From contig JBBIJE010000013.1 of assembly GCA_037446155.1 (NCBI GenBank), positions 17,008 through 81,007 of the forward strand: DNA of 64,000 nucleotides. The letters run 5' to 3'. The notes beneath the pieces were generated by a model, which had not been told where the DNA came from, searched no databases, and saw nothing but the letters and a program-made list of their open reading frames with translations. The position numbers and the translations under genes were made by a program. The stretch is from Myxococcales bacterium (lineage in GTDB: Bacteria; Desulfobacterota; Binatia; UTPRO1; JBBIJE01). Of the stretch, positions 1 through 64,000 are shown one piece after another; the stretch's first letter is position 1; each line of letters starts with the position of its first letter.

Positions 1-1
1 G

Positions 2-265
2 AGCGAGAAGCTGGTGGCGGAGCATTTGAGCACCGCCGGTATCCCCGACCCGGACCTCTTGATCAGGACAAGCGGCGAGATGCGCGTCAGTAACTTCCTT
101 CTCTGGCAGATCGCCTATTCGGAGATTTACGTGACGGATACCCTGTGGCCTGACTTCAGGGAGGAGGAGTTTCTCCTGGCGCTTCGGGACTTCCAGCAGC
201 GGGAGCGTCGTTTCGGTCGCGTGGGCGAGCACTCGGATCGGGATCGGGCAGGTGTTGCGCGCTAG
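2..265 (+). CDS. uppS: undecaprenyl diphosphate synthase, C-terminal fragment (5' end outside window)
   Basis: Translation has [25 protein letters not shown]...RERRFG, the conserved C-terminal cis-prenyltransferase motifs. The frame is open to the window edge. Confidence 0.9.
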
Positions 266-1052
266 GCTGGCGACCGCGGCCCTGGCGATCCCGCTGATCA
301 TCTGGATCGTAGCGCGGGGGCCGGCGTGGCTTTTCGCGACGGTGGTGAGCGCCTTCGCGCTGCTCGGCGTGGCCGAGTACTTCATGATGGCCTTCCCCGA
401 CTCCTCTCGTGCGCGCCCCGAGCGGGTGCTGGGGATCGGCGGCGGCGGCATGCTGATCGTAGCTTGTGCCGTAGGCCAACCGGAGCTCATCGGCCTCGTG
501 CTCGCTGCCTTCGTCGCTAGCGCCCTGGTTCTCACCTTGCTCCTTCGCACCGATGCGAAACAGGCTACGGCAAACGTGGGGCAGCTCGTGCTGGGCATCC
601 TGTACGCCGGGTTTCTTATGCCGCACCTGATTTGGCTGAGAGCGCTCGAGGGGGGGTGGCGTTGGGTATTCTATGCCTTAGCGATCGCGATGGCGGGAGA
701 TTCCGGGGCTTACTTCGGCGGCCGCTACCTGGGAAAGCACCGCCTGCTTCCCCGCATAAGTCCCGCCAAGACCGTCGAGGGGGCGGTGGCTGGGGTTTTG
801 TGCAGCTTGCTGGCTGCGGCCGTAGCCAAGCTGTTGATCTTGGGGCGGCACGGTTGGCAGGAGGTGATGGTGCTGGGTCTGGCGACGGCCATCGTGGCCC
901 AGTTGGGGGATCTTTGCGAGTCGATGCTAAAGCGCGCCTTTGGGGCCAAGGATTCCGGCTGGCTGCTTCCAGGCCACGGCGGGGTGCTCGATCGCACCGA
1001 CAGCCTCGTTTTTTCGGTCGCTCTGGTCTATTATTATTTGAGCTTCTCGTGA
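252..1052 (+). CDS. cdsA: phosphatidate cytidylyltransferase
   Basis: Polytopic membrane protein with the CdsA C-terminal signature [31 protein letters not shown] start overlaps the uppS stop. Confidence 0.9.
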
Positions 1053-1084
1053 GAGGCGCTGACTGAACCAAGAAGGGCCCGCGT

Positions 1085-2158
1085 ATGACTACTATTTTTG
1101 CCGCCATCGTTGTGTTGGGGATCCTGATTTTCGTTCATGAGCTCGGCCATTTCCTGGTGGCCAAGCGCGTGGGCGTCGACGTGCTCAAGTTTTCGCTCGG
1201 TTTCGGGCCCAAGGTAGTCGGGTGGCGAGGCAAGACCACCCACTACGTGATAAGCGCAATCCCCTTGGGTGGATTCGTCAAGATGCTGGGGGAGGAGGAC
1301 GGGGCGGAAGTCCCCCCGGCCGACTTCGCCCGCTCGTTCGCCGGCCAGTCTGTCGGCGCACGAGCCGCCATCGTGGTGGCCGGCGCGGGCTTCAACCTGC
1401 TCTGCGCCTTTCTCGCCTTTGTGGTAAGCTTTGCCATTTTCGGGGCGGGGCAGTTGAGCGACCGCCCCCAGGTGGGGCGGGTGATCGAGGGCAAACCGGC
1501 TCAAGCGGCCGGCTTGCAGGAAGGGGACCTGGTCGTGGCGATCGACGGCAAGCCCATCGCCTCGTGGCAGGAACTCTCCGAGGCCGTACGTGCCAGCGGG
1601 GGAAAGCGACTCGAGCTTGCGGTCGAGAGGGCGAGAACGGGCGAGAAAGAGACGGTTTACGTCCTTCCGGAGATGGTTCCGGACCGAAACATGTACGGAG
1701 AGGAGCTGGGAAAGACCTGGGTGATCGGGATAGGGCGACCGGTGGAGGTCGAGCCGGTCGGGCTGCTCAGCGCGGTGGGCTTGGGTGCGTACCAGACGTA
1801 TTTTTGGGTAAAGATGACCGTCGTCACGCTCGGCAAGCTGGTTGCGGGCAGCATTTCGGCGAGGGATTTGGGCGGGCCGGTTTTGATAGTTCAGGCGGCG
1901 GGGCAGCAGGCCGAGCGCGGTATCGATTACCTTATCCGCTTTCTCGCCATCGTGAGTGTGAATCTTGCGGTCTTGAATCTCCTTCCGATCCCGATCCTCG
2001 ACGGCGGGCACCTGCTCTTTTTGGCTCTGGAGAAGGCGAGAGGCCGGCCCCTCAAGCTCCGCCACCGGGAGCTGGCGCAAACGGTCGGATTGGTCATCTT
2101 GGTGGCGCTCATGATCTTCGTTACCTTCAATGACGTCGCGCGAATCGTGCAGGGGTAG
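1085..2158 (+). CDS. rseP: RIP site-2 zinc metalloprotease (RseP family)
   Basis: N-terminal HELGH zinc motif, central PDZ-like segment and C-terminal NLLPIPILDGGH motif. Follows cdsA as in many bacteria. Confidence 0.9.
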   Translation: MTTIFAAIVVLGILIFVHELGHFLVAKRVGVDVLKFSLGFGPKVVGWRGKTTHYVISAIPLGGFVKMLGEEDGAEVPPADFARSFAGQSVGARAAIVVAGAGFNLLCAFLAFVVSFAIFGAGQLSDRPQVGRVIEGKPAQAAGLQEGDLVVAIDGKPIASWQELSEAVRASGGKRLELAVERARTGEKETVYVLPEMVPDRNMYGEELGKTWVIGIGRPVEVEPVGLLSAVGLGAYQTYFWVKMTVVTLGKLVAGSISARDLGGPVLIVQAAGQQAERGIDYLIRFLAIVSVNLAVLNLLPIPILDGGHLLFLALEKARGRPLKLRHRELAQTVGLVILVALMIFVTFNDVARIVQG

Positions 2159-2164
2159 CGCTAA

Positions 2165-2908
2165 ATGCGGATCCTCGGCATCGAGTGCGCCACCTGGTGG
2201 GGAAGCGTTGCGCTGGAAGAAGAGGGGAGGATCGTAGCGGAGATTTCCGGGCGCGCGCGGCGTAGTCACGCGGAGACGCTGCCCGATCTGGTCCGCACGG
2301 TGCTACAGAGAGCCGGGGCGCGCTTGGAGGCGGGCGACGCGATAGCGTTCTCGCAAGGCCCTGGCTCCTTTACCGGCCTTAGGATCGGTCTTGGCTTGGC
2401 GAAGGGGCTGGCGCTTGCGCTCCGCGCGAGGTTGATCGGCGTGCCGACGCTGGATGGGCTGGCGGTAGCCTCGCTTCCCTGGGAGGGGCGGCTTTGCGCG
2501 TGCTTGGATGCGCGCAAACAGGAGGTTTACGCGGCGCTTTACGAGCGCCGAAATGGTATGGTGGCCAAGATCACGAAAGACCTCGCGATCCCCCCCGCCG
2601 ATCTCGCGCGAGCGGTCGAAGGCGAGTGCACGTTCGTGGGGGATGCGGTTTGCGCTTACGGAGAGGTCTTTTCGCGCCTGCTCGGGCCTAGGGCCAAGCT
2701 CAGGCGATTCGACCTCTTTCCGCCGCGGGCGAGCGCGCTGTGCAGGCTTGCGCGGCTGAAGCTGGCCACCTGCGGCGGGCAAGACCCGCAAGTGGCAGAG
2801 CCCGTTTACGTCAGGCCGCCGCAAGCGGAGACCGAGCACGCGGGCTCTCCTCGCGCGTCGATAGAGGGCGTTGACAATGGGGAGGTCGTGTACTACGAGC
2901 ACGTTTAG
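2165..2908 (+). CDS. tsaB: tRNA threonylcarbamoyladenosine biosynthesis protein TsaB
   Basis: MRILGIECAT...FSQGPGSFTGLRIGLG is typical of the TsaB/YeaZ family. Confidence 0.85.
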   Translation: MRILGIECATWWGSVALEEEGRIVAEISGRARRSHAETLPDLVRTVLQRAGARLEAGDAIAFSQGPGSFTGLRIGLGLAKGLALALRARLIGVPTLDGLAVASLPWEGRLCACLDARKQEVYAALYERRNGMVAKITKDLAIPPADLARAVEGECTFVGDAVCAYGEVFSRLLGPRAKLRRFDLFPPRASALCRLARLKLATCGGQDPQVAEPVYVRPPQAETEHAGSPRASIEGVDNGEVVYYEHV

Positions 2909-3269
2909 GAGCCTGTTTGGAGAGGTGGACGCGGCAGGCGACGTGAAAAGGTCGAGATGCCAGGCGGCTGCCTAAGCCCGCAGGAGAAGGCCGCGGAAGC
3001 GGCGCGCCGGGGCGGGCAGAGCGGATGGCTTCGCCATTTCTGCAGGCTGCGGGGGGATTCTCCAAGGCCCCAATTGTCCGATCTTGCAGGCTCTCCAGCA
3101 GAGGGCTCCTCTTTCCTCTCGGTAGGATCCGCGCCAAAAGGCGCAAAGCAGGAGCTAGCTCACCCATCGCCAAGGGCGAGCCTGTCGCCAGCCCCACTCC
3201 CGCGCGCCTTGCCGCGGCTGGCGGGGTCGTTTTCGGGGGTAGTTGGTTTTTAGCCAAAGGAGTGGATAG

Positions 3270-3503
3270 ATGAACAAGAAGGATGAAGAGCTCATTCATT
3301 CACTGCTTGACGCGGACGGCGAGCTAAAACGATACTACGAGGAGCACGTCGAGCTCGAGAAGCGGCTCAGCGAGTACCAACGTAAGGCATACCTTACCAC
3401 GGAAGAGGAAATGGAAAAGAAGCGGCTGCAGAAATTGAAGCTTGCGGGCAAGGACAAGATCATGGAGATTCTGGCGAGACACCGGGCACAGCCTAATGCG
3501 TAG
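3270..3503 (+). CDS. DUF465/YdcH-like small coiled-coil protein
   Basis: 77 aa; the L..Y.EH..LEKRL..........EE...K.LKK.KL..KD.I pattern is characteristic of DUF465. AAAGGAG Shine-Dalgarno lies upstream of the ATG. Confidence 0.7.
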
Positions 3504-5169
3504 CGACGCGATAAAAAAAGGGATCGAGCGAGCCCCGCATCGCAGTCTTCTTCGAGCTTGCGGGGTCGGCGAAGAGGACTTCGAGAAGCCCTTCATCGGT
3601 GTCGCCAACTCTTTTTGCGAGATCGTGCCGGGCCACGTGCACCTGCGCGAGCTGGCCGCGGTGGTCAAGGATGCCATACGGGCGGCCGGAGGCGTTCCGT
3701 TCGAATTCAATACCATCGCGGTGGACGATGGGATAGCGATGGGCCACCTCGGGATGAAATATTCGCTGCCCTCGCGGGAGCTGATCGCCGATTCCGTGGA
3801 GACCATGGCCATGGCGCATCGCTTCGATGGCATGGTCTGCATTCCCAACTGCGACAAGATCGTTCCCGGGATGCTGATGGCGGCCATGCGGGTCAACATC
3901 CCCACTATTTTCGTGAGCGGCGGGCCGATGGCGGCGGGCCGGAGCGAGAGCGGCGAGGCGCTCGACCTGATCAGCGTGTTCGAGGGCGTGGGTCAGCTCA
4001 GCGCCGGCAAGATCACGGAAGAGAAGCTCAAGGAGATCGAGATCAAGAGTTGCCCGACCTGCGGGTCCTGTGCCGGCCTCTTTACCGCCAATTCGATGAA
4101 CTGCTTGATGGAGGCGCTCGGCATGGCGCTGCCCGGAAACGGCACGGCCCTGGCCCTTTCGGCAGAGAGGCAAGAGCTCGCAAAGCGGGCCGGCCGGCAG
4201 ATCCTCGAGCTCGTGAAGCGAGACCTCAAGCCGCGGGATATCGTGACGGAAGCCTCGGTAGACAACGCCCTGGCGCTCGATGCGGCCATGGGCGGATCTA
4301 CCAATACGGTTCTCCATACACTGGCGATCGCGAGCGAGGCGGGGCTTTCCTATTCTCTTGAGCGGCTTGAGGGAGTGATGGCCAGGACGCCCACGCTTTG
4401 CAAGATCGCACCGGCGTCGCGCTATCACATGGAGGATCTGCGCGACGCGGGGGGCGTAAGCGCCGTGTTGAAGGAGCTTTCCCGGGGCGAAGGTCTGCTG
4501 GCGCTCGAGGAGATGACCGTGACGGGCCAGACGCTGGGGCGCAACATCGCCGCTGCCGCGGTGGCCGATCCGGAGGTGATTCGGCCCCTGAGTTCCCCCT
4601 ACAGCGCCTCGGGCGGCTTGGCGGTGCTCTTCGGCAATCTTGCGCCCGACGGCGCGGTGGTAAAAACCGGCGCTGTCGATCCCGACGTGCGCCGCCACCG
4701 CGGGCCCGCGGTGATCTTCGAAAGCGAAGAGGAAGCGTGCGCGGGGATTTTGCGCGGCAAGGTCAAGAAGGGGGACGTGGTAGTGATTCGGTACGAGGGC
4801 CCCAAGGGTGGCCCCGGCATGCAGGAGATGCTGGCGCCGACGGCGAGCGTGGTCGGGCGCGGCCTGGGTAAAGATGTCGCCCTCATCACCGACGGGCGCT
4901 TTTCCGGCGGAACGCGGGGCCTGTGCATCGGCCACATCTGCCCGGAGGCCGCCGATGGCGGCCCCATAGCGCTCTTGCGCGAAGGGGACATGATTACCGT
5001 GGATTTGGATACCCGACGGCTCGATGTCGAGCTCGGCGAAGAGGAGCTGGCGAGAAGAAGGGCGGCGCTCCCCCCCTTCGAGCCGCGCATACGCTCTGGG
5101 TACCTGCGCCGCTATGCCACCATGGTGGGGCCGGCGAGCGGCGGCGCCATTCTCGCTGCGAGGCCATGA
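3496..5169 (+). CDS. ilvD: dihydroxy-acid dehydratase
   Basis: From the internal ATG at 3496: [19 protein letters not shown]..., [12 protein letters not shown], Fe-S cysteines, GGPGMQEML. The longer ORF from 3442 overlaps the upstream gene and is probably not used. Confidence 0.93.
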
Positions 5170-5681
5170 GGCGCCATATCATCTCGATCCTCGTCGAAAA
5201 CGAATTCGGGGTCTTGGCCCGGGTTGCCGGGCTCTTTAGCGGGCGCGGCTACAACATAGAGAGCCTGTCGGTGGCCGAGACCATGGACCCCACGGTTTCG
5301 CGCATCACCCTGGTGAGCAGTGGCGACGATCACGTGCTCGAGCAGATCGTGAAGCAGCTAAACAAGCTCATCTGCGTCATCAAGGTTTCGGATTTCCAGG
5401 ACACGGATTACGTCGAACGGGAGCTTTGCCTCGTCAAAGTGGGAGTGAGCGAGAACGACCGGGCGCAGCTCATGAACATCGTAAACATCTTCCGCGCCAA
5501 GGTCATCGACGTGGGACCGCGCTCCTATGTGATCGAAGTTACGGGTACCGAGGACAAGATCAACGCCATGCTGCAGTTGCTCAAACCCTTCGGCATTCGG
5601 GAGATGGCACGGACCGGCAAGGCCGCGTTGGTGCGCAGCATGCAGCATGGCGGCAGAGGCGAGAGGGAGAAGGCCGTATGA
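5166..5681 (+). CDS. ilvN: acetolactate synthase small (regulatory) subunit
   Basis: [36 protein letters not shown] is an ACT-domain IlvN/IlvH. The ATG overlaps the ilvD stop as ATGA. Confidence 0.92.
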
Positions 5682-6694
5682 GGGTGTTCACCGACAAAGA
5701 CATCGACCAGAGTCTCATCGAGGGCAAGAAAGTGGCGATCATCGGCTACGGCAGCCAGGGCCACGCGCACGCTCAGAACTTGCGCGACAGCGGCGTCGAG
5801 GTGGTGGTCGGGGAGGTGCGTGACGGGGAGAACTGGCGCAAAGCGGCGGCCGACGGCTTCGAGGTGTCGGAGGCGAGGCAGGCGGCCAAGGGGGCCGATG
5901 TCGTCATGCTTCTCGTTCCCGACGAGGTGGCAAGCCGCGTCTACGGCGCGGAGCTGCAATTCGAGCTCGAGCCGGGGAACTACCTAGCCGTGGCCCACGG
6001 CTTCAACATTCACTTCAAGAAGATCTTGCCCCCACAGGGAGTGAACGTCTTCATGGTGGCGCCGAAGGGCCCCGGGCATCTGGTGCGCAGCCAGTACGTC
6101 AAGGGCGAGGGGGTGCCGTGTCTGGTGGCCGTGGCGCAGGATCCGAGCGGCGATACGCTGCAAGTGGCTCTAGCCTACGCGGGTGCGATCGGTGGCGGGC
6201 GGGCCGCGGTATTGGAGACCACTTTTCGCGAGGAGACCGAGACCGACCTGTTCGGCGAGCAGGCCGTGCTCTGCGGCGGGTTGACCGAGCTCATCCGCGC
6301 CGGTTTCGAGACCCTTGTCGAAGCGGGCTACAGCCCCGAGCTCGCCTACTTCGAATGCGTGCACGAGGTCAAGCTCATCGTCGACTTGATCTACGAGGGC
6401 GGGATCGCCAACATGCGCTATTCGATCAGCAACACCGCCGAGTACGGCGATTTGACCCGGGGAAAGCGGGTCATCGGACCCGAGGCGAGGCGGGCCATGA
6501 AGGAGCTTTTGGCGGAGATTCAAAGCGGTAAGTTCGCCGAGGAGTGGATCCAGGAGTTCGAGTGCGGGCTGCCCCACTTCCGCGAGCTCAGAAACGAGGC
6601 GCAGAAGCACCAGATCGAGGAGGTGGGAGCCAGGATGCGCGCGCTCATGCCCTGGCTGGCGCGCCAGAGGTTGGTAGACAAGGCCAAGAACTAA
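5678..6694 (+). CDS. ilvC: ketol-acid reductoisomerase
   Basis: MRVFTDKD...[21 protein letters not shown] is a class I KARI. The ATG overlaps the ilvN stop as ATGA. Confidence 0.95.
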
Positions 6695-6702
6695 AGGCTG
6701 GC

Positions 6703-7335
6703 GTGGGGATAGCCAAGGAAGGGTATCCTTTTATCAGCGTGGCCGGAGGGGCGGCTGCTGCAACCTACGCGCTCGGGTTCACGGCAGCGGCCTGGGCAGC
6801 CTTGATGGCCTCCCTCTTTTTCGTCTTTTTCTTTCGCGATCCTAAGCGACAGACGCCCCCGGGAGATGCCATCGTGGCCGCGCCCGCCGACGGCCGGGTG
6901 ATCGAAGTGCAAAGGGGGGTGAAAAACGCCAAGCTTGGTAGTGAGGAGTACCAGAAGGTGAGCATCTTTATGTCGCCTCTGGACGTGCACGTCAATCGCG
7001 CCCCGATAAGCGGCATGGTGGCGTCGGTGGAGCATAGGCCGGGCCAGTTCAGGGCGGCCTTCCGGGGCAAATCCTCCGAGCTTAACGAGCACACGGCCGT
7101 CGTTTTGGAGCCCGGGGTGGGGGCGCCGGTTATGTTCGTGCAAATTGCCGGTTGGCTGGCCAGGCGCATCGTGTGCAATTTGCGGGTCGGGCAGAGGGTG
7201 GAAAGAGGGCAGCGGGTTGGTATGATAATGTTCGGCTCGCGGGTGGATCTCTACCTGCCCTCGCAGGTGCGCCTCGAGGTCGCGGTGGGCAGCAGGGTTA
7301 AAGCCGGCGAGAGCGTAGTGGGAGAGTACCGATGA
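6703..7335 (+). CDS. psd: phosphatidylserine decarboxylase proenzyme (short form)
   Basis: FFRDP.R, MSPLDVHVNRAP and the FGSR self-cleavage site match Psd. GTG at 6703 is the first start after the ilvC stop. Confidence 0.85.
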   Translation: MGIAKEGYPFISVAGGAAAATYALGFTAAAWAALMASLFFVFFFRDPKRQTPPGDAIVAAPADGRVIEVQRGVKNAKLGSEEYQKVSIFMSPLDVHVNRAPISGMVASVEHRPGQFRAAFRGKSSELNEHTAVVLEPGVGAPVMFVQIAGWLARRIVCNLRVGQRVERGQRVGMIMFGSRVDLYLPSQVRLEVAVGSRVKAGESVVGEYR

Positions 7336-8189
7336 GGCTGGGAGCAAAGGTGAGGCCGGTTAAGTTCTTGCGGGAGGCGCGCAGGCGGCGGGCGCTGGAA
7401 GCCGCGGAGCAGGGGGAGCTCCTGCCCCCCCACAAGGGCGTCTATCTCATCCCCAATCTTCTCACCACGGCGGGGCTTTTTTGCGGCTTCTTCGGGTTGA
7501 TCGCCGCCATCGGAGGCAGGTACCAGGTTGCGGCGGTGGCCATTTTGGTGGCGCACGTTTTCGACGGGCTCGACGGGCGGCTTGCACGGCTTACCCGTTC
7601 GACGAGCCGTTTCGGTGTGGAGTACGATTCGCTTTCCGACCTGGTGGCCTTCGGGGTCGCCCCGGGTGTGCTCGCCTACAAATGGGCGCTCGAGCCGCTC
7701 GGGCACTGGGGTTGGCTTGCGGCCGCGCTCTACGTCACTTGCGCCGCGCTTAGGCTTGCGCGTTTCAACGTCCAAATCGGCACGGTCGAAAAGAGGCGCT
7801 TCGTGGGGTTGCCGGTTCCGGCCGCCGCCGACATGATTGCCGCGAGCGTTCTTCTCTATTATTATTTAGTCGAGCTTACCGCGGGCGAGCCTTTGGCTTT
7901 CGTTTGGCGCGAACTCCTCATCCTCGGCCTTACTTACGCGCTCGGTGCGCTTATGGTAAGCAACATCAAGTACTTGAGCTTCAAGGGGATGAGGTTGCGC
8001 GACCGCCAGCCCTTCTGGGCGCTGGTGGTCGGCATCTTGGGCCTAAAGCTCGTCATCGCGGAGCCACAGGTTGTCCTCTTCGCCGGATGCTCGATTTACA
8101 TGCTCTCCGGCCCGGCGGCCTGGCTGTGGGGCTGGCGCGGCAGGAGGCGGCTGCGGGAAGCGCAAGCGGCGGCCCGCGCGGCGATGTGA
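7332..8189 (+). CDS. pssA: CDP-diacylglycerol--serine O-phosphatidyltransferase
   Basis: Carries the CDP-alcohol phosphatidyltransferase motif DGLDGRLAR...G.EYDSLSDLV. The ATG overlaps the psd stop as ATGA. Confidence 0.88.
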   Translation: MRLGAKVRPVKFLREARRRRALEAAEQGELLPPHKGVYLIPNLLTTAGLFCGFFGLIAAIGGRYQVAAVAILVAHVFDGLDGRLARLTRSTSRFGVEYDSLSDLVAFGVAPGVLAYKWALEPLGHWGWLAAALYVTCAALRLARFNVQIGTVEKRRFVGLPVPAAADMIAASVLLYYYLVELTAGEPLAFVWRELLILGLTYALGALMVSNIKYLSFKGMRLRDRQPFWALVVGILGLKLVIAEPQVVLFAGCSIYMLSGPAAWLWGWRGRRRLREAQAAARAAM

Positions 8190-8214
8190 TCGCTCCCGGG
8201 CACCGGGCAAGCGG

Positions 8215-8252
8215 CTCCCGCTGGTGACCTGGCCACGCGGGAGTTTTTGTTT
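8215..8252 (+). terminator. rho-independent terminator, possibly an attenuator, between pssA and leuA
   Basis: CTCCCGC (8215-8221) pairs with GCGGGAG (8237-8243), with extra inner pairs, and is followed directly by TTTTTGTTT (8244-8252). Confidence 0.65.
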
Positions 8253-8274
8253 CGGATGGATCGTGAGGATCGAA

Positions 8275-9816
8275 ATGACTGATACGGTTAGGATATTCGA
8301 TACCACGCTGCGAGACGGCGAGCAGTCGCCGGGCGCGACCATGTACACCGACGAGAAGGTCATGATGGCCCGGCAACTGGAGCGGCTCGGAGTGGATGTC
8401 ATCGAGGCCGGCTTTGCGGCTTCCTCGGAGGGGGATTTCGAGGCGGTATCGCGGGTGGCCGAGGCGGTCTCGAAGCCGGTCGTCTTGAGCCTCGCCCGCA
8501 CCAGGGAACAGGATATAGAGCGCGCGGTGAAGGCGGTGGAGCGGGCGCGCAATCCGGGGATTCACGTTTTCATCGCCACCTCGGACATTCACCTCGAGCA
8601 CAAGCTCATGATGAGTCGCCAGGAGGTGTTGGATGCGGCAGCCTGGGCGGTCGGGCTGGCCAAGAAATATATCGATTACGTCGAGTTTTCCGCCGAGGAC
8701 GCTTCGCGAAGCGACGTCGAGTACCTGAAGCAAGTTCTCGCCGAAGCGATCCGGGCGGGAGCCACGGTCGTCAACGTTCCCGATACCACCGGATACGCGA
8801 TTCCGGAGGAGTTCGGCGCGCTCTTCCGCCGCCTCATTTCCGAGACCCCCGGCGCCGATAGAGTCATCTGGAGCGTGCACTGCCACAACGATCTGGGGCT
8901 TGCGGTGGCGAACTCGCTTGCGGCCGTTAGAGCGGGGGCGCGTCAAGTGGAATGCACCGTGAACGGCATCGGGGAGAGGGCCGGAAATACCTCGCTCGAG
9001 GAGGTGGTCATGGCGCTTAGGACGAGGCGGGATTTCCTCGGCCTCGCCACCAATATCGTAACCGAGCAGATCTACCCCTCCAGCCGCTTGCTTTCACAGA
9101 TTACCGGGATCTCCGTCCCGCTGAACAAGCCGGTGGTGGGGCGAAACGCATTCGCTCACGAGTCCGGGATTCACCAGGACGGCGTGCTGAAGTACCAGAT
9201 GACTTACGAGATCATGCGGCCGGAGGCGGTCGGGATATCCTCCAACCGGCTGGTCCTGGGGAAGCACTCGGGAAGACACGCCTTCGTGGAGCGGTTAAAG
9301 AGCCTGGGGGTGGAGATCCCCGGGATCGACGTGAACCAGGCGTTCGAGCGCTTCAAGGCGTTGGCGGACAAGAAAAAGGAGATATACGACGAGGATCTTC
9401 TCAGCATCGTCGCCGAGCAGGTGACGAAGGTGCCGGAGCGCTACGAGCTCGTCTATCTCAACGTCACCTCCTCGAGCGAGGCGATCCCGCACGCGACGGT
9501 GAAGCTCAAGATCGACGGCGAGATCCACCTCGAAAACGCGATCGGCGACGGCATGGTGGACGCCTGCTACAAGGCGATCGCCAAGGCTACCGGCACGGGC
9601 TGCCGGCTCGAGCGCTACTCGGTGAAGGCCATAACCGGAGGCGCCGACGCCCAGGGAGAGGTGGCGTGCGTTTTGCGCGACGGGGAGATTACCGTTACCG
9701 GCATTGGATCCCATACCGACATCATTCAGGCGAGCGCTCTGGCTTACATCAATGCGCTCAACCGACTGGAGTGCAGGAAAAAGTACCAGCAGGCCTTCAA
9801 GATGAGAGGGGTCTAG
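8275..9816 (+). CDS. leuA: 2-isopropylmalate synthase
   Basis: From the ATG at 8275: MTDTVRIFDTTLRDGEQSPGA, HCHNDLGLAVANSLAA, and a C-terminal LeuA dimer/regulatory domain. Confidence 0.92.
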   Translation: MTDTVRIFDTTLRDGEQSPGATMYTDEKVMMARQLERLGVDVIEAGFAASSEGDFEAVSRVAEAVSKPVVLSLARTREQDIERAVKAVERARNPGIHVFIATSDIHLEHKLMMSRQEVLDAAAWAVGLAKKYIDYVEFSAEDASRSDVEYLKQVLAEAIRAGATVVNVPDTTGYAIPEEFGALFRRLISETPGADRVIWSVHCHNDLGLAVANSLAAVRAGARQVECTVNGIGERAGNTSLEEVVMALRTRRDFLGLATNIVTEQIYPSSRLLSQITGISVPLNKPVVGRNAFAHESGIHQDGVLKYQMTYEIMRPEAVGISSNRLVLGKHSGRHAFVERLKSLGVEIPGIDVNQAFERFKALADKKKEIYDEDLLSIVAEQVTKVPERYELVYLNVTSSSEAIPHATVKLKIDGEIHLENAIGDGMVDACYKAIAKATGTGCRLERYSVKAITGGADAQGEVACVLRDGEITVTGIGSHTDIIQASALAYINALNRLECRKKYQQAFKMRGV

Positions 9817-9818
9817 GG

Positions 9819-10280
9819 GTGAAAGCCGAAGGGTCGCCGTACCCGGCGGGCCTTCCCGCCCCCCTGGGGCAGATCGCTTTGTGGTATCTTCCACCCGCGG
9901 CCGCAGGCGCCCTGGTACAGCTTCTGACCGCCTACGGGGGCTTCGGCACCCTTGCGGACGCGGCCACGCTGGCGGGCGGGGCGGCAATGTTCGGTGCCGC
10001 AGGTATTTTGGCGCTCGTCGTCGTAAGATATGGCCGGCAGACGAGCAAAGAGGCGCGGCGGCGGGCGAATCACCTGAGGGCGCTCGGGTTGGGGTCGCTT
10101 GTCGGCGGCTACCTGCTCTCGCCCGCTGGGGTCGCCAGTGCAGGGCCAGATGCCGCGGTGGGGGGTACCCTGGTGCTTGTGGGTGCGCTGGGGTGGGCGC
10201 TTTGGCTCGAGCGCGAGTGGCGAGGAACGAACACGAACGGGCGGGCGAGAGAGAGGGGTTCGCGATGGCGCTCACGATAA
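9819..10280 (+). CDS. hypothetical small membrane protein (about four hydrophobic segments)
   Basis: GTG right after the leuA stop opens a 153-codon frame with a strong G/C third-position bias and four hydrophobic stretches. It fills the otherwise unexplained 448 bp leuA-leuC gap. No family recognised. Confidence 0.5.
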   Translation: MKAEGSPYPAGLPAPLGQIALWYLPPAAAGALVQLLTAYGGFGTLADAATLAGGAAMFGAAGILALVVVRYGRQTSKEARRRANHLRALGLGSLVGGYLLSPAGVASAGPDAAVGGTLVLVGALGWALWLEREWRGTNTNGRARERGSRWRSR

Positions 10281-11566
10281 CGGAAAAAATTCTCGCCCGC
10301 GCAAGCGGTAAAAGGCGCGTCGAGCCGGGCGAGAACATTTGGGTCAGCGTCAATGTCTTGATGACGCACGATGTGTGCGGCCCGGGCACGATCGGCATTT
10401 TTAAACGAGAGTTCGGGGAGCATGCCAGGGTGTGGGATCCGGAAAAAGTCGTGATCATTCCCGATCACTTTATCTTTACCTCCGACGAAAAATGCCATCG
10501 AAACGTGGACATCCTCCGCCAATTCGCGGCGGAGCAGGGGATCAGGCATTTTTACGACGTGGGCACGCCGCGCTACAAGGGCGTATGCCACATAGCATTG
10601 GCCGAGGAGGGGCACACGCGCCCCGGCGAAGTGCTCTTCGGAACCGACTCCCACACCTGCACCGCCGGCGCCTTCGGCCAGTTCGCCACCGGTATAGGTA
10701 ACACCGACGCGGCCTTCATCCTCGGCACGGGCAAGCTCTTGATCAAGGTCCCACCCACGATGCGCTTCGTGCTCGAGGGGGAAATTCCACCTCACGTTCT
10801 GGCCAAGGATGTGGTGCTTCGGGTGATCGGGGACATCGGCGTGGATGGTGCCACGTACCGTGCGATGGAGTTCGCCGGAGAAGGGGTCGAGCGGCTCGCG
10901 ATGGAAGAGAGGATGACGCTGGCGAACATGGCCGTGGAAGCCGGGGCCAAGAACGGGATCATCGCAGCCGACGATGTCACGGTGGAGTATTTGAGCGGGC
11001 GCGCGCGGGGACCTTTCGAGCTCGTCAAGGGGGACGACGGAGCGAGGTTCGAAAGGGAGCGGGTGTACCGGGCCGGCTCGCTCGAGCCGGTCGTGGCCAA
11101 GCCGCACTCCCCCGATAACGTCGTGGCGGTACGCGAGGTGGCGGGAACGAGGCTTACGAGGGCGTACATCGGCTCCTGCACGGGGGGAAAGCTCAGCGAC
11201 TTTAGGCGGGCGGCGGAGATTCTCTGCGGCAGGCAGGTGGCCATAGATACCTTCGTGGTGCCGGCTACTACGGAAGTGGCGCGCGCTCTCGAGACGACCA
11301 GGGTGAACGGCAAAACGCTCGTTCGGGTATTCGAGGAGGCGGGCTGCCGACTGTCGAAAGGCGCCTCCTGCGCGGCGTGTCTGGGCGGGCCCGCCGATAC
11401 CTTCGGGCGCATAAACGGCCCCGAGGTATGCATTTCCACGACCAACCGCAACTTCCCCGGGCGCATGGGCTCCAAGGAGGGACAGATCTACCTGGCTTCC
11501 CCCTACACGGTCGCCGCTTCGGCGCTGCGGGGTGCCATCACCGACCCCCGGGAGTTTCTGGCGTGA
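10265..11566 (+). CDS. leuC: 3-isopropylmalate dehydratase large subunit (short, archaeal/HacA-like type)
   Basis: MALTITEKILA..., GTDSHT, aconitase-family cysteines (GSCTGG, CAAC). Confidence 0.92.
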   Translation: MALTITEKILARASGKRRVEPGENIWVSVNVLMTHDVCGPGTIGIFKREFGEHARVWDPEKVVIIPDHFIFTSDEKCHRNVDILRQFAAEQGIRHFYDVGTPRYKGVCHIALAEEGHTRPGEVLFGTDSHTCTAGAFGQFATGIGNTDAAFILGTGKLLIKVPPTMRFVLEGEIPPHVLAKDVVLRVIGDIGVDGATYRAMEFAGEGVERLAMEERMTLANMAVEAGAKNGIIAADDVTVEYLSGRARGPFELVKGDDGARFERERVYRAGSLEPVVAKPHSPDNVVAVREVAGTRLTRAYIGSCTGGKLSDFRRAAEILCGRQVAIDTFVVPATTEVARALETTRVNGKTLVRVFEEAGCRLSKGASCAACLGGPADTFGRINGPEVCISTTNRNFPGRMGSKEGQIYLASPYTVAASALRGAITDPREFLA

Positions 11567-12129
11567 GGGGCAAGTTTCGGGAGCGGACGCGCCGGCGGGT
11601 GTTCGTGCTGGGAGATAACATCGATACCGACCAGATCATCCCGGCCAAACACCTGAACCTCGTTCCCACGATCCCCGAGGAATACGAGAAGCTCGGAAGC
11701 TACGCGCTTTCCGGGCTGCCCGACGGATCGCCGAGGTTCGTCCGCGAGGGGGAGGCGCGATCGCAATACGGGATCGTGGTAGCCGGCAAGAACTTCGGGT
11801 GCGGTTCCTCGCGCGAGCACGCGCCGATCGCGCTGGGGGCGGCTGGGGTGGAGGCGGTGGTGGCGGAATCCTTTGCCAGGATTTTCTTTCGCAATGCCGT
11901 GGCCACGGGCGAGCTTTACCCGATCGAGTCCTGCAAGCCGCTTGCGGAAGAGTTCGAGACGGGAGACGAAGCCGAGTTGTATATCGGCTGCGGGCGGATC
12001 ACGAACTTGAGAACGGGCCGGACCTTCGAGCTAAAGCCTTTGGGGGATGCGGCGGCGGTGATCGCGGCCGGGGGGCTGTTCGCATACGCGCGCCAGACCG
12101 GGATGATCGGCGGCGGGAAGAGGGATTGA
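11563..12129 (+). CDS. leuD: 3-isopropylmalate dehydratase small subunit
   Basis: [16 protein letters not shown]..., [14 protein letters not shown]. The GTG overlaps the leuC stop as GTGA. Confidence 0.9.
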
Positions 12130-13235
12130 AGTACCGGATTCTCAGGCTTCCCGGCGACGGGATCGGGCCGGAGGTGGTCGCCCAGGCGGTGTCGGTCCTG
12201 GAAGAGGCGGGGCGGCTTTTCCGGTTCTCGCTCGACTGGTCCGAGGCGGAGGTCGGCGGGATCGCCATAGAGAAGTACGGTAAACCTCTTCCCGACGGCG
12301 TGCTCGAGCAGGCCGCGAGTTCGCACGCCGTGCTCCTGGGCGCGGTGGGAGGCCCCAAGTGGGACGATCCCCGCGCCGCCGTGAGGCCGGAGCAGGCTCT
12401 GCTGGGGCTGCGCAAAGGTCTTGGGCTTTTCGCCAATCTTCGGCCGGTCAAGGTGATTCCCGGTCTCGCTTCGGCTTCGCCCATCCGCCCCGAGCTTCTC
12501 TCGGGGGTGGACCTCGTCGTAGTCAGAGAGCTCACCGGTGGTATCTATTTCGGGGAGCCAAGCGAGCTCAGGCAAGGCCCCGAAGGCCGGAGCGCCGTGG
12601 ATACGCTTAGCTACGACGAGCGGGAGATCGCCCGCGTCTTGCGCCAGGGATTCGAGCTCGCTCGCAAGCGCCGTCGCAAGCTTTCGTCGGTCGACAAGGC
12701 GAACATACTGGCAAGCTCGCGGCTTTGGCGGGAGGTCGCGCACGAAATCGCGCGGGAGTACCCGGATGTGGAGTACGAGGATATTCTCGTGGACGCGATG
12801 GCGATGCACCTTCTTCGCCGCCCGCGCGACTTCGACGTGATCGTGACCGAGAACATGTTCGGGGACATCTTGACGGACGAGGCATCGATGCTGGCGGGCT
12901 CTTTGGGGATGTTGCCCTCGGCCTCGCTCGGGGCGAAGGCTACGGCCGCGGGTGGCAACTTCGGGCTCTACGAGCCGATTCACGGCAGCGCGCCCGATAT
13001 CGCCGGGCGCGACCTCGCCAACCCGCTCGGAACCATCCTTTCCGCGGCGCTCATGCTGCGCCACTCGCTTGCCCAAGAGGGAGCCGCACGGGCCATAGAG
13101 CGGGCGGTGGAAAATGTGATCGAGGGGGGAAAGCGAACGGCAGATATCATGGCCCAAGGGTGTAGCCAGGTGGGCTGCGGCGCGATGGGCCGGCTCGTGC
13201 GAGAGGAGCTAAAGAGGGTGGCCAGGGGAAGCTAG
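12126..13235 (+). CDS. leuB: 3-isopropylmalate dehydrogenase
   Basis: [16 protein letters not shown]..., [38 protein letters not shown]. Likely TTG start overlapping the leuD stop. Confidence 0.92.
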
Positions 13236-13318
13236 CGGCATGCTCCCCAAGGGATGGGCATTTTCGGTTGGGGGGCGCGCCGGGGCCCCGAGTCGGCACG
13301 CGTGCTGAGAGAGGAACC

Positions 13319-14347
13319 TTGCGGAGCGAGGGTTATTCGGTTGCGGTGGTAGGAGCTACCGGCACGGTCGGGCGCGAGGTCGCAACGATCCTCGCGGAGC
13401 GCCATTTCCCGGTCCGCCGGATAAAGTTTTTGGCCTCCGAGCGCTCGCTCGGCGAGACGGGATCTTTCGGTGGCGAGGACTACCCCGTGGAGGCCGCGGG
13501 GGAGCAAAGCTTCGCGGGCGTCGACCTGGCTTTCTTTTGCGCCGACGCCCGAGTATCGGAGCGACTTGCGCCTGCCGCCGCCGCGGCCGGCGCGGTAGTA
13601 ATAGACACTAGCTGGCGATTTCGCGACGATCCCGACGTGCCGCTCGTCGTGCCCGAGGTAAACGCATTCGCGATCGCGCAGTTTCGCGCACGCCGCATCA
13701 TAGCTAGCCCCGCCTCGGCGGCGCTCGTGCTTGCCGTGGTGCTCCACCCGCTCGATCTTGCGGCGACGGTGGTGCGTGTGGTGGCGTCGAGCTACCACGC
13801 GGCCTCGGGCGGGGGGAGGCGGGGGATCGAGGACTTGAGCCGGCAGACCACGGCGCTCATGGCGGGTGGGGAGCTCGATTTGGAAGGGGCCCTTTTCCCG
13901 CGCCGCTTGGCGTTCAATTGCATCCCGGAGATCGGAGAGGTGGAGGAAGACGGCCAGACAAGGGAGGAGAGTCGCCTGTGCCGGGAGACGCTACGGATCC
14001 TCGGGCGCCAAGACCTGAGGCTGGCCGTCACCTGCGTTCAAGTGCCGATCTTTTTCGTGCATTCTCTCGCGGTCTGGGTCGAGACGCGAAGGAGGCTTGC
14101 TCCGGAGGAGGCGCGGGATATTCTGCGGCAGGCGCCGGGGATCGTTCTTTGCGACGAGAAAAGCGGTATCGCTTACCCTACCCCTGCGGAGGTGGCGGGC
14201 ACCGATGCGACCTACGTCGGGCGGGTGCGCGCTGACCGCTCTGGGGCCAATGCTCTTCTCATGTGGATCGCCGTCGATAACGTGCGCAAGGGAGCGGCGC
14301 TCAATGCGGTGCAGATAGCCGAGATCCTCGTTCGCGATCATCTTTAG
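13319..14347 (+). CDS. asd: aspartate-semialdehyde dehydrogenase
   Basis: VAVVGATGTVGRE Rossmann motif and Asd-like C-terminus VDNVRKGAALNAVQIAE. The TTG at 13319 is preceded by GAGAGAGGAA. The longest ORF starts at 13268, so the start is uncertain. Confidence 0.88.
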   Translation: MRSEGYSVAVVGATGTVGREVATILAERHFPVRRIKFLASERSLGETGSFGGEDYPVEAAGEQSFAGVDLAFFCADARVSERLAPAAAAAGAVVIDTSWRFRDDPDVPLVVPEVNAFAIAQFRARRIIASPASAALVLAVVLHPLDLAATVVRVVASSYHAASGGGRRGIEDLSRQTTALMAGGELDLEGALFPRRLAFNCIPEIGEVEEDGQTREESRLCRETLRILGRQDLRLAVTCVQVPIFFVHSLAVWVETRRRLAPEEARDILRQAPGIVLCDEKSGIAYPTPAEVAGTDATYVGRVRADRSGANALLMWIAVDNVRKGAALNAVQIAEILVRDHL

Positions 14348-14363
14348 TCGGCCTGGGCGGGCG

Positions 14364-15104
14364 GTGGCCAGGTACAAGATAGAGATCGAATACGACGGAG
14401 GGGCATACGGCGGCTGGCAATTGCAGCCGAACGCCGAGACGGTTCAGGGTGCGCTGGAGCGAGCCCTGGCTACGATACTTCGCTCGCCGGTGAGAGTGTC
14501 GGGCGCGGGCCGGACCGATGCGGGCGTGCACGCGCTCGGGCAGGTGGCAAGTTTTTCCACTGCGGCTGCGGTCGATCGCGCGGGGTTACTGGAGAGCTTG
14601 AACGCGCTTCTTCGGCCGAACGCCGCGGTTCATTCGATAGATTGTGTGGCCGAGGACTTCGATCCGAGAAGAGACGCGCTCTCTCGTCTTTACGAATATC
14701 GGATCTGGAACGAGCGCTGGCACTCTCCGTTTTGGCGGAAGTACTCCTGGCATGTGCGCAGGCCGCTCGACGTCGCCGCCATGTCCCTGGCGGCCGAGTC
14801 GCTTCTCGGGGAGCACGACTTCTCGGCGTTTCGCGCCGCGGGCTGCGAGTCGGCGAGCGCCGTGCGGCGCGTGCTGAGAAGCGAACTCGAGGTTTGGGGC
14901 GGCTTTCGCATCTACCGCATCGAGGCGAACGCGTTCGTGCGGGGCATGGTACGGAGCATCGTCGGCACGCTGGTCAAGGTGGGGCTAGGGGAGATGGACG
15001 CACGAGAATTCGCCGATGTGCTCGCAAGCCGAAGGCGAGAGTGCGCCGGTCCCACGGCACCCGCCCACGGGCTCTTTCTCGTGAGCGTGCGCTACCGAGA
15101 GTAA
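14364..15104 (+). CDS. truA: tRNA pseudouridine(38-40) synthase
   Basis: YKIEIEYDGGAYGGWQLQPN and the catalytic motif GAGRTDAGVHALGQV. Confidence 0.92.
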   Translation: MARYKIEIEYDGGAYGGWQLQPNAETVQGALERALATILRSPVRVSGAGRTDAGVHALGQVASFSTAAAVDRAGLLESLNALLRPNAAVHSIDCVAEDFDPRRDALSRLYEYRIWNERWHSPFWRKYSWHVRRPLDVAAMSLAAESLLGEHDFSAFRAAGCESASAVRRVLRSELEVWGGFRIYRIEANAFVRGMVRSIVGTLVKVGLGEMDAREFADVLASRRRECAGPTAPAHGLFLVSVRYRE

Positions 15105-15114
15105 GCCCCCTCTG

Positions 15115-16926
15115 TTAGAATCCGCGCCTTGCGGCACGTTCCGCCTGGCGGCTCGTTATCAGGTTTCGCCGCGCGATCCGCCGGTAGAAGCGCGCGCTGC
15201 GTCTGCGTCTTTCGAACTCGCCGCTTGAGGGATCGACGCTGTAGAGGCCAAACTTAGCCGCGTATCCCCGGTTCCACTCGTAGTTGTCGAAGAGCGACCA
15301 GTGGAAATAGCCGCGCACGTCTGCCACCCCGTCCCGTATGGCCCGCGCCACGTTGTAGAGATGGAGGATCAGATACTGGCCGCGCTGGTCGTCGTCTGCA
15401 TCGGCGATGCCGTTCTCGGTAACATAAACCGGAAGACCGTAGTCACCGGCGATGGCGAGGGCCTTGCCGATCCCGGCCGGATAAATCTCGGAGCCGATTT
15501 CCGAGCAGTGCCGCCCGAGGGGGCAGGGCAGCGGGGCGTCGGGATTGAGCGGCGCCTGATACTCGAGAAGGGGGGCGAAGTCGAAAAGAGGAATGGTCGG
15601 AGTCACCGGGCCGCCGAGGCTCAGGGCCTGCGCCCGCTGGTAGTAATTTAGCCCGACGAAATCCATTTTGCCCTCGTACTCGACACGGTGCTCCCCCGGA
15701 TCGATCACCCCGTCGAGATTCGAATCGACGTCGCCCAAGATGGTGGCGTTGAGGTAGACTCGGTTGAAAAGGTAATTGGCGTGGTCGGCGGCGATCCGAT
15801 CCGCCTCGCTAGAGATCAAGAAGGGCTCGAACACGGGCATGTTCTTTACCACGCCCGCCAAAGCTGCCTGCCCGTCCTGGTCGGCATCCTCGCCGTCCCA
15901 AGCCTTGATCGCGTCGTAGGCTCGCACGTGCCCCTCCATCTGGTTCAGCACGACGGCTCGAAGCGCCGAAAAGCTGAGTATCCCCGGCGGAAAGTAGGAT
16001 GCGATCCCCTCGGCGTTCAGAAACCCAGAGGTAGCCACCACCATGGGCTCGTTGATGGTCGCCCAAAGGTCGACTCGGTCGCCGAGTTTCCAGGCCGCGT
16101 AGGCGGCAAACTTCTCGAACTCCACGGCCGTTGCGGCGTCGATCCACCCTGCTGGAGGACGCGGGCTTGGAATGGGATCGTCTGGCCCCAAGCCGGCGAA
16201 GGCGGCCCGCACTCCGATCGGGTCGTGAATCCAGGTGGGCAGGGTAAAGTGGAGAAGTGTCACCATGGGGGTGATCCCCGCTTCTCTCAGCGCATCGAGA
16301 ATCTCGAGGTAGCGGCTTACGGCACCTTGGTCGGCCAGGGCATCCAGGGCGTAGAGCGTTGCGAGCGTTATTCCGCCGCTCGTGTCGACACCCGCCGTCG
16401 AGGTAGGGAAGATACGACTCCACTCTATCGACAGGCGAAGGGAATTGTTGCGAAGGCTGCGGGTGATGATCGGGATGAGAAGCGGGTAGCGGTCGAAGAA
16501 CCCGGGGCCATCCTCGGGCAGGTCGCCGCTCACTATCCCGTTTGCGAGATTGCCCGGATCGTGGACCCACACGAACCAATCCGTGTTGGGATCCAAACTT
16601 GCGGGATTGGCGCCCATCTCCGTTTGAAAGCCGCTTATCGCCGTCCCCCAGAGAAAGCCCTGCGGGAAATAGAGCCGCTCGATGGCCGAAGCGCGACCGG
16701 GGAGAAAGGTGAGAAGGAGGGTGACGAGCGCCCCGGATCCCAGGATCTTCCGCGCCAATCCGAGGGCTTGCGGCTCCCTTCCCGCCGGCAAACACGCAGG
16801 CGACGACGGCGCGAGGCCGTCGGGTTTGGCTACCGCCCCAGCCCTCCCTGGTTCGGCGAAGCCTGCGCTCCCCTCGAGAGTGGCAGATGGGCTTGCGGTT
16901 TCACGCAGAGAGTGAATTCGGCACAT
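15115..16926 (-). CDS. glycoside hydrolase family 1 (beta-glucosidase-like), secreted
   Basis: FPQGFLWGTAISGFQTE, TINEP acid/base motif and VYVTENGIAD nucleophile motif. A hydrophobic signal-like segment LGSGALVTLLLTFLPGRASA precedes the domain. True start may be internal, for example TTG at 16758. Confidence 0.85.
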   Translation of the reverse strand: MCRIHSLRETASPSATLEGSAGFAEPGRAGAVAKPDGLAPSSPACLPAGREPQALGLARKILGSGALVTLLLTFLPGRASAIERLYFPQGFLWGTAISGFQTEMGANPASLDPNTDWFVWVHDPGNLANGIVSGDLPEDGPGFFDRYPLLIPIITRSLRNNSLRLSIEWSRIFPTSTAGVDTSGGITLATLYALDALADQGAVSRYLEILDALREAGITPMVTLLHFTLPTWIHDPIGVRAAFAGLGPDDPIPSPRPPAGWIDAATAVEFEKFAAYAAWKLGDRVDLWATINEPMVVATSGFLNAEGIASYFPPGILSFSALRAVVLNQMEGHVRAYDAIKAWDGEDADQDGQAALAGVVKNMPVFEPFLISSEADRIAADHANYLFNRVYLNATILGDVDSNLDGVIDPGEHRVEYEGKMDFVGLNYYQRAQALSLGGPVTPTIPLFDFAPLLEYQAPLNPDAPLPCPLGRHCSEIGSEIYPAGIGKALAIAGDYGLPVYVTENGIADADDDQRGQYLILHLYNVARAIRDGVADVRGYFHWSLFDNYEWNRGYAAKFGLYSVDPSSGEFERRRRSARFYRRIARRNLITSRQAERAARRGF

Positions 16927-17049
16927 TGCTCAACCCTCCTTCCAGGCTTGACCGCAGCGAGCGGGCGACCGCTCCCCAACCCGCAGCGCCTTCTCCCCCA
17001 TAACCCCGCCAATGCTCTCCTGTCAATGAAACCGAACCCAAAGTTTAGA

Positions 17050-17153
17050 TTGGCTGGAGGGCGGCCGTCCCGGCCGCGGAAGCTTGGCTTGGAGCGCGGC
17101 CGTCCCGGCCGCCGAGGGTTGGCTTGGAGGGCGGCCGTCCCGGCCGCGGGGGG
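17050..17153. repeat. three tandem 34-35 bp repeats, each containing a GC hairpin
   Basis: Units lie at 17050-17083, 17084-17118 and 17119-17153 (TTGGCT(T)GGAG.GCGGCCGTCCCGGCCGC......). Each carries the perfect inverted repeat GCGGCCG-TCC-CGGCCGC. Confidence 0.85.
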
Positions 17154-17383
17154 CTCGCTCCCGTGTTGGTGCACCTTACCACCGAGTCCCCTTCTGCCCT
17201 CCAACCCGCGACCAATTCCCATTCCCCGGCCTTGCGGGCCGTCATCGACCGATCGGGCCACGGGCGACTTCGGGGCGGCCCGATCCCAAGGGGAGTCCGA
17301 GCGCTCGTTCCTTTGGCTGTCACGCACCTTTTCGAGCCAGGCCCTGCTTTCCCCCTCCCCTTCGGCAGGGCAGGAACACCGCC

Positions 17384-18802
17384 TCACTTCGGCGGTTTGG
17401 AGCGCGCGGGAGGTTTTGGGGCTTGCACCGCCTTTTCTCTTTTTCGTCTCACCTCGGCCAGCCGCTCCCCGATCTCTCGTTCCCTACCCCTCTCGCTCGG
17501 CTCGTAGTAGCGCACGCCGCGCAGTTTTTCGGGGAGTCCCTCCTGAGGAGCCACGGCGTCATCGAAGCTATGCGGGTAAAGATAACCGGCGCCGTAGCCC
17601 AAGTCCTTCATTAGCGCCGTGGGGGCGTTTCTCAATTCGAGCGGCACCGCAAGCGGCCCCTTTTCCCGCACGTCGGCCTCGGCTGCGAGCATGGCCCGGT
17701 ACGAGGCGTTCGATTTGGGGGCGCATGCGAGGTAAGTGGCCGCCTGCGCCAGTGGTATTTTCCCCTCGGGCAAGCCCACGAAATGGACGGCCTCCTTGGC
17801 GGCCACCGCAAGCGGAAGGGCGTGCGGATCGGCGTTACCTATGTCCTCGGAGGCGAAAATCACCATCCGGCGGGCGATGAACAGGGGATCCTCGCCCGCC
17901 TCGATCATGCGCATCATCCAATATAGGGCGCCGTCCGGATCGCTCGCCCGAAGGCTCTTGATGAAGGCGGAGATCACGTTGTAGTGCTCCTCGCCCGCTT
18001 TGTCGTAAAGAAGCGCCCTGTGCTGTGCGGCTTCCTCTACCATGGCAAGCCCGATCTCTTTGCCACCCGCCCGCCTGGCGATCTCGGCCGCCACTTCGAG
18101 GATGTTGAGCGCGGCGCGCGCATCGCCGTGCGCGCTCTGTTCGATGAACCTCGAGGCATCGGGGGAAAGCCGAAGCCCGAGCATGCCCAGGCCCCGTTCC
18201 GGATCGTTGAGCGCCCGCTCCACGAGCGTGCCGATGTGCTCGGGGGAGAGCGGGTTTAGGACCAGGACGCGGGTTCGCGAAAGCAGTGGGCCTATGACCT
18301 CGAAGGAGGGGTTTTCGGTGGTGGCGCCGATCAGCGTGATGGTGCCATCTTCCACGTGAGGCAAGAAAGCGTCCTGCTGAGCCTTGTTGAACCGGTGGAT
18401 CTCGTCCACGAAGAGAATGGTCTGGCGGCCGAAGGCGCGCCGCTGCTGCTTGGCCTGATCGATTACCGCGCGAAGCTCCTTCACCCCCGACAGAACCGCT
18501 GAAAAAGATATGAAGTGCGCCCCCGTGGCCTCGGCGACGAGCCTCGCTAGCGTGGTTTTTCCGCTGCCGGGCGGTCCCCAAAAGATGATCGAGTGAAGGG
18601 TGCCAGCAGCCACCATCTCGTGGAGCAGCCGCCCTGGGCCGATGAGGTGCTCCTGCCCCACGACCTCTCCAAGCCGCCTGGGCCGCATCCTGTCGGCCAA
18701 AGGCGCCCGCTTGGGCTTTTGGGGGCGCCGAGACTCGCCAAAGAGGCTTCCCGTGTCGCTCTGCTCTACCTTCGACACCGTTTTGCCGCTAGCCGAAAGC
18801 AT
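17384..18802 (-). CDS. rarA: replication-associated recombination protein A (AAA+ ATPase)
   Basis: [19 protein letters not shown], Walker [21 protein letters not shown], and a MgsA C-terminal domain. Confidence 0.92.
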
Positions 18803-18998
18803 AATATGGAACCCTCGGCATTGAAAGCTCGGGCGCTGGGCCCTAGGAGCGGGATGGGAACAGGCCTAGGCATGGCTTCTCGGCAAGAGGTGGCTTTTGC
18901 CCCGCGTTGGGACTAGGTTTAAGACCCTCGGCGGGAGGAAAAGACAGAAGGGGGCGCGCCCGGCGGCGCGCGAGCCCGGGAGTTTGGTGTTTTAGACC

Positions 18999-19862
18999 AT
19001 GGGTCCAATGCGCAGGGTGGGACTAGTGGTAAAGCGGGGCGAGCCTGCGGCCGTCGAGCTTGCGCGCTCGCTCGTTTCTTATCTCTTGGCGCGAGGGTGC
19101 GAGATTCGGGTGGAGAGGGAGATGGCCGGGGCTCTCGGGTGCGAAGAGGGGCTCACCCGGGCCGAGCTCATGCGCGAGGCGGATTTGGTCGTAGTCCTCG
19201 GCGGAGACGGCACGTTGCTTAGCGTGGCGCGGCTTGCGAGCGAGCGGGAGGTGCCGATTTTGGGCGTCAACCTGGGGGGCCTCGGCTTTTTGACGGCAGT
19301 CCAGACGACGGAAGCCACCTCGGCGCTCGATGCCGTTTTGGCGGGCACGTTTACCGTCGATCATCGCCGCACCCTCCAGGGCAGGGTGGTCCGGGCGGAA
19401 AGAAAGGTTCGCGCCTTTCAGGTCCTGAACGAGGCGGCGATCAACAAAGGAGTGCTCGCGCGCATAATCGATCTCGAGACCTGGGTCGATGGCGAGTATC
19501 TGTGCACCTACAAAGCGGACGGCCTCATAGTATCTACGCCAACCGGCTCCACGGCCTATTCGCTCTCCGCCGGAGGGCCGATCGTCGGCCCGGGCATGGG
19601 GGTGATCCTGCTCTCTCCCATCTGCCCCCATACCTTGACCTTTAGGCCCATGGTCCTTCCGAGCGCATCGCGCGTCAAGGTCGTCTTGCGCTGCTCGGAC
19701 GAGGACGTGGTGTTGACCCTAGACGGCCAGGAAGCTGTTCCTCTTACCGACAACGACGTGGTCGAGATCGAGGCTTCCCCTAACCGGGTTGCGCTCCTTC
19801 GTCCCCCGGGGCACAGCTTCTTCTCTCTTTTGAGAACCAAGCTGCGCTGGGGTGAAAGGTAG
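18999..19862 (+). CDS. nadK: NAD+ kinase
   Basis: VVVLGGDGTLL, NLGGLGFL and STPTGSTAYSLSAGGP motifs. Confidence 0.92.
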   Translation: MGPMRRVGLVVKRGEPAAVELARSLVSYLLARGCEIRVEREMAGALGCEEGLTRAELMREADLVVVLGGDGTLLSVARLASEREVPILGVNLGGLGFLTAVQTTEATSALDAVLAGTFTVDHRRTLQGRVVRAERKVRAFQVLNEAAINKGVLARIIDLETWVDGEYLCTYKADGLIVSTPTGSTAYSLSAGGPIVGPGMGVILLSPICPHTLTFRPMVLPSASRVKVVLRCSDEDVVLTLDGQEAVPLTDNDVVEIEASPNRVALLRPPGHSFFSLLRTKLRWGER

Positions 19863-19877
19863 CCCGGCGGGGCTTGG

Positions 19878-19908
19878 AGAGAAAAAGGGCCGGGGAGTTT
19901 TTCCGGCC
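19878..19908 (-). terminator. candidate intrinsic terminator downstream of tRNA-Ala
   Basis: The minus strand reads GGCCGG-AAAAACTCC-CCGGCC followed by CTTTTTCTCT. The T-run is present only on the minus strand. Confidence 0.45.
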
Positions 19909-19973
19909 ACCCTGGCGCATCCGGCGGCAAGGAGCGGGTCGGGCGGCTCGAGGCTCTGGTCGAACCGCCCTAG

Positions 19974-20047
19974 TGGAGCAGAGGGGGATCGAACCCCCGA
20001 CCTCTAGAATGCCATTCTAGCGCTCTCCCAAACTGAGCTACTGCCCC
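19974..20047 (-). tRNA. tRNA-Ala (anticodon GGC)
   Basis: Hand-folded cloverleaf: acceptor GGGGCAG/CTGCTCC with G3:U70, D-arm GCTC/GAGC, anticodon stem CTAGA/TCTAG with loop ATGGCAT, T-arm with GTTCGATC, discriminator A. CCA is not encoded. Confidence 0.9.
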
Positions 20048-20071
20048 AAGCGCCCCGAGATGGGCGCTACC

Positions 20072-20101
20072 TAGATAACCCGCCGGGCGTCGCAATGTCA
20101 A
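20072..20101 (-). promoter_or_regulatory. candidate sigma70 promoter for tRNA-Ala
   Basis: The minus strand has TTGACA (20101-20096), an 18 nt spacer and TATCTA (20077-20072), about 25 nt upstream of the tRNA 5' end. Confidence 0.4.
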
Positions 20102-20309
20102 TTGGCGCATCCCCGACGATACCGGGATCTCCTCTCGGAAGGGGTCCTGTTGCCCGGCCGCTTAGCCCGGCTAGGTCGTGCAGCGGGGGGGACACCAGCA
20201 GAATAGAATCTAGTTTAACGCGAGCATGACGGGGGATCGGCTGGGAACGGGGCGCCTAAAACGCACAGGTCGAGCCTCTTCATCGTTTTAGACCTAAACA
20301 CCTCGGCGG

Positions 20310-20339
20310 TTGACAAGCACGCCTCGATTTTGCATAAAT
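20310..20339 (+). promoter_or_regulatory. candidate sigma70 promoter for the polysaccharide export operon
   Basis: TTGACA (20310-20315), an 18 nt spacer and ATAAAT (20334-20339), about 45 nt upstream of the ATG at 20385. Confidence 0.45.
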
Positions 20340-20384
20340 GCCCAAGGGCTTTGGGTAGTAGTTGCTGACGGGGGAGGTTTGACG

Positions 20385-21215
20385 ATGATGACGGTGTGGT
20401 CGAGGTGGTCGCGGTCTCTGGCCCTGGTCGTGGTTTCGAGCTTCACTTTCTCTTTCCTGGTTTCTCCCGCCCTTGCGCAGAGCAATGTGAAGCGAGAGGT
20501 GCTCGGCACCATTCACAGTCACAACAAGGTAGAGATCGCGGAGTCGTCGGGAGCCTGGACGGCTGCGAAGGCGGGCTCTCCTTTGGTAGAAAACACCTTT
20601 ATCCGGACGGGGCAGGATGGCGCCGGTTTGCTCGACTTGGGTCAAAACGGCGTGATCGGCCTTTACCCGGAAAGCCGGCTCTTTATCGGCACCCGGACCG
20701 GGGGTGTGGTGCCGGTCGGGCTGGAGTCGGGAGAGCTGGCCTTTCGGCTGCCTCAGGGCTCCAAAGTGGAGCTTCGCACTTCCGCCGGGATCATCAGGCC
20801 CTCGGGCGTCGTGGCGGTAGCCGCAGGCGGGTTCATCGAGGGATTCTTGAGCATCACGGCGCAGGGGGAGACCTCGGTGAGGGTGCAAAACGGATCGCTT
20901 ATGGTCAAGAGCACCGAGGGCAGCGACTTTCTGCCAGTCAAAGCGGGGCAGGAGGTGAAGTTCGGGGCCGGCCACAACGAGCCTAAAATTGTCGAGGCTG
21001 CGGCTTCGACGCTGGGGCAGGACCCTGCGGGGAAGAGCCAGCTTCGGCCGGCCGAGCGCGGACGCGCCATCCCGAACATCTTTGCCGAAAATCCCGAGCT
21101 TGCAGCGCTGATCGGCGGGCTCGCGGTCACCGGCGGCACTCTGGGAGGCCTTGCCGCGGCCGGCACGTTTGACGGGAACGACAACGAAGGAAGCCCCTCC
21201 CAGTCCGGGCAGTGA
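20385..21215 (+). CDS. secreted FecR-domain-like protein
   Basis: The ATG at 20385 is preceded by GGGGGAGG. Signal peptide ends in PALA-QS. The segment AWTAAKAGSPLVENTFIRTGQDGAGLLDLGQNGVIGLYPESRL resembles a FecR domain. Confidence 0.6.
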   Translation: MMTVWSRWSRSLALVVVSSFTFSFLVSPALAQSNVKREVLGTIHSHNKVEIAESSGAWTAAKAGSPLVENTFIRTGQDGAGLLDLGQNGVIGLYPESRLFIGTRTGGVVPVGLESGELAFRLPQGSKVELRTSAGIIRPSGVVAVAAGGFIEGFLSITAQGETSVRVQNGSLMVKSTEGSDFLPVKAGQEVKFGAGHNEPKIVEAAASTLGQDPAGKSQLRPAERGRAIPNIFAENPELAALIGGLAVTGGTLGGLAAAGTFDGNDNEGSPSQSGQ

Positions 21216-21346
21216 GCGAGGTGGGCTCGCCGCGCCTTCGCCTTCGAGGCGCGCAAGAGCGTTGCAGGGCGCGGCCCCGCAACGAGGCTTTGTCACCGGG
21301 GCCCGCTTCCCTGGGGGCGGACAGCGCGGGAAGGAGGTCGGGCGAG

Positions 21347-22378
21347 GTGCCGCGGGAAGTTGGCGGTAGGGCTGGCGGTCTCGGTAGCGTCTTCCTTGCA
21401 AGACGAATCGCTCCCGTTGCCGCAGCGCTCCTTCTTGCCCTCGTCTTTTCGGGCTGTTGGGCGCGAAAGCCACCCAGGCTTCCCGAAGACAACTCGCAGG
21501 CGCGCGAGATCGAAAGCCTGAACCGGGAGATAGCGGCGGCGGTAACTGGCGCCAAACGCGACTATACCATTGGCGCCGAAGACCTCCTCGAGGTAACCCT
21601 CTTCGATATCCAAGGAGCCGCCGGAGAGCCGCGTGTAGTCAAAACCCGCGTAAGCGCCTCCGGCCTGATCACGCTTCCTCTGGTCGGGCAGGTGCAAGCG
21701 GCCGGTCTTACGACTTCGGAGCTCGAGGCGAGCCTGCGGGAAAAATTCCGCAAGTTCATTCACGATCCGCAGATCACGGTCTTCGTCGAGGAGTACCGAA
21801 GCTACCGCGTGTCGGTGGTAGGCTACGTGGAGAAGCCGGGCGTGCTCGAGGTGAGCGGGGATAAGACGCTGCTCGAGGTGCTGGCCATGGCAGGCGGCTT
21901 GAACAAGGACGCGGGCAGGACGGTTCAGCTTACCCGCAACGTGGAGGGGGAGGTCAGAACCGCGATAATCGATCTCGACCGCCTCTCGCGCAAAGGAGAC
22001 GTAAGCCTAAATGTCGCCATGCTGCCCGGAGACGTGGTGAACGTTCCCAAAGCCGGCGTCTTTTACGTGGAGGGGAGCGTGCGAAAGCCCGGCGCTTACC
22101 CGCTCGTCGATACCGTGACGGTGACGCAGGCGCTGGCTACCGCAGGCGGGATCGATCCGCGCTTGGGCAAGGCGGGCGGGACGACTCTTTACCGGCGCTC
22201 AAAGGGGGGCGAGCGGGAACTCATCCAGATCGACATCGACGCGATCCGGGAAGGCCGGGCGGAGGACATCCTCGTCAAGGAGGACGACGTTCTCGTGGTT
22301 CCCATGAGCAGCGTGAAGTTCGTGGTGGATCGGTTCATCGGGTCGATCGGGATGGGACTTGCGATCCCGGCATATTGA
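21347..22378 (+). CDS. polysaccharide export outer-membrane lipoprotein (Wza/Poly_export + SLBB)
   Basis: Lipobox LVFSGC; DYTIGAEDLLEVTLFD...SGLITLPLVGQVQAAGLTTSELE (Poly_export) and SLBB-like repeats. The start is uncertain because the longest ORF begins at GTG 21212. Confidence 0.85.
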   Translation: MPREVGGRAGGLGSVFLARRIAPVAAALLLALVFSGCWARKPPRLPEDNSQAREIESLNREIAAAVTGAKRDYTIGAEDLLEVTLFDIQGAAGEPRVVKTRVSASGLITLPLVGQVQAAGLTTSELEASLREKFRKFIHDPQITVFVEEYRSYRVSVVGYVEKPGVLEVSGDKTLLEVLAMAGGLNKDAGRTVQLTRNVEGEVRTAIIDLDRLSRKGDVSLNVAMLPGDVVNVPKAGVFYVEGSVRKPGAYPLVDTVTVTQALATAGGIDPRLGKAGGTTLYRRSKGGERELIQIDIDAIREGRAEDILVKEDDVLVVPMSSVKFVVDRFIGSIGMGLAIPAY

Positions 22379-22459
22379 TCGGGCGAGACGGCGATTCGAA
22401 AATTTCCCGCTGGCGGAGAACCAGGAGGGAGGCCGCGTCGGGAGAAAAGGAGCGATGAG

Positions 22460-24745
22460 ATGAGCAACGACCTCGTGAACGCCGGGGCAAATGGACAGGA
22501 GCCGATACTGCTCAAGGACGAAGTGCTCCCGGCACACTATCGGCTTCGCTCGGAGGGGGCCGAGGAGGACCTCGCTCTTCGCGACTACCTAGACGTTCTC
22601 ATTCGCCGGCGCTGGACGCTTGCCGCCTTCTTCGTGATCGTGGTCGCCACCACCGTCTTTCTTACGCTGGTAAAAAGGCCCATTTACAAGGCTTCCGTGC
22701 TCCTCGAGATTCGCCAGGAAAATCCCAAGGTCGTGGCCTTCAAGGAGGTGATAGAAGCCCAGGCACATGGCTACCAGGAGTTTTACCAGACGCAGTACGA
22801 CGTGCTCAAGAGCCGAACGCTCGCGGAGCGGGCTCTGGCTGTGTTGGATGGGCTGGGCGTCTCCACGGGCACCAAGGGGGAAGGCCCGGGGCTCCTGGCT
22901 ACGGTACGGGCAGCCATCGCCTCCATCGTGCCGCGGCGCCGGGGGGTTTCGGTGGACGAGGAGACCAAAAAGGCCCAGCAGCGCGTGGAGCGGTTCCTCA
23001 AGCGAGTCGAGATCAGCCCCAGGCGAAATTCTTACCTGGTGGACGTAAGCTTTAGCCACCCCGACCCTCACGTGGCCGCAAAGACGGTCAATGTGCTGGC
23101 CGAGGAGTACATCAACATGTCGCTCGACCAGCGCATTCACGCGAGCGAGAAGGGCCGAAGGTTCATCGAAAAGCAACTCGGGATTACCAAGGCCGCGCTC
23201 GAGCGCTCCGAGGAGGAGCTCCAAGCCTTCTCCGAGTCCAATGAAATAGTTACCATGGACGAGAAGCAGAACATCGCCTACCAGAAGCTCGCGGATTTGA
23301 ACGAAAGCTTGACCCGGGCGCAAAGCGCGCGGATCGCCAAGGAGTCGCTCTACCGCCAGACGCAAAGCGGCGACCTTGGAGGCATATCCCTCATCGTGGA
23401 CAATCCTCTGGTGAAAAGCCTGAAGGAGGAGCTTGCACGCGTGGAGCTGCAACGCTCCAAGCTCGCGGAGACTTTCACGCCGGAATACCCGGAGATGAAG
23501 CGCGTACAGGGGCAGATAGCCGCGCTTAGGCAGCGCATTGGAGCCGAGGAGAAACGGATCGTGGCGGCGATCAGAGCCGATTACGAGGCCGCAAAGAGGC
23601 GCGAGGAACTCCTTTCGGCGGCCCTCGAAGAGCAAAAGAAGGTCGTGTCGGACTTTAACGAGCGGGCGATCGACTACAAGATCCTAAGGCGCGAGGTGGA
23701 CACCAACCGGGGGATCTACAACGCGCTGCTGCAGCGGCTAAAGGAAGTGGAAGTCACCGAGGGGATCAAGGCGTCCAACATCCAGGTCATAGACAAGGCC
23801 GATGTGCCGCTCTACCCCGACGAGCCTAGGCCGATGAGGAACCTGCTTTTGGCGATCGTCGTCGGGCTTATGGGAGGCGTGGGACTTGCCTTCGTGCAAG
23901 AGAATCTGGACTCGAGCCTAAAATCGCCGGAGGACGTCGAGAAATACTTGCTCCTTCCGACCCTTGGGATCATGCCCACGATCCGCCAGCGCAAGAGCAA
24001 CGGAGCCAAGCCGGAGGTATCGGCCGAGCTCGTGGCGCACGAGGAGCCGATGTCGCACGCGGCCGAGTCGCTTCGCACGCTCAGGGCTGCCCTGTTTCTG
24101 GCGACCGCTTCGGGTCCGCCGTCTAGGCTGATAGTGACGAGCGCAAGGCCGCAGGAGGGGAAAAGCTGTGTGGTAGCCAATTTGGCGGTCAGCCTCTCCC
24201 AAATGGGCAAGCGGGTCGTCCTGGTCGATGCCGACTTGCGCCGGCCCAGGCTCCATCGGATCTTCGACGTGGAAATCTCTCCCGGGGTTAGCAACTACCT
24301 GACCGGAGCCCGTCCACTCCCGGAGCTTTTGCGCAAGACCGCAGTCCCCTCGGTGGATCTCGTGGCGAGCGGTCCGATCCCCCCGAACCCGGCCGAGCTT
24401 TTGGATTCCGAGCGGATGAGACTCCTCTTGGAAGAATTGGAGAGGCGCTACGATTTCGTCCTCTTGGATGTGCCGCCCACTTTGGGCTTTGCCGACGTGC
24501 CGCTTCTTTCTCGGTTTGCGGGAAGCGTGCTGCTGGTCGTGCGCTCGGGGGAGACGCCGCGCAAAATCGCAAGGCGCGCCGGCGACTACCTCCTTAGGCT
24601 TCAGGCCAAGATCCTCGGCGTGGTGCTAAACGATGTGGCGGCGGACCGCCCCGGTTATTACTACTACGACTACTACGGCTACGGTTCTTACTACCGCTAC
24701 AATCCGAACCGCGAGCCGACGCTCGAGCTTCCCAAGGCGAGTTAG
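22460..24745 (+). CDS. polysaccharide co-polymerase / BY-tyrosine autokinase (Wzc/GumC-like)
   Basis: Wzz N-terminal domain, long coiled coil, Walker A SARPQEGKSCVVANLA, Walker A' VLVDADLRRP, and a C-terminal tyrosine cluster YYYYDYYGYGSYYRY. Confidence 0.9.
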   Translation: MSNDLVNAGANGQEPILLKDEVLPAHYRLRSEGAEEDLALRDYLDVLIRRRWTLAAFFVIVVATTVFLTLVKRPIYKASVLLEIRQENPKVVAFKEVIEAQAHGYQEFYQTQYDVLKSRTLAERALAVLDGLGVSTGTKGEGPGLLATVRAAIASIVPRRRGVSVDEETKKAQQRVERFLKRVEISPRRNSYLVDVSFSHPDPHVAAKTVNVLAEEYINMSLDQRIHASEKGRRFIEKQLGITKAALERSEEELQAFSESNEIVTMDEKQNIAYQKLADLNESLTRAQSARIAKESLYRQTQSGDLGGISLIVDNPLVKSLKEELARVELQRSKLAETFTPEYPEMKRVQGQIAALRQRIGAEEKRIVAAIRADYEAAKRREELLSAALEEQKKVVSDFNERAIDYKILRREVDTNRGIYNALLQRLKEVEVTEGIKASNIQVIDKADVPLYPDEPRPMRNLLLAIVVGLMGGVGLAFVQENLDSSLKSPEDVEKYLLLPTLGIMPTIRQRKSNGAKPEVSAELVAHEEPMSHAAESLRTLRAALFLATASGPPSRLIVTSARPQEGKSCVVANLAVSLSQMGKRVVLVDADLRRPRLHRIFDVEISPGVSNYLTGARPLPELLRKTAVPSVDLVASGPIPPNPAELLDSERMRLLLEELERRYDFVLLDVPPTLGFADVPLLSRFAGSVLLVVRSGETPRKIARRAGDYLLRLQAKILGVVLNDVAADRPGYYYYDYYGYGSYYRYNPNREPTLELPKAS

Positions 24746-24943
24746 GGATCTCTGCCGAGGCGGGGTGGAGCGCGCGAGGGCGAGGAGCGTTGGCGGGAGT
24801 AGAGCTCGGGGGGCAGGGGAGCTTGGGTCGATGACCGTCGGCGAGGAAAGCGCCTGCGCGCTTGCATCGCATGGTGCGTGGAGCCTTGGGGTGGGGCGCT
24901 TGGCGTCGCTTTTCTGGCCGCGCTTTGAGCCTAGTGGGGGCCG

Positions 24944-26281
24944 ATGGGCCAAGGTTGGATGGAGCGCGCGCTGCGGGTAGGCGTTGCCGTAGGCATCGTT
25001 GCGCTCGCTTGGAGTAGCCTGAAAGTGATCGGGATTTCGTGGCTCGGGTCGAGCGAGCCTGATCTCGAGCGCGGCCGGCGGCTCGTGCCCTCGAACGCGG
25101 CCTTTGCCCAGGCGCTCGCCCGAAAGGCTCTTCTTCGGGGGGAGGCCTCGGAGGCGCTTCGGCTTGCCGAGGAGGCGATAAGGGTTTTTCCTTACAGGGG
25201 ATCGGCTTGGCTGGACCTGGCCGAGGCGAGGTTGAAGATGGGCGATAGGGAGGGCGCGCTTCGCGCCGCACAGACCGCCTCGATGCTCGGGCCGAGCAAG
25301 GGAAAGTGGAGATGGCGCGCCGCGCGGCTTTTGCTCCAAGCGGGATGGGTGGAGCAAGGGGCGGCGGAGCTTGCGGCGGTTGCGCGGATGGACGCGAGCA
25401 GGCGCCACGACGCCTACGATCTCGCTTGGACGGTCTTCGGGGAGCAGGATTTCGTCCTGCGGCGGATCGTTCCGCAAGATCCAAAAGCCCGGCTAGATTA
25501 TCTCTACTACCTGATGGCTCGCCAGAGAGTGGGGGCGGCGGTGCAAGCTTGGGCAGTGGCGAAGTGGGCGGCAAGTCGCGCCCAACGCTTGTCCTATGTG
25601 GATTTTCTTTTGGCGCAAGGCGAGGTGGAGGAGGCGTGGCGGGTTTGGCGGGATATGTTTCCCGAGGCTTCGGTAGGCTCGATTCAGGATGAGTCGTTCG
25701 AGGCGGCGCCGGTGGGCTATGGGTTTGGCTGGCGGGTCGGGGGGACGCAAGGGGCGGCGGCCCGAATCGAAGGCGGGCCGCAGGGCGGGGAGCGCGCGCT
25801 CGTGGTAGAGTTTTCCGGCGAGAATCCGGATTTCAACCATGGCTATCAGATCGTCCGGGTCGAGGAAGAGAGAAAGTACCGGCTTCGGGCGAGGGTGCGT
25901 TGGGAGGGGGTGACGAGCGCAAGCCCGCCTCGGCTTTTCGTCAGGGATTATCGCGGCTGCGCGGGCTTGAACGTGGCGAGCGCGGGCTTCAAGGGAAGTG
26001 GCGGGACACTGGTCGAGCTGGATTTTGCCACCCCCGCGGGGTGCCGGGCAGTGGTGGTGGGCCTCGAGCGGCAAAGGACGCACAAGCTCGACCGCAATAT
26101 CACCGGTAAGGTTTTCCTTACCAGAGTCGAGCTCTCAGTGGTGCCCGCCAAGGCGGCGGTTCCCGGCCGCTCGGCGGCCGGCCAGCTCGAGGGAGCCAAG
26201 GGTGCGGCGGATCTTTCCCCTGCGCCGCCCGCTCTAAACGCGGCAAGCGGAGGCCGGAGGATGGGCGTTTTGCTCGGCTGA
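24944..26281 (+). CDS. membrane-anchored TPR-repeat protein with C-terminal beta-rich (CBM-like?) domain
   Basis: N-terminal hydrophobic helix and TPR-like A/L-rich repeats (AWLDLAEARLKMGDREGALRAA...). The C-terminal half is beta-strand-like. The domain call is inference only. Confidence 0.6.
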   Translation: MGQGWMERALRVGVAVGIVALAWSSLKVIGISWLGSSEPDLERGRRLVPSNAAFAQALARKALLRGEASEALRLAEEAIRVFPYRGSAWLDLAEARLKMGDREGALRAAQTASMLGPSKGKWRWRAARLLLQAGWVEQGAAELAAVARMDASRRHDAYDLAWTVFGEQDFVLRRIVPQDPKARLDYLYYLMARQRVGAAVQAWAVAKWAASRAQRLSYVDFLLAQGEVEEAWRVWRDMFPEASVGSIQDESFEAAPVGYGFGWRVGGTQGAAARIEGGPQGGERALVVEFSGENPDFNHGYQIVRVEEERKYRLRARVRWEGVTSASPPRLFVRDYRGCAGLNVASAGFKGSGGTLVELDFATPAGCRAVVVGLERQRTHKLDRNITGKVFLTRVELSVVPAKAAVPGRSAAGQLEGAKGAADLSPAPPALNAASGGRRMGVLLG

Positions 26282-26293
26282 GGGGAGCGGCGG

Positions 26294-28489
26294 ATGGCGG
26301 CCAGGAGAAAAGCCGAGCGGGCGATTAAACGGCTGCTCGTCGCCAATACGCTGGAGGATCTCTTCAAGGGCGGGGTCGAGGAGCGGCGCATCACCTTCCA
26401 GGTTCTAGCCGACTTGGCCGGCTGTGGTGAGCGGTACGGTAGGGTCGCCGAGCGAGTCGCCGGGCGCGCCGGAGTGAGCTACCGTTACCTTCGGGACCGC
26501 GCGCTGGTATTCACCGCTTCGATCAGCGAGATTCGAAGTCACGATTTCTTTCGGCGACTTGGCGTGCCGCCCTCCGCGACTTTAGAGGAGATACGAAAGC
26601 GTTGGCGGGAGGTGGTAAAAGAGACCCACCCCGACGCCTCGGGGGGGGACAGCGAGTTGTTTCGCGAAGCGCGCGCGGCTTACGAGGCTTTGACCGATCC
26701 CGCAAGGCGCGCTCTTTACGACGGTTACTGGGCAAAGCGCATCGCGCCGGTCGAGGAGGCCATCGTCCTTGCGTCGGCACCCTCGCCGACCTCCCGCTGG
26801 AGCCGGATCCTGCTCGAGACGAGGACCCGACTGGTGCGCTGCCAGTCGGCGTTGGCGCGCGCGCTTGGGCGTGCGGGCAAGAGCGGGGGGCGCGCGGTTG
26901 GGGAGACGGTACTGGCGGCGCGCAAGCTTCTCGGCCGAGCTCTGGCGGCGGTGGGTCGGGCGGGCGCTTGGGTTGTACGGGAGCCCCTCTTGCTCGGGAG
27001 GCGCATTGTGCAGGTTTTCTCTACCCGTGTTTTGGATGCCGGCCGCGCGATCGGGCGGTGGTGCCGCGGCGTCGCCGGGCAGGCGGGACCTCTCGGATCC
27101 ATGGCCTACGGAAGATTTGCGAGAGGCGCAAGAGCCTGGGTTTTTGGGCTCCGCTCGGCGCTTCTTGCCGGCATCGCGAGTGGGAAGGCCGCGCTTCGGG
27201 TGGCCGCAGGACGCGCCAGGGGCGTTTGGCTCGCCGCGCGGGGTTTTTCCGCGCAAGAGTTGCTTGGCCGGGCGGCCGGCGGGGCGAGAAGAGCCGGGGC
27301 GGCGCTCTCGGCTTTTCGGCAGAGGCAGATAGCGGCTCTAGTAGTCTTTACCGTAGGATTCGTTCTGGCGACGATGGTTGCGAGAAATTTGCCGTTAGGG
27401 CGTTTCGAACAGGGTGAGTTGGGCTTGGACCCGGTGGGGAAAGAGGGGAGGCCGCTCCCTTCGTCGACGGATGAGACGTTGGCCGAGCTCTGGTTGGGGG
27501 AGAAGTCTTGGGGCGACTCTTCGAGGTGGATTGGCACTGGGTCGAGCGAGGGGGAGAGATCCGAGACGAGGAAGCGCGTCGAGCGCGCGCAAGAAGCGGC
27601 TTTTGGAACCGAAGAAGGGGCCGCAGGCGAAGCGCCCGGCAAGGGACGAAGCGGAAGGGCGAAGCGCGGCGCGGAAGGAGCCCAAGGAAGGGCGTCTGCG
27701 AAAAGGCAGGACGCAAGGGAACCAGCGGCAGCGAAAGATAGCGCGGCGCTCCAAGCTAGGGCGCCGCGTCGCGATCTTTCGGCAAGCGCGGTGCTCCGAG
27801 CGCAAGCGCCCGCAGCCGGCGGGGTCGCGGCGCCGCCACCGACAAAGGCTAGCGAACTATCTGTTGCGCGCACGCAAGGGACGACGGATCTGACACAGCC
27901 AAAGGGGCGAGATCGCAAGCAGGCCGAGCCGAAGTCGCTTTCCAAGCGGGCTCGGGCGCCACTAGCCGGCCCGCCTGGACGCGGTACTGTAGATCGCGCG
28001 AAGGCTTCCCAGTCGGACTCGGAGCCTTCGGCACAGGGCTCGCAGGGGCAGATCGAAGCTAAGCAGGCGGATGCGCAGCCCCATGGTATTTCGCACAAGG
28101 TAGCGCCTCCCAAGGAGGTCACGGCCGAGGAAGCGGTAAGTTTCATCGAGCTTTTCCGAAAACGGTACGAGGAGCTCGACGCCTCTCGCCTAGGCGCGCT
28201 TTTTGCGGAGGACGCGAGCGAAAACGGCGTCGTCGGTCGCGGACGTATCGCCTCGGCGTACGAAAAGGCGTTTGGGACGCTCGACCGCGCCCGGTACTCT
28301 CTCGGCCGCCCCGACGTGCGCCCCCTCGGCCCCTGGGCCGACGTGACGGCTCCTTTTACCATTGCTTATCGAGATGCGGACGGCCGCTACGGCGAGGTGG
28401 CGGGCCGTGCCCGCTGGTGGCTCGTCCGGGATGGCCACGCCCTCAAGGTACTGAGGCTCGAATACGAGATCGACCGCCGGGTCCAGTAA
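26294..28489 (+). CDS. J-domain protein with one TM helix, a low-complexity linker and a C-terminal NTF2/SnoaL-like domain
   Basis: J-domain DFFRRLGVPPSATLEEIRKRWREVVKETHPDASGG...AYEALTDPARRALYD contains HPD. TM helix is IAALVVFTVGFVLATMVA. C-terminus EEAVSFIELFRKRYEELDASRLGALFAEDA...WWLVRDGHALKVLRLEYE resembles a DUF4440/SnoaL fold. Confidence 0.75.
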   Translation: MAARRKAERAIKRLLVANTLEDLFKGGVEERRITFQVLADLAGCGERYGRVAERVAGRAGVSYRYLRDRALVFTASISEIRSHDFFRRLGVPPSATLEEIRKRWREVVKETHPDASGGDSELFREARAAYEALTDPARRALYDGYWAKRIAPVEEAIVLASAPSPTSRWSRILLETRTRLVRCQSALARALGRAGKSGGRAVGETVLAARKLLGRALAAVGRAGAWVVREPLLLGRRIVQVFSTRVLDAGRAIGRWCRGVAGQAGPLGSMAYGRFARGARAWVFGLRSALLAGIASGKAALRVAAGRARGVWLAARGFSAQELLGRAAGGARRAGAALSAFRQRQIAALVVFTVGFVLATMVARNLPLGRFEQGELGLDPVGKEGRPLPSSTDETLAELWLGEKSWGDSSRWIGTGSSEGERSETRKRVERAQEAAFGTEEGAAGEAPGKGRSGRAKRGAEGAQGRASAKRQDAREPAAAKDSAALQARAPRRDLSASAVLRAQAPAAGGVAAPPPTKASELSVARTQGTTDLTQPKGRDRKQAEPKSLSKRARAPLAGPPGRGTVDRAKASQSDSEPSAQGSQGQIEAKQADAQPHGISHKVAPPKEVTAEEAVSFIELFRKRYEELDASRLGALFAEDASENGVVGRGRIASAYEKAFGTLDRARYSLGRPDVRPLGPWADVTAPFTIAYRDADGRYGEVAGRARWWLVRDGHALKVLRLEYEIDRRVQ

Positions 28490-28594
28490 GGGGCAGGGCG
28501 TTATCGTTTGCGGCTTGCCCGAGTGGGCTTTGGCGCTTGCGCCGAGCTTCTCGAGAGCGCTTGTGACGGCCTCCAGGCCCTTGCCTAGCTTCTT

Positions 28595-29647
28595 CTACAG
28601 GTCCGGGTGCGCGCGGACGAAATCGACCATCTTCTGGACGTAGCTCTTGAAGGGAGGGCAGGAGATACCCGATCCGCGCAAAGCCGCCTCGGTGTTTCTG
28701 GTGTCGTACACCGTGTACTGGTTCATGTACGGGATACTCTGCCACGGGATGCCGAGCAGGCGGCTCATCCCCGGCGCTTTGAACATCGCAAGCGCCACCG
28801 ACTCGGGTATCGAAAGCGCGGGCGGCTTTCGCCCCAGCGCCTGGTAGATGGCGCTCATCATCTCGCGCGCGGTCGGTGGGTCGGGATCGGCCAGGTGAAA
28901 GGTCTTCCCGATCGCCTCGGATTGCCTGGAGATATGGGCCATCGCGTCGGCGATGAAGTCCACCGGGACGACGTTGAACGGCACGTCCCCCCTGCCGATG
29001 AACGGCATGGGCATCCAGGGCACCTTTACCAGGGCGCGAATGGCGAGGTAGGGGCCGTCGTACTTGTCGGTCTCGCCGGTTTTCGAATCGCCCACGACGA
29101 CCGCGGGCCGCAAGATGATGGTTGGTATCCTATCCATTCTGTGGCGGACCAAGACCTCGGCCCAGTGCTTCGTCTCGTCGTAGTTGTTGTTGAATCCGTG
29201 CGTGGAATCGAGGTCTTCCTCGAACACTACCCCGCGCCGCCTTCCGGCCACGACCACGGTGCTCACGTAATCCAAAACCCGCAAGCTCTTTACCGTCTCG
29301 GCGAAGCGCAAAACGTTTGCGGTTCCCCCGACGTTCACCTTGCGGGCCAAATCGGCTTCGACGGCGAGGTCGTAGACCGCCGCAAGATGGAAGATCTCGG
29401 TGATCTCGCCGGCAAGGGCGCTTCTTTCGGAGGGGCTAAGTCCGAGATCGGGGTGAGTTATGTCGCCCGAAAGGAACCTCAAGCGCTCCCGCGCCGGCCC
29501 CAGCTCGGCTGCCTCTCGTTCGGCCTTGTTGCGGAATCTGTGCTCGACCAAGCACGTAACGCGCGTATCCGGGTCGGCCAGAAGCTTGCGTACGACCCTG
29601 CGACCGATGAAGCCGGGAAATCCCGTGAAGAAAACGCTCCGCGCCAT
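28595..29647 (-). CDS. SDR-family NAD(P)-dependent reductase/epimerase (thioester/acyl reductase-like)
   Basis: FFTGFPGFIGRRVV Rossmann motif and the YDETK catalytic Y-x3-K; NAD_binding_4-like overall. Confidence 0.8.
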   Translation of the reverse strand: MARSVFFTGFPGFIGRRVVRKLLADPDTRVTCLVEHRFRNKAEREAAELGPARERLRFLSGDITHPDLGLSPSERSALAGEITEIFHLAAVYDLAVEADLARKVNVGGTANVLRFAETVKSLRVLDYVSTVVVAGRRRGVVFEEDLDSTHGFNNNYDETKHWAEVLVRHRMDRIPTIILRPAVVVGDSKTGETDKYDGPYLAIRALVKVPWMPMPFIGRGDVPFNVVPVDFIADAMAHISRQSEAIGKTFHLADPDPPTAREMMSAIYQALGRKPPALSIPESVALAMFKAPGMSRLLGIPWQSIPYMNQYTVYDTRNTEAALRGSGISCPPFKSYVQKMVDFVRAHPDL

Positions 29648-29740
29648 GGCTCGCTCCTTTCGCCGAGTATTTTACCGCCGGCTCCCCCACCGCCGCACAA
29701 TGGTAGGTCCTCCTTCAGGCAGAAGCAACCCGCTCTACGG

Positions 29741-29843
29741 CGTGGGGCCGCGTGGGGTCACCGCGTGGCCGCGTGGGGTCAGGTCTTGCCATGCAGCGGG
29801 GTCAGGTCTTGCCATGCAGCAGGGTCGGATCTTGACGTGAAGC
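29741..29843 (+). repeat. REP-like repeat cluster A (3 x 23 bp tandem units plus CGCGTGGGGTCA units)
   Basis: GGGGTCAGGTCTTGCCATGCAGC occurs at 29775-29797 and 29798-29820. A variant AGGGTCGGATCTTGACGTGAAGC is at 29821-29843. Short CGTGGGG(TCA) repeats precede them. Confidence 0.85.
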
Positions 29844-30158
29844 GGCCCGCATCCAATCAGACGGACGTTGCGCGGGAGCGGGTACCAGCGAATGCGCTAG
29901 GCGCGGTTGCGAACGTGCGCGGGGTGCCCATTTGCCCGCTTCTGCGTGCGCAAGGGCGGCGAGCTGGGAGGGCCGACGGTAGAAGGGCCGCGAGGCGGAG
30001 AGCGGCAAGACGAAACACAAGACGCTGGCGCGGTGCTCAGTGGACAAGTGAAAAACAAAAGCCCCCATGCAAGAGGCGGTGCGCCAGCTTGACAAGCGGC
30101 GAGTTAAAAGATAGAGGGCGCGGACCGCGAAACGGAGTCGCGGAGAAAGGGGAAGAGC

Positions 30159-30482
30159 ATGAAATTGATTCGTGGCCTGGAGTTGCTGGCCGTCGTCGGT
30201 GCGCTTGCGTTCTTGACGGGTTGCGGCCCGACGGTGGCTTCGCCGGCGATGGGCATCCTCTACACCGATGTCACTTGGGGGGGTGACGCCGAGGCCGGCG
30301 GTGGGTTCAAACAGGGGAAGGCCTGTGCGCAAGCCTTTCTGGGAATGGTCGCAACCGGCGACGCGAGTGTCGAGGCCGCAAAGCGGGCGGGCGGAATCAA
30401 AGAGGTGGCGTCCGTCGACCATTACTCGCATTCGATTCTCGGCATAGTGGGTGAGTTCTGCACCATAGTGACCGGACAGTGA
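30159..30482 (+). CDS. TRL-like family lipoprotein
   Basis: Lipobox FLTGC; GILYTDVTWGG...SVDHYSHSILGIVGEFCTIVTGQ resembles the TRL domain. Confidence 0.7.
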   Translation: MKLIRGLELLAVVGALAFLTGCGPTVASPAMGILYTDVTWGGDAEAGGGFKQGKACAQAFLGMVATGDASVEAAKRAGGIKEVASVDHYSHSILGIVGEFCTIVTGQ

Positions 30483-30910
30483 AGCTCTCGGCGATGGGCG
30501 GGGCGCGGCGCCGGCTGGCGTCACGCGTCCGCCCGTGGCTATTGCCGCTTTTGGTTTCGCTCACGGCAGGGGGCTGCTCTTTGGTCACGGGCACCACTCA
30601 GCCAGTGTCTATTACAACCAGCGTCGCGAACGCTCAGGTCTGGGTGGATGGCGTTCCGGTAGGGAGAACAGCGGGAGGCGCCCCCTTGGTGACGGCAATA
30701 AAGAAGCGCGGGAGTCACGTCGTGCACGCCACGGCGGAGGGTCAGAGTTCATATCCTTTTCGGCTCACTTCCACCTTTTCGAGCATAGGTACCCTGGATG
30801 CGGTGGGCTGCTACGTGCTGCTCCTCCCTTGCCTCACCCTGATCACGGGGCATGCCTACAACCTGGAGCCGGAAGGGGTGTATCTCGAGCTGCATCCGTC
30901 GGAGGAGTGA
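30479..30910 (+). CDS. lipoprotein with PEGA-like domain
   Basis: Lipobox LTAGGC; ANAQVWVDGVPVGRT is PEGA-like. The GTG overlaps the upstream stop as GTGA. Confidence 0.55.
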   Translation: MKLSAMGGARRRLASRVRPWLLPLLVSLTAGGCSLVTGTTQPVSITTSVANAQVWVDGVPVGRTAGGAPLVTAIKKRGSHVVHATAEGQSSYPFRLTSTFSSIGTLDAVGCYVLLLPCLTLITGHAYNLEPEGVYLELHPSEE

Positions 30911-31021
30911 AGAAGCCCCGGTCAGCGGGTATCCCGTGCCTCCCGGGGGGGCAGCGTGATATTGACCACTATAGCCGGGTCTTGTCGGGGGGCTTTTTGG
31001 GGGATCTCCTGCCGCCGGCCG

Positions 31022-31834
31022 TCATGAAGAGATGAGACCGCCTCTGCCGGGTCCCGCATCGAACCCTTCCAGGGCGAAGGTTGCGATTGGGTCCCTCACT
31101 CCCGGTGCTCGCACGGGCGGAAGCTCTCGCAAGATGAACCGGGGATCCAAGGCCGCCTTTACGGAAGCCGTAACGAGGATCTCAGCTCCGTGCGCCCGCG
31201 TAAGACGCTCCACCCGTGCCGCCATGTTGACGTTTCCCCCGACCACGGTAAATTCGACCAGCTCGCCGCTTCCGAAGACCCCGGCCACTGCCACTCCCTT
31301 GTGGATGCCGATTCCCGCCCGAAGCGCTGGCACCCCCTGAGCCGCGAGCTCGACGTTGTAGGCGCGGAGCTCTTCTCGCATGGCCAGGGCCGCGTGGGCC
31401 GCGTCGTTGGCCTGCCAAGGGTTCGGCTCGATGGCGCCGAAGAGGGCCAAAATGCCGTCTCCTATGAACTTGGCGACGTGTCCCCGGCTGGTACTGATGG
31501 CCTTGCTCATGCGCGCGAAGTATCCGTTGAGAACCCGCACCAAGAGGTCCGGGTCGAGCGCTTCGCTCATGGTGGTAAATCCAACCAAATCGGCGAATAG
31601 CACGGTGACCTCTTTCTTATCCCCGCCGGTGGCGAGCTCGTCGGCTATTACTTGCTCGACAATGTCCCGAGGCGCAAAACGCGCAAAGCTCGCTTGCAGC
31701 CGCTCCAGTTCTCTTGCCGCCTCCCCGAGCCGGGTCCTGAGCTTGTGGAGGTGTCGCCTGGAGCGCAGATAGCGCGCGAAGAAAAAAAGGGCCAGCGCTC
31801 CCGTCGTGGTAGAGAGAATCCAGGGCGCGGTCAT
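31022..31834 (-). CDS. membrane-anchored class III adenylate/guanylate cyclase
   Basis: From the ATG at 31834: one TM helix, a coiled coil, then a CHD domain with VTVLFADLVGFTTMSE, GIHKGVAVAGVFG and VVGGNVNMAARVE. Confidence 0.88.
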   Translation of the reverse strand: MTAPWILSTTTGALALFFFARYLRSRRHLHKLRTRLGEAARELERLQASFARFAPRDIVEQVIADELATGGDKKEVTVLFADLVGFTTMSEALDPDLLVRVLNGYFARMSKAISTSRGHVAKFIGDGILALFGAIEPNPWQANDAAHAALAMREELRAYNVELAAQGVPALRAGIGIHKGVAVAGVFGSGELVEFTVVGGNVNMAARVERLTRAHGAEILVTASVKAALDPRFILRELPPVRAPGVRDPIATFALEGFDAGPGRGGLISS

Positions 31835-32958
31835 CGCGGCGAAGCTAAGACCGCCCCGAGACGGCAGACCGCGTTGGCAAGCGCCGCGAGTCCCGCGGCC
31901 TCGAGGAAGCGAGCCTGGCCTATGGCGTTGCTCAAGTGCCGTGCCTTGCGTTGGATCTGCGCGGGCTGATACCAAACCGTCTCCCTGGCAAGGGTTACCA
32001 AGGAGGCCTCCACGGGATCGAGGAGCGGCGAGGAAAGATTGGCAAGGATCTCGCTAGCCTCCGCGGGGCCGAGACCCTCTCCGGCAAGGAGTCGGCGCGC
32101 TTCGAGTTGGGACTGCTCGCATCCGAGCGCCTTGCCGACTATCGCGAAGGTGAGCGCCTTGGCGCGGGAGGGCAGGAGGGGGGAGGTCCAGGCCTCGTCC
32201 ACCACCTGGCGCAAAGCGGCAGCCGCCGACGTATGGCCGAGCGGTGCGATCGCACAGGCGAAAGGGGCTTCGGCCGAAGCGCCACCGGCGGGCGACTGCG
32301 GGTGGCGGTGCCCCGTGTCGTCGCTTTTAGGTCTTCGCCGCCCTCGTCTTCGCCTGCGCATGAAAAAGGCGAGGATCGGGCGGCATATCTTGACGAAGGG
32401 CTTCTCGGGCAGGGCCTCCCAATACGCTGTGGGCATGGCCGCGAACGTCGCCACGCGATTGAAGTAGGTGCAGACCGCCACCAGGCAAGCAAGCTCGCTT
32501 ACCGCCTCGTCTGCGTAGCCCGCCTCCCGCAGGGGTAAAGTATCCTTTGGCGATGGTAGCGGGTTGGCGTGGGAGACGCGCTTGGCGAAGGTAAGTGCGG
32601 CGCGAAGGCCGCCGCTTAGGTGGATTGCCGGGATCTCTTCGTCGAGGCGCGTTATCCGCTCCTCGGGAAGCCCCAGGATCCGCAGCAGGGCTCGGCTTGT
32701 GGCGTAGCAGTATCGGCAGGAGTTGTCCTGACTGACGGCCAGCGCGACGAGATCTTCGAGGTCAGGCTCCACATGGGCTAACCCTAGTTGAGAAGGATGA
32801 AGATCGATCCAAGAACGCGCCAGCCAGGGGCAAGAGGCGAGATGCGCGAGCTCAGGCGGCGCCACTCCGAGGCGCTTGCGCGCCCGGCTTTTTAGGGAGG
32901 AATCCTCTACCGGTTCGAGGAAACATTCCTCCCACTCTATCGCTTCGAGCGGTGCCAT
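31831..32958 (-). CDS. tandem AhpD-like / carboxymuconolactone decarboxylase-family protein
   Basis: SQDNSCRYCYATSRALL is the CxxC of the AhpD/CMD fold. A second CMD-like half lacks the CxxC. The stop overlaps the cyclase ATG as ATGA. The start at 32958 is chosen over the longer 33072 ORF. Confidence 0.7.
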   Translation of the reverse strand: MAPLEAIEWEECFLEPVEDSSLKSRARKRLGVAPPELAHLASCPWLARSWIDLHPSQLGLAHVEPDLEDLVALAVSQDNSCRYCYATSRALLRILGLPEERITRLDEEIPAIHLSGGLRAALTFAKRVSHANPLPSPKDTLPLREAGYADEAVSELACLVAVCTYFNRVATFAAMPTAYWEALPEKPFVKICRPILAFFMRRRRRGRRRPKSDDTGHRHPQSPAGGASAEAPFACAIAPLGHTSAAAALRQVVDEAWTSPLLPSRAKALTFAIVGKALGCEQSQLEARRLLAGEGLGPAEASEILANLSSPLLDPVEASLVTLARETVWYQPAQIQRKARHLSNAIGQARFLEAAGLAALANAVCRLGAVLASPR

Positions 32959-33107
32959 GCGGTTTACACGCGATGCGTGGCTCCTCCCGCCCGCGTGTCG
33001 TTGGCCAGAAAGACGGCGCCACCCTCGGCGCTCCCCTCGTGCCACCATGGCGGCCAGGCACACGGCGTGCAACCGGGGTCACCAAACGGGGGTACCCGGG
33101 GGGTCAC

Positions 33108-33357
33108 GGGGGGTCAGATCTTGACGTGACGGGGGGTCAGATCTTGACGTGACCCTATGCTGCCTTGGTCGAGTCGCTTGCCGTGAAACTTTGTTGCCTC
33201 GATCGAGTTCCTCCCGCACCTTCCACCCGCACCGGCCCTGGGCGGGTGGTGCAACCGGCCGGCGGGGCGCCCCCTGCGTCAGACTCAAAAGACGAGAGCG
33301 CTGGCGCGATCGGCGACACCCGAGGAGCGCAGGCGCTTCAAGGCAGGACCCGACCCC
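33108..33357 (+). mobile_element. MITE/REPIN-like non-autonomous element, copy 1
   Basis: The left end is 2 x GGGGGGTCAGATCTTGACGTGAC (33108-33153). The right end is the inverted unit CTTCAAGGCAGGACCCGACCCC (33336-33357). Internal segments are homologous to copy 2. Confidence 0.6.
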
Positions 33358-33486
33358 GGCGCTGGTGACCGCGGGGTCTGACCCCGCGACAGTCGAAGAC
33401 ACCGGCTTGCGCCGCGATACTCGGATCGCGGAAGCGACCCCGCCCGAGCCCGCAGGCGTTTGTCGGTGGTATTATACTCGTGTATC

Positions 33487-33987
33487 ATGAGGCATATGGC
33501 CAAGGCAGTCGAGCGGTTTCTGGAACAACTCTCGACGCAGGCGCAGGCTTTTTACGGAGCGCGCCTTGTAAGCCTTGCCGTCTTCGGTTCCCACGCCGCT
33601 GGCCGGGCGGGGCGCCGCTCCGATTTCGACCTCCTCATCATCGTGACGCAAGCCGCGCCGAGACGGCGCCAAAGACTCGACGAATTCGAGGAGCTCGAAG
33701 CGCGGTTGGGGCCGGCATTGGAGAGGCTGGAGAGGAGCGGCTGGTCCGAGGATCTAAGCCCGGTCATCCGAACCCGGGAGGAAGCCCAGGGCTTTTCTAT
33801 CCTATATCTCGACATGACGGTGCACGTGCGCATCCTGTTCGATCGCGAGGGATTTCTCGAGCGCCGGCTGGCGCGGATGCGCGGGGAGCTCGAGCGCCTG
33901 GGTCCCGAGCGGCGCGAGTTCGGCCGGCATTGGTATTGGATACTCAAGAAAGATTACCGGCCGGGCGAGGTTTTCGAAATCTCGTGA
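33487..33987 (+). CDS. nucleotidyltransferase-domain protein (MNT-type antitoxin candidate)
   Basis: Carries the minimal NTase motif VFGSHAAGRAGRRSDFDLLIIV. Confidence 0.8.
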   Translation: MRHMAKAVERFLEQLSTQAQAFYGARLVSLAVFGSHAAGRAGRRSDFDLLIIVTQAAPRRRQRLDEFEELEARLGPALERLERSGWSEDLSPVIRTREEAQGFSILYLDMTVHVRILFDREGFLERRLARMRGELERLGPERREFGRHWYWILKKDYRPGEVFEIS

Positions 33988-34421
33988 CGAACATCAGGCT
34001 TGGGAGAAATTATATCGAGCGTGCCCGTGGGCGGCTTCAGTTCCTTCGCGGGATGGCGCAGGTTGGGCTTCACGCCAATGCCGTCCGAGGTAGTCAGGAA
34101 GTAGTCGCGTTGGCGTTAAAGGGGATTGCGCGGGTCGCGGGCCTCGATCCTCCGCGGGAGCACGACGTGGGGAAGTTCCTACTTGCCAATCGCGCGGCCC
34201 TACCGGCCTGTCTTGCGGGCAGGCGTCCGGAGATCAGCCGGATGTCGCGGCGCCTTAGGCGCGAGAGGGAGATTGCTTTTTACGGGGACGAAGATTTCAT
34301 TCCCTCCGAGGAATATGCGGCGGAGGACTCCGAAGAGGCGATCGCTTCGGCGGAGGCTGTCGTTGCCTGGGTGGAGGATGGGACGCGGGAGCTGGGTGTG
34401 ATCGGGGCCGGGAAGCGGTAG
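33984..34421 (+). CDS. HEPN-domain protein (HepT-type toxin candidate)
   Basis: The GTG overlaps the NTase stop as GTGA. All-helical with a PREHDVGKFL (R-x-H) region, in the classic position downstream of an MNT. Confidence 0.65.
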   Translation: MTNIRLGRNYIERARGRLQFLRGMAQVGLHANAVRGSQEVVALALKGIARVAGLDPPREHDVGKFLLANRAALPACLAGRRPEISRMSRRLRREREIAFYGDEDFIPSEEYAAEDSEEAIASAEAVVAWVEDGTRELGVIGAGKR

Positions 34422-34451
34422 ATGGGTTACACTACCAGGGGGTCACTACCA

Positions 34452-34677
34452 GGGGGTCAGGTCTTGACGTAACGCTTTCTTGCCTCGGTCGGGCTGCTCC
34501 AGCACCGCCGCGCGCCGGATCGCGCAAAGCGGCGGCCCGGGCGGCTTCTGCGCAAGCTGGCAGCGCAGCGTCTGCGCTAGACTCACAAGACGAGAGCGTT
34601 GCCGCGAGTGGGCGTCCCGGAGGGGCGCAGGCGCTTCGAGGCAAGACCTGACCCTGCTTCAAGGCAAGATCTGACCC
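34452..34677 (+). mobile_element. MITE/REPIN-like non-autonomous element, copy 2
   Basis: The left end is GGGGGTCAGGTCTTGACGTAAC (34452-34473). Right ends are the inverted units CTTCGAGGCAAGACCTGACCC and CTTCAAGGCAAGATCTGACCC (to 34677). 34572-34654 matches 33274-33356 at 66 of 83 positions in an ungapped hand alignment. Confidence 0.6.
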
Positions 34678-34680
34678 TCC

Positions 34681-34790
34681 GATGATGACCCCCCGATGAC
34701 GCCCCGACGTCAAGACCTCGTCAAGATCTGACCCCGCTTCACGTCAAGATCTGACCCCCCGCCTGACCCGTGACCCCCCGCCGGCCCCTG
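34681..34790 (-). repeat. REP-like repeat cluster E (reverse-orientation units)
   Basis: CGTCAAGACCTCGTCAAGATCTGACCCC (34708-34735) and GCTTCACGTCAAGATCTGACCCCCC (34736-34760) are followed by TGACCC repeats. These are reverse complements of the cluster A/B units. Confidence 0.8.
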
Positions 34791-35203
34791 CCGCGCGGTC
34801 CGGCCGGCGGGTCGCCGTTCAAGCGAGCGGCTATCCCAGTGCGAGGTAGCCGAGGCGCCCGGGCGGGGGAGTCGAATTCTCGCCCGAGGTTAACGGGCCC
34901 CCAAAGCGTCTGACTGATGTCCCTAGCCCTCACGAGGACTTGACTTTTTAGTCGGCCTTGGGTAGGCAATAGCTCGCTCTCGCAGGCTCGCGGAAAGCTG
35001 GCGAGGGCGGTGGTTGAAGGAAGTGGATAGCGGGAGGAGACGCGGAAGGAAGAGGGGCGGCCATCCTTTCTCGGCTTTCTGATCATCCGTTCTCTTCCCA
35101 AAGCGCTCGGTCACGAGCGGTTTGCTAGGCGCGCCGCTTTCACTTTCGCAGAGCGAGTTGGGGTGGTAGCTGTGGGCTGCGCGCAGAGGGAGGCGCAAAG
35201 CCG

Positions 35204-35596
35204 GTGAGCCGGCCGAGGAGGATCGCGGCGAGCGGGCTACTGTTGCATGTAACCGCTCGTTCGGGCGAAGGGCGCGCGGCATTCGAGTCGGAGGAGGACA
35301 GGCGAGCGTTTCTTAGCCTCCTTCGCAAATACGAGCGCCGCTATCGGCTCAGGCTTCACTCGTACGCGCTCCTTCCCGACCACTTGCACCTCCTCCTTTC
35401 CAGTGATCTCGACGGCGGCATCTCCCGGGCGATGCGGGATATCCTCGGAAGCTACAGTAAATACTACAACCGCAGCCGCAACCGGCGGGGGTCCCTGTGG
35501 GACGGGAGGTATAGGTCGGAGGTGGTGGGGGGGGCTTCACTGCACCAGGCCCGTTTGCGGCTATGCCAGACCGGCCGAGCGGTTGGCAAATGTTAA
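35204..35596 (+). CDS. REP-associated tyrosine transposase-like HUH (IS200/Y1) protein, apparently C-terminally short
   Basis: RRIAASGLLLHVTARSGEGRAAFESEEDRRAFLSLL...LHSYALLPDHLHLLL contains the HUH motif; GSLWDGRYRSEVV follows. It ends after 130 aa, and the usual Y-I-x-x-N-P-V catalytic tyrosine region is not recognisable. Confidence 0.7.
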   Translation: MSRPRRIAASGLLLHVTARSGEGRAAFESEEDRRAFLSLLRKYERRYRLRLHSYALLPDHLHLLLSSDLDGGISRAMRDILGSYSKYYNRSRNRRGSLWDGRYRSEVVGGASLHQARLRLCQTGRAVGKC

Positions 35597-35912
35597 CCGG
35601 GCATGACCCGTGTGCCTCCCCAGAAAAAGAGCGCGGCGGCCCCCAATGCAATGCAAGGTGGGGCACGTTTCGCAGCTAAGGCGTAGGGGGTGAGGCAGCG
35701 AGCTGCGGTGTAGAGCGCTGGCTGTGGCTCGGCAAGGAGGACCCGGTTGTTGGAGGCGATCGAAAGGGGGCGTTAGGGCCGTGGGCGGCGGATGGTCCTT
35801 TGGTTACATCACTAGGCGAGCGATTAGCGAACGCGGAAGCGTCCCAGGAGGCGAGCGTCAAAAGGGGACTTCAAGTGATAGCTTCCGTGCCACGGTGCGT
35901 GTCTAGCGCCAA

Positions 35913-37256
35913 GTGAGGGGGGGCCATCCCAAGGAGCAGCAAGCAAGAGTGGGGCTAGGGCGGCTTTGCGGGCCCTGGTTCGCCGGCAAGGCTCGGAAAG
36001 CATTTGTTTGGGCTTCTATAGGGAAGGTCGTAACCCAGGGGGGGCAGCTCGTCCAGATGGCGGTGCTTGCCCGGTTACTCACGCCCGAGGACTTTGGCGC
36101 CATCGGGATTGCGCTATTAGCGCTTGGTCTCTTAGATGCGCTGACGCAAACAGGATTTGATGCAGCGCTGGTGCAGCGGCGTGGCCGAGCCGAGGAATAC
36201 CTTGGAACTGCGCTTACGGTTCAATTGACGCGCGGCATTGCGCTTGCGGTAGTGCTTTGGATGGGGGGACCGTTCGTTGCGCGGTTATTCCGGAGTTTCA
36301 AAGTGGTGGAGGTGACCCAAATCTTAGGGGTGGCTGTCGGCTTGCGGGGGCTGGTTAACCCCGCCGTGGCGACGTTGAACAGGGAGCTTGAGTTTCGTCG
36401 GATCTTTTTGATCAACCTTTCGGAGACGGTGGCTTCCACGATCGTCGGAGTCGCGCTTGGCTTCAGTCTGCGGGACGTGAGGGCGCTGGCTGGGTCGCAG
36501 GTTGCAGGGCAGGTTGCGCGTGTGGTCTGTTCGTACCTCGTTATTCCTTGGAGCCCGCGGTTTGGGTTGCAGCTTGCTGCCCTACAGGAATTGGGGACGT
36601 TCGGCAGGTGGGTGTTCGCCGCGAACATTGTGGTGTTCAGCGGCCTTCAGGCAGACAGGCTGTTCATTGCTCGAGCGTTGGGAGACGAGGCGTTAGGCCG
36701 CTACTTGATGGCGTTTCGCATCTCGGAGCTCCCCGTCACCACTCTTACGTTTGTGGTTTCCCAGGTGGCGTTCCCTGTGCTGAGCCGCCTGCAGGCCCGT
36801 AAGCCGGAACTCGCGGCCCGCTACGTCAGGGGGTTCCAATTCCTTCTCTCGGTGAATGGGGTGGTGACGGCCTTCATTTTCGGGTTGGCCGGCCCGCTCG
36901 TAAAGATATTGCTCGGCGCCCAGTGGATGGATGTCGCCGCGGTACTTAGGATCCTGGTTTTGGCCAATTTTGCCAGGTCTCTACTAAGCTTCGGTGGCTG
37001 CTTGTTCTACGCCGCTGGCCGTCCGCACCTTAATTTTGTGATGAACGCTGTGAGATTTGTTGTTCTTGGAGGACTGCTCTACCCGTCTGCCCGGGAGTTT
37101 GGATTGGTGGGGGCGGCGGGTGCCGTGTTGGTCGCGAATTGCGCGATGGGAGTATTTTACGTGCGGAGTGTGCGCAGCTTGCTTGGTTTATCTTTGAAGA
37201 AACACTTCGCACCTCTGGTACCCACTGTGGATGGTGGTCCAGGGAAGATCTTGTAG
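35913..37256 (+). CDS. Wzx-type oligosaccharide flippase (MOP superfamily)
   Basis: About 12 hydrophobic segments. The N-terminal LARLLTPEDFGAIG motif is typical of polysaccharide biosynthesis flippases. The start is uncertain. Confidence 0.8.
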   Translation: MRGGHPKEQQARVGLGRLCGPWFAGKARKAFVWASIGKVVTQGGQLVQMAVLARLLTPEDFGAIGIALLALGLLDALTQTGFDAALVQRRGRAEEYLGTALTVQLTRGIALAVVLWMGGPFVARLFRSFKVVEVTQILGVAVGLRGLVNPAVATLNRELEFRRIFLINLSETVASTIVGVALGFSLRDVRALAGSQVAGQVARVVCSYLVIPWSPRFGLQLAALQELGTFGRWVFAANIVVFSGLQADRLFIARALGDEALGRYLMAFRISELPVTTLTFVVSQVAFPVLSRLQARKPELAARYVRGFQFLLSVNGVVTAFIFGLAGPLVKILLGAQWMDVAAVLRILVLANFARSLLSFGGCLFYAAGRPHLNFVMNAVRFVVLGGLLYPSAREFGLVGAAGAVLVANCAMGVFYVRSVRSLLGLSLKKHFAPLVPTVDGGPGKIL

Positions 37257-37280
37257 GCGCATCAGTCAGGGGAGTGAGGT

Positions 37281-37943
37281 TTGTTGCGTACACACGCTAG
37301 GAGCGCGCTTGACAGGTTCCTTGAGTCGTGTGCGTCGGAGAATTTGACCCTCGATATCGGCTGGGGGGATTCTCCCTACCGAGGCAGATTCCCGAACCGC
37401 ATTAGGCTGGACATTGCCATGCGTGAAGGCATGACGGTGCGGGGGAACGCTGGCGCGCTGCCCTTCAAGGACGGCAGTTTCGAGGTGGTGTTGTGTACCG
37501 AGCTGCTTGAGCACGTCCCAGATCCCAAAGCAGTGGTGGAAGAATTATACCGCGTGCTACGCCGGGGAGGCCGGTGCATCCTTTCGACGCGGTGTTGCTA
37601 TCCACTGCACGGTGGACCCCGCGACTTCTACCGTTTCAGTCGGTTCGGGTTGGAGTACCTCTTTGGCGGTTGGCGCATAGAGGTGCTTGAGGAAGACACC
37701 GGAGCCCTTGGCGCCTTAACGACGACGCTCCATGCTCTGCGGTCATTTCATCCGGGAGAGTCAAGGGAGCTTACGCGGGTCGGCACGCGATTGGGATTGG
37801 CATTTTGCGAAGTCATCTTGCGCCTTTGGCGAGCGCTTGTGGGGGACCAGGACGGCCGCTTGTGTAGCGGGTACAGGATGATTGCCGTCAAGTCCTGCGC
37901 ACCGGCAGAAGATGAGCTGGCGAGGACGGGTGGCCCGGGGTAA
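37281..37943 (+). CDS. class I SAM-dependent methyltransferase (MT1)
   Basis: LPFKDGSFEVVLCTELLEHVPDPKAVVEELYRVLRRGGRCILS is Methyltransf_11-like. Confidence 0.8.
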   Translation: MLRTHARSALDRFLESCASENLTLDIGWGDSPYRGRFPNRIRLDIAMREGMTVRGNAGALPFKDGSFEVVLCTELLEHVPDPKAVVEELYRVLRRGGRCILSTRCCYPLHGGPRDFYRFSRFGLEYLFGGWRIEVLEEDTGALGALTTTLHALRSFHPGESRELTRVGTRLGLAFCEVILRLWRALVGDQDGRLCSGYRMIAVKSCAPAEDELARTGGPG

Positions 37944-38449
37944 TGGGGGGCGCGATGGTTCAAATTGCTTTGCATGCCTGCAGGTTGCGGTGCGTTCCTG
38001 TGTGCCGCGTGATTGGAGATGATTGGCAGTGGAAAGTACCTGACCAGGCGAAGGGGCGTGAGAACCGGGTGGGGTTGGGGAGCAGCGAGGCAAGAGTAAG
38101 GGGCACGGAGGCAATCGAGCGTTCCGTTTGGCGACGATTTTGCGTGGAGTGCAAACTTCCCTTGCGCCAGGAGGGATGTGGCTGGGACGCCGGGGGGGGC
38201 TGGGCCTTCCCCGGGTGGCAGCGGCTGCGTTCTTCCGACCGACCTGGTTTAAGCGGCGGGGCGGGCGGCGTTCCTGTCCAGCGGTACCGAAGGTGCCGGA
38301 GGCGGGTGTTTCCAGCGGCGTGCACGCCACCGCGCGAAACGGTTTGTTCGGCGAGTGACGGAGGGCCAGCGATTTCCTCGGGTACCGGTCTTTCTCGGGC
38401 GTTCACGGTGGCTTTGGTTTTTTGCCACTTAGGGAAGCGTTAGATCCTT

Positions 38450-39238
38450 ATGCGTGGCGGATTCGTGACATTCGGCCGGTGGCAAGTTGCCCAGCGCGAT
38501 GAACAGAGACACTGGGTGAGTCGGCTGCAGGACACTGTGGAGCCAGAGAGGGGAAAAGAGAGGCTGAAGGAGCGTGCAGGAGAGATTGAGCGATATGTGC
38601 GGGGGCATGGTTCATTCGCGGAAAGGCCAGTTTTGGAAATAGGCATTGCTGGAATGGGGGAGATTGGCTTTCTGCAATACCCTGGGCGGTATGCGTTTGA
38701 TCGTTTAGCGCTAGTTTTCCTGCGCGCCTTCCCACAGGTGTGTCACGGTTTTCCACAGCTGCCTGCAACGGGGGAGTGCCTTTCGTTCGCCGGTCAGTCG
38801 TTTGACGTTGTTATTGCCGTCAACCTCCTTGACGAAGCGCTAGCGCCAGCCAGCGTGATGCGTGAGATGACGCGTGTGTGCAGGTTGGGGGATACGTTTG
38901 CCCGGAGAAACACGTTTACTGGAAGGCTGGTGGGGGTATCAGGGGGCTTACTCGAGAAGCTCTGGCGCACAAGTGGACTACCTGTGCTGCGTACCAAGGA
39001 TGCCCACACGATCAGCCGAGCGGTGCTGGAATGTCTTCTGAGACAACCCACGCTCGAACCCGTGGGACAGAGCTACACGTCTTGGAGCGATGGGCGCAGA
39101 CATTTCCGTGCGGCGTCAAGTTTTAAGGTGAAAGCTCTGACAGGTTACGGGCTGTTTCCTATTGTTGTTCCCCGGGGTCTCTCGAAGACGCTTTGGCGGG
39201 CAGCTGTATGGTACCTGGCACACTTAAAGCTTGGCTAA
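38450..39238 (+). CDS. class I methyltransferase-fold protein, divergent (MT2)
   Basis: VLEIGIAGMG resembles motif I, and LSFAGQSFDVVIAVNLLDEALAPASVMREMTRV resembles post-I/II. The match is weaker than for the other MTs. Confidence 0.5.
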   Translation: MRGGFVTFGRWQVAQRDEQRHWVSRLQDTVEPERGKERLKERAGEIERYVRGHGSFAERPVLEIGIAGMGEIGFLQYPGRYAFDRLALVFLRAFPQVCHGFPQLPATGECLSFAGQSFDVVIAVNLLDEALAPASVMREMTRVCRLGDTFARRNTFTGRLVGVSGGLLEKLWRTSGLPVLRTKDAHTISRAVLECLLRQPTLEPVGQSYTSWSDGRRHFRAASSFKVKALTGYGLFPIVVPRGLSKTLWRAAVWYLAHLKLG

Positions 39239-39341
39239 CAGGAATCAGGCGGGTGCGGCTAAATTTGCGGCGCCTCTTCGAAGGGGAAGGCTGGCCACCA
39301 CCGTCAACAGCACGCAGCCGCTGCCCGTTGATTAGCGAGAG

Positions 39342-40346
39342 ATGACGATGGGACGAGTGGCGCCCGACCGAGAACTTCAGCTGCGGCCGGGTCACGGTGC
39401 TGGCCTCTGCCCTGTGTGCAGCAGAGAGACAGAAGTCGTGTTCGGCGGAATCGAAGGTCGGTACATAATGCTGAGGTGCGCGGCTTGTTCCGTCGAGTTT
39501 GCCTCTCCGTTAGAACCGGCCGGCACGGTTGAGTACGACAAATCTTACAACAGGCCTGCTGGAGGACGGCGGCCGCGGACCGTACGGGAGGCGCTGACCA
39601 GAATCAGACAGGCGCCGCGCTACAAGGCCTTCTTCAACCAGGTTCCGATCTCGCCAGGTGTCAGACTGCTCGACATTGGATGTGGCACGGGCGCATTTCT
39701 TGTGGAGGCGGCCCGCCGTGGGGCGGACGTTTACGGGGTGGATCTGGCCGCGTCAGCTGTTTCATATGCGAGGACCGAGTTCGGGTTGCGGAACGTTGCT
39801 GTTGTTGCTGAAGGGCAATTGCCGGATGAGTGGGGCTACTTTGATGTCATAACTGCTTTCGAGGTTGTCGAGCACATTACGTCCCCTCGAGGCTTAGTTG
39901 CTTGGGGATTTGAGCACCTACGGCCGGCTGGGTCGTTCTTCATTACTGTGCCAGATGCGGAGCGGCTGGAGGTGAAGGTCGGTCGTCGGCCAGCCGGTGA
40001 CCGACCGCCGAATCACTTAACGCGCTGGTGCCCACAAGCATTGGAAAAGCTTTTGTGGACGCAACCTTGGTGTGAGGTGCGAGTCAGCCGCACAGCGCTT
40101 GAACTTACCGAAGTGCTGGCGGCGGTAGCTCCGAGGGCGCCCAGAACCACGAAGGGTACCAATATGGTAAGGGCTAGCCAGCACCACGGATTTGTTGGTT
40201 CTTTGATCAGGCGGAGTCAAGTCCCTGGAATGATTCGAGATGCTGCAAACCGTCTCCTTTGGCACGCCTTCCCGCTTTGCGCTAGGGTTGGTGTCTACGG
40301 GCACTCGCTCGTCGGACAAGCCGTTAGGTCTCGAGAGACCCGATGA
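39342..40346 (+). CDS. class I SAM-dependent methyltransferase with N-terminal zinc-ribbon (MT3)
   Basis: CPVCS...RCAACS forms a Cys4 ribbon. LLDIGCGTGAFLVEAARRGADVYGVDL and FDVITAFEVVEHITSP are methyltransferase motifs. Confidence 0.85.
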   Translation: MTMGRVAPDRELQLRPGHGAGLCPVCSRETEVVFGGIEGRYIMLRCAACSVEFASPLEPAGTVEYDKSYNRPAGGRRPRTVREALTRIRQAPRYKAFFNQVPISPGVRLLDIGCGTGAFLVEAARRGADVYGVDLAASAVSYARTEFGLRNVAVVAEGQLPDEWGYFDVITAFEVVEHITSPRGLVAWGFEHLRPAGSFFITVPDAERLEVKVGRRPAGDRPPNHLTRWCPQALEKLLWTQPWCEVRVSRTALELTEVLAAVAPRAPRTTKGTNMVRASQHHGFVGSLIRRSQVPGMIRDAANRLLWHAFPLCARVGVYGHSLVGQAVRSRETR

Positions 40347-41914
40347 AACTCGCAGGATTATTGCAAAGTGCAGTGAGTTCCACGGGTTATCCTCATTGGT
40401 GGGATCGTCCGTCTTGCGGTTCCTCTTACCGGATGGGCAAGTACCAGCCGCGCTACGTGGCGCACCGGCTGTTGGCCAAGGCGGAGGCGGCAGTGCGGCG
40501 CAGGGACGCGCGGGCTGTAATGGGTAGTGCGCTCGCAGCACTAATGGTAGGGGGTGTTTTGGGACTGAAGGCAGTACATGGCGCCATGGTACTTCTTGCA
40601 TTTGGGTTTGTCTGTTGTTCGTCTTTGATCCCGTTGGTGGGACTGGCCGGTTTGACGACAGTGGCGGCCACTCTGAACACGAAGGCGCTGCTTGCTTACC
40701 GAATGACCATTGCAGGGAATTCCCTCCCTATAAATGTCGTCGAGATGGTTGCAGTCATGTGTGCACCGGCTGTTGCTGCTTGCCTGGCACGAACGCGAGG
40801 GCAATGGAGCCGGCGCACCGCGGAGATGGACGTCAAATTGGTGGTTTTGGCGATGGTCTTCCTCCTGGGCACTGCGTGCGGGGCGATACGGGGCAATCCG
40901 TGGTACGACATTGCATGGGGGCTTCGCCACATGGTGCTGATATCCTTTGCGTACTGGTTTACGCGGATATCGTTGGCGCGCATCAAAGAGTTGCGCTGTC
41001 TGGTCACCTTATTGGTAATTGGTGCTACGTTGGACGCCGTTCAAGGCTATGCGAGTCTCGCGGAACGTTTAAGTGCGCATAGCACTGGGCTTCCTCGGGA
41101 TAACTGGGTGACATCCGGATTCTATAGTATCGGCTTTGTGATTGCGATGGCGCTTAGGCTGCACGGGGTTAACGTCTTGGGGAACCGGCTCACAGCGCTC
41201 GCTGTGATTTGCGTGTGCGGTGGCTGGTTTGTCGCTTCTTTCCGGCGCGCTGGCATGCTACTGCTACCCATCCTTTTCGCTATTTTGGGTGGCGCGGTGC
41301 TTTCGAGGGCAAGAGCGAGAGTGAAGAGTTTCATGAGAGCGCGTGCTTTGCTGGTACCGGGCGTCACGATTCTTTGTTTCTTGTTTGTGCCCGAGGTGGC
41401 CACTGAGAGGTGGCTCGAGACACTATACGGCGCCCTTTCATCGCTCTTACGCGAACAGGTTGATGTGTCGGTAAGTGCCAGGCTTAGCTCCCTGCGTGCA
41501 TTGCTTACCTGGTTTGGGGATCACCCATGGCTGGTTCTAACCGGTGGTGGCCTAGGTACGACGTACGAATACTTCGCAGAAGGCTCTTATGGCCCTATGC
41601 GTTCGCCGGGAATGGGAGTCTATGGGTATTACTTGCTTAATCTCGGTGTGATTGGGTTGGGAACCCTCGTTTGGATTCAACTTCGATTTCTACGCTTCAC
41701 AAGTAGGCTCTGGGCAGAGGCGGATAATCCATATGGGCAAGGCCTCGCGCTCGCTCTGCTGGTCTATGGGGTTTATGTAATGGCGACGATGGTGCCAAGC
41801 GGGAACTTTTTGATGCCGCAGCTATCGGTCTTGTACGGCGTCTTCCTGGCGCTTCCGTGCGCGGTTCGCTCGCTTTGCCCGTTGGGTCCCAGGACAGGAG
41901 TGGCGCGCGAATGA
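40343..41914 (+). CDS. polytopic membrane protein, O-antigen polymerase/ligase (Wzy)-like
   Basis: More than 10 hydrophobic helices with a larger loop. Sits in a Wzx/GT cluster, with its ATG overlapping the upstream stop. The family call rests on topology and context only. Confidence 0.55.
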   Translation: MKLAGLLQSAVSSTGYPHWWDRPSCGSSYRMGKYQPRYVAHRLLAKAEAAVRRRDARAVMGSALAALMVGGVLGLKAVHGAMVLLAFGFVCCSSLIPLVGLAGLTTVAATLNTKALLAYRMTIAGNSLPINVVEMVAVMCAPAVAACLARTRGQWSRRTAEMDVKLVVLAMVFLLGTACGAIRGNPWYDIAWGLRHMVLISFAYWFTRISLARIKELRCLVTLLVIGATLDAVQGYASLAERLSAHSTGLPRDNWVTSGFYSIGFVIAMALRLHGVNVLGNRLTALAVICVCGGWFVASFRRAGMLLLPILFAILGGAVLSRARARVKSFMRARALLVPGVTILCFLFVPEVATERWLETLYGALSSLLREQVDVSVSARLSSLRALLTWFGDHPWLVLTGGGLGTTYEYFAEGSYGPMRSPGMGVYGYYLLNLGVIGLGTLVWIQLRFLRFTSRLWAEADNPYGQGLALALLVYGVYVMATMVPSGNFLMPQLSVLYGVFLALPCAVRSLCPLGPRTGVARE

Positions 41915-43194
41915 CAAGCAAGAGAATCGGGACGCTTGCGGTCATATCCCGTTCAGTCTTTGTTGACCATGGCCACAAGCTCGGGTTTCACCCGCTGGAC
42001 GGAGCTTACATTGACCGTCTCGCGAGCTACTTTGAGCGAGTAGTATTGTATGCCCCAATTATTAGGCGGGGGACAGGCTCGTACAGCGTATTTCAGGGCT
42101 ACGACTATGAGATGCAGGCTCGGAATCTGGAAGTGGAGGGGCTTCCGGCTGGATCTGTGGCATCTGGGGGCCTGTGCGAGGCGACTTTTCGCCTCGCGCG
42201 GGTGTGGTGTTACTTACTTAAGGAAAGCCGCGCATGGGATTTTGCGTACGTTTTCATGCCGTCTCCAGTGGGAGTTGCAGCCGCTACAATATGTTTGGTA
42301 TCCGGTGTAAATTACGCAGCGTACCTCGGGGCTGAGTGGGCCCGATTCGCCCAAATGCACTTCCGGTGGAGAGGCGTTAGAGGGGTTGTGTTGCACAAGC
42401 CGTACGTGATCGCTGCTGGCCTCCTTGAGCAGTGGGTGATGCGACATGCCAGGCTCCGTGTTGTCGTAGGGCCAAAGCTGTTCGAACGATACCGCTCGCT
42501 CGCCCCGACGATGGAAACGCCGCCGCTCCTGAAGTTAGGTAAAAGCGATTTCTACTGGAGGCTGGACACCTGCCAAAGAACGCCGATCACGTGTTTAACG
42601 GTGGCATCACTGCATCCCAGGAAGGGGCTTTCATACTTACTGAAGGCTTTGGCTTTGTTGCGTGAGCGCGGGTGGAGAATTGTCCTCGAAGTGGTGGGGA
42701 GTGGGGAGTCACTGTTTGACCTGCAACGGCTGGCGTTCCAGCTTAACATCGATCGCCATGTGCGGTTTTCCGGATACTTGTCGAACGGACCCAGCCTTTT
42801 TGCCATGTACCGGGCGGCAGACATCTTTGTTTTGCCCACCCTTGGCGAAGGATTCCCCAGGGTGCTTTATGAAGCGATGGCACACGGCCTTCCCATCGTC
42901 ACTACGAGTGTGGACAGCATTCCGTACCTGATAAGGCACGGCAGCGAAGGGCTGCTAGTCGCCCCGCGTTGTCCTGAGGCCTTAGCGTCAGCCGTAGAAA
43001 CGATAATCACGGACAAGGAGCTGCGTCAGCGTTTAATACGCAACGGCCTCGCCATGGCCGAGCGGGTAATCGGTGCAGACCCCGCGAAGAAGGCTGCTGC
43101 CGAAATCTTCAGTGTGCTGGTGAATGAGCATAATTTGCCTAAGAGGGGGTTCGCAGCGGCGACGCCGGACGGCCATGACGGAGGCGCTTCGTGA
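41911..43194 (+). CDS. glycosyltransferase family 4 (GT-B), GT-a
   Basis: ADIFVLPTLGEGFPRVLYEAMAHGLPIVTT is an E-x7-E type motif. The ATG overlaps the upstream stop. Confidence 0.85.
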   Translation: MTSKRIGTLAVISRSVFVDHGHKLGFHPLDGAYIDRLASYFERVVLYAPIIRRGTGSYSVFQGYDYEMQARNLEVEGLPAGSVASGGLCEATFRLARVWCYLLKESRAWDFAYVFMPSPVGVAAATICLVSGVNYAAYLGAEWARFAQMHFRWRGVRGVVLHKPYVIAAGLLEQWVMRHARLRVVVGPKLFERYRSLAPTMETPPLLKLGKSDFYWRLDTCQRTPITCLTVASLHPRKGLSYLLKALALLRERGWRIVLEVVGSGESLFDLQRLAFQLNIDRHVRFSGYLSNGPSLFAMYRAADIFVLPTLGEGFPRVLYEAMAHGLPIVTTSVDSIPYLIRHGSEGLLVAPRCPEALASAVETIITDKELRQRLIRNGLAMAERVIGADPAKKAAAEIFSVLVNEHNLPKRGFAAATPDGHDGGAS

Positions 43195-43202
43195 CCTGAC
43201 TC

Positions 43203-43910
43203 GTGTTTGGAAGACGTGCAATGAGGGAGTTTGCGAGTATTAGCTGCACGGCCTCAGGCTACCTTGAGAGGTACCAGAAGGTGCAGGTCAACACGGGCTT
43301 CCAGTGGGCAGCCAGTTTTTTGGCGGGCAAGAAGGTGCTCGATCTCGGGTGTGGCAATGGCGAATACTTGGCGCGCTTAGGGCCTGGGTGTGTAGGCGTC
43401 GACGTTTCCTTTCGCAATGTGGCCATCTGTCAGCAACGTGGGTTATTAGTGAGACAGCTAGACGTGAACCGAGGTCTCGATATTTTCGAAGACGCTGCGT
43501 TCGAAGCGGTTCTTTGTGCGCACCTGCTTGAGCACCTGGATAGTCCCATCAGAGCGCTGCGGGAAATCAACCGCGTTATCGCCCCGGGGGGAGTTGTCGT
43601 GATCGGCCTGCCCGTGGAAGGCGGCTTGAGTCGAACCGGTAGATCGTATTACCGCAAACACGAAGGTCACCTTCAAAGCTTTTCGCTCGAAAACTTGTTG
43701 CATCTGCTGAGGTTGACAGGCTTTCGCACAATGGCGTGGTATTACGAGCTGCCGCTGTTAGACAGGTTAGCGCGTGGGAAGCTACTGCCTCCCCTGCAAC
43801 GTTTGCCGGCTTGGATGCTGTCGCGAGTAGCCAAGGGTCTTTGGGTAGCTGCACGGAAGGAGGCGAAACCTCGGGCCCCGTTTGTGAATAATGGTCACAC
43901 TGAAGCCTAG
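43203..43910 (+). CDS. class I SAM-dependent methyltransferase (MT4)
   Basis: VLDLGCGNGEYLARLG and FEAVLCAHLLEHLDSPIRALREINRVIAPGGVVVIGLP. Confidence 0.85.
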   Translation: MFGRRAMREFASISCTASGYLERYQKVQVNTGFQWAASFLAGKKVLDLGCGNGEYLARLGPGCVGVDVSFRNVAICQQRGLLVRQLDVNRGLDIFEDAAFEAVLCAHLLEHLDSPIRALREINRVIAPGGVVVIGLPVEGGLSRTGRSYYRKHEGHLQSFSLENLLHLLRLTGFRTMAWYYELPLLDRLARGKLLPPLQRLPAWMLSRVAKGLWVAARKEAKPRAPFVNNGHTEA

Positions 43911-45129
43911 GCGCATAAGCTACAGTTTGGATGCTGGCAGAAGTGGCGCCGCATCGCGGCCGGTCAGGGTAGCGGTAGTTCAGGAGATCCTGGCTCACTA
44001 CCGGGTCCCCATTTTTCAGCGGTTGGCAACTACAGAGGGCATAGAGCTCTGTGTCTATTACGGGGCGGGAATGCGCGGGTACCCCAAGCGAAGTGTAACG
44101 AATCGCGAAGGTGTGCCCGGCAAAATGGTGCGGAATTACTACCTCCGGTGGGGTGACCTCACCTTGTGTTTTCAACCTGGCGTGTTGCGGCACCTCTTCT
44201 TGGGCAACTACGATGTCATTATTTGCGGCGATTCACCGTGGATTGTTACAAATCTTCTGTTGCTTCTTTATAGGAAGTTGCGAGGTGCCAAACTCATTGC
44301 GTGGGGCGGGACCAGAGAGCCAGCCGTAGTGACCCTGCCAAGGCGCGTCTTCAGGTACCTCGGGAAAGCAGCTAAGAGGCACCTATATCGGCACATTGAT
44401 GCGTTTATCGCATACGGGACATGGGGCGCACGGTATTTTGCCTCGATGGGTGTCCCCGGTTGGAAGATCTTCATTGCATACAACTCGATAGACACGGAGA
44501 GGGCATTCCGGCTCAAGCGGCAAGTGAGTATCGAGGACCGACGTACATGGGGCGTTCTTGAGGGGACCTCTCTTGGGCAGAGCTTGAGTGTGTTGTACGT
44601 AGGGGCACTCCTTCGAGAGAAGAAAATCGACAACCTTTTGGCTGCCTACAGCCGGATCGTTACAGGTGCGTCCGCATCTGACCCCTGGTTGTTGATCGTG
44701 GGTGACGGCCCTGAGCGTGAACGGCTCGAAGCGTTAACGGCAGCGCTTCGGCTGGACAGGGTTCGGTTCTTCGGCCGGCTGGGGGATGAAGATCTCGCAA
44801 GGCTCATGGTGGTAGCTGATGTAGTGGTCTTGCCTGGCCACGGCGGGCTGGCTGTGCAGCAAGCGCTGGCCTTTGGCAAGCCCGTGATTGTTGGCGAGGC
44901 CGACGGTACCGAAAGCGATTTGGTGCAGGATGGCGTGAATGGGTTTCGGCTTCAATCGGGCGGGAGCGTGGATGAGCTTGCGTGCAAATTGCGGTGTGTT
45001 CTAGGCGATGCCACTTTGCGAAGGGCTATGGGCAATGCCTCAACGGCAACCGTTCGTGAGCGCGTGAATGTTGACGTAATGTTGCAAGGTTTTCTCGGGG
45101 CGCTTCGGTTTGTCAACCAGGCTGGATGA
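43891..45129 (+). CDS. glycosyltransferase family 4 (GT-B), GT-b
   Basis: VVVLPGHGGLAVQQALAFGKPVIVGEADGTESDLVQDGVNGF. Confidence 0.8.
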   Translation: MVTLKPRRISYSLDAGRSGAASRPVRVAVVQEILAHYRVPIFQRLATTEGIELCVYYGAGMRGYPKRSVTNREGVPGKMVRNYYLRWGDLTLCFQPGVLRHLFLGNYDVIICGDSPWIVTNLLLLLYRKLRGAKLIAWGGTREPAVVTLPRRVFRYLGKAAKRHLYRHIDAFIAYGTWGARYFASMGVPGWKIFIAYNSIDTERAFRLKRQVSIEDRRTWGVLEGTSLGQSLSVLYVGALLREKKIDNLLAAYSRIVTGASASDPWLLIVGDGPERERLEALTAALRLDRVRFFGRLGDEDLARLMVVADVVVLPGHGGLAVQQALAFGKPVIVGEADGTESDLVQDGVNGFRLQSGGSVDELACKLRCVLGDATLRRAMGNASTATVRERVNVDVMLQGFLGALRFVNQAG

Positions 45130-45908
45130 GGGGCGGGGTGTTGAGCATTAGACGCGCCTGGATGATCCTTAAGCGCGAGACCAAATTTACGCGGAGGATG
45201 GAGGTAAGGGCTATCGCGGGGTGGGCAGCGGTGAGGGAGGCTGATGTCATGTGTGATATCGGCTGCGGGGATGGCTATTACACGTGGCGCCTAGGACGGG
45301 CTGCTCGCCTTGTGGTTGGAGTCGACGTGGATATGGACGCTCTGCAGCGGGCTAAGCGTGGGAAATACCCCCACTGTGAGTTTGTTGTAGCTTCGGCAGA
45401 GGCGCTTCCATTTCGCGCTAACGTTTTTACGAAAATCGTAAGCGTTTGCGCTTTGGAGCACTTTTCCAACGATGGGCGGGCGCTGGGGGAAATCAGCCGG
45501 GTGTTGAGGCCTGGATGCTGCGTTTGCCTTAGCGTAGACAGCCTCACCTGTTCGTGGATCCCGGTGAGGTGGCGGGAGGCACACCGCCGAAACGCGAAAG
45601 TTCTCAATTACTACGATCATACTAGCTTAGCTGACAAATTGGCGGCGGCTGGACTCGCACCGGACAGGTGGCGTTACCTTGTAACGTCGCGACTTTCTAG
45701 TTTTCTAGTGAGGCTGGGATCGCTTTGGGGAGGGCGGATGTTCTCTGTAACCTGCCCGATTTTCTATCCTCTAGTGTTGCTGAGTGACAGGATCACGAAC
45801 ACGAGGCGTGGCGGTCACAAATTGGCTATCCGCGCGTTCGCGGTTGAACCACCCCGAGGGAGCAACAGGCTTGCTGGTGCCGAGGGTCAAGCCGGACGGA
45901 AGGGCTGA
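45126..45908 (+). CDS. class I SAM-dependent methyltransferase (MT5)
   Basis: VMCDIGCGDGYYT and LPFRANVFTKIVSVCALEHFSNDGRALGEISRVLRPGCCVCLSV. The ATG overlaps the upstream stop. Confidence 0.85.
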   Translation: MRGGVLSIRRAWMILKRETKFTRRMEVRAIAGWAAVREADVMCDIGCGDGYYTWRLGRAARLVVGVDVDMDALQRAKRGKYPHCEFVVASAEALPFRANVFTKIVSVCALEHFSNDGRALGEISRVLRPGCCVCLSVDSLTCSWIPVRWREAHRRNAKVLNYYDHTSLADKLAAAGLAPDRWRYLVTSRLSSFLVRLGSLWGGRMFSVTCPIFYPLVLLSDRITNTRRGGHKLAIRAFAVEPPRGSNRLAGAEGQAGRKG

Positions 45909-45911
45909 CGC

Positions 45912-47087
45912 ATGCGGATAGGGCTTGATTTGCTTTCGGAGGTCGCGGGCCGGTCATCGGGAACGGAAACGTACTTGATGGGCTTCCTAAAAGCACTTGC
46001 GGCAGCGACTGCGGATGATAGTGAGGTATTCCTGTTCGTCAACTCGCAAAACGCCCGTTTGTACGAGGTACAAGGCACGCGGTTCCACCACGTCCGGCTT
46101 CCTTTTTCTAATAGGCAGCCTGGGTTACGCGTCCTGAGCCAACTGTTCCTCATTCCTTACCACGCGAGGAGCCTTGGCCTGGACGTCGTCAACTTTCTCG
46201 GAACTACCGGCGCCTTCTTCGCAGGGTGCGCGACTGTTCAGCACGTCAAGACACTGCACCATCTTTTGTGCCCGAAGGCCGTTTTGCCAAGCAGAGCTCT
46301 GTTCAGGAGGTTTTTGATGGGGCCGTCGGCTCGCGCTGCCGATCTCGTGATCGCGAACACGGAGAGTACAAGAGGGGCGGTTATCCGATTGCTCAGAGTG
46401 CCACCCGCACAGGTGAGGGTTGTGCCCGAAGCTGTCGACCACTCGATTTTCTTCCCGAGAGTTCTGGATGACCAGTACGGGGTGACTCTCGCGAAGTATC
46501 GTATACGGCGGCCCTATTTACTTTTTGTCTCATCTCTTTGGCCGTACAAGAACGTGCACGGCTTTCTTCGGGCCTGCGGTGTGTTGACTGCCGCCCATGC
46601 GATTCCTCATAGTTTCGTCGTTGTGGGTGGCCTGGGGCCTTCGCGTTATCAGGCGCGGCTTCAAGAGCTAGCTAACCAACCCAACCTCCGCGGCAGGGTG
46701 CTTTTTCTTGGCCACCTTCGAGACCGTAGGGAGATTAGGGACATCTACGTCGGTGCCGATGTTTATGTTCAGCCCTCCTATGAGGAAACCTTCGGTCTAA
46801 CCGTCCTGGAAGCCATGGCTTGCGGTGTTCCCGTCGTTGCGGCCGACCGTGGCGCGATTCCGGAAGTTGCGGGGGATGCGGCCTTGTTGGTTAACCCCGA
46901 CGACGCGAAGGCAATAGCCGATAGCATATGGTGGGTGATAAGCGACCACCGGCGTCGGCAGCAACTGAAGGAGAAAGGGCTTTTGAGGGCCCGTAGCTTC
47001 AGTTGGGTGCGCACCGCTGCGGAGACGCTTGAGGTGTACCGAGCGGCGGTTCAGATTAGGGCAAAGGGGGGGCGTCAACTGCCGTGA
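45912..47087 (+). CDS. glycosyltransferase family 4 (GT-B), GT-c
   Basis: ADVYVQPSYEETFGLTVLEAMACGVPVVAADRGAIPEVAGDAALLVNP. Confidence 0.88.
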   Translation: MRIGLDLLSEVAGRSSGTETYLMGFLKALAAATADDSEVFLFVNSQNARLYEVQGTRFHHVRLPFSNRQPGLRVLSQLFLIPYHARSLGLDVVNFLGTTGAFFAGCATVQHVKTLHHLLCPKAVLPSRALFRRFLMGPSARAADLVIANTESTRGAVIRLLRVPPAQVRVVPEAVDHSIFFPRVLDDQYGVTLAKYRIRRPYLLFVSSLWPYKNVHGFLRACGVLTAAHAIPHSFVVVGGLGPSRYQARLQELANQPNLRGRVLFLGHLRDRREIRDIYVGADVYVQPSYEETFGLTVLEAMACGVPVVAADRGAIPEVAGDAALLVNPDDAKAIADSIWWVISDHRRRQQLKEKGLLRARSFSWVRTAAETLEVYRAAVQIRAKGGRQLP

Positions 47088-47459
47088 CTGCTGTTTTGAC
47101 TGTAACAGATGCCTTTGTTTGGCGATCATGTTGTGGCGCAACACGCGCTCAGCTGGGCCTAGCAAGGGAACATCGCCCTTTCGGTGGCCGGACGGCCCTG
47201 CTCAAGTTCCGTAGTAGCGCGCTTAGAAACGGAGAGGGCATGCCAGCATGGTGGTGGGAGCCGCCGTATGAATTTCGGACGTGTTTCCGGCTAGCCCGGC
47301 ACTCGAGGTGCGCTGGTGTTGGCGATGCAACGCGGTGCCGGAACGTTGGCCTGCCCCATCGGCCCAGTAAGCCGGTCAATGGGCCGAGCGCCAACAATGC
47401 CTTGGCGTGTTGGGACGTGAGGAGGTTGGCTTATTGGGCACGCTAAGAGGTGGGGCACC

Positions 47460-48284
47460 ATGGTGCGCCGACTGCTGACCCAGGTGCGGCCGGGCGGCGC
47501 TGTGGCGGTTGCCTCTCCGCGGAACACGGAAGAGGAACGGACCCGCCAGGTCGAGTATTATCGCAAGACCACGGGCGCCGAGGACGAGATAACTCGCCCG
47601 AGGTGCTACCCCCGGGCGGTGCGCTACTTGCTTACCTTGAAGGTTCGGTTGGCACTGTCCGCGCTTCGGTTTGAGCGCCCAGGGGGACGCTTGCTTGCGG
47701 TCTGTTGTGGCTCTGGGATGGATGCAGAATGGCTAGCGCGACGTGGGTTCAAAGTCGTGGGGGTAGATTTTTCCCGCGAGGCGGTTCTTCGGGCGAAAGA
47801 AAGGGCCAGGAGGTACGGTGTTCATTATGATTTGGTAGTCGGAGACGCAGAGCACCTGCCGTTTCGCGACGGTGCATTTGACGTCACATTCGTACACGAC
47901 GGACTTCATCACCTCTCGGATGCATACCGAGGCGTCCGGGAGATGGTAAGAGTTGCGACGCGGGCGGTGGCAATTGCCGAACCGGCCAATGGCGTGCTTA
48001 CCCGACTTGCAGTTAGGCTGGGCCTTGCCGGCAGATACGAGGAAGCGGGGAACTACGTTTTCCGCTTGAGCGAACGGCGCTTAGCTCAGGTGTTTTCCCA
48101 GGCCGGTGCCCGCGGGTGGGCTTTTCGCCGTGACTTCATCTACTACCAGCCGTGGACTTTCAAGTTCTATAAGATATGCGATCGCGACCCCATGTTTCTG
48201 CTCTTCAAGTTGTGCTTTTACCTCTGCAACCTCACCGTTGGACGTTGGGGGAACTCGTTGAAGGCGGTGGCTTGGAAGGCCTGA
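47460..48284 (+). CDS. class I SAM-dependent methyltransferase (MT6)
   Basis: LLAVCCGSGMDAEWLARRGFKVVGVDFS and GDAEHLPFRDGAFDVTFVHDGLHHL. Confidence 0.85.
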   Translation: MVRRLLTQVRPGGAVAVASPRNTEEERTRQVEYYRKTTGAEDEITRPRCYPRAVRYLLTLKVRLALSALRFERPGGRLLAVCCGSGMDAEWLARRGFKVVGVDFSREAVLRAKERARRYGVHYDLVVGDAEHLPFRDGAFDVTFVHDGLHHLSDAYRGVREMVRVATRAVAIAEPANGVLTRLAVRLGLAGRYEEAGNYVFRLSERRLAQVFSQAGARGWAFRRDFIYYQPWTFKFYKICDRDPMFLLFKLCFYLCNLTVGRWGNSLKAVAWKA

Positions 48285-48285
48285 G

Positions 48286-50208
48286 ATGTGCGCCATCTGC
48301 GGCACTTACGGCTTCAGTGATAGGGAGCTGCTCCAGCAAATGTGCGATGTCATGATGCATCGGGGCCCGGACGACGAGGGCTTCTACGTTGGCGACCAGG
48401 TGGGTCTGGGCATGCGTCGCCTTAGCATAATCGATGTGAGAGGCGGGCACCAGCCGATTTGCAACGAGGATAGGACAGTTTGGGTGGTGTTCAACGGAGA
48501 GATCTACAACTTCCGTGAGTTGCGCGTGGAGCTCGAAAAGCGAGGCCATCATTTTCGGACCGGGACAGATACAGAGGTCTTAGTTCATGCGTATGAGGAG
48601 TTTGGCGATTCCTTGGTGCAGAGGATTAGAGGGATGTTCGCCTTTGCGATTTGGGATTCAAGAACCAGGCGCCTCTTGCTTGCCCGAGACCGTGTCGGCA
48701 TGAAGCCACTATATTACAGGTGGCAGTGTGGCAGGCTTTGGTTCGCCTCGGAGATAAAAGGCATCCTGCAGTCGGGCTGCTCGCGCGAGTTGGATTTTTT
48801 CGCGTTGCACGAGTATTTTTCGCTTGCGCACGTGCCAGCACCGCGCACGATTTTCAAGGACATCCGCAAACTCCTGCCGGGGCATATTCTCGTGTGTTCT
48901 GACGGGAGCATGAGCGTACACCGGTATTGGGACCCGATGCCACCAAAGCGCCGGACGCTCGATTGGGACAGCGCGAAAGCCGAGACACGGCGGTTATTGG
49001 AGGAAAGCGTGCGGGAGCACCTTGTTTCCGATGTCCCACTTGGGGCGTTTCTCAGCGGCGGCGTGGACTCTACCGCTATCGTCGCCTTTATGGCCAGACA
49101 TAGCCAAGAAGCGGTCCGCACCTTTTCGCTAGGATTCGAGAAACGCGCTTGCTACTTTGACGAATTAGCCTATGCCAGGATCGCCGCAGCGCACTTCGGC
49201 ACCAGACACACTGAGATTCCTGTGACGGTGGATGTGGTGGATCTCCTGCCGCAGGTGATTTCCCACTTTGACGAGCCCTTCGCCAACGACACTGCCTTGG
49301 TCATGTACCTGCTCTCCAAGGAGGTGAGGAGGCATGTGACCGTTGTGCTCAGTGGGACTGGCGGTGACGAGTTATTCGCCGGTTACAATCGCTACGTCGG
49401 AATGCGACTGGCCGAGCTTTACAGCAAGGCGCCTCGCCTTCTCAGGAAGGTGATGGCTGACGTAGTCGCACAGGTGATCTCGGAGCGCGTTGATGGCCGC
49501 CACTTCCCCCGCTGGCTCCGGGAATTCACGGCAGCAGGCCTGGTAGGGAGCGAAGACCGGTATCTGAGTTGGGTGACATATTTCAGCGAGGAGGCAAAGC
49601 ATGAGCTTTATGGCGACCTACTGCGTGAGCTGTGCAACGGCGCCAGCGGTGCCTCGATAGTGCAGAGCTGTTTACGGGCACTCGACGATCGGCGGGACTA
49701 TGGAGATGCCATGTTCTACGCAGACGTTAAGGAGTACCTTCCGAACGATCAACTCGAGTACAGCGAAAAGATGAGTATGGCTCACTCCTTGGAGCTGAGG
49801 GTTCCCTTTTGCGACCACCGGCTCGTCGAGTTCTGTGCATCTGTACCGCTCTCTTTGAAAACGAGAGGATTCAGACCGAAGCGGCTTCTCAAAGAAGCGC
49901 TGCGCGGGCTTGTTCCGGATCAGATAATCGACCGGCCCAAACATGGATTGCATGCTCCGATCGGTATTTGGCTTCAGACCGATCTGGCACCGCTCCTCGG
50001 GCGCCTTTTGTCCCGTGAGGTAGTGGAGAGAAGAGGCTATTTTCGTTACCAGGCTATCCAAAAACTCATCGGCCTCCATAACTCCGGCAAGCGGGACTTG
50101 TCATGGCAGATCTGGATGCTCCTGGTATTCGAGTTGTGGCACATGGCGTACCTGGATGGGGGCATCACAGCGACGCAATGGTCGCATTTGGGTGATCGCT
50201 GGGCGTAA
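48286..50208 (+). CDS. asnB: asparagine synthase (glutamine-hydrolysing) family amidotransferase
   Basis: N-terminal MCAICG (Cys2 Ntn nucleophile), LSGGVDSTAIVA PP-loop, about 640 aa. Confidence 0.9.
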   Translation: MCAICGTYGFSDRELLQQMCDVMMHRGPDDEGFYVGDQVGLGMRRLSIIDVRGGHQPICNEDRTVWVVFNGEIYNFRELRVELEKRGHHFRTGTDTEVLVHAYEEFGDSLVQRIRGMFAFAIWDSRTRRLLLARDRVGMKPLYYRWQCGRLWFASEIKGILQSGCSRELDFFALHEYFSLAHVPAPRTIFKDIRKLLPGHILVCSDGSMSVHRYWDPMPPKRRTLDWDSAKAETRRLLEESVREHLVSDVPLGAFLSGGVDSTAIVAFMARHSQEAVRTFSLGFEKRACYFDELAYARIAAAHFGTRHTEIPVTVDVVDLLPQVISHFDEPFANDTALVMYLLSKEVRRHVTVVLSGTGGDELFAGYNRYVGMRLAELYSKAPRLLRKVMADVVAQVISERVDGRHFPRWLREFTAAGLVGSEDRYLSWVTYFSEEAKHELYGDLLRELCNGASGASIVQSCLRALDDRRDYGDAMFYADVKEYLPNDQLEYSEKMSMAHSLELRVPFCDHRLVEFCASVPLSLKTRGFRPKRLLKEALRGLVPDQIIDRPKHGLHAPIGIWLQTDLAPLLGRLLSREVVERRGYFRYQAIQKLIGLHNSGKRDLSWQIWMLLVFELWHMAYLDGGITATQWSHLGDRWA

Positions 50209-50516
50209 GTCAGATGGCAGCATTTGGATTCCATGCCAGTGGTATCGAGAAATCGAGCGACCCTGCGGACGGTCGCGGTGGCAGCCAGGGGTGGCTCGAC
50301 GCCGGGCCAGCGCTTGCGGTATGGCTGAGCACCGGTGTTGCGATGACGTCGGCAGAGGCGACGCCGTTGGGGTGCACTTCAGCCGTGGGTGGCCTTGACG
50401 TTGATAGGCAAGTTCCTCTTGAGCGAAATCTTCGCTGCGGCCGAACTCGGGAGGGTTAGACGCTTGGATTTCAAAGCGCTGGCGGGATTGTGGGACAATC
50501 TCTGGGGAACGTTTCT

Positions 50517-52802
50517 GTGAAACAGCTTGTGCAAAACTACCGCACCGGTGATTTGAGAATCGAGGAGGTTCCACCGCCGGCGGTTCGCCCCGGTGGTGTG
50601 CTCGTCCGCAACGCCTTCTCACTCATAAGCGCCGGCACCGAGCGGAGCATGATCGAGCTGGCGAGAAAGAGCCTGCTCGAGAAGGCGCGGTCGCGGCCGG
50701 ACCTCGTGCGTAAGGTTCTGGAGAAGGCGCGTACCGAGGGCCCGCTGGTGGCTTACCAGAAGGCCAGGGAGCGCCTGGATGCTCCGATGCCCCTGGGTTA
50801 CAGCAGTGCAGGTGTCGTGATCGAGGTGGGGGAGGGCGTCTGCGACCTACGAGTGGGTGACTCGGTGGCGTGCGCCGGTATTGGGTACGCGTCGCACGCC
50901 GAGGTAGTGTTCGTGCCGCGAAACCTCTGTGTGAAGGTGCCGACGGGGACTTTTGCCGCGTCTAACGGTGGCCTAGCTACCCACGCTTCACTGCGCTACC
51001 AGGCTGCACCGCTGGTACAGCCGCTCGGATTGGATGAGGCAGCCTATACCACAGTGGGCGCGATCGCGCTCGAGGCGGTACGGGTGTCGGATGTGCGCCT
51101 CGGAGAAGCGGTGGTTGTGATCGGCCTCGGCTTGGTTGGCCTGTTGGCCGTTCAAATCCTGAAGGCGGCTGGCTGTCGCGTGCTTGGCCTCGATATCGAC
51201 GCCTCCCGATGCCGGCTAGCCGAGCGGCTCGGCGCAGATGCTGCGACGGGCGATATGGCAAGCGCGGTAGCCGCTTTGTCGGCGGTTTTCGGCCTGCCCG
51301 GTGCCGATGCGGTGCTCGTTACTGCCGCTTCGGAATCGAGCCAGCCTTTGCTTTTTGCTGGGGAGCTTGCCCGGGACCGGGGGCGCGTCGTGGTGGTAGG
51401 CAGTGTCGGTACGGAGGTGCCGCGCAAGCTCTACTATGAGAAGGCGCTCGAGGTCAGAATGTCCCGCTCTTATGGGCCGGGCCGATACGAGAGGCTCTAC
51501 GAGGAGAAGGGAGTAGAATACCCAATCGGGTACGTACGCTGGACGGAAAACCGGAATATGCAGGCTTTCCTTCAACTGCTGGCCGAGCGCAAAGTTGATG
51601 TACGCTCCCTGACGACGCACCGTTTTGCCATCTGCAATGCGCTGGACGCCTACGCGCTAATTACCGAGAGACGCGAGCCTCATGTCGGCGTACTGCTTTC
51701 CTATCCGGAGGGACTGCAACTTGCGCCTAAGATCGAGGTAAGGTTTGCCACGAACGGCAAGCGTCTTGCTCGTCAGAGGCTAAGGCCGCAGGTTGGGCTG
51801 GGTGTGATCGGTGCCGGCGGCTTCGCGCGGGCGGTGCTTCTACCGGCGCTTCGCCAAATCGATGGTGTTTCGCTCAGGGGGATCTGCTCGCAAGGGGGAT
51901 TGAGCGCGAGGGCGGCTGCGGAACGTTACGGGTTCGAATACTGCTGTTCTGACCCGCGGCAGCTTTTCGATGATCCGGGGATCGATGGGATTGTTATCGC
52001 CACGAGACCAGGATCGCATGCGGCGCTTGCGGTTTCAGCGCTGGAGGCAGGAAAAAAAATATTCGTCGAGAAGCCCCTGGCGGTGAATTTAGAACAGTTA
52101 CGCCTCCTGGCTGGAGCTGCCCGGAATGGGGGGTATATCTTTGTCGGCTTCAACCGTAGGTATTCCCCATTTGCGCGCCACTTGAAGTCTTTCCTAGGCC
52201 AACGCAGAAACCCGCTGGTTGCCCTTTATCGGGTAAGCGCTAACTTTCTTCGGCCGGATGACTGGCAGCACGATATAGAGGAAGGAGGCGGGAGAATCGT
52301 GGGGGAGGCGGCGCATTTCGTCGACCTGTTGAGCTACCTCGTTGGGACGCCGCCTGAATCCGTTTGGGCGCGTGCAATTGGTGGGGCACCGGCGAACGTC
52401 TTTGTCCATGAAAATGCTGCCTTGACCTTGTCTTTCAACGACGGTTCGCTCGCGACGATTATCTATACTACCCAAGGGAGTGCGCGATTCCCGAAGGAAC
52501 GCCTCGAAGTCTTTTTTGAGGGCGCGACGGCGGTTATAGATGACTTTCGTCGGCTCGAGTGTCTGCGTGAGGGAAGGCGCACGGTTCACCGAGCTTGGCT
52601 CGGGCATGACAAGGGACACAGGGCCGAGCTTTCCACTTTTGTGGAGACGGTGCGCTCCGGTGATCCGCCGCCCGTCTCCCTTCGCGAGTGCTTGCTAACG
52701 ACTCTGTGCACATTGCGTGCGGTGGAATCCCTTCGAACGGGAGAGCTGCTTTCGGTGGATCCGACGCTTCTTGCGGCCGTGGAGGAAGCCGGCACGGCCT
52801 GA
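50517..52802 (+). CDS. bi-domain oxidoreductase (zinc-type alcohol dehydrogenase/MDR + Gfo/Idh/MocA)
   Basis: The N-half is MDR-like (VKQLVQNYRTGDLRIEEVPPP, GLGLVGLLAVQILKAAGC). The C-half is Gfo/Idh/MocA-like (GVIGAGGFARAVLLPAL, KIFVEKPLA). The GTG at 50517 is preferred over 50490. Confidence 0.85.
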   Translation: MKQLVQNYRTGDLRIEEVPPPAVRPGGVLVRNAFSLISAGTERSMIELARKSLLEKARSRPDLVRKVLEKARTEGPLVAYQKARERLDAPMPLGYSSAGVVIEVGEGVCDLRVGDSVACAGIGYASHAEVVFVPRNLCVKVPTGTFAASNGGLATHASLRYQAAPLVQPLGLDEAAYTTVGAIALEAVRVSDVRLGEAVVVIGLGLVGLLAVQILKAAGCRVLGLDIDASRCRLAERLGADAATGDMASAVAALSAVFGLPGADAVLVTAASESSQPLLFAGELARDRGRVVVVGSVGTEVPRKLYYEKALEVRMSRSYGPGRYERLYEEKGVEYPIGYVRWTENRNMQAFLQLLAERKVDVRSLTTHRFAICNALDAYALITERREPHVGVLLSYPEGLQLAPKIEVRFATNGKRLARQRLRPQVGLGVIGAGGFARAVLLPALRQIDGVSLRGICSQGGLSARAAAERYGFEYCCSDPRQLFDDPGIDGIVIATRPGSHAALAVSALEAGKKIFVEKPLAVNLEQLRLLAGAARNGGYIFVGFNRRYSPFARHLKSFLGQRRNPLVALYRVSANFLRPDDWQHDIEEGGGRIVGEAAHFVDLLSYLVGTPPESVWARAIGGAPANVFVHENAALTLSFNDGSLATIIYTTQGSARFPKERLEVFFEGATAVIDDFRRLECLREGRRTVHRAWLGHDKGHRAELSTFVETVRSGDPPPVSLRECLLTTLCTLRAVESLRTGELLSVDPTLLAAVEEAGTA

Positions 52803-52820
52803 AGTGATGTTGGGGAGGGG

Positions 52821-54899
52821 GTGTCGGTGGAGGTGGTGCAGCGGGGTTCGTGGATAACGCAAGGCTGGGCCGAGGCCTTGGCGCTGCCCGAACGTGTGCG
52901 CCTTTATTTAGAGACGGCCCGGTACTTCCGGCCGAGCCAAATTATGGCTCGCCTTGCGCTTTACGCTAGACGTAGGAGCATTCACAGGCTGCCCCACTTG
53001 TTGGAGTGGCGGTACAAGCCCGCTCCGGATGAGGTGGTTCCAGCGAGCGAACCGCTTCTTCCCTTCGACCCCGAGGCAGTCGCCCAAACGCTTGCCGGGT
53101 CGCAGCACCTTGCGGAGGTTCGCAGGCGCCTCGATGAGCTTTTCTCTGGCCAGTTTACCTTCATGGAGCGTCCGGTGCACTTTTCCGATGGGATCGCGTG
53201 GAGCGCACCCGGTCAAGCTCGACTCTGGCTCTACAAGCTCCATTACTTTGCGTGGGTGTGGGGCCTAGTGCTCGCCAGCGCGTGTCAAGGCGACGGTACG
53301 CCGTACGAGTACTTCCGTAGGCTCGCCACCGATTGGATCGAGAGCAACCCGATTGCGCGCGGTGTCGGCTGGCATTCGTATCCACTGGCGCTTCGGCTAG
53401 TGAACTGGATTTATGCAGCCGAGGCATTCAAGACGCATCTGGAAGCCGACGAGAAATTCGCCGGCCGCTTTTGGACTAGCCTTTTCACTCAGGCTCGCTT
53501 TCTCGCCGACCACTTAGAGTGGGACTGTCGCGGAAACCATCTTTTCGAGAATGGCAGGGCGCTCCTTGTTGCAGGGCTCTTCTTCCAGGGCTCCCAGGCC
53601 GCCAGGTGGGTGCGTAAAGGCATGCGGATAATTGCGAAGGCCATGGAAGAACAAATCCTCCCAGACGGGTGCCATTTCGAGCGCAGTCCCATGTACCACA
53701 CGATTGTGCTCAAAGGCTGTTTAGAGATTGCTGCCATTGCGCGCGTGCGGCTGGTGGCCTTACCGGAGCGTTTCGTCGAGAAGCTGCGCGCCATGGTCGA
53801 ATTTGCCATCGCGTTTCGGCACCCGGACGGCAGAATTCCACTGTTTGGAGACTCGGCCTTCGAAGACACTCCGGTTCTTGAAGAGCTCTTGCCGGCCGCC
53901 GCGGTACTGCTCGGCGAGCCGCGCTACAAGGGCCTTGCGAAAAGATTCAGTCCCTTTGCCGCGTTTTTCCTGGGCCGGAAAGGGGCGGAAGCCTTTGCGG
54001 CTTTGGGGGACGGGGGAGGGCTCGCGAGCATCGATGTCGAGGCCTTTCCAGCGGCTCGCTTTTTTCTCTTTCCGCACGGCTCGGGAAACGTCTTGATTTT
54101 CGATGGGGGAGAGATCGGGCCCGACGAGGTGCCGGCCCATGGCCACTGCAACACGTTTGGCTACGAGCTTTCTGTGGGCGGCCGGCGGGTGGTTGTGGAC
54201 TCCGGCGTTGAGACCTACGAGCCCGGCGAGTGGAGAAACTTCTACCGCAGCACGCGAGCGCATAACACCCTAACGGTGGATGGCTTGGAGCAGTCCGAGA
54301 CGTGGGCTGCGTTCAGGGTGGCTCGCCGGGCGAGAGTGTCGGGTGCTCGCTGGGGCATCTCGCCGGCGCTCGCCTGGTTCTCGGCCTCGCACGACGGTTT
54401 TTGCCGGGTTGTTCGCGGGCTTTGCCACCGTCGCCTAGTTGTCTCGATCCCCGCTGTCTTGTGGCTGATCGCCGACCTCGTATGGGGTGCGACGGGCGAG
54501 CACAATATCGAGAGCTTCGTTCATCTGCACCCCGATTTCGGGGCGAGCCCAACCGCTGATCCGCACGGTCCGCTAGCCATCGCCACACCGGGAGAGGCCC
54601 CCGTTTTGTCTGTACTTCCCTTCGGGTTCGACCCGCCGGTGGTGGTGAGCCGTGGCACGCAGCCGCTTCAGGGTTGGTATTCCCCACAATTCGGTCTCAG
54701 GCTTCCCAGCAGCGTCATCATTTTCCGGCGCCGTGCAAAGTTGCCACATTTGTGTGGCTACGTGTTGCTGCCGGGGCCGGTGAGTTCGGTGTCGATCGAG
54801 GCAAAGAGAGAGAACACAAGAGAGACCTATCGGGTTTCGAGCGACGGTGTTGCTTACAGCATCGCCTACACGGGTGAGAGCGCCAGCTTGCAAAGCTGA
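52821..54899 (+). CDS. heparinase II/III-like (alginate-lyase-fold N-domain) protein
   Basis: WHSYPLALRLVNW, NHLFENGRALLVAG, ERSPMYH and HGHCNTFGYEL are characteristic of the heparinase II/III family. Confidence 0.8.
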   Translation: MSVEVVQRGSWITQGWAEALALPERVRLYLETARYFRPSQIMARLALYARRRSIHRLPHLLEWRYKPAPDEVVPASEPLLPFDPEAVAQTLAGSQHLAEVRRRLDELFSGQFTFMERPVHFSDGIAWSAPGQARLWLYKLHYFAWVWGLVLASACQGDGTPYEYFRRLATDWIESNPIARGVGWHSYPLALRLVNWIYAAEAFKTHLEADEKFAGRFWTSLFTQARFLADHLEWDCRGNHLFENGRALLVAGLFFQGSQAARWVRKGMRIIAKAMEEQILPDGCHFERSPMYHTIVLKGCLEIAAIARVRLVALPERFVEKLRAMVEFAIAFRHPDGRIPLFGDSAFEDTPVLEELLPAAAVLLGEPRYKGLAKRFSPFAAFFLGRKGAEAFAALGDGGGLASIDVEAFPAARFFLFPHGSGNVLIFDGGEIGPDEVPAHGHCNTFGYELSVGGRRVVVDSGVETYEPGEWRNFYRSTRAHNTLTVDGLEQSETWAAFRVARRARVSGARWGISPALAWFSASHDGFCRVVRGLCHRRLVVSIPAVLWLIADLVWGATGEHNIESFVHLHPDFGASPTADPHGPLAIATPGEAPVLSVLPFGFDPPVVVSRGTQPLQGWYSPQFGLRLPSSVIIFRRRAKLPHLCGYVLLPGPVSSVSIEAKRENTRETYRVSSDGVAYSIAYTGESASLQS

Positions 54900-54938
54900 G
54901 GGAGGCGCAAGGTGCTCGTTTCGCGAGGAGGGGCGGAG

Positions 54939-56267
54939 ATGTCAGAGAATGGGGGGATTTCTGTCTTTGGGCTCGGATACGTGGGGACGATCACCGCAGC
55001 CTCTCTTGCGCAAAAGGGGTGGCAGGTGGTGGGCGTGGATGTCAACCCCGCGAAGGTCGGTGCGGTGAGCCGAGGCTTCAGTCCAGTGGTCGAACCCGGC
55101 CTCTCGGACCTGGTTCACCAGATGGTGCGGGCCGGGCGCCTGCGAGCGACAACTGACCATCGGGAAGCCGTCGCGGTCTCAAACATATCGCTTGTCTGTG
55201 TGGGTACTCCGAGCGCTCCAGATGGTGGCTTGGATTTGACACACGTGCGTCAGGTAATTAGGCAAATCGGCAAGGCGCTGCGAAGCAAGGGCCCGGGCCA
55301 CGTCGTGGTGGTGCGAAGCACCATGCTTCCAGGTTGCGCGGAGGCTGAGGTGTTGCCTCTCCTCGAGCGGGAGTCGGCCATGCGGGCCGGTGCTGACGTC
55401 GGCTTCTGCGTCAATCCGGAATTCCTGCGCGAGGGGAGCAGTCTGCGCGATTTCGAGGATCCCCCCTTTACACTGATCGGTGAACTGGACGCGCGCAGTG
55501 GGGAACGAGTGGCGGCTCTGTACGGAGGGCTACAAGCGCCGGTGATCCGGACGGACCTCAGAACGGCGGAAATGCTCAAGTACGCGAGCAACGCATGGCA
55601 TGCTTTGAAGATCAGTTTCGCGAACGAGATCGGTAATTTTTGCCAGCGGCTCGGAGTCGACAGCCACCGCCTCATGGAGATCTTCTGCCGCGACACGAAG
55701 CTCAATATTTCCAGCGCCTACCTTAGGCCGGGCTTCGCTTTCGGGGGATCCTGCTTGCCCAAGGACCTGCGGGCCCTCCTGCACCGTGCGCAGTCGGAGC
55801 ACCTCGAGTTACCGGTCTTGGAGGCTATCCCGAGAAGCAACGAGCTTCAGGCGCGGCTGGGGATCGAGATGGTATTGCGCTCGGGCAAGAGACGGGTCGG
55901 GGTCCTTGGATTTTCGTTCAAGGAGGACACCGATGACTTGAGGGAAAGCCCGATGGTGCTAGTGATCGAGACGCTCATCGGCAAGGGTTACGACGTCATG
56001 GTTTATGATGCCGACGTCGCGCTCGGGCGTGTCACCGGTGCCAATAAACGTTACATAGAGCAGGCAATTCCTCACATTGCCTCTATCATGTACGATGATC
56101 CGGCGGTGATCCTCGATCGTGCCGAAGTGGTAGTGATAGGAAAACGCTGCCCCAAGTTTCGCCAAATGGTGTCAGAGCTAAACGGAAGGCGCGTGGTGGT
56201 GGATCTGGTCAGGCTGTTCGATAAGCCGCCAGGAGAAGGTATCGAGTATAAGGGTATTTGCTGGTGA
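54939..56267 (+). CDS. nucleotide-sugar 6-dehydrogenase, GDP-mannose dehydrogenase (AlgD)-like
   Basis: ISVFGLGYVGTITAASLAQKGWQVVGVDVNPAKV...SPVVEPGL resembles the AlgD N-terminus. GGSCLPKDL holds the catalytic Cys. The ATG at 54939 has a GGAGGGG Shine-Dalgarno. Confidence 0.85.
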   Translation: MSENGGISVFGLGYVGTITAASLAQKGWQVVGVDVNPAKVGAVSRGFSPVVEPGLSDLVHQMVRAGRLRATTDHREAVAVSNISLVCVGTPSAPDGGLDLTHVRQVIRQIGKALRSKGPGHVVVVRSTMLPGCAEAEVLPLLERESAMRAGADVGFCVNPEFLREGSSLRDFEDPPFTLIGELDARSGERVAALYGGLQAPVIRTDLRTAEMLKYASNAWHALKISFANEIGNFCQRLGVDSHRLMEIFCRDTKLNISSAYLRPGFAFGGSCLPKDLRALLHRAQSEHLELPVLEAIPRSNELQARLGIEMVLRSGKRRVGVLGFSFKEDTDDLRESPMVLVIETLIGKGYDVMVYDADVALGRVTGANKRYIEQAIPHIASIMYDDPAVILDRAEVVVIGKRCPKFRQMVSELNGRRVVVDLVRLFDKPPGEGIEYKGICW

Positions 56268-56340
56268 CTCGGGTTAGGGCGAAAGCCCTGGGGAAAAAGG
56301 TGCGGGAGAGCGACGATAGGACCTGGGAGGCGAGGTAGGT

Positions 56341-57573
56341 GTGAGATTACTGGTTCTCACTTACCGCCTCCCTTGGCACACATTCACGGCGGACCGGTAC
56401 ACCATGCGCCACTTTCTGCAGTATTTCTCGAAGCGGCATGCTATTACGTTGCTGGCCTTTGCCGAGTCACAGGCGGAGGCTTGTCAGGCTGCGACGCTAA
56501 GCCCATTTTGCGAACGAGTTCTCCCGGTTGTGCTGCCCCGCTGGTATCAGTGCGGCCAGGCGATACGGGGGCTTGCTTCGGCAGAGCCGCTCAGCGTATG
56601 GTTTTATCGGTCCCCGGCGATGGCGCGGGCAGTCAGGAAGGTGGTGACTGGAGGGACCGTTGATCTCGCCTACGTCTATCACCTCCGCATGGCACAGTAC
56701 CTTGCGGACCTCCGCATCATTCCGAGGTGCATAGCGCTTCAGCCCGTTCAAATCCTTAACCTGCAGCGGTTCAAAGAAAACACGAAGCACCCGCTGTGGC
56801 GGGCTTTGTATCTGCTCGAGTACCGACGCATGCGTCGATACGAGCCCATGATAGCGCGATCCTTTGATCGCTGCCTTCTCATTTCCGAGAAGGACAGAGA
56901 ATCGTTAGACGAGAATGGCGAACTCACCAATATCTTTTTCAACCCCCACGGCCTCGACCCGGAGTTCTTCAAGCCGAACCCGCAGGTGCCCAAGGAACCT
57001 TGTTTGATCGTGTTCCACGGCAGCATGAGGTACCGGGCTAATGCAGATGCGATTACCTACTTTTGCCGGGAGATATTCCCGATCATCAAGAATGAAAAGC
57101 CTCAAGCCAAGCTGGCGGTGGTGGGCTACGAACCGCCAGCGGTAGTGAGGGCGCTTGCCCGCGATGATTCAGTGGTGGTCACTGGGAGCGTGGATGACGT
57201 GCGGCCCTACCTTTGGCGGGCCGAGGTAGCCATTGACCCGCTGCGCATCGGCGCGGGACTTCAAAATAAGGTGCTGGAGAGCATGGCGACAGCACTTCCT
57301 GTTGTCGCGACGAGCCTGGCCAACGAAGGCATCGGAGCAAAGGCGGGCGCGGAGATCCTCTTGGCGAACGACCCCCGGGAGTTCGCAGCGAAGGTCTGCC
57401 TGCTTTTTCGCGACCGCGCATTGGCAAGGCGGCTGAGCGCCGCGGGTCGCAGATTCGTAGAAAGACACTGGTCTTGGGAAACGCATTACCGCCCATTGGA
57501 AGACCTCTTCGAGGAGCTCGTGTCCACCGCGGGCGACCGAGGATGGGGTACCGGGAGGGCGGAGCTAGCGTAA
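56341..57573 (+). CDS. glycosyltransferase family 4 (EPS-locus 'stp'-like), GT-d
   Basis: PLRIGAGLQNKVLESMATALPVVATSLANEGIGA is the typical C-terminal motif of exopolysaccharide-locus GT-B sugar transferases. Confidence 0.85.
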   Translation: MRLLVLTYRLPWHTFTADRYTMRHFLQYFSKRHAITLLAFAESQAEACQAATLSPFCERVLPVVLPRWYQCGQAIRGLASAEPLSVWFYRSPAMARAVRKVVTGGTVDLAYVYHLRMAQYLADLRIIPRCIALQPVQILNLQRFKENTKHPLWRALYLLEYRRMRRYEPMIARSFDRCLLISEKDRESLDENGELTNIFFNPHGLDPEFFKPNPQVPKEPCLIVFHGSMRYRANADAITYFCREIFPIIKNEKPQAKLAVVGYEPPAVVRALARDDSVVVTGSVDDVRPYLWRAEVAIDPLRIGAGLQNKVLESMATALPVVATSLANEGIGAKAGAEILLANDPREFAAKVCLLFRDRALARRLSAAGRRFVERHWSWETHYRPLEDLFEELVSTAGDRGWGTGRAELA

Positions 57574-57625
57574 AGGGAGGATTCTCCTGGTATCGGCAGC
57601 ACGGCGGCGGCCTTGGGAGTGAGCG

Positions 57626-58294
57626 ATGGGGGCTCAAGAGAGGGCGAAACATTCCAGAGGGGCTCGGGTGAAAGCTTGGTATCGCCCCGGAGACGAGCAG
57701 GGGTATCTAAAGCGCCTCTTGGACATCGTCGGCTCATCTGTTCTTCTTCTCTTCCTTGCGCCCGTTCTTCTCCTCATTGCGGTTATCGTCAAGCTCACCT
57801 CCCCCGGCCCGATTTTCTATCGCTGGCGGGTCGTGGGCCAAGGGGGCAGGCCCTTTACGAGCTACAAATTCCGCACGATGGTGCAGAATGCCGATGAGCT
57901 CAAGGCGGGGCTTCTGGAAAAGAACGAGATGGGCGGGCCGGTTTTCAAGATGAAGGACGACCCTCGGGTGACCGCCGTCGGCCGCTGGCTTCGGCGCTAC
58001 AGCCTCGATGAGCTGCCGCAGCTTTGGAGCGTCCTCAAGGGCGATATGAGCCTGGTTGGACCGAGGCCTCCGCTTCAGAGCGAGTATGTGCACTTTGCCG
58101 AATGGCAAAGGCGAAAGCTTAGCGTAAAGCCCGGTATCACCTGCCTCTGGCAAGTGAGCGGCAGAAACCAGGTGAGAGATTTCGACGACTGGGTCAGAAT
58201 GGATCTCGAATACGTGGACAACTGGTCGCTTTGGTTGGATATCAAGATTCTCGCCCGCACGGCGCTAGCCGTGTTGAAAGGGACCGGTCTGTAG
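57626..58294 (+). CDS. small monotopic phosphoglycosyl transferase (PglC/WbaP C-domain type)
   Basis: LKRLLDIVGSS..., FTSYKFRTM, DDPRVT, SLDELPQLW (Asp-Glu dyad present), MSLVGPRPP. Confidence 0.9.
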   Translation: MGAQERAKHSRGARVKAWYRPGDEQGYLKRLLDIVGSSVLLLFLAPVLLLIAVIVKLTSPGPIFYRWRVVGQGGRPFTSYKFRTMVQNADELKAGLLEKNEMGGPVFKMKDDPRVTAVGRWLRRYSLDELPQLWSVLKGDMSLVGPRPPLQSEYVHFAEWQRRKLSVKPGITCLWQVSGRNQVRDFDDWVRMDLEYVDNWSLWLDIKILARTALAVLKGTGL

Positions 58295-58309
58295 GGCAGG
58301 GGAGGGAAG

Positions 58310-59428
58310 ATGCGCGCCCTGGTCAGCGGCGGTGCGGGATTCATAGGATCGCATATCGTGGACGCCCTTCTGGCGCGGGGGGTGGAGGTCACGATCCTGG
58401 ATAACTTCCAGCCCCGGGTTCATCCCAAGGGGCGCCCACCCTATCTTCCGCAACAAGCGCGCGTGGTGGAAGGGAGTGTGACCGACCGGAGGGCCTGGGA
58501 GCAGGCCTTGGACGGGGTTTCGGTGATTTTCCACGAGGCCGCCTACCAGGACTACATGCCGGATTTCTCTACCTTTCTCTCGGTGAACGCAGCCGGCACG
58601 GCGCTTCTCTACGAGCTCATAGTCGAGCGCAGGCAAGAGATCGAACGAGTGATCGTGGCTTCTTCGCAGGCCGTGTACGGGGAGGGCCAGTATCGCTGCG
58701 AGGAGCACGGGCTCTTTCAGCCCCCGGCGCGCCCGCGCGCGCAGTTGGACCGCGGTTGCTGGGATGTGCTCTGCCCGCTCTGCGGCGCTGCCGCATCCGA
58801 CGAACCTCTCGATGAAGATTACCACAACCCCTTCAACGCCTACGCCGTATCGAAGCTTGCCGAAGAGCTGACGGCTCTTAGGCTCGGTGCTTTGCATGGA
58901 ATACCAACCGTGGCGCTTCGCTATTCGATCACTCAGGGGCCGCGGCAGTCCCTCTACAATAGCTACTCGGGGATCTGCCGCATATTTTGTTTGCGGCTCT
59001 TGAATGGAAAGCCGCCCGTGGTGTTCGAGGACGGTCGCCAAAAACGCGATTATGTGCACGTGGATGACGTGGTGGCGGCTAACCTGCTCGTTTGGAAGAG
59101 TAGGGAGGCGTGCGGGCGGGCGTTCAACGTCGGAGGAGGCCGCGCCGTTACGGTGGTGGATTATGCCAAGGCCGTGGCTGAGGCCCTGGGAGTTGGCATC
59201 GACCCGGCGATTCCCGGGGAATACAGGCTAGGAGACAATCGCCATAGCGTTTCTTCGATAGAGCGCCTCAAAGCGCTGGGGTGGGAACCAAAGAAGGGTC
59301 TCGGGGATATCCTTCGCGACTACATCGGGTGGGTCCGCTCGCAAGGGGACGTGGGCGAGTACTTCGTCGAAGCCGATCGGGCGATGCGGGAGCTGGGCGT
59401 AGTGAGGCGCTCGGCAACGGCGCAGTGA
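58310..59428 (+). CDS. extended-SDR NAD-dependent sugar epimerase/dehydratase
   Basis: MRALVSGGAGFIGSHIV and the YAVSK catalytic Y-x3-K. It contains a Cys/His-rich insertion (CEEH...GCWDVLCPLCG). Confidence 0.88.
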   Translation: MRALVSGGAGFIGSHIVDALLARGVEVTILDNFQPRVHPKGRPPYLPQQARVVEGSVTDRRAWEQALDGVSVIFHEAAYQDYMPDFSTFLSVNAAGTALLYELIVERRQEIERVIVASSQAVYGEGQYRCEEHGLFQPPARPRAQLDRGCWDVLCPLCGAAASDEPLDEDYHNPFNAYAVSKLAEELTALRLGALHGIPTVALRYSITQGPRQSLYNSYSGICRIFCLRLLNGKPPVVFEDGRQKRDYVHVDDVVAANLLVWKSREACGRAFNVGGGRAVTVVDYAKAVAEALGVGIDPAIPGEYRLGDNRHSVSSIERLKALGWEPKKGLGDILRDYIGWVRSQGDVGEYFVEADRAMRELGVVRRSATAQ

Positions 59429-59628
59429 GGTCGAGTAACAGGTGGGGAGTTCTAAGAGGGGATGTGACGATCGTGCCTGGCGCTCGCTGGCCTGGTGGAT
59501 CCCGCCCTTGCGGGGCCGCCCTGAGGAGCGCGTTGGATCTCGTGTTGGAAAATTGCCTCGATCTATGTTAAAAGCGGCAGCGATTCAGGTTTAGGATGCG
59601 GCTGCGGCGGTTGGGCCGCCACTAGGGT

Positions 59629-61101
59629 GTGATGGAGAAGGTGTGGAAGAGGTGGCGAGGGGAGATCTTCCGTGCCGTCCTCGTTTTCGCTGATCTTGCC
59701 GCCCTGAGCGGCTCGTTTGTAGGGGCTTACTGGCTTCGCTACCGGGCCCCCGGCATCGGCGCGATCGGTACCGGCCCCGGGTTCGCCCATTACTGGGGCG
59801 CTCTTCTCATCGCCTGCTTCATCTGGGTGTGGGTCCTTTCCTACTTCGGCCTTTACCAGCTTAGGCGGGGATGGCGGTTGAGCGATCTTGCGCTCACGTC
59901 GGTTTCAGCGGTATCCGTTGCCTTTGCGGCGTTTCTCGCCATTTCTTACATGCTCCATCTGGTCGCTTACTCCCGGCTCTTGGTCGCCTACGTGTGGGGT
60001 GTCAATACCGTATGCGTGGTAGCTATCAGGGTCGCCACCAAGATCGGCCTGATGTGGCTGAGTCAGGCCGGCGTGGGGGTACGCAAGCTAGCCGTGCTAG
60101 GCGACAATGCCAGTGCCCGCATCTTGGTAAAGACCATATCGCTTCACCCGGAGCTCGGATACGAGGTGGTGGGGATGCTTAGGCCAGAGCGCGCAAACGG
60201 AAGCCCGGCCGATTCGGTTTTCCGGGGGGTGGATCACGCGGCGCGCAGCCTTCTGACGCTTGGGGTTGACGATCTCGTGGTTGCGCTTCCGCTGGGCCGA
60301 AACGAAGAGATCCGCGAGCTTGTCTGGCGCTGCCAGGAGGCGGGAATCAAGGTGAGGATCCTGCCTGATATTTACGAAACCTACTCTTCCTCCATGCCCT
60401 GCGAGCCGATAGAAAACATCCCGCTTTTCGTTCCCAGAGACAAGTCGCTCGCCGACTGGGAGCTTGCGGTAAAGAGGCTATTTGACCTGTTCTGGGGTTG
60501 TGCCCTTTTGCTGCTGACCGCGGCCATAGGGGCCGCAATTTGGGTAAGGCAGCGAGTTTGTGGAGGGGCTTGCGTGATCGAGCGCGAGGAGCGTATCGGG
60601 CAGGGCGGCAGGCCTTTCACGCTCTACCGGTTTACGATACCACGTAGGGCAGACGGGAGCTCGAGCAAGTTCGGGAGATGGCTTATGCGCTACAGCCTCT
60701 CCGAGCTCCCGCAATCCTGGAATGTCATACGAGGCGAGATGAGCCTTGTCGGCCCCCGGCCGGAGGGCCCGGAGCGGGTTGCGAGATACAGCCATTGGAA
60801 CCGCCGAAGGCTTCTGCTGAAGCCCGGCATAACGGGGCTTGCTCAGGTAAACGGCCTTCGCGGCTTCGCCTCGACCGACGAAAAGATGAGATTCGATCTG
60901 GAGTACGTCGAACGCCAGTCTCCGATGCTCGACTTTCTCATCCTCTTGCAGACGATCTGGACGGTGGCGAAAAGGGGCGAGACGGATTTAGGGGAAGCGC
61001 AAGAAGTTGAAGGAGGGGCGTTGGCGAATTTGCATCGGGAGGCGGCGGAGGTAGAAGCGGCCGCGGTCGAGCGGGCCGCAGGAGGGTCTGGCTTGTGCTG
61101 A
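59629..61101 (+). CDS. large WbaP/EpsB-type polyprenyl glycosylphosphotransferase homologue with atypical active-site region
   Basis: Four N-terminal TM helices, a central CoA-binding-like domain (KLAVLGDNASA) and a C-terminal Bac_transf domain. That domain has SLSELPQ instead of SLDELPQ and lacks KFRTM and DPR(V/I)T. Confidence 0.8.
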   Translation: MMEKVWKRWRGEIFRAVLVFADLAALSGSFVGAYWLRYRAPGIGAIGTGPGFAHYWGALLIACFIWVWVLSYFGLYQLRRGWRLSDLALTSVSAVSVAFAAFLAISYMLHLVAYSRLLVAYVWGVNTVCVVAIRVATKIGLMWLSQAGVGVRKLAVLGDNASARILVKTISLHPELGYEVVGMLRPERANGSPADSVFRGVDHAARSLLTLGVDDLVVALPLGRNEEIRELVWRCQEAGIKVRILPDIYETYSSSMPCEPIENIPLFVPRDKSLADWELAVKRLFDLFWGCALLLLTAAIGAAIWVRQRVCGGACVIEREERIGQGGRPFTLYRFTIPRRADGSSSKFGRWLMRYSLSELPQSWNVIRGEMSLVGPRPEGPERVARYSHWNRRRLLLKPGITGLAQVNGLRGFASTDEKMRFDLEYVERQSPMLDFLILLQTIWTVAKRGETDLGEAQEVEGGALANLHREAAEVEAAAVERAAGGSGLC

Positions 61102-62189
61102 TCGTTCGCACGCCCGTTCGAGTGAGCTTCTTTGGAGGGGGAACCGATCTTCCCGCTTACTACGAGCAGCATCCAGGGGCAGTATTGAGCACAAGCATCA
61201 ACAAGTACTTCTACACTGTCCTGACCGAGCGCCAGGACGAAATGCTGCAAATCATCTCGGCCGATCTGAGGCGCATGTGCACCGTGTCGGCGATCGGTGA
61301 GGTAGAGGAGACCAAGGAGGAACTTGCGGTACCCCTTGCCGCAATAAGGGATCTGCGGTGCCGAAAGGGGCTGAACCTTTTCCTAGCCTCCGAGATACCT
61401 CCGGGCACGGGCTTGGGATCGTCGGCTTCGGTTTGCGTCAATGTGCTGAAGGCGGTGGGCACCTATGTCGGGCTGGAGATGAGCAGGTACGAGCTTGCCG
61501 AGCGCGCGTTTCGCGTGGCCCGCGAGCGGCTGGGGCGTCCCGTCGGCAAACAGGACGAGTACGCGGCGGCCTTTGGCGGCTTGAACATCTTCGAGTTTCG
61601 CAGCCACGGTGTGGAGGTCGTGCCGCTTAGGGTTGCAGAGGAGATCGTGTCGGCGCTGGAGGAGAGGCTCATGCTCTTTTTCACCGGCACGGCGCATGAT
61701 TCGACGGTTATCCTGGGAGGCCAGCAGAAAGCGACGGCGGCGCGCTCGGCTCCGACGGTTTCCGCGTTGCACTATCTGAGAAGCCTTGTCTATCAGGGGC
61801 GTGAGGCGCTCGCGGCGGGCAACCTCTGGCGGTTCGGCGAGCTTTTGCACGAGGCCTGGCAAGCGAAGAAGAGGGTCACGGAAGGGATCTCGGACCAGAG
61901 GATCGACGGGATCTATGAGACCGCGCGGGCGGCCGGCGCAACCGGCGGCAAGATAACCGGCGCGGGGGGAGGGGGTTTTCTTCTCCTTTATTGCGAGCCC
62001 GAGCGGCAAAAGGCGGTGAGGGCCGCGATGGAGGAGATCGGGCTTCGGGAGATGCTTTTTCAGTTCGACTATGGTGGCGCGACGGTAGTGTATGACGACC
62101 CCTTTTTCGATTCCCGCGGAGACGGCGGTTTGAGCTGGCGGCTTGTGGGAATCGAGGAAGTTTTGGCGGGGGAGTGGGGAAGGGCTTAG
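61095..62189 (+). CDS. hddA: GHMP-family sugar kinase, D-glycero-D-manno-heptose 7-phosphate kinase (HddA)-like
   Basis: IVRTPVRVSFFGGGTDLPAYY, PPGTGLGSSASV and GKITGAGGGGFLLLY. Confidence 0.8.
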   Translation: MLIVRTPVRVSFFGGGTDLPAYYEQHPGAVLSTSINKYFYTVLTERQDEMLQIISADLRRMCTVSAIGEVEETKEELAVPLAAIRDLRCRKGLNLFLASEIPPGTGLGSSASVCVNVLKAVGTYVGLEMSRYELAERAFRVARERLGRPVGKQDEYAAAFGGLNIFEFRSHGVEVVPLRVAEEIVSALEERLMLFFTGTAHDSTVILGGQQKATAARSAPTVSALHYLRSLVYQGREALAAGNLWRFGELLHEAWQAKKRVTEGISDQRIDGIYETARAAGATGGKITGAGGGGFLLLYCEPERQKAVRAAMEEIGLREMLFQFDYGGATVVYDDPFFDSRGDGGLSWRLVGIEEVLAGEWGRA

Positions 62190-62230
62190 GGCTTGCGGCT
62201 TGGTGGTCCGCAAGCCCGGTGGCTGAGTAG

Positions 62231-62899
62231 ATGGAGGAGGGGATGATGGCGGATTACGCGCGGGCTTACCTCGAGCGGACGGCCGACATAGCTATGCGAA
62301 TTCCGACGGATGCGGCAGCCCGGATCGTCCGGGTTCTGATCGAAGCTTGCGAGGCGGGTCGAACGGTTTTCGTCATGGGGAACGGGGGTAGCTCGGCAAC
62401 GGCCACCCACTTCGCCAACGACCTTGGCAAAGGAGGAGTGAGCGGGTTTCCCAAACGCTTCAAGGTGATTTGCTTGAACGATAACATGGCGCTCGTGACC
62501 GCATGGGCCAATGACACTGACTACCAGCGAATCTTCGCCGAGCAGTTGCGAAACTTCGTGGAGCCGGGAGACGTAGTCGTGGGCTTCAGTGGAAGCGGGA
62601 ATTCTCCCAATGTACTGAATGCCATCCGGCTTGCCAAGGAGAGACGTGCCGTTACGGTGGGTTTTACCGGACTGCCTGGCGGGCTCTTGAGGAATCTCGC
62701 CGACCACTGCCTGGTGGTGCCGAGTACCGATATGCAGCACATCGAGGATCTTCACCTGGTCGTGGCGCATCTCATCTACAGCCAGATACGGGACGAGTAC
62801 ATGCGGCCACTCGAGGCGGCCCTTGCCGGCCGAGACGGCATCCCCCTCGAACCCCTGATCCAGCCCGCCCGGAGCGCCCGGGGTCAGGTCTTGAAATGA
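62231..62899 (+). CDS. gmhA: SIS-domain phosphoheptose isomerase with repeat-derived C-terminal extension
   Basis: VFVMGNGGSSATATHFANDLGK, GFSGSGNSPNVLNAIRLAK and IEDLHLVVAHL. The last codons and the stop lie inside repeat cluster F. Confidence 0.85.
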   Translation: MEEGMMADYARAYLERTADIAMRIPTDAAARIVRVLIEACEAGRTVFVMGNGGSSATATHFANDLGKGGVSGFPKRFKVICLNDNMALVTAWANDTDYQRIFAEQLRNFVEPGDVVVGFSGSGNSPNVLNAIRLAKERRAVTVGFTGLPGGLLRNLADHCLVVPSTDMQHIEDLHLVVAHLIYSQIRDEYMRPLEAALAGRDGIPLEPLIQPARSARGQVLK

Positions 62900-62960
62900 C
62901 GCACGCGCCCGGGGTCAGGTCTTGAAATGACGCGGGGTCAGACCCCGGCGGTCTAACCCC
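62875..62960 (+). repeat. REP-like repeat cluster F
   Basis: Two 30 bp-spaced units CGCCCGGGGTCAGGTCTTGAAATGACGC (from 62875 and 62905) are followed by the near-palindrome GGGGTCAGACCCC. Confidence 0.85.
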
Positions 62961-63299
62961 GCGGGGCACATTAACGGCCTTTTCGAGGGTCGATGACATA
63001 ATGTCCGACGTCGCAGGCGAAATCTCGCTCGCCTCCCCTAACGACAGGGCACATTACCGCGCACGCCGCAGCTTCTGGCCGGCTTGCGACGTCCCATTTG
63101 CGCCTGCGTCCCACTGCCGAGGGCTCGGGGATCGCATGGCACGCGCGGGTTTCGGCTGTCAACACGCACTGCGGCATCGCGGGACGGCTGGAGGTGGCTT
63201 GCAGCAACGCCGGGGAGCGGCGTCGATACCAGTCAGCCAACGAAGTCGAAATCCGACGCGCCGTCAGTGGCCGGCGGCGGCCGGGCGGGGCTGGGAGCA

Positions 63300-63375
63300 G
63301 TAGCAAAATTCCGGGGTCAATTCCGGGGTCTGACCCCGGGGTGGCGGGGTCTGACCCCCGCGAGGCGACCCCGCG
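63300..63375 (+). repeat. REP-like repeat cluster G
   Basis: CCGGGGTCAATTCCGGGGTCTGACCCCGGGGTGGCGGGGTCTGACCCCCGCG has repeated GGGGTCTGACCCC near-palindromes. Confidence 0.75.
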
Positions 63376-63464
63376 GGGTGGGCGACTGAAGAGGTACATT
63401 CTACCCTATCGCGTACCCTCCTCTCGACGGCGCCCTAGGGTTCACGCAAGGGAGAAGCTACGCT

Positions 63465-63860
63465 ATGCGCGTGCCTCGACGGGAAGCAGATTGGTTGCGT
63501 CAGGCCGAGGCCGACCTCGAGCCGGCCTGCCATGCGCTCGAAGACGGTAACTAGGAATGGGCCTGCTTTGCTTTCCAGCAGGCGGCGGAAAAACGCGCAA
63601 GGACGCCCGGCTCGGCGCTGGGCAGGAGGCATGGGGCCATGTCGTCACCGAGCTCCTCCTTGCGCTATGCGGCCACGTTGCAACAATCGACGATGCGCTC
63701 CTCGACCATGCTCGCTCTTTGGACAAGCTTTGCATGCCCCACCAGGTATCCAAACGGTTTGGCGAGAGGTGCGCCGGTGGAGTTTTATACCCGGCCAGAG
63801 GCCCAGCGCGCCATTGCGGATGCCGCGGCCGTCATTCCAGTCTGTCGAAGAGTGCGGTCG
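63465..63860 (+). pseudogene. HEPN-domain gene disrupted by an in-frame TAG and frameshifts
   Basis: Frame 0 reads MRVPRREADWLRQAEADLEPACHALEDGN-TAG-EWACFAFQQAAEK. HEPN-like continuation appears in another frame (WGHVVTELLLAL...DDALLDHARSLDKL), then frame 0 resumes (PTRYPNG...EFYTRPEAQRAIADAAAVI). Confidence 0.55.
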
Positions 63861-64000
63861 CAGCAGCAAAGTCTTGGTGTTGCGACTCGATCGCGAAGGG
63901 ACCCTCGAGCGTTTGCGGGGACGCCCCCGTGCGCTTGTGGAGAGTTGCTGGAGGTGCTCGAGGTCAGGCTATTCGGCTCGTTCGCCCGCGGTGATGCGCG
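63852..64000 (+). CDS. nucleotidyltransferase-domain protein, N-terminal fragment (runs off window)
   Basis: The frame ending in ELLEVLEVRLFGSFARGDA matches the start of the minimal NTase motif (LFGS.ARGD). The start codon is uncertain. Confidence 0.4.
   Translation, partial: MRSQQQSLGVATRSRRDPRAFAGTPPCACGELLEVLEVRLFGSFARGDA

Follow-up and report, generated by a model that had tools for sequence, protein, structure and literature searches.

The NTase-HEPN pair and the repeat mosaic around it

The stretch of DNA analysed here (64,000 nucleotides, hereafter the window) carries two overlapping genes on the forward strand, encoding a minimal nucleotidyltransferase (NTase) of the MNT type with a GS...DxD motif (33496..33987; Pfam NTP_transf_2, 8.8e-08; putative antitoxin) and a HEPN-domain protein (33984..34421; PF05168, Pfam HEPN, 4.1e-14; putative toxin). 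The GTG start of the HEPN gene overlaps the NTase stop by 4 nt, an overlap kept in homologous pairs, and the NTase homologues are mostly 163-165 aa long and usually accompanied by a HEPN partner. The start codons used here for both genes differ from the database gene call, and exact-protein look-ups returned no match. A promoter-like site, TTGTCG-17-TATCAT (33460..33488, +; a consensus match only), ends 7 nt before the ATG at 33496 and is located in unique sequence, outside the repeats described below.

In its gene order and 4-nt overlap, and in staying together across many contexts in the manner of mobile toxin-antitoxin (TA) modules, the pair resembles the MNT-HEPN pairs, i.e. type VII HepT-MntA and its relatives. 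Identity with type VII HepT-MntA itself was rejected, however, as the HEPN protein matches PF05168 and not HepT/DUF86 (PF01934), the match of the NTase to the MntA_antitoxin model is weak (24.4 bits, cutoff 60), and inspection of the 145-aa HEPN protein by eye revealed no Rx4-6H motif. Where DNA was available, homologues of the pair (70-74% at the amino acid level) stood in no fewer than three other contexts, none of which carries the repeat units, and the DNA homology to these loci is limited to 33505-34375, i.e. to the coding region. Judged from the sequence, the two genes appear to constitute a putative TA pair with its own promoter-like site and a history independent of the units.

The look-alike elements that the preliminary description placed around the pair are real, measuring ~230-290 bp each; both copies open with forward units and close with inverted units, and the NTP_transf_2 and HEPN genes are the sole genes between them. 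The mosaic of repeats spans ~33074-34790 and thus extends beyond the end first assigned to it. Its 17-nt unit, GGGGTCAGATCTTGACG, has 13 matches in the window at ≤3 mismatches, as compared to 0.23 expected, a count reached in 0 of 100 shuffles. The core of the units is GGGGTCAGRTCTTG, and every full unit in the window starts (G/A)GGGTC(A/G)G. The units fall into four clusters in the window, each intergenic. A single unit forms a weak, imperfect hairpin only, and the ends of each copy are able to pair as a hairpin.

The mosaic begins with outer-left half-units (33074..33109, +), truncated repeats of local flank plus GGGGTC(A) with GGGGTC at 33075 and 33100; the same half-unit signature precedes 40 of 283 outer units of other genomes. 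Two tandem forward a-type TIR units follow (GGGGTCAGATCTTGACGTGAC; 33110..33152, +; 23-nt period), which form the left end of copy 1 as well as the left arm of an outer inverted repeat. The internal block of copy 1, spacer X1 (33153..33334, +), is non-coding, low-copy and lineage-specific. It is closed by a degenerate inverted c-type unit (33335..33357, -) with the core GGGGTCGGGTCCTG and the tail CCTTGAAGC, and by an additional degenerate inverted unit at 33364..33391, which holds the half-site palindrome CGCGGGGTCTGACCCCGCG (33370-33388) and aligns with the second inverted unit both of copy 2 and of the sister-strain locus L118 (see below). Copy 2 opens at 34432..34475 (+) with the half-unit CTACCAGGGGGTCA twice and a forward a-type unit (34453-34475), continues with spacer X2 (34476..34631, +), and ends with two inverted c-type units (GGGTCAGRTCTTGCCTYGAAGC; 34632..34678, -) and, by inspection, two closing half-units (TCATCGGRGGGTCA; 34679..34699, -). 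Beyond it lie one partial and two full inverted a-type units (34700..34761, -) and the repeated outer-right half-units (GGCGGGGGGTCA; 34762..34790, -). The a-type units at 34700..34761 provide the right arm of the outer repeat, the best inverted repeat found (33107-33149 against 34719-34761, 43 nt, 95%).

Cluster A (29741..29845, +) consists of half-units and three forward units, two of b-type (...TTGCCATGCAGC) and one of a-type. It had been suspected to be a decayed third copy of the element; as no homology to the internal block was detectable and inverted units are missing, it is better described as a unit cluster. Cluster D (62880..62965, +) comprises two forward d-type units (...TTGAAATGACGC) with a 31-nt period, followed by palindromes of the GGGGTCAGACCCC type. 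Further half-site palindromes are present at 63300-63375. An idea that 34762-34921 represents a tRNA fragment or attachment site was tested and dropped; the sole Rfam match over the whole window is a tRNA-Ala at 19.97 kb.

Kinship of the units with the TIRYT/TIRtron repeats

According to the original catalogue, TIRYT genes are flanked by TIRs that share the motif GGGGWSAS, and dimeric or clustered arrangements occur within the TIR families (Di Nocera, De Gregorio & Rocco 2013, PMC3733652). A later survey gives the same motif, places 20 of the 26 described TIRYTs in TnpA_REP subclass 2.1, all with a C-terminal HTH, and found the genes of this subclass to have no REP-like repeats in their vicinity (Quentin et al. 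2018, PMC6006769). The units start GGGGTCAG, which fits the published GGGGWSAS, and elsewhere they flank genes for a ~283-aa Y1/HUH protein with a C-terminal HTH, as expected for subclass 2.1. Because GGGGWSAS stands at the outer end, and because units with the same 14-nt core flank Y1/HUH transposase genes in other genomes, the units are by their sequence members of the TIRYT/TIRtron repeat family and not a private MITE.

Across Pseudomonadota, Thermodesulfobacteriota, Nitrospirota, Acidobacteriota, Planctomycetota, Bacillota and other phyla, more than 117 genome loci show the tandem-unit pattern, for the most part in convergent forward/inverted clusters. This number is a lower bound. As the scan demanded two exact cores, the constancy that the core seems to have partly reflects the way in which the search was set up. 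A Y1 protein of ~281-285 aa was detected by tblastn beside the units in 21 of the 117 loci listed, its gene being mostly positioned between forward and inverted units (e.g. L004, L006, L008, L076 and L109). These proteins combine Y1_Tnp with HTH_23/HTH_28 domains, the HTH being C-terminal, carry the HUH motif and the catalytic-Tyr helix (RYIVLNPVRA), and score 77-81 bits against the NCBIfam model 'REP-associated tyrosine transposase' (cutoff 80). An intact TIRtron was present in four of 19 metagenome loci (L127, L132, L140 and L141), and in a base-by-base reading the L127 forward unit is identical to the a-type unit of the window at 21 of 21 positions. Likewise, a Legionella plasmid TIRtron and L146, both found independently of the DNA pattern, have the same core with 1-2 changes. 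Full-length TIRYTs are rare on plasmids (one match among 72,556). The family often shows minimal forward/inverted dimers, with spacers of 10-60 nt (L010, L037, L022), and such dimers occur in the sister strain too.

No intact TIRYT gene was found within the window. Its sole Y1 gene is a truncated Y1/HUH (RAYT-like) gene of 130 aa (35204..35596, +; Pfam Y1_Tnp 3.7e-12), matching NCBIfam REP_Tyr_transpos at 43.7 bits over profile positions 2-114 of 146. The remnant is 30-36% identical to aa 1-107/117 of TIRYTs and retains the HUH motif; the catalytic-Tyr helix and HTH are absent, no C-terminal remnant was recognized in any frame, and its position relative to the units is not canonical. Comparison of the L127 TIRtron with the source metagenome runs returned short conserved-core fragments only, not attributable to this organism.

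The elements had initially been called MITE/REPIN-like. The kind was right, since they end in inverted units that are multi-copy and linked to a Y1 transposase family of RAYT-like type; the mobile-looking entity, however, is the short TIR unit or dimer and not a 230-250 bp element. Like TIRtrons, the units occur as intergenic singles, dimers and clusters at moderate copy number. Unlike them, the dimers of the window enclose a 160-180 nt low-copy, lineage-specific spacer and have ends with unlike tails (a-type and c-type), and the window lacks an intact TIRYT. Like those of the REPIN-RAYT systems (Bertels & Rainey 2011; Nunvar et al. 2010) and of the TnpA_REP/REP system of E. coli, the units are short, inverted, able to form hairpin doublets, scattered in intergenic DNA and linked to a Y1/HUH transposase gene flanked by matching units, and the REP-associated tyrosine transposase model of NCBIfam is the best match for the associated proteins. 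They differ in that they carry no GTAG or CGTC tag and are not strong palindromes, in that the enzyme has an extra HTH, and in a copy number of tens rather than hundreds; REPs are moreover lineage-specific, whereas the unit core is common to several phyla. As to the REPIN layout of two inverted REPs around a short spacer, spacers measure 10-60 nt in the minimal dimers of the family and 160-180 nt in copies 1 and 2.

The mosaic of unit subtypes in alternating orientation with conserved linker motifs recalls the BIMEs of enterobacteria, spacer X being in a linker role comparable to the L motif of BIME-1, but the unit family is another, the linker is low-copy, and no indication of IHF, gyrase or Pol I binding emerged. 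Non-coding elements of 200-300 bp with inverted ends are also typical of MITEs and Tn3-derived TIMEs, and Tn3-type inverted repeats have ends starting GGGGTC. Identity with these elements or with Tn3-type repeats was nevertheless rejected: the associated gene encodes a Y1/HUH enzyme and not a DDE transposase, the ends are tandem sub-repeats and not a single 38-bp repeat, and no target-site duplication is present.

The internal block of the two copies

The similarity between the copies was reproduced: 33274-33356 and 34572-34654 are identical at 66 of 83 positions, and TTGCCTCGATCGAGTTCCTCCCGCACC (33194) matches TTGCCTCGGTCGGGCTGCTCCAGCACC (34480) at 22 of 27. A gapped alignment of 33177-33389 with 34463-34682 extends over 227 nt at 69% (E 6.6e-24 for a search of the window), and X1 and X2, about 160-180 nt in length, are 69% identical. 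Searches with X by nhmmer and blastn in the 117 genome loci and 19 metagenome loci gave nothing significant, nhmmer detected no further copies elsewhere in the window, and a metagenome scan with an X-specific gapped pattern returned 0 matches. The block is low-copy and lineage-specific, the window containing two copies of it and the run of the sister strain 1-2. The sharing of a low-copy spacer, in direct orientation, by both flanking dimers exceeds what random placement of a high-copy repeat would give, and to that extent speaks against the interpretation favoured below.

Two origins of X were considered and rejected. A coding sequence is incompatible with the indels between the copies (11, 2 and 1 nt), which break the frame. 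An internally deleted TIRtron is likewise not indicated, as X1, X2 and the X of L118 align with the L127 TIRtron no better than shuffles; the match GCTAGACTC between X and this TIRtron was taken as chance.

The preliminary description also raised a structured RNA, closed by a CTGCG...CGCAG stem. In its fullest form this proposal has the right half of X (~33274-33334 and 34572-34631) acting on the TA operon, as a 5' leader in copy 1 and as a 3' stabiliser or terminator in copy 2. The right half is indeed the best-conserved part of X (66/83), and each of the three available copies is able to form the stem. Copy 2 lies on the sense strand, starting ~10 nt past the HEPN stop; its fold is better than those of shuffled sequences (z -3.4), and REP-type elements downstream of genes are known to stabilise mRNA (PMC3733652). 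On the other hand, the stem is invariant and hence uninformative, and the fold and covariation check yielded a covariation term of +0.47 with four compensatory pairs, which belong to the pairing between the arms or to the left portion of the spacer, and none to the proposed stem. Rfam had no match over the region even at E≤1, the fold of copy 1 does not surpass those of shuffles (z -1.75), the promoter-like site of the TA pair is downstream of copy 1, and none of the TA homologue loci examined contains X. Such an RNA would consequently be very improbable.

Strain variability and the relation of the repeats to the gene pair

In a sister-strain metagenome run, the a-type tandem has a summed depth of ~145-168, as compared to ~5.5 for single-copy flanks, and occurs in 21-25 contigs with different flanks, so that the units amount to ~25-30 copy-equivalents; the X block reaches a depth of 9.3, from two contigs. 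The left-flank forward unit is the same in the sister strain, where the contig ends at 33131, and an inverted a-type unit is situated 19 nt from the shared right flank. In the right-flank contig L118, an alpha/beta-hydrolase gene and a single inverted X element adjoin this inverted a-type unit. The X of L118 is a mosaic: its left part resembles copy 1, its right part both copies to much the same degree (83% and 82%). The TA pair is absent from the run. A different interior beside the same flanks makes the spot strain-variable and leaves room for a cassette-like process in the interval between them.

The layout invites a reading in which the TA pair is the cargo of a composite TIRtron-like unit, a 1.65-kb block that a TIRYT could move in trans. 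The outer arms (33110-33152 and 34719-34761) form a 43-nt inverted repeat with 95% complementarity, the order of half-units, two forward units, two inverted units and half-units is that found around TIRYT genes, the pair is missing from the sister-strain run, and a second TA-type pair (AbiEii) stands between TIR clusters in L051. The near-identity of the a-type tandem is, however, family-wide, tandems in other contigs differing at 0-9 positions, and no units accompany any NTase-HEPN homologue for which DNA is available. Target-site duplications were absent at the boundaries of copy 1, copy 2 and the outer bracket, where the best direct repeats (4-7 nt, random controls 5-7 nt) are parts of GGGGTC units. 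The sister strain presents neither an empty site nor a clean excision, but a different gene and an inverted X. The genes between clusters are, furthermore, mostly ordinary: those flanked on both sides elsewhere include SIR2 with MiaE, a short-chain dehydrogenase, a protein kinase and the AbiEii pair, and among 150 ORFs adjoining clusters the commonest family, Y1_Tnp, accounts for only six. That TIR clusters are specifically associated with TA genes was dismissed, there being two ParE and three HTH_3 proteins among these 150 ORFs and the rest diverse. Movement as cargo is accordingly improbable, and the composite-transposon or recombination-cassette layout originally proposed finds no support, given the homologue contexts devoid of units, the unrelated genes beside clusters elsewhere and the lack of a target-site duplication. 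As TIR clusters sit between ordinary genes in many bacteria, the TA pair is more likely a bystander.

The direct X repeats could also be recombination products, the cluster being a hotspot or cassette slot whose content differs by strain. A circular DNA with X and the TA pair might have integrated into a resident X, leaving X on both sides, or an insertion might have entered the centre of a resident palindromic TIR dimer. This is in line with the sister strain, which keeps the flank units around a hydrolase gene and a single inverted X without the TA pair, with the mosaic X of L118, and with a TIR dimer at the same left-flank site in a relative with a 79% identical CMD/AhpD-like protein. Still, continuity from the sister left-flank contig to L118 is an assumption, the inverted X is predicted by neither simple integration nor deletion, the 69% identity of the X copies implies an old event, and the contigs revealed neither a circular nor an excised form. 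Recombination of this type is considered rather unlikely. A related possibility, likewise doubtful and with somewhat poorer prospects, is that the interval between fixed inverted TIR clusters is a slot whose content is exchanged between strains. Its borders may be the forward units by the CMD/AhpD-like gene and the inverted a-type unit(s) by the Y1-remnant flank, and its contents may be X-TA-X here and the hydrolase gene with an inverted X in the sister strain. Exchange may proceed via TIRYT-mediated movement of TIR-bracketed genes, or via breakage and recombination at hairpin-forming dimers. If true, TIRYT repeats would be vehicles or hotspots for the swapping of accessory genes such as TA modules.

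In combination, the region 33074-34790 is probably a mosaic of TIRYT/TIRtron TIR units in which X-bearing dimers flank a TA pair of independent history. Each copy would represent a TIR dimer, built of one or more forward a-type units, ~160-180 nt of X and inverted c-type units, with half-unit edges. A TIRYT, a RAYT-like Y1/HUH enzyme with a C-terminal HTH assigned to TnpA_REP subclass 2.1, would spread or homogenise units and dimers in trans by binding them via the HTH and/or the HUH domain. By analogy to IS200/IS605 TnpA and TnpA_REP, it would cut single-stranded DNA at the ends that form hairpins and join it again. No TIRYT is known from experiments to bind, cleave or mobilise TIRs, and in this organism mobilisation in trans is predicted only, because the window holds no intact TIRYT. 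The two X-bearing dimers would be paralogues, arising from an old local duplication or from re-insertion nearby, as suggested by their 69% identity. They lie in the intergenic DNA to the left and right of the MNT-HEPN pair, and the repeat-rich DNA would make the site strain-variable.

TIRYT/TIRtron repeats were catalogued in 2013 and reclassified in 2018, and are almost unstudied. A literature search for 13-mers of the unit returned unrelated primer sequences only, and a 13-mer of the 14-nt core is absent from the searchable text of PMC3733652 and PMC6006769. The accessible text of these two papers does not appear to describe the tandem doubling of the units or the outer half-unit duplications. 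The present locus and those compared with it add a 14-nt TIR core that, along with a transposase 45-60% identical, has hardly changed over many phyla, and units that are typically doubled in tandem and edged by duplicated half-units. They further add a strain-variable spot, in an uncultivated lineage of the subsurface, that is marked by clusters of units and holds an MNT-HEPN pair. For annotation, repeat-flanked genes of this kind should not be called 'composite transposons'. The units offer well-defined substrates with which a TIRYT could first be tested biochemically.

Architecture of the repeat mosaic

The two repeat copies reported to bracket an NTase–HEPN gene pair, copy 1 (33108-33357) and copy 2 (34452-34677), are in direct orientation, as the preliminary description had it. 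The identities claimed for them were reproduced: 33274-33356 agrees with 34572-34654 at 66/83 positions, and the TTGCCTCG... segment at 22/27. Gapped alignment of 33177-33389 with 34463-34682 gave 69% over 227 nt (E 6.6e-24). Likewise, the only genes between the copies are those of the NTase (NTP_transf_2, 33496-33987) and the HEPN protein (33984-34421), the start of the latter overlapping the NTase stop by 4 nt. The 17-nt unit GGGGTCAGATCTTGACG is matched 13 times in the window at ≤ 3 mismatches, versus 0.23 expected. The structure extends beyond the bounds proposed for it: the best inverted repeat of the region pairs 33107-33149 with 34719-34761 (43 nt, 95%), and consequently the mosaic spans ~33074-34790.

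Its left part consists of half-units (truncated repeats), two forward units with the a-type tail, spacer X1, an inverted c-type unit and a degenerate inverted unit/palindrome. The NTase and HEPN genes come next, preceded by unique DNA that includes a promoter-like site. They are followed by a half-unit, a single forward a-type unit and spacer X2, then by a pair of inverted c-type units and more half-units, and finally by one partial and two full inverted a-type units and further half-units. The layout is similar to that of BIMEs. Outside the mosaic, three forward units form a cluster at 29741-29845, and units cluster again at 62880-62965 together with 63300-63375. Perfect or near-perfect palindromes (CGCGGGGTCTGACCCCGCG and relatives) at 33370-33388, 62934-62948 and 63320-63365 represent two GGGGTC half-units head to head, resembling the self-complementary TIR type described for Stenotrophomonas. 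Unit clusters are also present at both edges (34.7 kb and 62.9 kb) of a surface-polysaccharide cluster (35913-62189, GC 0.57-0.62 vs 0.63-0.67), which encodes a Wzx-like flippase, methyltransferases, GT4 glycosyltransferases, asparagine synthase, UDP-glucose dehydrogenase and an initiating sugar transferase.

Relation to the TIRYT/TIRtron family

A genome scan (one genome per species) for two tandem cores (GGGGTCAGRTCTTG, 8-20 nt, GGGTCAGRTCTTG) revealed the pattern in at least 117 loci, the matches listed including Beta- and Gammaproteobacteria, Thermodesulfobacteriota, Nitrospiraceae, Acidobacteriota, Planctomycetota, Bacillota, Eisenbacteria and others. Convergent clusters of forward and inverted units, with spacers of ~10 to ~200 nt, were found in most loci listed. 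In 21 of the 117 loci listed a gene for a ~281-285 aa protein was observed beside the units (tblastn), mostly with forward units upstream of it and inverted unit(s) at its 3' end. In the protein, a Y1_Tnp (IS200-like HUH) domain is combined with a catalytic-Tyr helix (RYIVLNPVRA) and, at the C-terminus, a helix-turn-helix of the HTH_23/HTH_28 type; the best NCBIfam model for it is "REP-associated tyrosine transposase" (77-81 bits, cutoff 80). Di Nocera et al. (2013) describe the TIRYT as a RAYT-like gene flanked by terminal inverted repeats (TIRs), the whole unit being a TIRtron, with GGGGWSAS as the common TIR motif and TIR families that are moderately abundant, as dimers or clusters (PMC3733652). 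Quentin et al. (2018) assign 20 of 26 TIRYTs, each of which has an HTH at its C-terminus, to TnpA_REP subclass 2.1 (PMC6006769). The sequence GGGGTCAG agrees with GGGGWSAS. A metagenome scan with the a-type unit of the window retrieved 19 loci, four of them with an intact TIRtron (L127, L132, L140, L141), and base-by-base reading showed the forward unit of L127, GGGGTCAGATCTTGACGTGAC, to be identical to the window unit. The core was also found, with 1-2 changes, in a TIRtron on a Legionella adelaidensis plasmid reached by protein search (GGGTCAGGCCTTG) and in L146, reached via a neighbouring CMD/AhpD-like protein (GGGGTCGGATCTTG). Because neither was retrieved with the DNA pattern, the conservation of the core is real, though exaggerated by the design of the genome scan. 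The window units thus add a new member to the TIRYT/TIRtron repeats, a family already described. The earlier label "MITE/REPIN-like" is correct in kind, the elements being alike in logic to REPINs; a DDE-type MITE is ruled out by the lack of a target-site duplication, and REPs by the lack of a GTAG or CGTC tag.

At cluster edges, the outermost unit is preceded by one to three truncated repeats, each comprising 7-10 nt of local flank and GGGGTC(A), with a period of 12-24 nt. These were observed at 33074-33109, 34432-34452, 34679-34699, 34762-34790 and 29741-29774, as well as in L004, L010, L013, L020, L037, L044, L127, L147 and other retrieved loci. The flank portion is unlike between copies and between both ends of one element, and a strict test detected the signature before 40/283 outer units across phyla. 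The half-units may record the position of transposase cutting, around GGGGTCA^.

In several TIRtrons (L127 11014-11110, minus strand; upstream regions of L006, L076, L078 and L109), the forward unit carries a −35-like TTGAC(G/A), followed 17 nt on by a TAGACT/TAGAGT/TAAACT box and, 6-8 nt farther, by the TIRYT ATG. This spacing suggests that the promoter of some TIRYTs is borne by the unit and that the mRNA is leaderless; in other TIRtrons (L008) the leader is longer and contains a Shine-Dalgarno sequence.

A Y1 gene is also located near the mosaic (35204-35596, 130 aa). Its HUH motif is intact, but the protein shares only 30-36% identity with the N-terminal 107-117 residues of TIRYTs. The ORF ends just ahead of the catalytic-Tyr helix and has no HTH, no C-terminal remnant was detectable in any frame, and the upstream unit is oriented wrongly for a TIRtron. 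The predicted protein cannot be the active enzyme; it is probably a (slowly) decaying or domesticated remnant. The ORF is kept in a sister strain (contig L118, 1731-2123; 93% aa identity, same stop), with a crude pN/pS of ~0.27 from 24 differences.

The internal block and the NTase–HEPN pair

The internal block X shared by the two copies is not family-wide. No further copies were found in the rest of the window, the 117 genome loci or the 19 metagenome loci (nhmmer, blastn), and an X-specific metagenome scan gave 0 matches. A coding function was rejected, as indels between the copies break every reading frame, as was a TIRtron origin, the similarity to the L127 TIRtron not being significant. 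The sister strain, from metagenome run X2 (a name unrelated to spacer X2), shares ~94% DNA identity in the right flank and ≥ 95% in most aligned contigs. In this run, the summed depth of X is 9.3, contributed by two contigs, whereas the a-type tandem reaches ~145-168 on 21-25 contigs with differing flanks, single-copy DNA being at ~5.5. What is multi-copy is therefore the unit or dimer; dimers with X are a rare variant with a long spacer, present in two copies in the window and 1-2 in the run.

In the consensus fold of the three X elements available, the forward and inverted ends pair with each other, and the ends are hairpin-capable. The fold contains four compensating pairs (covariation term +0.47): two preserve the complementarity of the left inner TTGCCTYG segment to the c-type unit tail, one belongs to the pairing of the outer arms and one to the left portion of the spacer. 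The CTGCG...CGCAG stem, the basis for proposing a structured RNA, is present but invariant in all three, and Rfam gave no match for the region. Better folding than in shuffled sequences was seen for copy 2 (z −3.4) and not for copy 1 (z −1.75). A structured RNA in X is highly improbable.

Homologues of the NTase are numerous (63-74% identity, mostly 163-165 aa), and their gene context differs for each of four cases: P0005 (gene context only) neighbours Uma2, an RHS-type toxin and a HepT-MNT pair, P0016 (L119-L121) Patatin and Abhydrolase, P0026 (L122) copper-related genes and PIN-MazE, and P0007 (L123-L126) an acetyltransferase. A HEPN gene was called for the first three (cut by the contig end in L121), and none for P0007. 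No family-like unit at ≤ 3 mismatches was detected in these eight loci (L119-L126), and their DNA similarity to the window is limited to 33505-34375; the NTase–HEPN pair thus travels without the TIR repeats. The bracketing by direct copies had been read as a composite-transposon or cassette layout. Mobilisation of the pair by TIR elements in this manner is very unlikely, considering that the pair moves without repeats, that genes between TIR clusters in other genomes are varied (SIR2+MiaE, short-chain dehydrogenase, Ser/Thr kinase, one AbiEii TA pair), and that neither the two copies nor the outer bracket showed a target-site duplication above chance. Nor is the 95% outer inverted repeat peculiar to the arms around the pair, other a-type tandems in the sister-strain run matching these arms with 0-9 differences. 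Y1_Tnp is the most frequent family among 150 ORFs adjoining clusters, yet accounts for only 6/150. The AbiEii toxin gene and its DUF6922 partner, between two TIR clusters in a Bacillota MAG (L051 3345-4840), are the sole other TA-like pair among the bracketed genes examined.

A promoter-like site is visible at 33460-33496, its −10 box TATCAT ending 7 nt before the NTase ATG at 33496, and the TA transcript may therefore be leaderless. The database call (173 aa, GTG at 33466) would place this site inside the gene; a start at 33496 or 33487 is favoured by the 163-165 aa length of the homologues.

Strain variability and proposed mechanism

The TA genes are present at 100% identity in metagenome run X1. 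Conversely, run X2 covers both flanks with zero depth over 33504-34338. In contig L118 of this run, recovered via the Y1-remnant orthologue, an alpha/beta-hydrolase gene is followed by a half-unit and two forward c-type units, then by a reversed X (83% identical to copy 1 and 82% to the right-hand part of copy 2). Next come a single inverted a-type unit, 19 nt, and the right flank common with the window from ~34940. The left-flank contig, separate from L118, ends within the matching forward unit at 33131. The TA pair is thus absent from the sister strain, but not as a clean presence/absence of the bracketed block. A recombinational cassette slot at the TIR clusters, with which the hydrolase gene and X in place of the pair would agree, is unlikely; simple integration or deletion does not predict the reversed X. 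In a relative, L146 (1-230, shown on the minus strand), a TIR dimer (GGGGTCGGATCTTGCATTG, ~110 nt spacer, inverted units) is found beside the CMD/AhpD-like gene at the same left-flank position as in the window (protein 79% identical). Repeat clusters can consequently persist at one site over long divergence, as also reported for REPINs. Together, the two comparisons indicate that the clusters at this spot are old and that the content between the flanks varies.

The units would be bound by a TIRYT whose gene is located elsewhere in the genome. If it acts as IS200/IS605 TnpA and E. coli TnpA_REP do, this enzyme would nick and rejoin single-stranded DNA at the hairpin-forming ends, and units and dimers may be spread or homogenised in this way. 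Old local duplication or re-insertion could account for the two dimers with X, the TA pair probably just sitting between them.

At the level of the family, four features may be new relative to the descriptions consulted: a 14-nt core that hardly varies across phyla, units doubled in tandem, half-units duplicated where clusters end, and a possible promoter formed by the unit TTGAC and a TAGACT-like box just before the TIRYT start codon.

Follow-up and report, generated by a model that had tools for sequence, protein, structure and literature searches.

The precedents for a surface-glycan cluster rich in methyltransferases (MTs) are the O-glycan cluster of Tannerella forsythia and the PGL/MMP clusters of mycobacteria. 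The Wzx-dependent cluster of T. forsythia, which has been dissected experimentally, contains five glycosyltransferases (GTs), three MTs, asnB and wecC (PMC6120980). Its three MTs (MtfJ/O/Y) give rise to only two methyl groups, two of the enzymes being needed for the same position, so that the number of MT genes does not equal the number of methyl groups (PMC6120980). Dense MT/GT clusters are likewise known for mycobacterial glycolipids, and in PGL-tb three adjacent MTs, Rv2954c-2956, act on one fucose (PMC3594219). Both sets of cluster-embedded MTs have been tested by experiment and methylate glycan sugars, as O-MTs (PMC6120980, PMC3594219).

The window analysed here, a 64-kb stretch of DNA (64,000 nucleotides) from an uncultivated, diderm soil bacterium, carries between positions 37281 and 48284 six class I SAM MT genes together with a Wzy-like membrane protein and three GT4 enzymes, directly 3' of Wzx (Table 1). 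Open reading frames and Pfam matches give the plus-strand order Wzx, MT1, MT2, MT3, Wzy-like, GT-a, MT4, GT-b, MT5, GT-c, MT6, AsnB-like, which confirms the six MTs, the alternation with GT4 genes and the zinc ribbon of MT3 described in the first-pass annotation. The combination of Wzx, GTs, MTs, asnB and a uronic-acid dehydrogenase parallels the T. forsythia cluster. The locus elaborates on a type of system that is already known. The earlier statement that no equivalent has been described was overstated in view of the T. forsythia (PMC6120980) and mycobacterial glycolipid (PMC3594219) clusters, and the likeness drawn to mycobacterial polymethylated polysaccharides fails, since these differ in pathway type.

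Table 1. Features of the glycan locus and its surroundings (positions within the window).
Feature	Position	Strand	Assignment and remarks
Wza-type outer-membrane polysaccharide export protein	21212..22378	+	Poly_export + SLBB, E 1e-20
Wzc-type co-polymerase / tyrosine kinase	22460..24745	+	Wzz, GNVR, P-loop ATPase domains
IS200-like Y1 transposase ORF	35204..35596	+	PF01797, E 3.7e-12; upstream edge of low-GC cluster
Wzx flippase	35913..37256	+	Polysacc_synt_3, E 3e-65; multiple hydrophobic segments
MT1	37281..37943	+	Methyltransf_11, 54 bits vs cut-off 21.2; C-terminal half only
Spacer MT1-MT2	37944..38449	.	506 nt, apparently non-coding
MT2	38450..39238	+	Divergent, distinct Methyltransf_11 subfamily; Pfam marginal, 21.9 bits vs cut-off 21.2
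MT3	39342..40346	+	Zinc ribbon CPVC-x19-CAAC + Methyltransf_23, E 4e-21; DIGCGTG, GVD
Wzy-like polytopic membrane protein	40343..41914	+	Position and topology only; ~10 hydrophobic segments
GT-a	41911..43194	+	GT4, Glycos_transf_1, E 5.5e-37
MT4	43203..43910	+	Methyltransf_23, E 7e-20; canonical class I, DLGCGNG, GVD
GT-b	43891..45129	+	GT4, Glycos_transf_1, E 1.4e-27
MT5	45126..45908	+	Methyltransf_11, E 1.4e-18; canonical class I, DIGCGDG, GVD
GT-c	45912..47087	+	GT4, conserved across clade, 55-61% identity
Spacer GT-c-MT6	47088..47459	.	372 nt, apparently non-coding
MT6	47460..48284	+	Methyltransf_11, E 1.9e-21; variant motif I 'AVCCGSG'
AsnB-like glutamine amidotransferase	48286..50208	+	Asn_synthase, E 6e-102
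Zn-ADH + GFO/IDH/MocA fused oxidoreductase	50490..52802	+	
Heparinase II/III-like protein	52821..54899	+	
Nucleotide-sugar 6-dehydrogenase (uronic-acid precursor)	54912..56267	+	Passes TIGR03026, 388 bits vs 190
GT-d	56341..57573	+	GT4 similar to stp1; TIGR03087, 307 bits vs cut-off 317
Small polyprenyl-phosphate glycosyl-1-phosphate transferase (priming)	57626..58294	+	Passes TIGR03025
NAD-dependent sugar epimerase/dehydratase	58310..59428	+	
Large priming glycosylphosphotransferase	59629..61101	+	CoA_binding_3 + Bac_transf
HddA-like heptose-7-P kinase (61095-62189) and GmhA isomerase (62231-62899)	61095..62899	+	Heptose precursor genes

With moderate confidence, we read the region as the variable part, unusual in its composition, of a Wzx/Wzy-type surface-glycan locus whose lipid-linked repeat unit would receive methyl groups at several positions before it is flipped. 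The glycan may be an exopolysaccharide, an O-antigen-like polymer or a protein-linked glycan, and the cluster predicts a heavily methylated sugar coat. A priming phosphoglycosyltransferase would start the repeat unit on undecaprenyl phosphate, and its extension on the cytoplasmic side would fall to four retaining GT4 enzymes, GT-a, GT-b, GT-c and GT-d. The six MTs, soluble and of class I, are proposed to act on this lipid-linked oligosaccharide as it grows and to methylate it at particular positions, most probably hydroxyl groups of the sugars. The nucleotide-sugar dehydrogenase would supply a uronic acid, which the AsnB-like enzyme may amidate. Wzx would then flip the decorated unit and the Wzy-like protein would act on it, with export probably proceeding via Wzc and Wza.

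The six MT-fold genes belong to a run of 14 genes on one strand, the junctions of which mostly overlap or abut: Wzx/MT1 +24 nt, MT3/Wzy -4, GT-a/MT4 +8, MT4/GT-b -20, GT-b/MT5 -4, MT5/GT-c +3 and MT6/AsnB +1. The reading frame of GT-a opens at 41857, and with the ATG at 41911, which overlaps the Wzy stop codon, as start the Wzy/GT-a junction is -4. The tight packing noted in the first-pass annotation thus holds for most junctions, with the exception of MT1-MT2 (506 nt), MT2-MT3 (103 nt) and GT-c-MT6 (372 nt). The two long gaps are treated as non-coding, because the reading frames in both have flat codon-position GC (for the 166-aa frame of the MT1-MT2 spacer, GC1/GC2/GC3 = 0.63/0.62/0.66) and gave no Pfam, Rfam or MT/GT-remnant signal. 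Local HMMs detected no MT reading frame in the window other than these six, against 47 in 2.07 Mb of background from 153 glycan loci, where an 11-kb span held two at most. MT density is therefore far above background, and a rough binomial estimate of about 3.5e-7 for at least six MTs among 14 genes bears out the earlier impression of an unusual cluster. Perfect alternation of three GTs and three MTs, in turn, is expected by chance in one of ten arrangements, so that what lends it weight is that relatives conserve it, and not the pattern itself.

In L001, a diverged relative, GT-a/MT4/GT-b/MT5/GT-c/MT6 follow one another in the same order, at 40-64% amino acid identity (MT4 40%, GT-b 43%, MT5 56%, MT6 64%); L001 has the only orthologous copy of the alternation and not an independent observation of it. 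In contrast to the window, L001 lacks the 372-nt spacer, its GT-c and MT6 orthologs overlapping. Moreover, for every close relative of GT-c (at least 55% identity) with upstream sequence, the gene immediately upstream encodes an MT; among them are L004/5, L006, L007, L089, L090, L169, L170 and L171, where GT-c is 56-60% identical. These upstream MTs are of three unrelated types, class I or Methyltransf_21, and each locus holds two to four MTs. Among distant GT-c homologues an MT is found directly upstream in one of 120 loci and directly downstream in none of 123, and the locus of a 42% homologue, L172, contains no MT. The cluster shows in extreme form a tendency that its relatives share. The interleaving may reflect co-translated and co-inherited modules of a GT plus its tailoring enzyme, and retention of methylation beside the conserved GT-c, while the MT itself is swapped within the lineage, would diversify the methylation pattern. 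The interleaving noted in the first-pass annotation is conserved in L001 and recurs across the clade; one MT per GT step, as first suggested, is an inference.

A rival account that we regard as possible, yet not probable, grants that the MTs methylate the glycan and takes gene order as the history of cassette insertion and replacement in a recombining hypervariable locus, the alternation being without mechanistic meaning. There would be no one-to-one partnership of GT and MT, and several MTs might share one sugar (per-O-methylation) or be redundant. Besides the chance expectation given above, the orders GT-MT-MT-GT-c and MT-GT-MT-MT-GT-MT-GT in relatives, the unpaired MT1-MT3, the two T. forsythia MTs for one position (PMC6120980) and the single fucose served by three MTs in PGL-tb (PMC3594219) are consistent with this account. 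From 36 kb onward GC is 0.57-0.60 instead of about 0.65, and the low GC3, the IS200-like frame at the edge and the non-coding gaps within the cluster point to a mosaic origin. What argues for the module reading instead is the MT kept upstream of GT-c despite replacement by unrelated families, together with the order conserved in L001 and the start/stop overlaps at MT4/GT-b and GT-b/MT5.

Pathway components present are Wzx, a phosphoglycosyltransferase passing TIGR03025, Wzc and Wza. Of the Wzx/Wzy/Wza/Wzc pathway named in the first-pass annotation, Wza lies 13.5 kb and the Wza/Wzc pair 11 kb upstream of Wzx, beyond unrelated genes (TPR, DnaJ-domain, adenylate cyclase, HEPN, IS200-like transposase), and Wzy is a designation by position and topology. 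The Wzy-like protein gave no Pfam or NCBIfam match and does not resemble the Wzy_C protein found in L004; its AF2 single-sequence model, all-helical, has a pLDDT of 44. Position and topology, the whole basis of its assignment, make it a putative polymerase, or an enzyme of the ligase or oligosaccharyltransferase type. In the latter case (Wzy_C/WaaL/PglL type) the product would be a short oligosaccharide moved en bloc to proteins, as in S-layer or general O-glycosylation of the Tannerella kind, or to lipid A-core. Relatives do carry Wzy_C (PF04932) proteins, a family which we take to cover WaaL and PglL-type enzymes as well. We consider en bloc transfer rather unlikely: although Wza/Wzc stand apart from the cluster and the gene set resembles that for T. 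forsythia O-glycosylation (PMC6120980), both export proteins lie within the same 64 kb, the L169 locus contains a GNVR chain-length protein, and AsnB, GT-d and the priming transferases resemble families of EPS/PEP-CTERM systems. The AsnB-like protein, which may form a uronamide or an amidino group, comes closest to the XrtA/PEP-CTERM amidotransferase family TIGR03108 (571 bits, below cut-off), and the nearest match of the nucleotide-sugar dehydrogenase is UDP-glucose 6-dehydrogenase. The small priming enzyme is 66% identical to its L006/L007 counterpart, and a heptose precursor flank is also found in L007, L090, L169 and L171.

All six MTs are class I SAM-MT-fold proteins and, having no hydrophobic segments, soluble. 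BLASTP aligns them at only 26-35% identity, over cores that span about 75-160 aa (MT1/MT6 41% over 44 aa), and MT2 matches none of the other five; in agreement with the first-pass annotation, they are therefore not recent duplicates. It had also considered non-sugar families or inactivity: none of the six falls into a non-sugar family, and MT3-5 have the canonical SAM-binding motif I and post-I residues, while MT6 shows a conservative variant of motif I that is kept in the L001 ortholog as 'VTCCGSG'. MT1 and MT2 have non-canonical glycine loops and are divergent yet clearly of MT fold. In MT1, motif I reads 'LDIGWGDS' and the alphaA/beta2 region is shortened. MT2 is characterized by an N-terminal RWxxAQxxExxW, motif I 'EIGIAGMG' and, in the NxLDH motif, E where 16 of 17 aligned relatives have H. 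An exhaustive search found 144 relatives, PF08241 is matched by all 18 aligned members, and hhalign relates MT2 to MT5 with 96% probability. The top Foldseek matches of its AF2 model (pLDDT 82) are AtmM, RebM and other class I MTs, the two named enzymes being glycoside sugar O-MTs. None of the six reaches a curated NCBIfam cut-off and their PDB sequence matches cover the generic Rossmann core only, so that a substrate class cannot be assigned from sequence; outside the clade, the settings of the nearest MT5 homologues, an ATP-synthase operon and a fatty-acid gene neighbourhood, are unrelated.

The atoms that generic class I MTs methylate include O, N, C and S. Rather than O-methylate lipid-linked sugars, some or most of the six might act on nucleotide-sugar precursors, N-methylate amino sugars, convert the uronic acid to its methyl ester or methylate a substituent that is not a carbohydrate, with MT1 or MT2 possibly inactive. 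The missing family assignments, the aberrant motifs I of MT1 and MT2, the E of MT2 and a locus that makes uronic acid and encodes an amidotransferase would fit, and Haloferax AglP reportedly methyl-esterifies a hexuronic acid. This is nevertheless unlikely, given the intact SAM motifs of MT3-6, MT2 and MT6 variants that fit their own families or orthologs, the lack of an aminotransferase gene for amino-sugar synthesis among the frames scanned between 35.9 and 62.9 kb, and the O-MT activity of comparable cluster-embedded enzymes (PMC6120980, PMC3594219). The best local relative of MT1 is one domain of P0491, a natural fusion of three MT_11 domains, one of them MT1-like, with TPR repeats and a GT4 domain.

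Open reading frames and Pfam matches bore out the gene order that the first-pass annotation had given for the cluster, in which a Wzx flippase is followed by six SAM-dependent methyltransferases (MT1 to MT6), a Wzy-like polytopic membrane protein and three GT4 glycosyltransferases (GT-a, GT-b and GT-c), all on one strand. Downstream, the run continues with an AsnB-like amidotransferase, a fused oxidoreductase of the Zn-ADH/GFO family, a heparinase II/III-like protein and a nucleotide-sugar 6-dehydrogenase, and further on with another GT4 (the fourth), two priming phosphoglycosyltransferases (PGTs), one small and one large, an epimerase, and HddA-like and GmhA-like heptose genes. The junctions are mostly overlapping or abutting (−20 to +24 nt), with the exception of gaps of 506, 103 and 372 nt. 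ORFs within the 506- and 372-nt gaps display a flat codon-position GC, without the GC2<GC1<GC3 signature of real genes, and neither Pfam nor Rfam matches were obtained in the ORFs and sequence of these two gaps. Degraded GT or MT genes, sought in both gaps and upstream of Wzx, were not found. The two gaps may nevertheless be scars left by lost genes, or may hold internal promoters. The sole match of the Rfam scan was a tRNA-Ala, and consensus matches to promoters and terminators stayed close to the shuffle expectation (3 versus 4.6 and 20 versus 19.5, respectively).

Features of the window, with coordinates as window positions
Feature	Position	Strand	Remarks
Housekeeping block	1-19862		cdsA-like, RseP-type M50 protease, TsaD-domain protein, ilvD, ilvC, CDP-alcohol phosphatidyltransferase, leuA, leuC, leuB, asd, truA, GH1 glycosidase, MgsA/RarA-type AAA+ ATPase, NAD kinase
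tRNA-Ala(GGC)	19973-20047
Wza and Wzc	21212-24745
Genes between Wzc and the Wzx cluster	24944-34421		include TPR protein, 731-aa DnaJ-domain protein, 559-aa protein without Pfam match
Adenylate/guanylate cyclase	31022-31975	-	between Wzc and the Wzx cluster
HEPN-domain protein	33480-34421		313 aa; between Wzc and the Wzx cluster
IS200-like Y1 transposase ORF	35204-35596	+	PF01797, E 3.7e-12; 317 nt 5' of Wzx
Wzx flippase	35913-37256	+	PF13440 Polysacc_synt_3, E 3e-65; begins the co-oriented run
MT1	37281-37943	+
Non-coding stretch	37944-38449		506 nt, in an otherwise overlapping run
MT2	38450-39238	+
MT3	39342-40346	+
Wzy-like polytopic membrane protein	40343-41914	+	523 aa
GT-a	41857/41911-43194	+
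MT4	43203-43910	+
GT-b	43891-45129	+
MT5	45126-45908	+
GT-c	45912-47087	+
Non-coding stretch	47088-47459		372 nt, in an otherwise overlapping run
MT6	47460-48284	+
AsnB-like amidotransferase	48286-50208	+
AsnB-like, 770-aa Zn-ADH + GFO/IDH/MocA fusion, heparinase II/III-like	48286-54899		in tandem
Small PGT	57626-58294		222 aa, catalytic domain only; passes TIGR03025
Large PGT	59629-61101		490 aa; just under the TIGR03025 cut-off

The cluster is compositionally atypical, as is usual for surface-glycan loci. Its GC content is 0.57–0.60, compared with about 0.65 upstream, and its GC3 is 0.58–0.71, compared with 0.75–0.80 in ilvD and leuB. The fall in GC coincides with the position of the IS200-like ORF, which possibly delimits a cassette that was acquired horizontally or undergoes recombination.

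Methyltransferase density was assessed with two locally built HMMs, one for class I Methyltransf_11-like enzymes and one for Methyltransf_21, which were applied to the ORFs, defined from stop to stop, in the window and in every fetched locus. The window contains six matches, all located within 37.3–48.3 kb, whereas the 153 loci surrounding distant GT-c homologues (2.07 Mb) contain 47 matches and reach a maximum of two methyltransferases per 11-kb span. Against this background, whose rate is a lower bound since the two HMMs miss other methyltransferase families, the probability that at least six of 14 genes encode methyltransferases is roughly 3.5e-7. The alternation pattern alone proves little, since a perfect alternation of three GT and three MT genes has a chance expectation of 10%.

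The best homologue of MT5 is encoded on L001, a soil-type metagenome contig of 4.5 kb, which is collinear with positions 42910–47984 of the window (GT-a 51%, MT4 40%, GT-b 43%, MT5 56%, GT-c 61% and MT6 64% identity) and lacks the 372-nt gap between GT-c and MT6. GT-c itself falls into a tight clade of metagenomic proteins with 55–61% identity, beyond which a second tier at 42–52% is followed by Actinomycetota at 40% or less. Homologues obtained by scanning GTDB species representatives with a GT-c profile displayed identities of 29–40% only and were used as background, not as relatives. Nine gene contexts of the tight clade were examined. Abbreviating Methyltransf_21 and Methyltransf_23 as MT21 and MT23, the gene order is Wzx-Wzy_C-GT4-MT21-GT-c-MT21-GT4-radical SAM in L004 and L005, MurJ-like-MT-GT-MT21-MT23-GT-c-rml genes in L006, and GT-MT21-MT23-GT-c-rml genes in L007, L171 and the partial locus L090. 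L170 displays MurJ-MT-GT-MT21-MT23-GT-c-MT21-GT4, and in L169 the order GT-MT-MT21-GT-c-Wzy_C-MurJ is followed by MT-GT4 on the opposite strand. Each tight-clade locus contains two to four MT genes, one of which is situated immediately 5' of GT-c in all loci having upstream sequence. This neighbouring MT belongs to one of three unrelated types, namely MT5-like, a 311–343-aa MT_23 type, or Methyltransf_21. Around the distant homologues, an MT gene adjoins GT-c in one out of 120 loci upstream and in none out of 123 downstream, and no MT was found in L172, the locus of a 42% homologue.

Genes of the flanks are likewise shared between the window and the relatives at 50–67% identity (small PGT 66%, epimerase 55%, HddA-like 53%, GmhA 50%). 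In combination with the gene orders of the relatives, these identities indicate that the window represents an MT-rich version of the clade's hypervariable glycan locus. It is the MT-richest version known of a locus common to one lineage, and the interleaving of MT and GT genes is a property of the GT-c clade. The lineage is poorly sampled, since no relative of IlvD exceeds 78% identity, the subsequent matches being proteins from several phyla at about 70%. Despite the distant GT-c homologues in Actinomycetota, nothing points to a member of that phylum. New are, first, the degree, with six MTs in 11 kb and a strict alternation across six genes, and second, that the gene immediately 5' of a conserved GT4 always encodes an MT even as the family of this MT gets replaced. 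The non-strict GT/MT orders of the relatives speak for, and this constant neighbourhood speaks against, a gene order of historical rather than mechanistic origin, an explanation which we consider less probable.

The assignment of the cluster to a Wzx/Wzy/Wza/Wzc pathway stood as far as the presence of Wzx, Wzc and Wza is concerned; however, Wza and Wzc are located apart from the cluster, with 11 kb of unrelated genes before Wzx. The presence of Wza points to an outer membrane. Two priming PGTs are found in the locus, both of which are kept in L007 and L169, a hint that two glycans or two routes of initiation share the region. The Wzy-like protein is polytopic and adjoins the GTs, and its single-sequence AF2 model reached a pLDDT of 44, too low to be informative. 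It matched no Pfam or NCBIfam family, and a comparison with the Wzy_C protein encoded in L004 revealed no similarity. This missing family match, together with the Wzy_C-family proteins carried by the relatives, would suit a protein- or lipid A-linked oligosaccharide as the product instead of a Wzy polymer, as the Wzy_C Pfam family also includes ligases and O-oligosaccharyltransferases. With Wzc and Wza both encoded in the window, we regard such a product as rather unlikely.

The six MTs are single-domain proteins of 220–334 amino acids, free of hydrophobic segments, to which only MT3 adds a zinc ribbon (CPVC-x19-CAAC) at its N-terminus. MT1 (54 bits) and MT3 to MT6 (56–77 bits) are clearly above the PF08241 cut-off of 21.2, and MT3 to MT5 in addition strongly match several class I MT models of Pfam. 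A canonical motif I is present in three of the MTs, as DIGCGTG in MT3, DLGCGNG in MT4 and DIGCGDG in MT5, each with a GVD acidic β2 end. MT6 carries the variant loop AVCCGSG followed by GVD; the ortholog in L001 has kept a similar variant (VTCCGSG), which speaks for a functional MT6. MT1 matches PF08241 through its C-terminal half only, with the motif DIGWGDS and a shortened αA/β2 segment. Its best local match (86 bits) is the protein P0491, which contains an MT1-like domain. In this natural fusion protein of 1523 amino acids, three Methyltransf_11 domains are combined with TPR repeats and, at the C-terminus, a GT4 domain.

MT2 is the weakest of the six on PF08241 (21.9 bits, a marginal match) and matches none of the others in BLASTP. 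Its motif EIGIAGMG fits the loose motif I of its own subfamily, of which an exhaustive search retrieved 144 relatives of about 240 amino acids with a conserved RWxxAQxxExxW N-terminus. PF08241 was matched by 18 out of 18 aligned members, and a profile comparison of MT2 with MT5 (hhalign) gave a probability of 96%. The AlphaFold (AF2) model of MT2, calculated on the subfamily alignment, has a pLDDT of 82 and a pTM of 0.82, and in Foldseek it matched class I MTs with E-values of about 1e-9 to 1e-11, the glycoside sugar O-methyltransferases AtmM and RebM being among the top matches. These two also occur among many generic PDB sequence matches of the window MTs (E 1e-4 to 1e-13), which are confined to the Rossmann core. 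MT2 possesses a Glu at the NxLDH position that is His in 16 of 17 aligned relatives, and its activity is uncertain for this reason.

Judged from these comparisons, the class I fold of all six MTs is secure, whereas their substrate class lies beyond sequence assignment, since no curated NCBIfam model reaches its cut-off for any of them and the PDB matches cover only the Rossmann core. NF045667 ('DVU_1556 family methyltransferase') is the top match of MT1 and MT5 and ranks within the first four matches of MT4 and MT6 (E 1e-9 to 1e-16), far below cut-off in each case. MT3 was rejected as an NDP-hexose C-methyltransferase, because the domains of this family (Methyltransf_13 and Methyltransf_14 of Pfam) are missing from its matches. 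Some MTs might act on nucleotide sugars, amines, a uronate carboxyl or non-sugar groups, or might be inactive. The Glu of MT2 would fit this explanation, which we consider unlikely. The MT genes are located within, and co-oriented with, the GT and flippase genes, an arrangement kept in L001 and the clade relatives. A recent tandem duplication, already discounted in the first-pass annotation, is excluded as the origin of the MTs by pairwise identities of 26–35% over cores of about 75–160 amino acids (41% over 44 amino acids for MT1 and MT6), and the three GT4s, which share 28–34% identity, are likewise not recent duplicates.

The most economical reading of the locus is a lipid-linked scheme of five steps. 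A PGT would prime undecaprenyl phosphate, the retaining GT4s would lengthen the repeat unit, and the soluble MTs would add methyl groups to the lipid-linked intermediate, at defined positions and on the cytoplasmic side of the membrane. A uronic acid might be amidated by the AsnB-like enzyme, before the unit would be flipped by Wzx and then polymerised or transferred by the Wzy-like protein. Direct support is contextual, consisting of the operon structure, the conserved synteny, the clade-specific adjacency of GT-c and MT, and the P0491 fusion; functional support is provided by the precedents of T. forsythia, PGL-tb and ManT described below. One MT per glycosyl-transfer step, as originally proposed, is possible within this scheme; MT1 to MT3 have no GT partner and may just as well all act on a single residue. 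How far the one-per-step idea carries is limited by systems with two MTs for one methyl group (Tannerella) or three methyl groups on one sugar (PGL-tb), and by the non-strict orders in the relatives. A further reading is an assembly gated by methylation, in which each GT4, above all GT-c, would accept only an acceptor methylated by the adjacent MT. Glycosyl and methyl transfer would then have to alternate, and swaps of the MT would switch the serotype. We consider this improbable. If true, the product would be an unusually hydrophobic heteropolysaccharide, O-methylated at each residue and exported via Wzx/Wzy/Wzc/Wza, and a swap between class I MT and Methyltransf_21 beside GT-c would re-programme methylation and give rise to serotype-like diversification in this uncultivated soil lineage.

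Comparison with described systems revealed that the locus is best filed, by likeness of description, with the known glycan-tailoring MTs embedded in biosynthetic clusters, a functional class in whose manner it would work. The protein O-glycosylation cluster of Tannerella forsythia (wzx, gtfSMILE, mtfJOY, asnB, wecC, wecB) comprises five GTs and three mutually dissimilar MTs, which were analysed by knock-outs and mass spectrometry, 4-O-methylate ManNAc-uronamide and galactose, and include two that are required for one methyl group (PMC6120980). Both loci are polycistronic clusters on one strand, with Wzx, several GTs, dissimilar interspersed MTs, an AsnB-like enzyme and a nucleotide-sugar dehydrogenase. 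However, the cluster of T. forsythia, a member of the Bacteroidota, contains three MTs in 27 kb instead of six in 11 kb, shows no strict alternation, includes pseudaminic-acid genes that are absent here, and produces a protein-linked decasaccharide. The claim that no equivalent has been described thus needs to be narrowed: this Wzx cluster with three MTs speaks against it, and our literature searches found no described multi-MT cluster for a Wzy-dependent EPS.

In PGL-tb synthesis of M. tuberculosis, the adjacent MTs Rv2954c, Rv2955c and Rv2956, encoded beside GTs, methylate a single fucose in sequence, first at position 2, then at 4 and 3 (PMC3594219). This dense block of position-specific sugar O-MTs beside GTs, in which neighbouring class I MTs act on one hydroxyl each, may serve as a model for the MT1-MT2-MT3 block. 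It differs in its actinobacterial host, in the phenolic lipid acceptor, which is not undecaprenyl-linked, in the lack of Wzx/Wzy, and in the restriction of the MTs to one terminal fucose. The best precedent for elongation coupled to methylation is the cluster for mycobacterial 3-O-methylmannose polysaccharide (MeT1, MmpH, pMeT3, ManT), where a GT4 works with dedicated O-MTs and prefers methylated acceptors (PMC9883506). Its product is a cytoplasmic homopolymer, neither lipid-linked nor flipped, made by four genes including a recycling hydrolase. The analogy to mycobacterial polymethylated polysaccharides drawn previously fails on the Wzx, the PGTs, the Wzy-like protein and the four different GT4s found here. 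A specific link between GT-c and ManT was likewise not supported, since the GT-c profile fits MshA-like GT4s generically and no methylmannose-polysaccharide mannosyltransferase is among the matches listed.

GT and MT modules are coupled for glycan assembly in fusion enzymes such as chlorovirus PBCV-1 A064R, Geobacillus WsaE and the WbdD-type terminators of Klebsiella and E. coli. P0491 resembles these fusions, while the MTs and GTs of the window are separate single-domain proteins. WbdD-type MTs, fusions with kinase and coiled-coil modules that terminate chains in ABC-transporter (Wzm/Wzt) pathways, can be dismissed as a model, as such modules are missing from the single-domain MTs and Wzx is present; ABC-transporter genes were not found among the ORFs scanned. 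The O-antigen locus of the Gram-negative soil bacterium Rhizobium etli CE3 (wreA, wreB, wreC, wreD, wreF) uses several MT genes for multiply O-methylated residues, reportedly in an ABC-transporter pathway and with most methyl groups on the terminal capping fucose, and we know of no report of GT-MT alternation in it.

O-methylation of its sugars changes how hydrophobic a surface glycan is, how well it withstands glycosidases and phage depolymerases, and how it is recognised by lectins of the innate immune system, and to our knowledge the biosynthetic logic of O-methylation in Wzx/Wzy pathways has been little studied. In the locus and its relatives, the conserved GT4 always comes with an MT, though of varying type, and the number of MTs ranges from two to six; together, these loci form a compact natural series for asking whether methylation gates glycosyl transfer and whether MT swaps are a route of antigenic diversification. 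To a glycobiologist, this is a useful series rather than a surprise, from an uncultivated host. It is moreover a source of candidate regiospecific sugar methyltransferases for glycoengineering. Should the glycan turn out to be sparsely methylated, counts of MT genes would over-predict methyl groups, as in Tannerella.

Two minor observations concern the relatives. The AsnB and GFO genes also occur in L172. In L004 (11366-12394) and L005 (11191-12219), the GT-MT21-GT-MT21-GT cluster ends with the radical SAM gene, whose product might add yet another methyl group (C-methylation) or modify the sugar in some other way.
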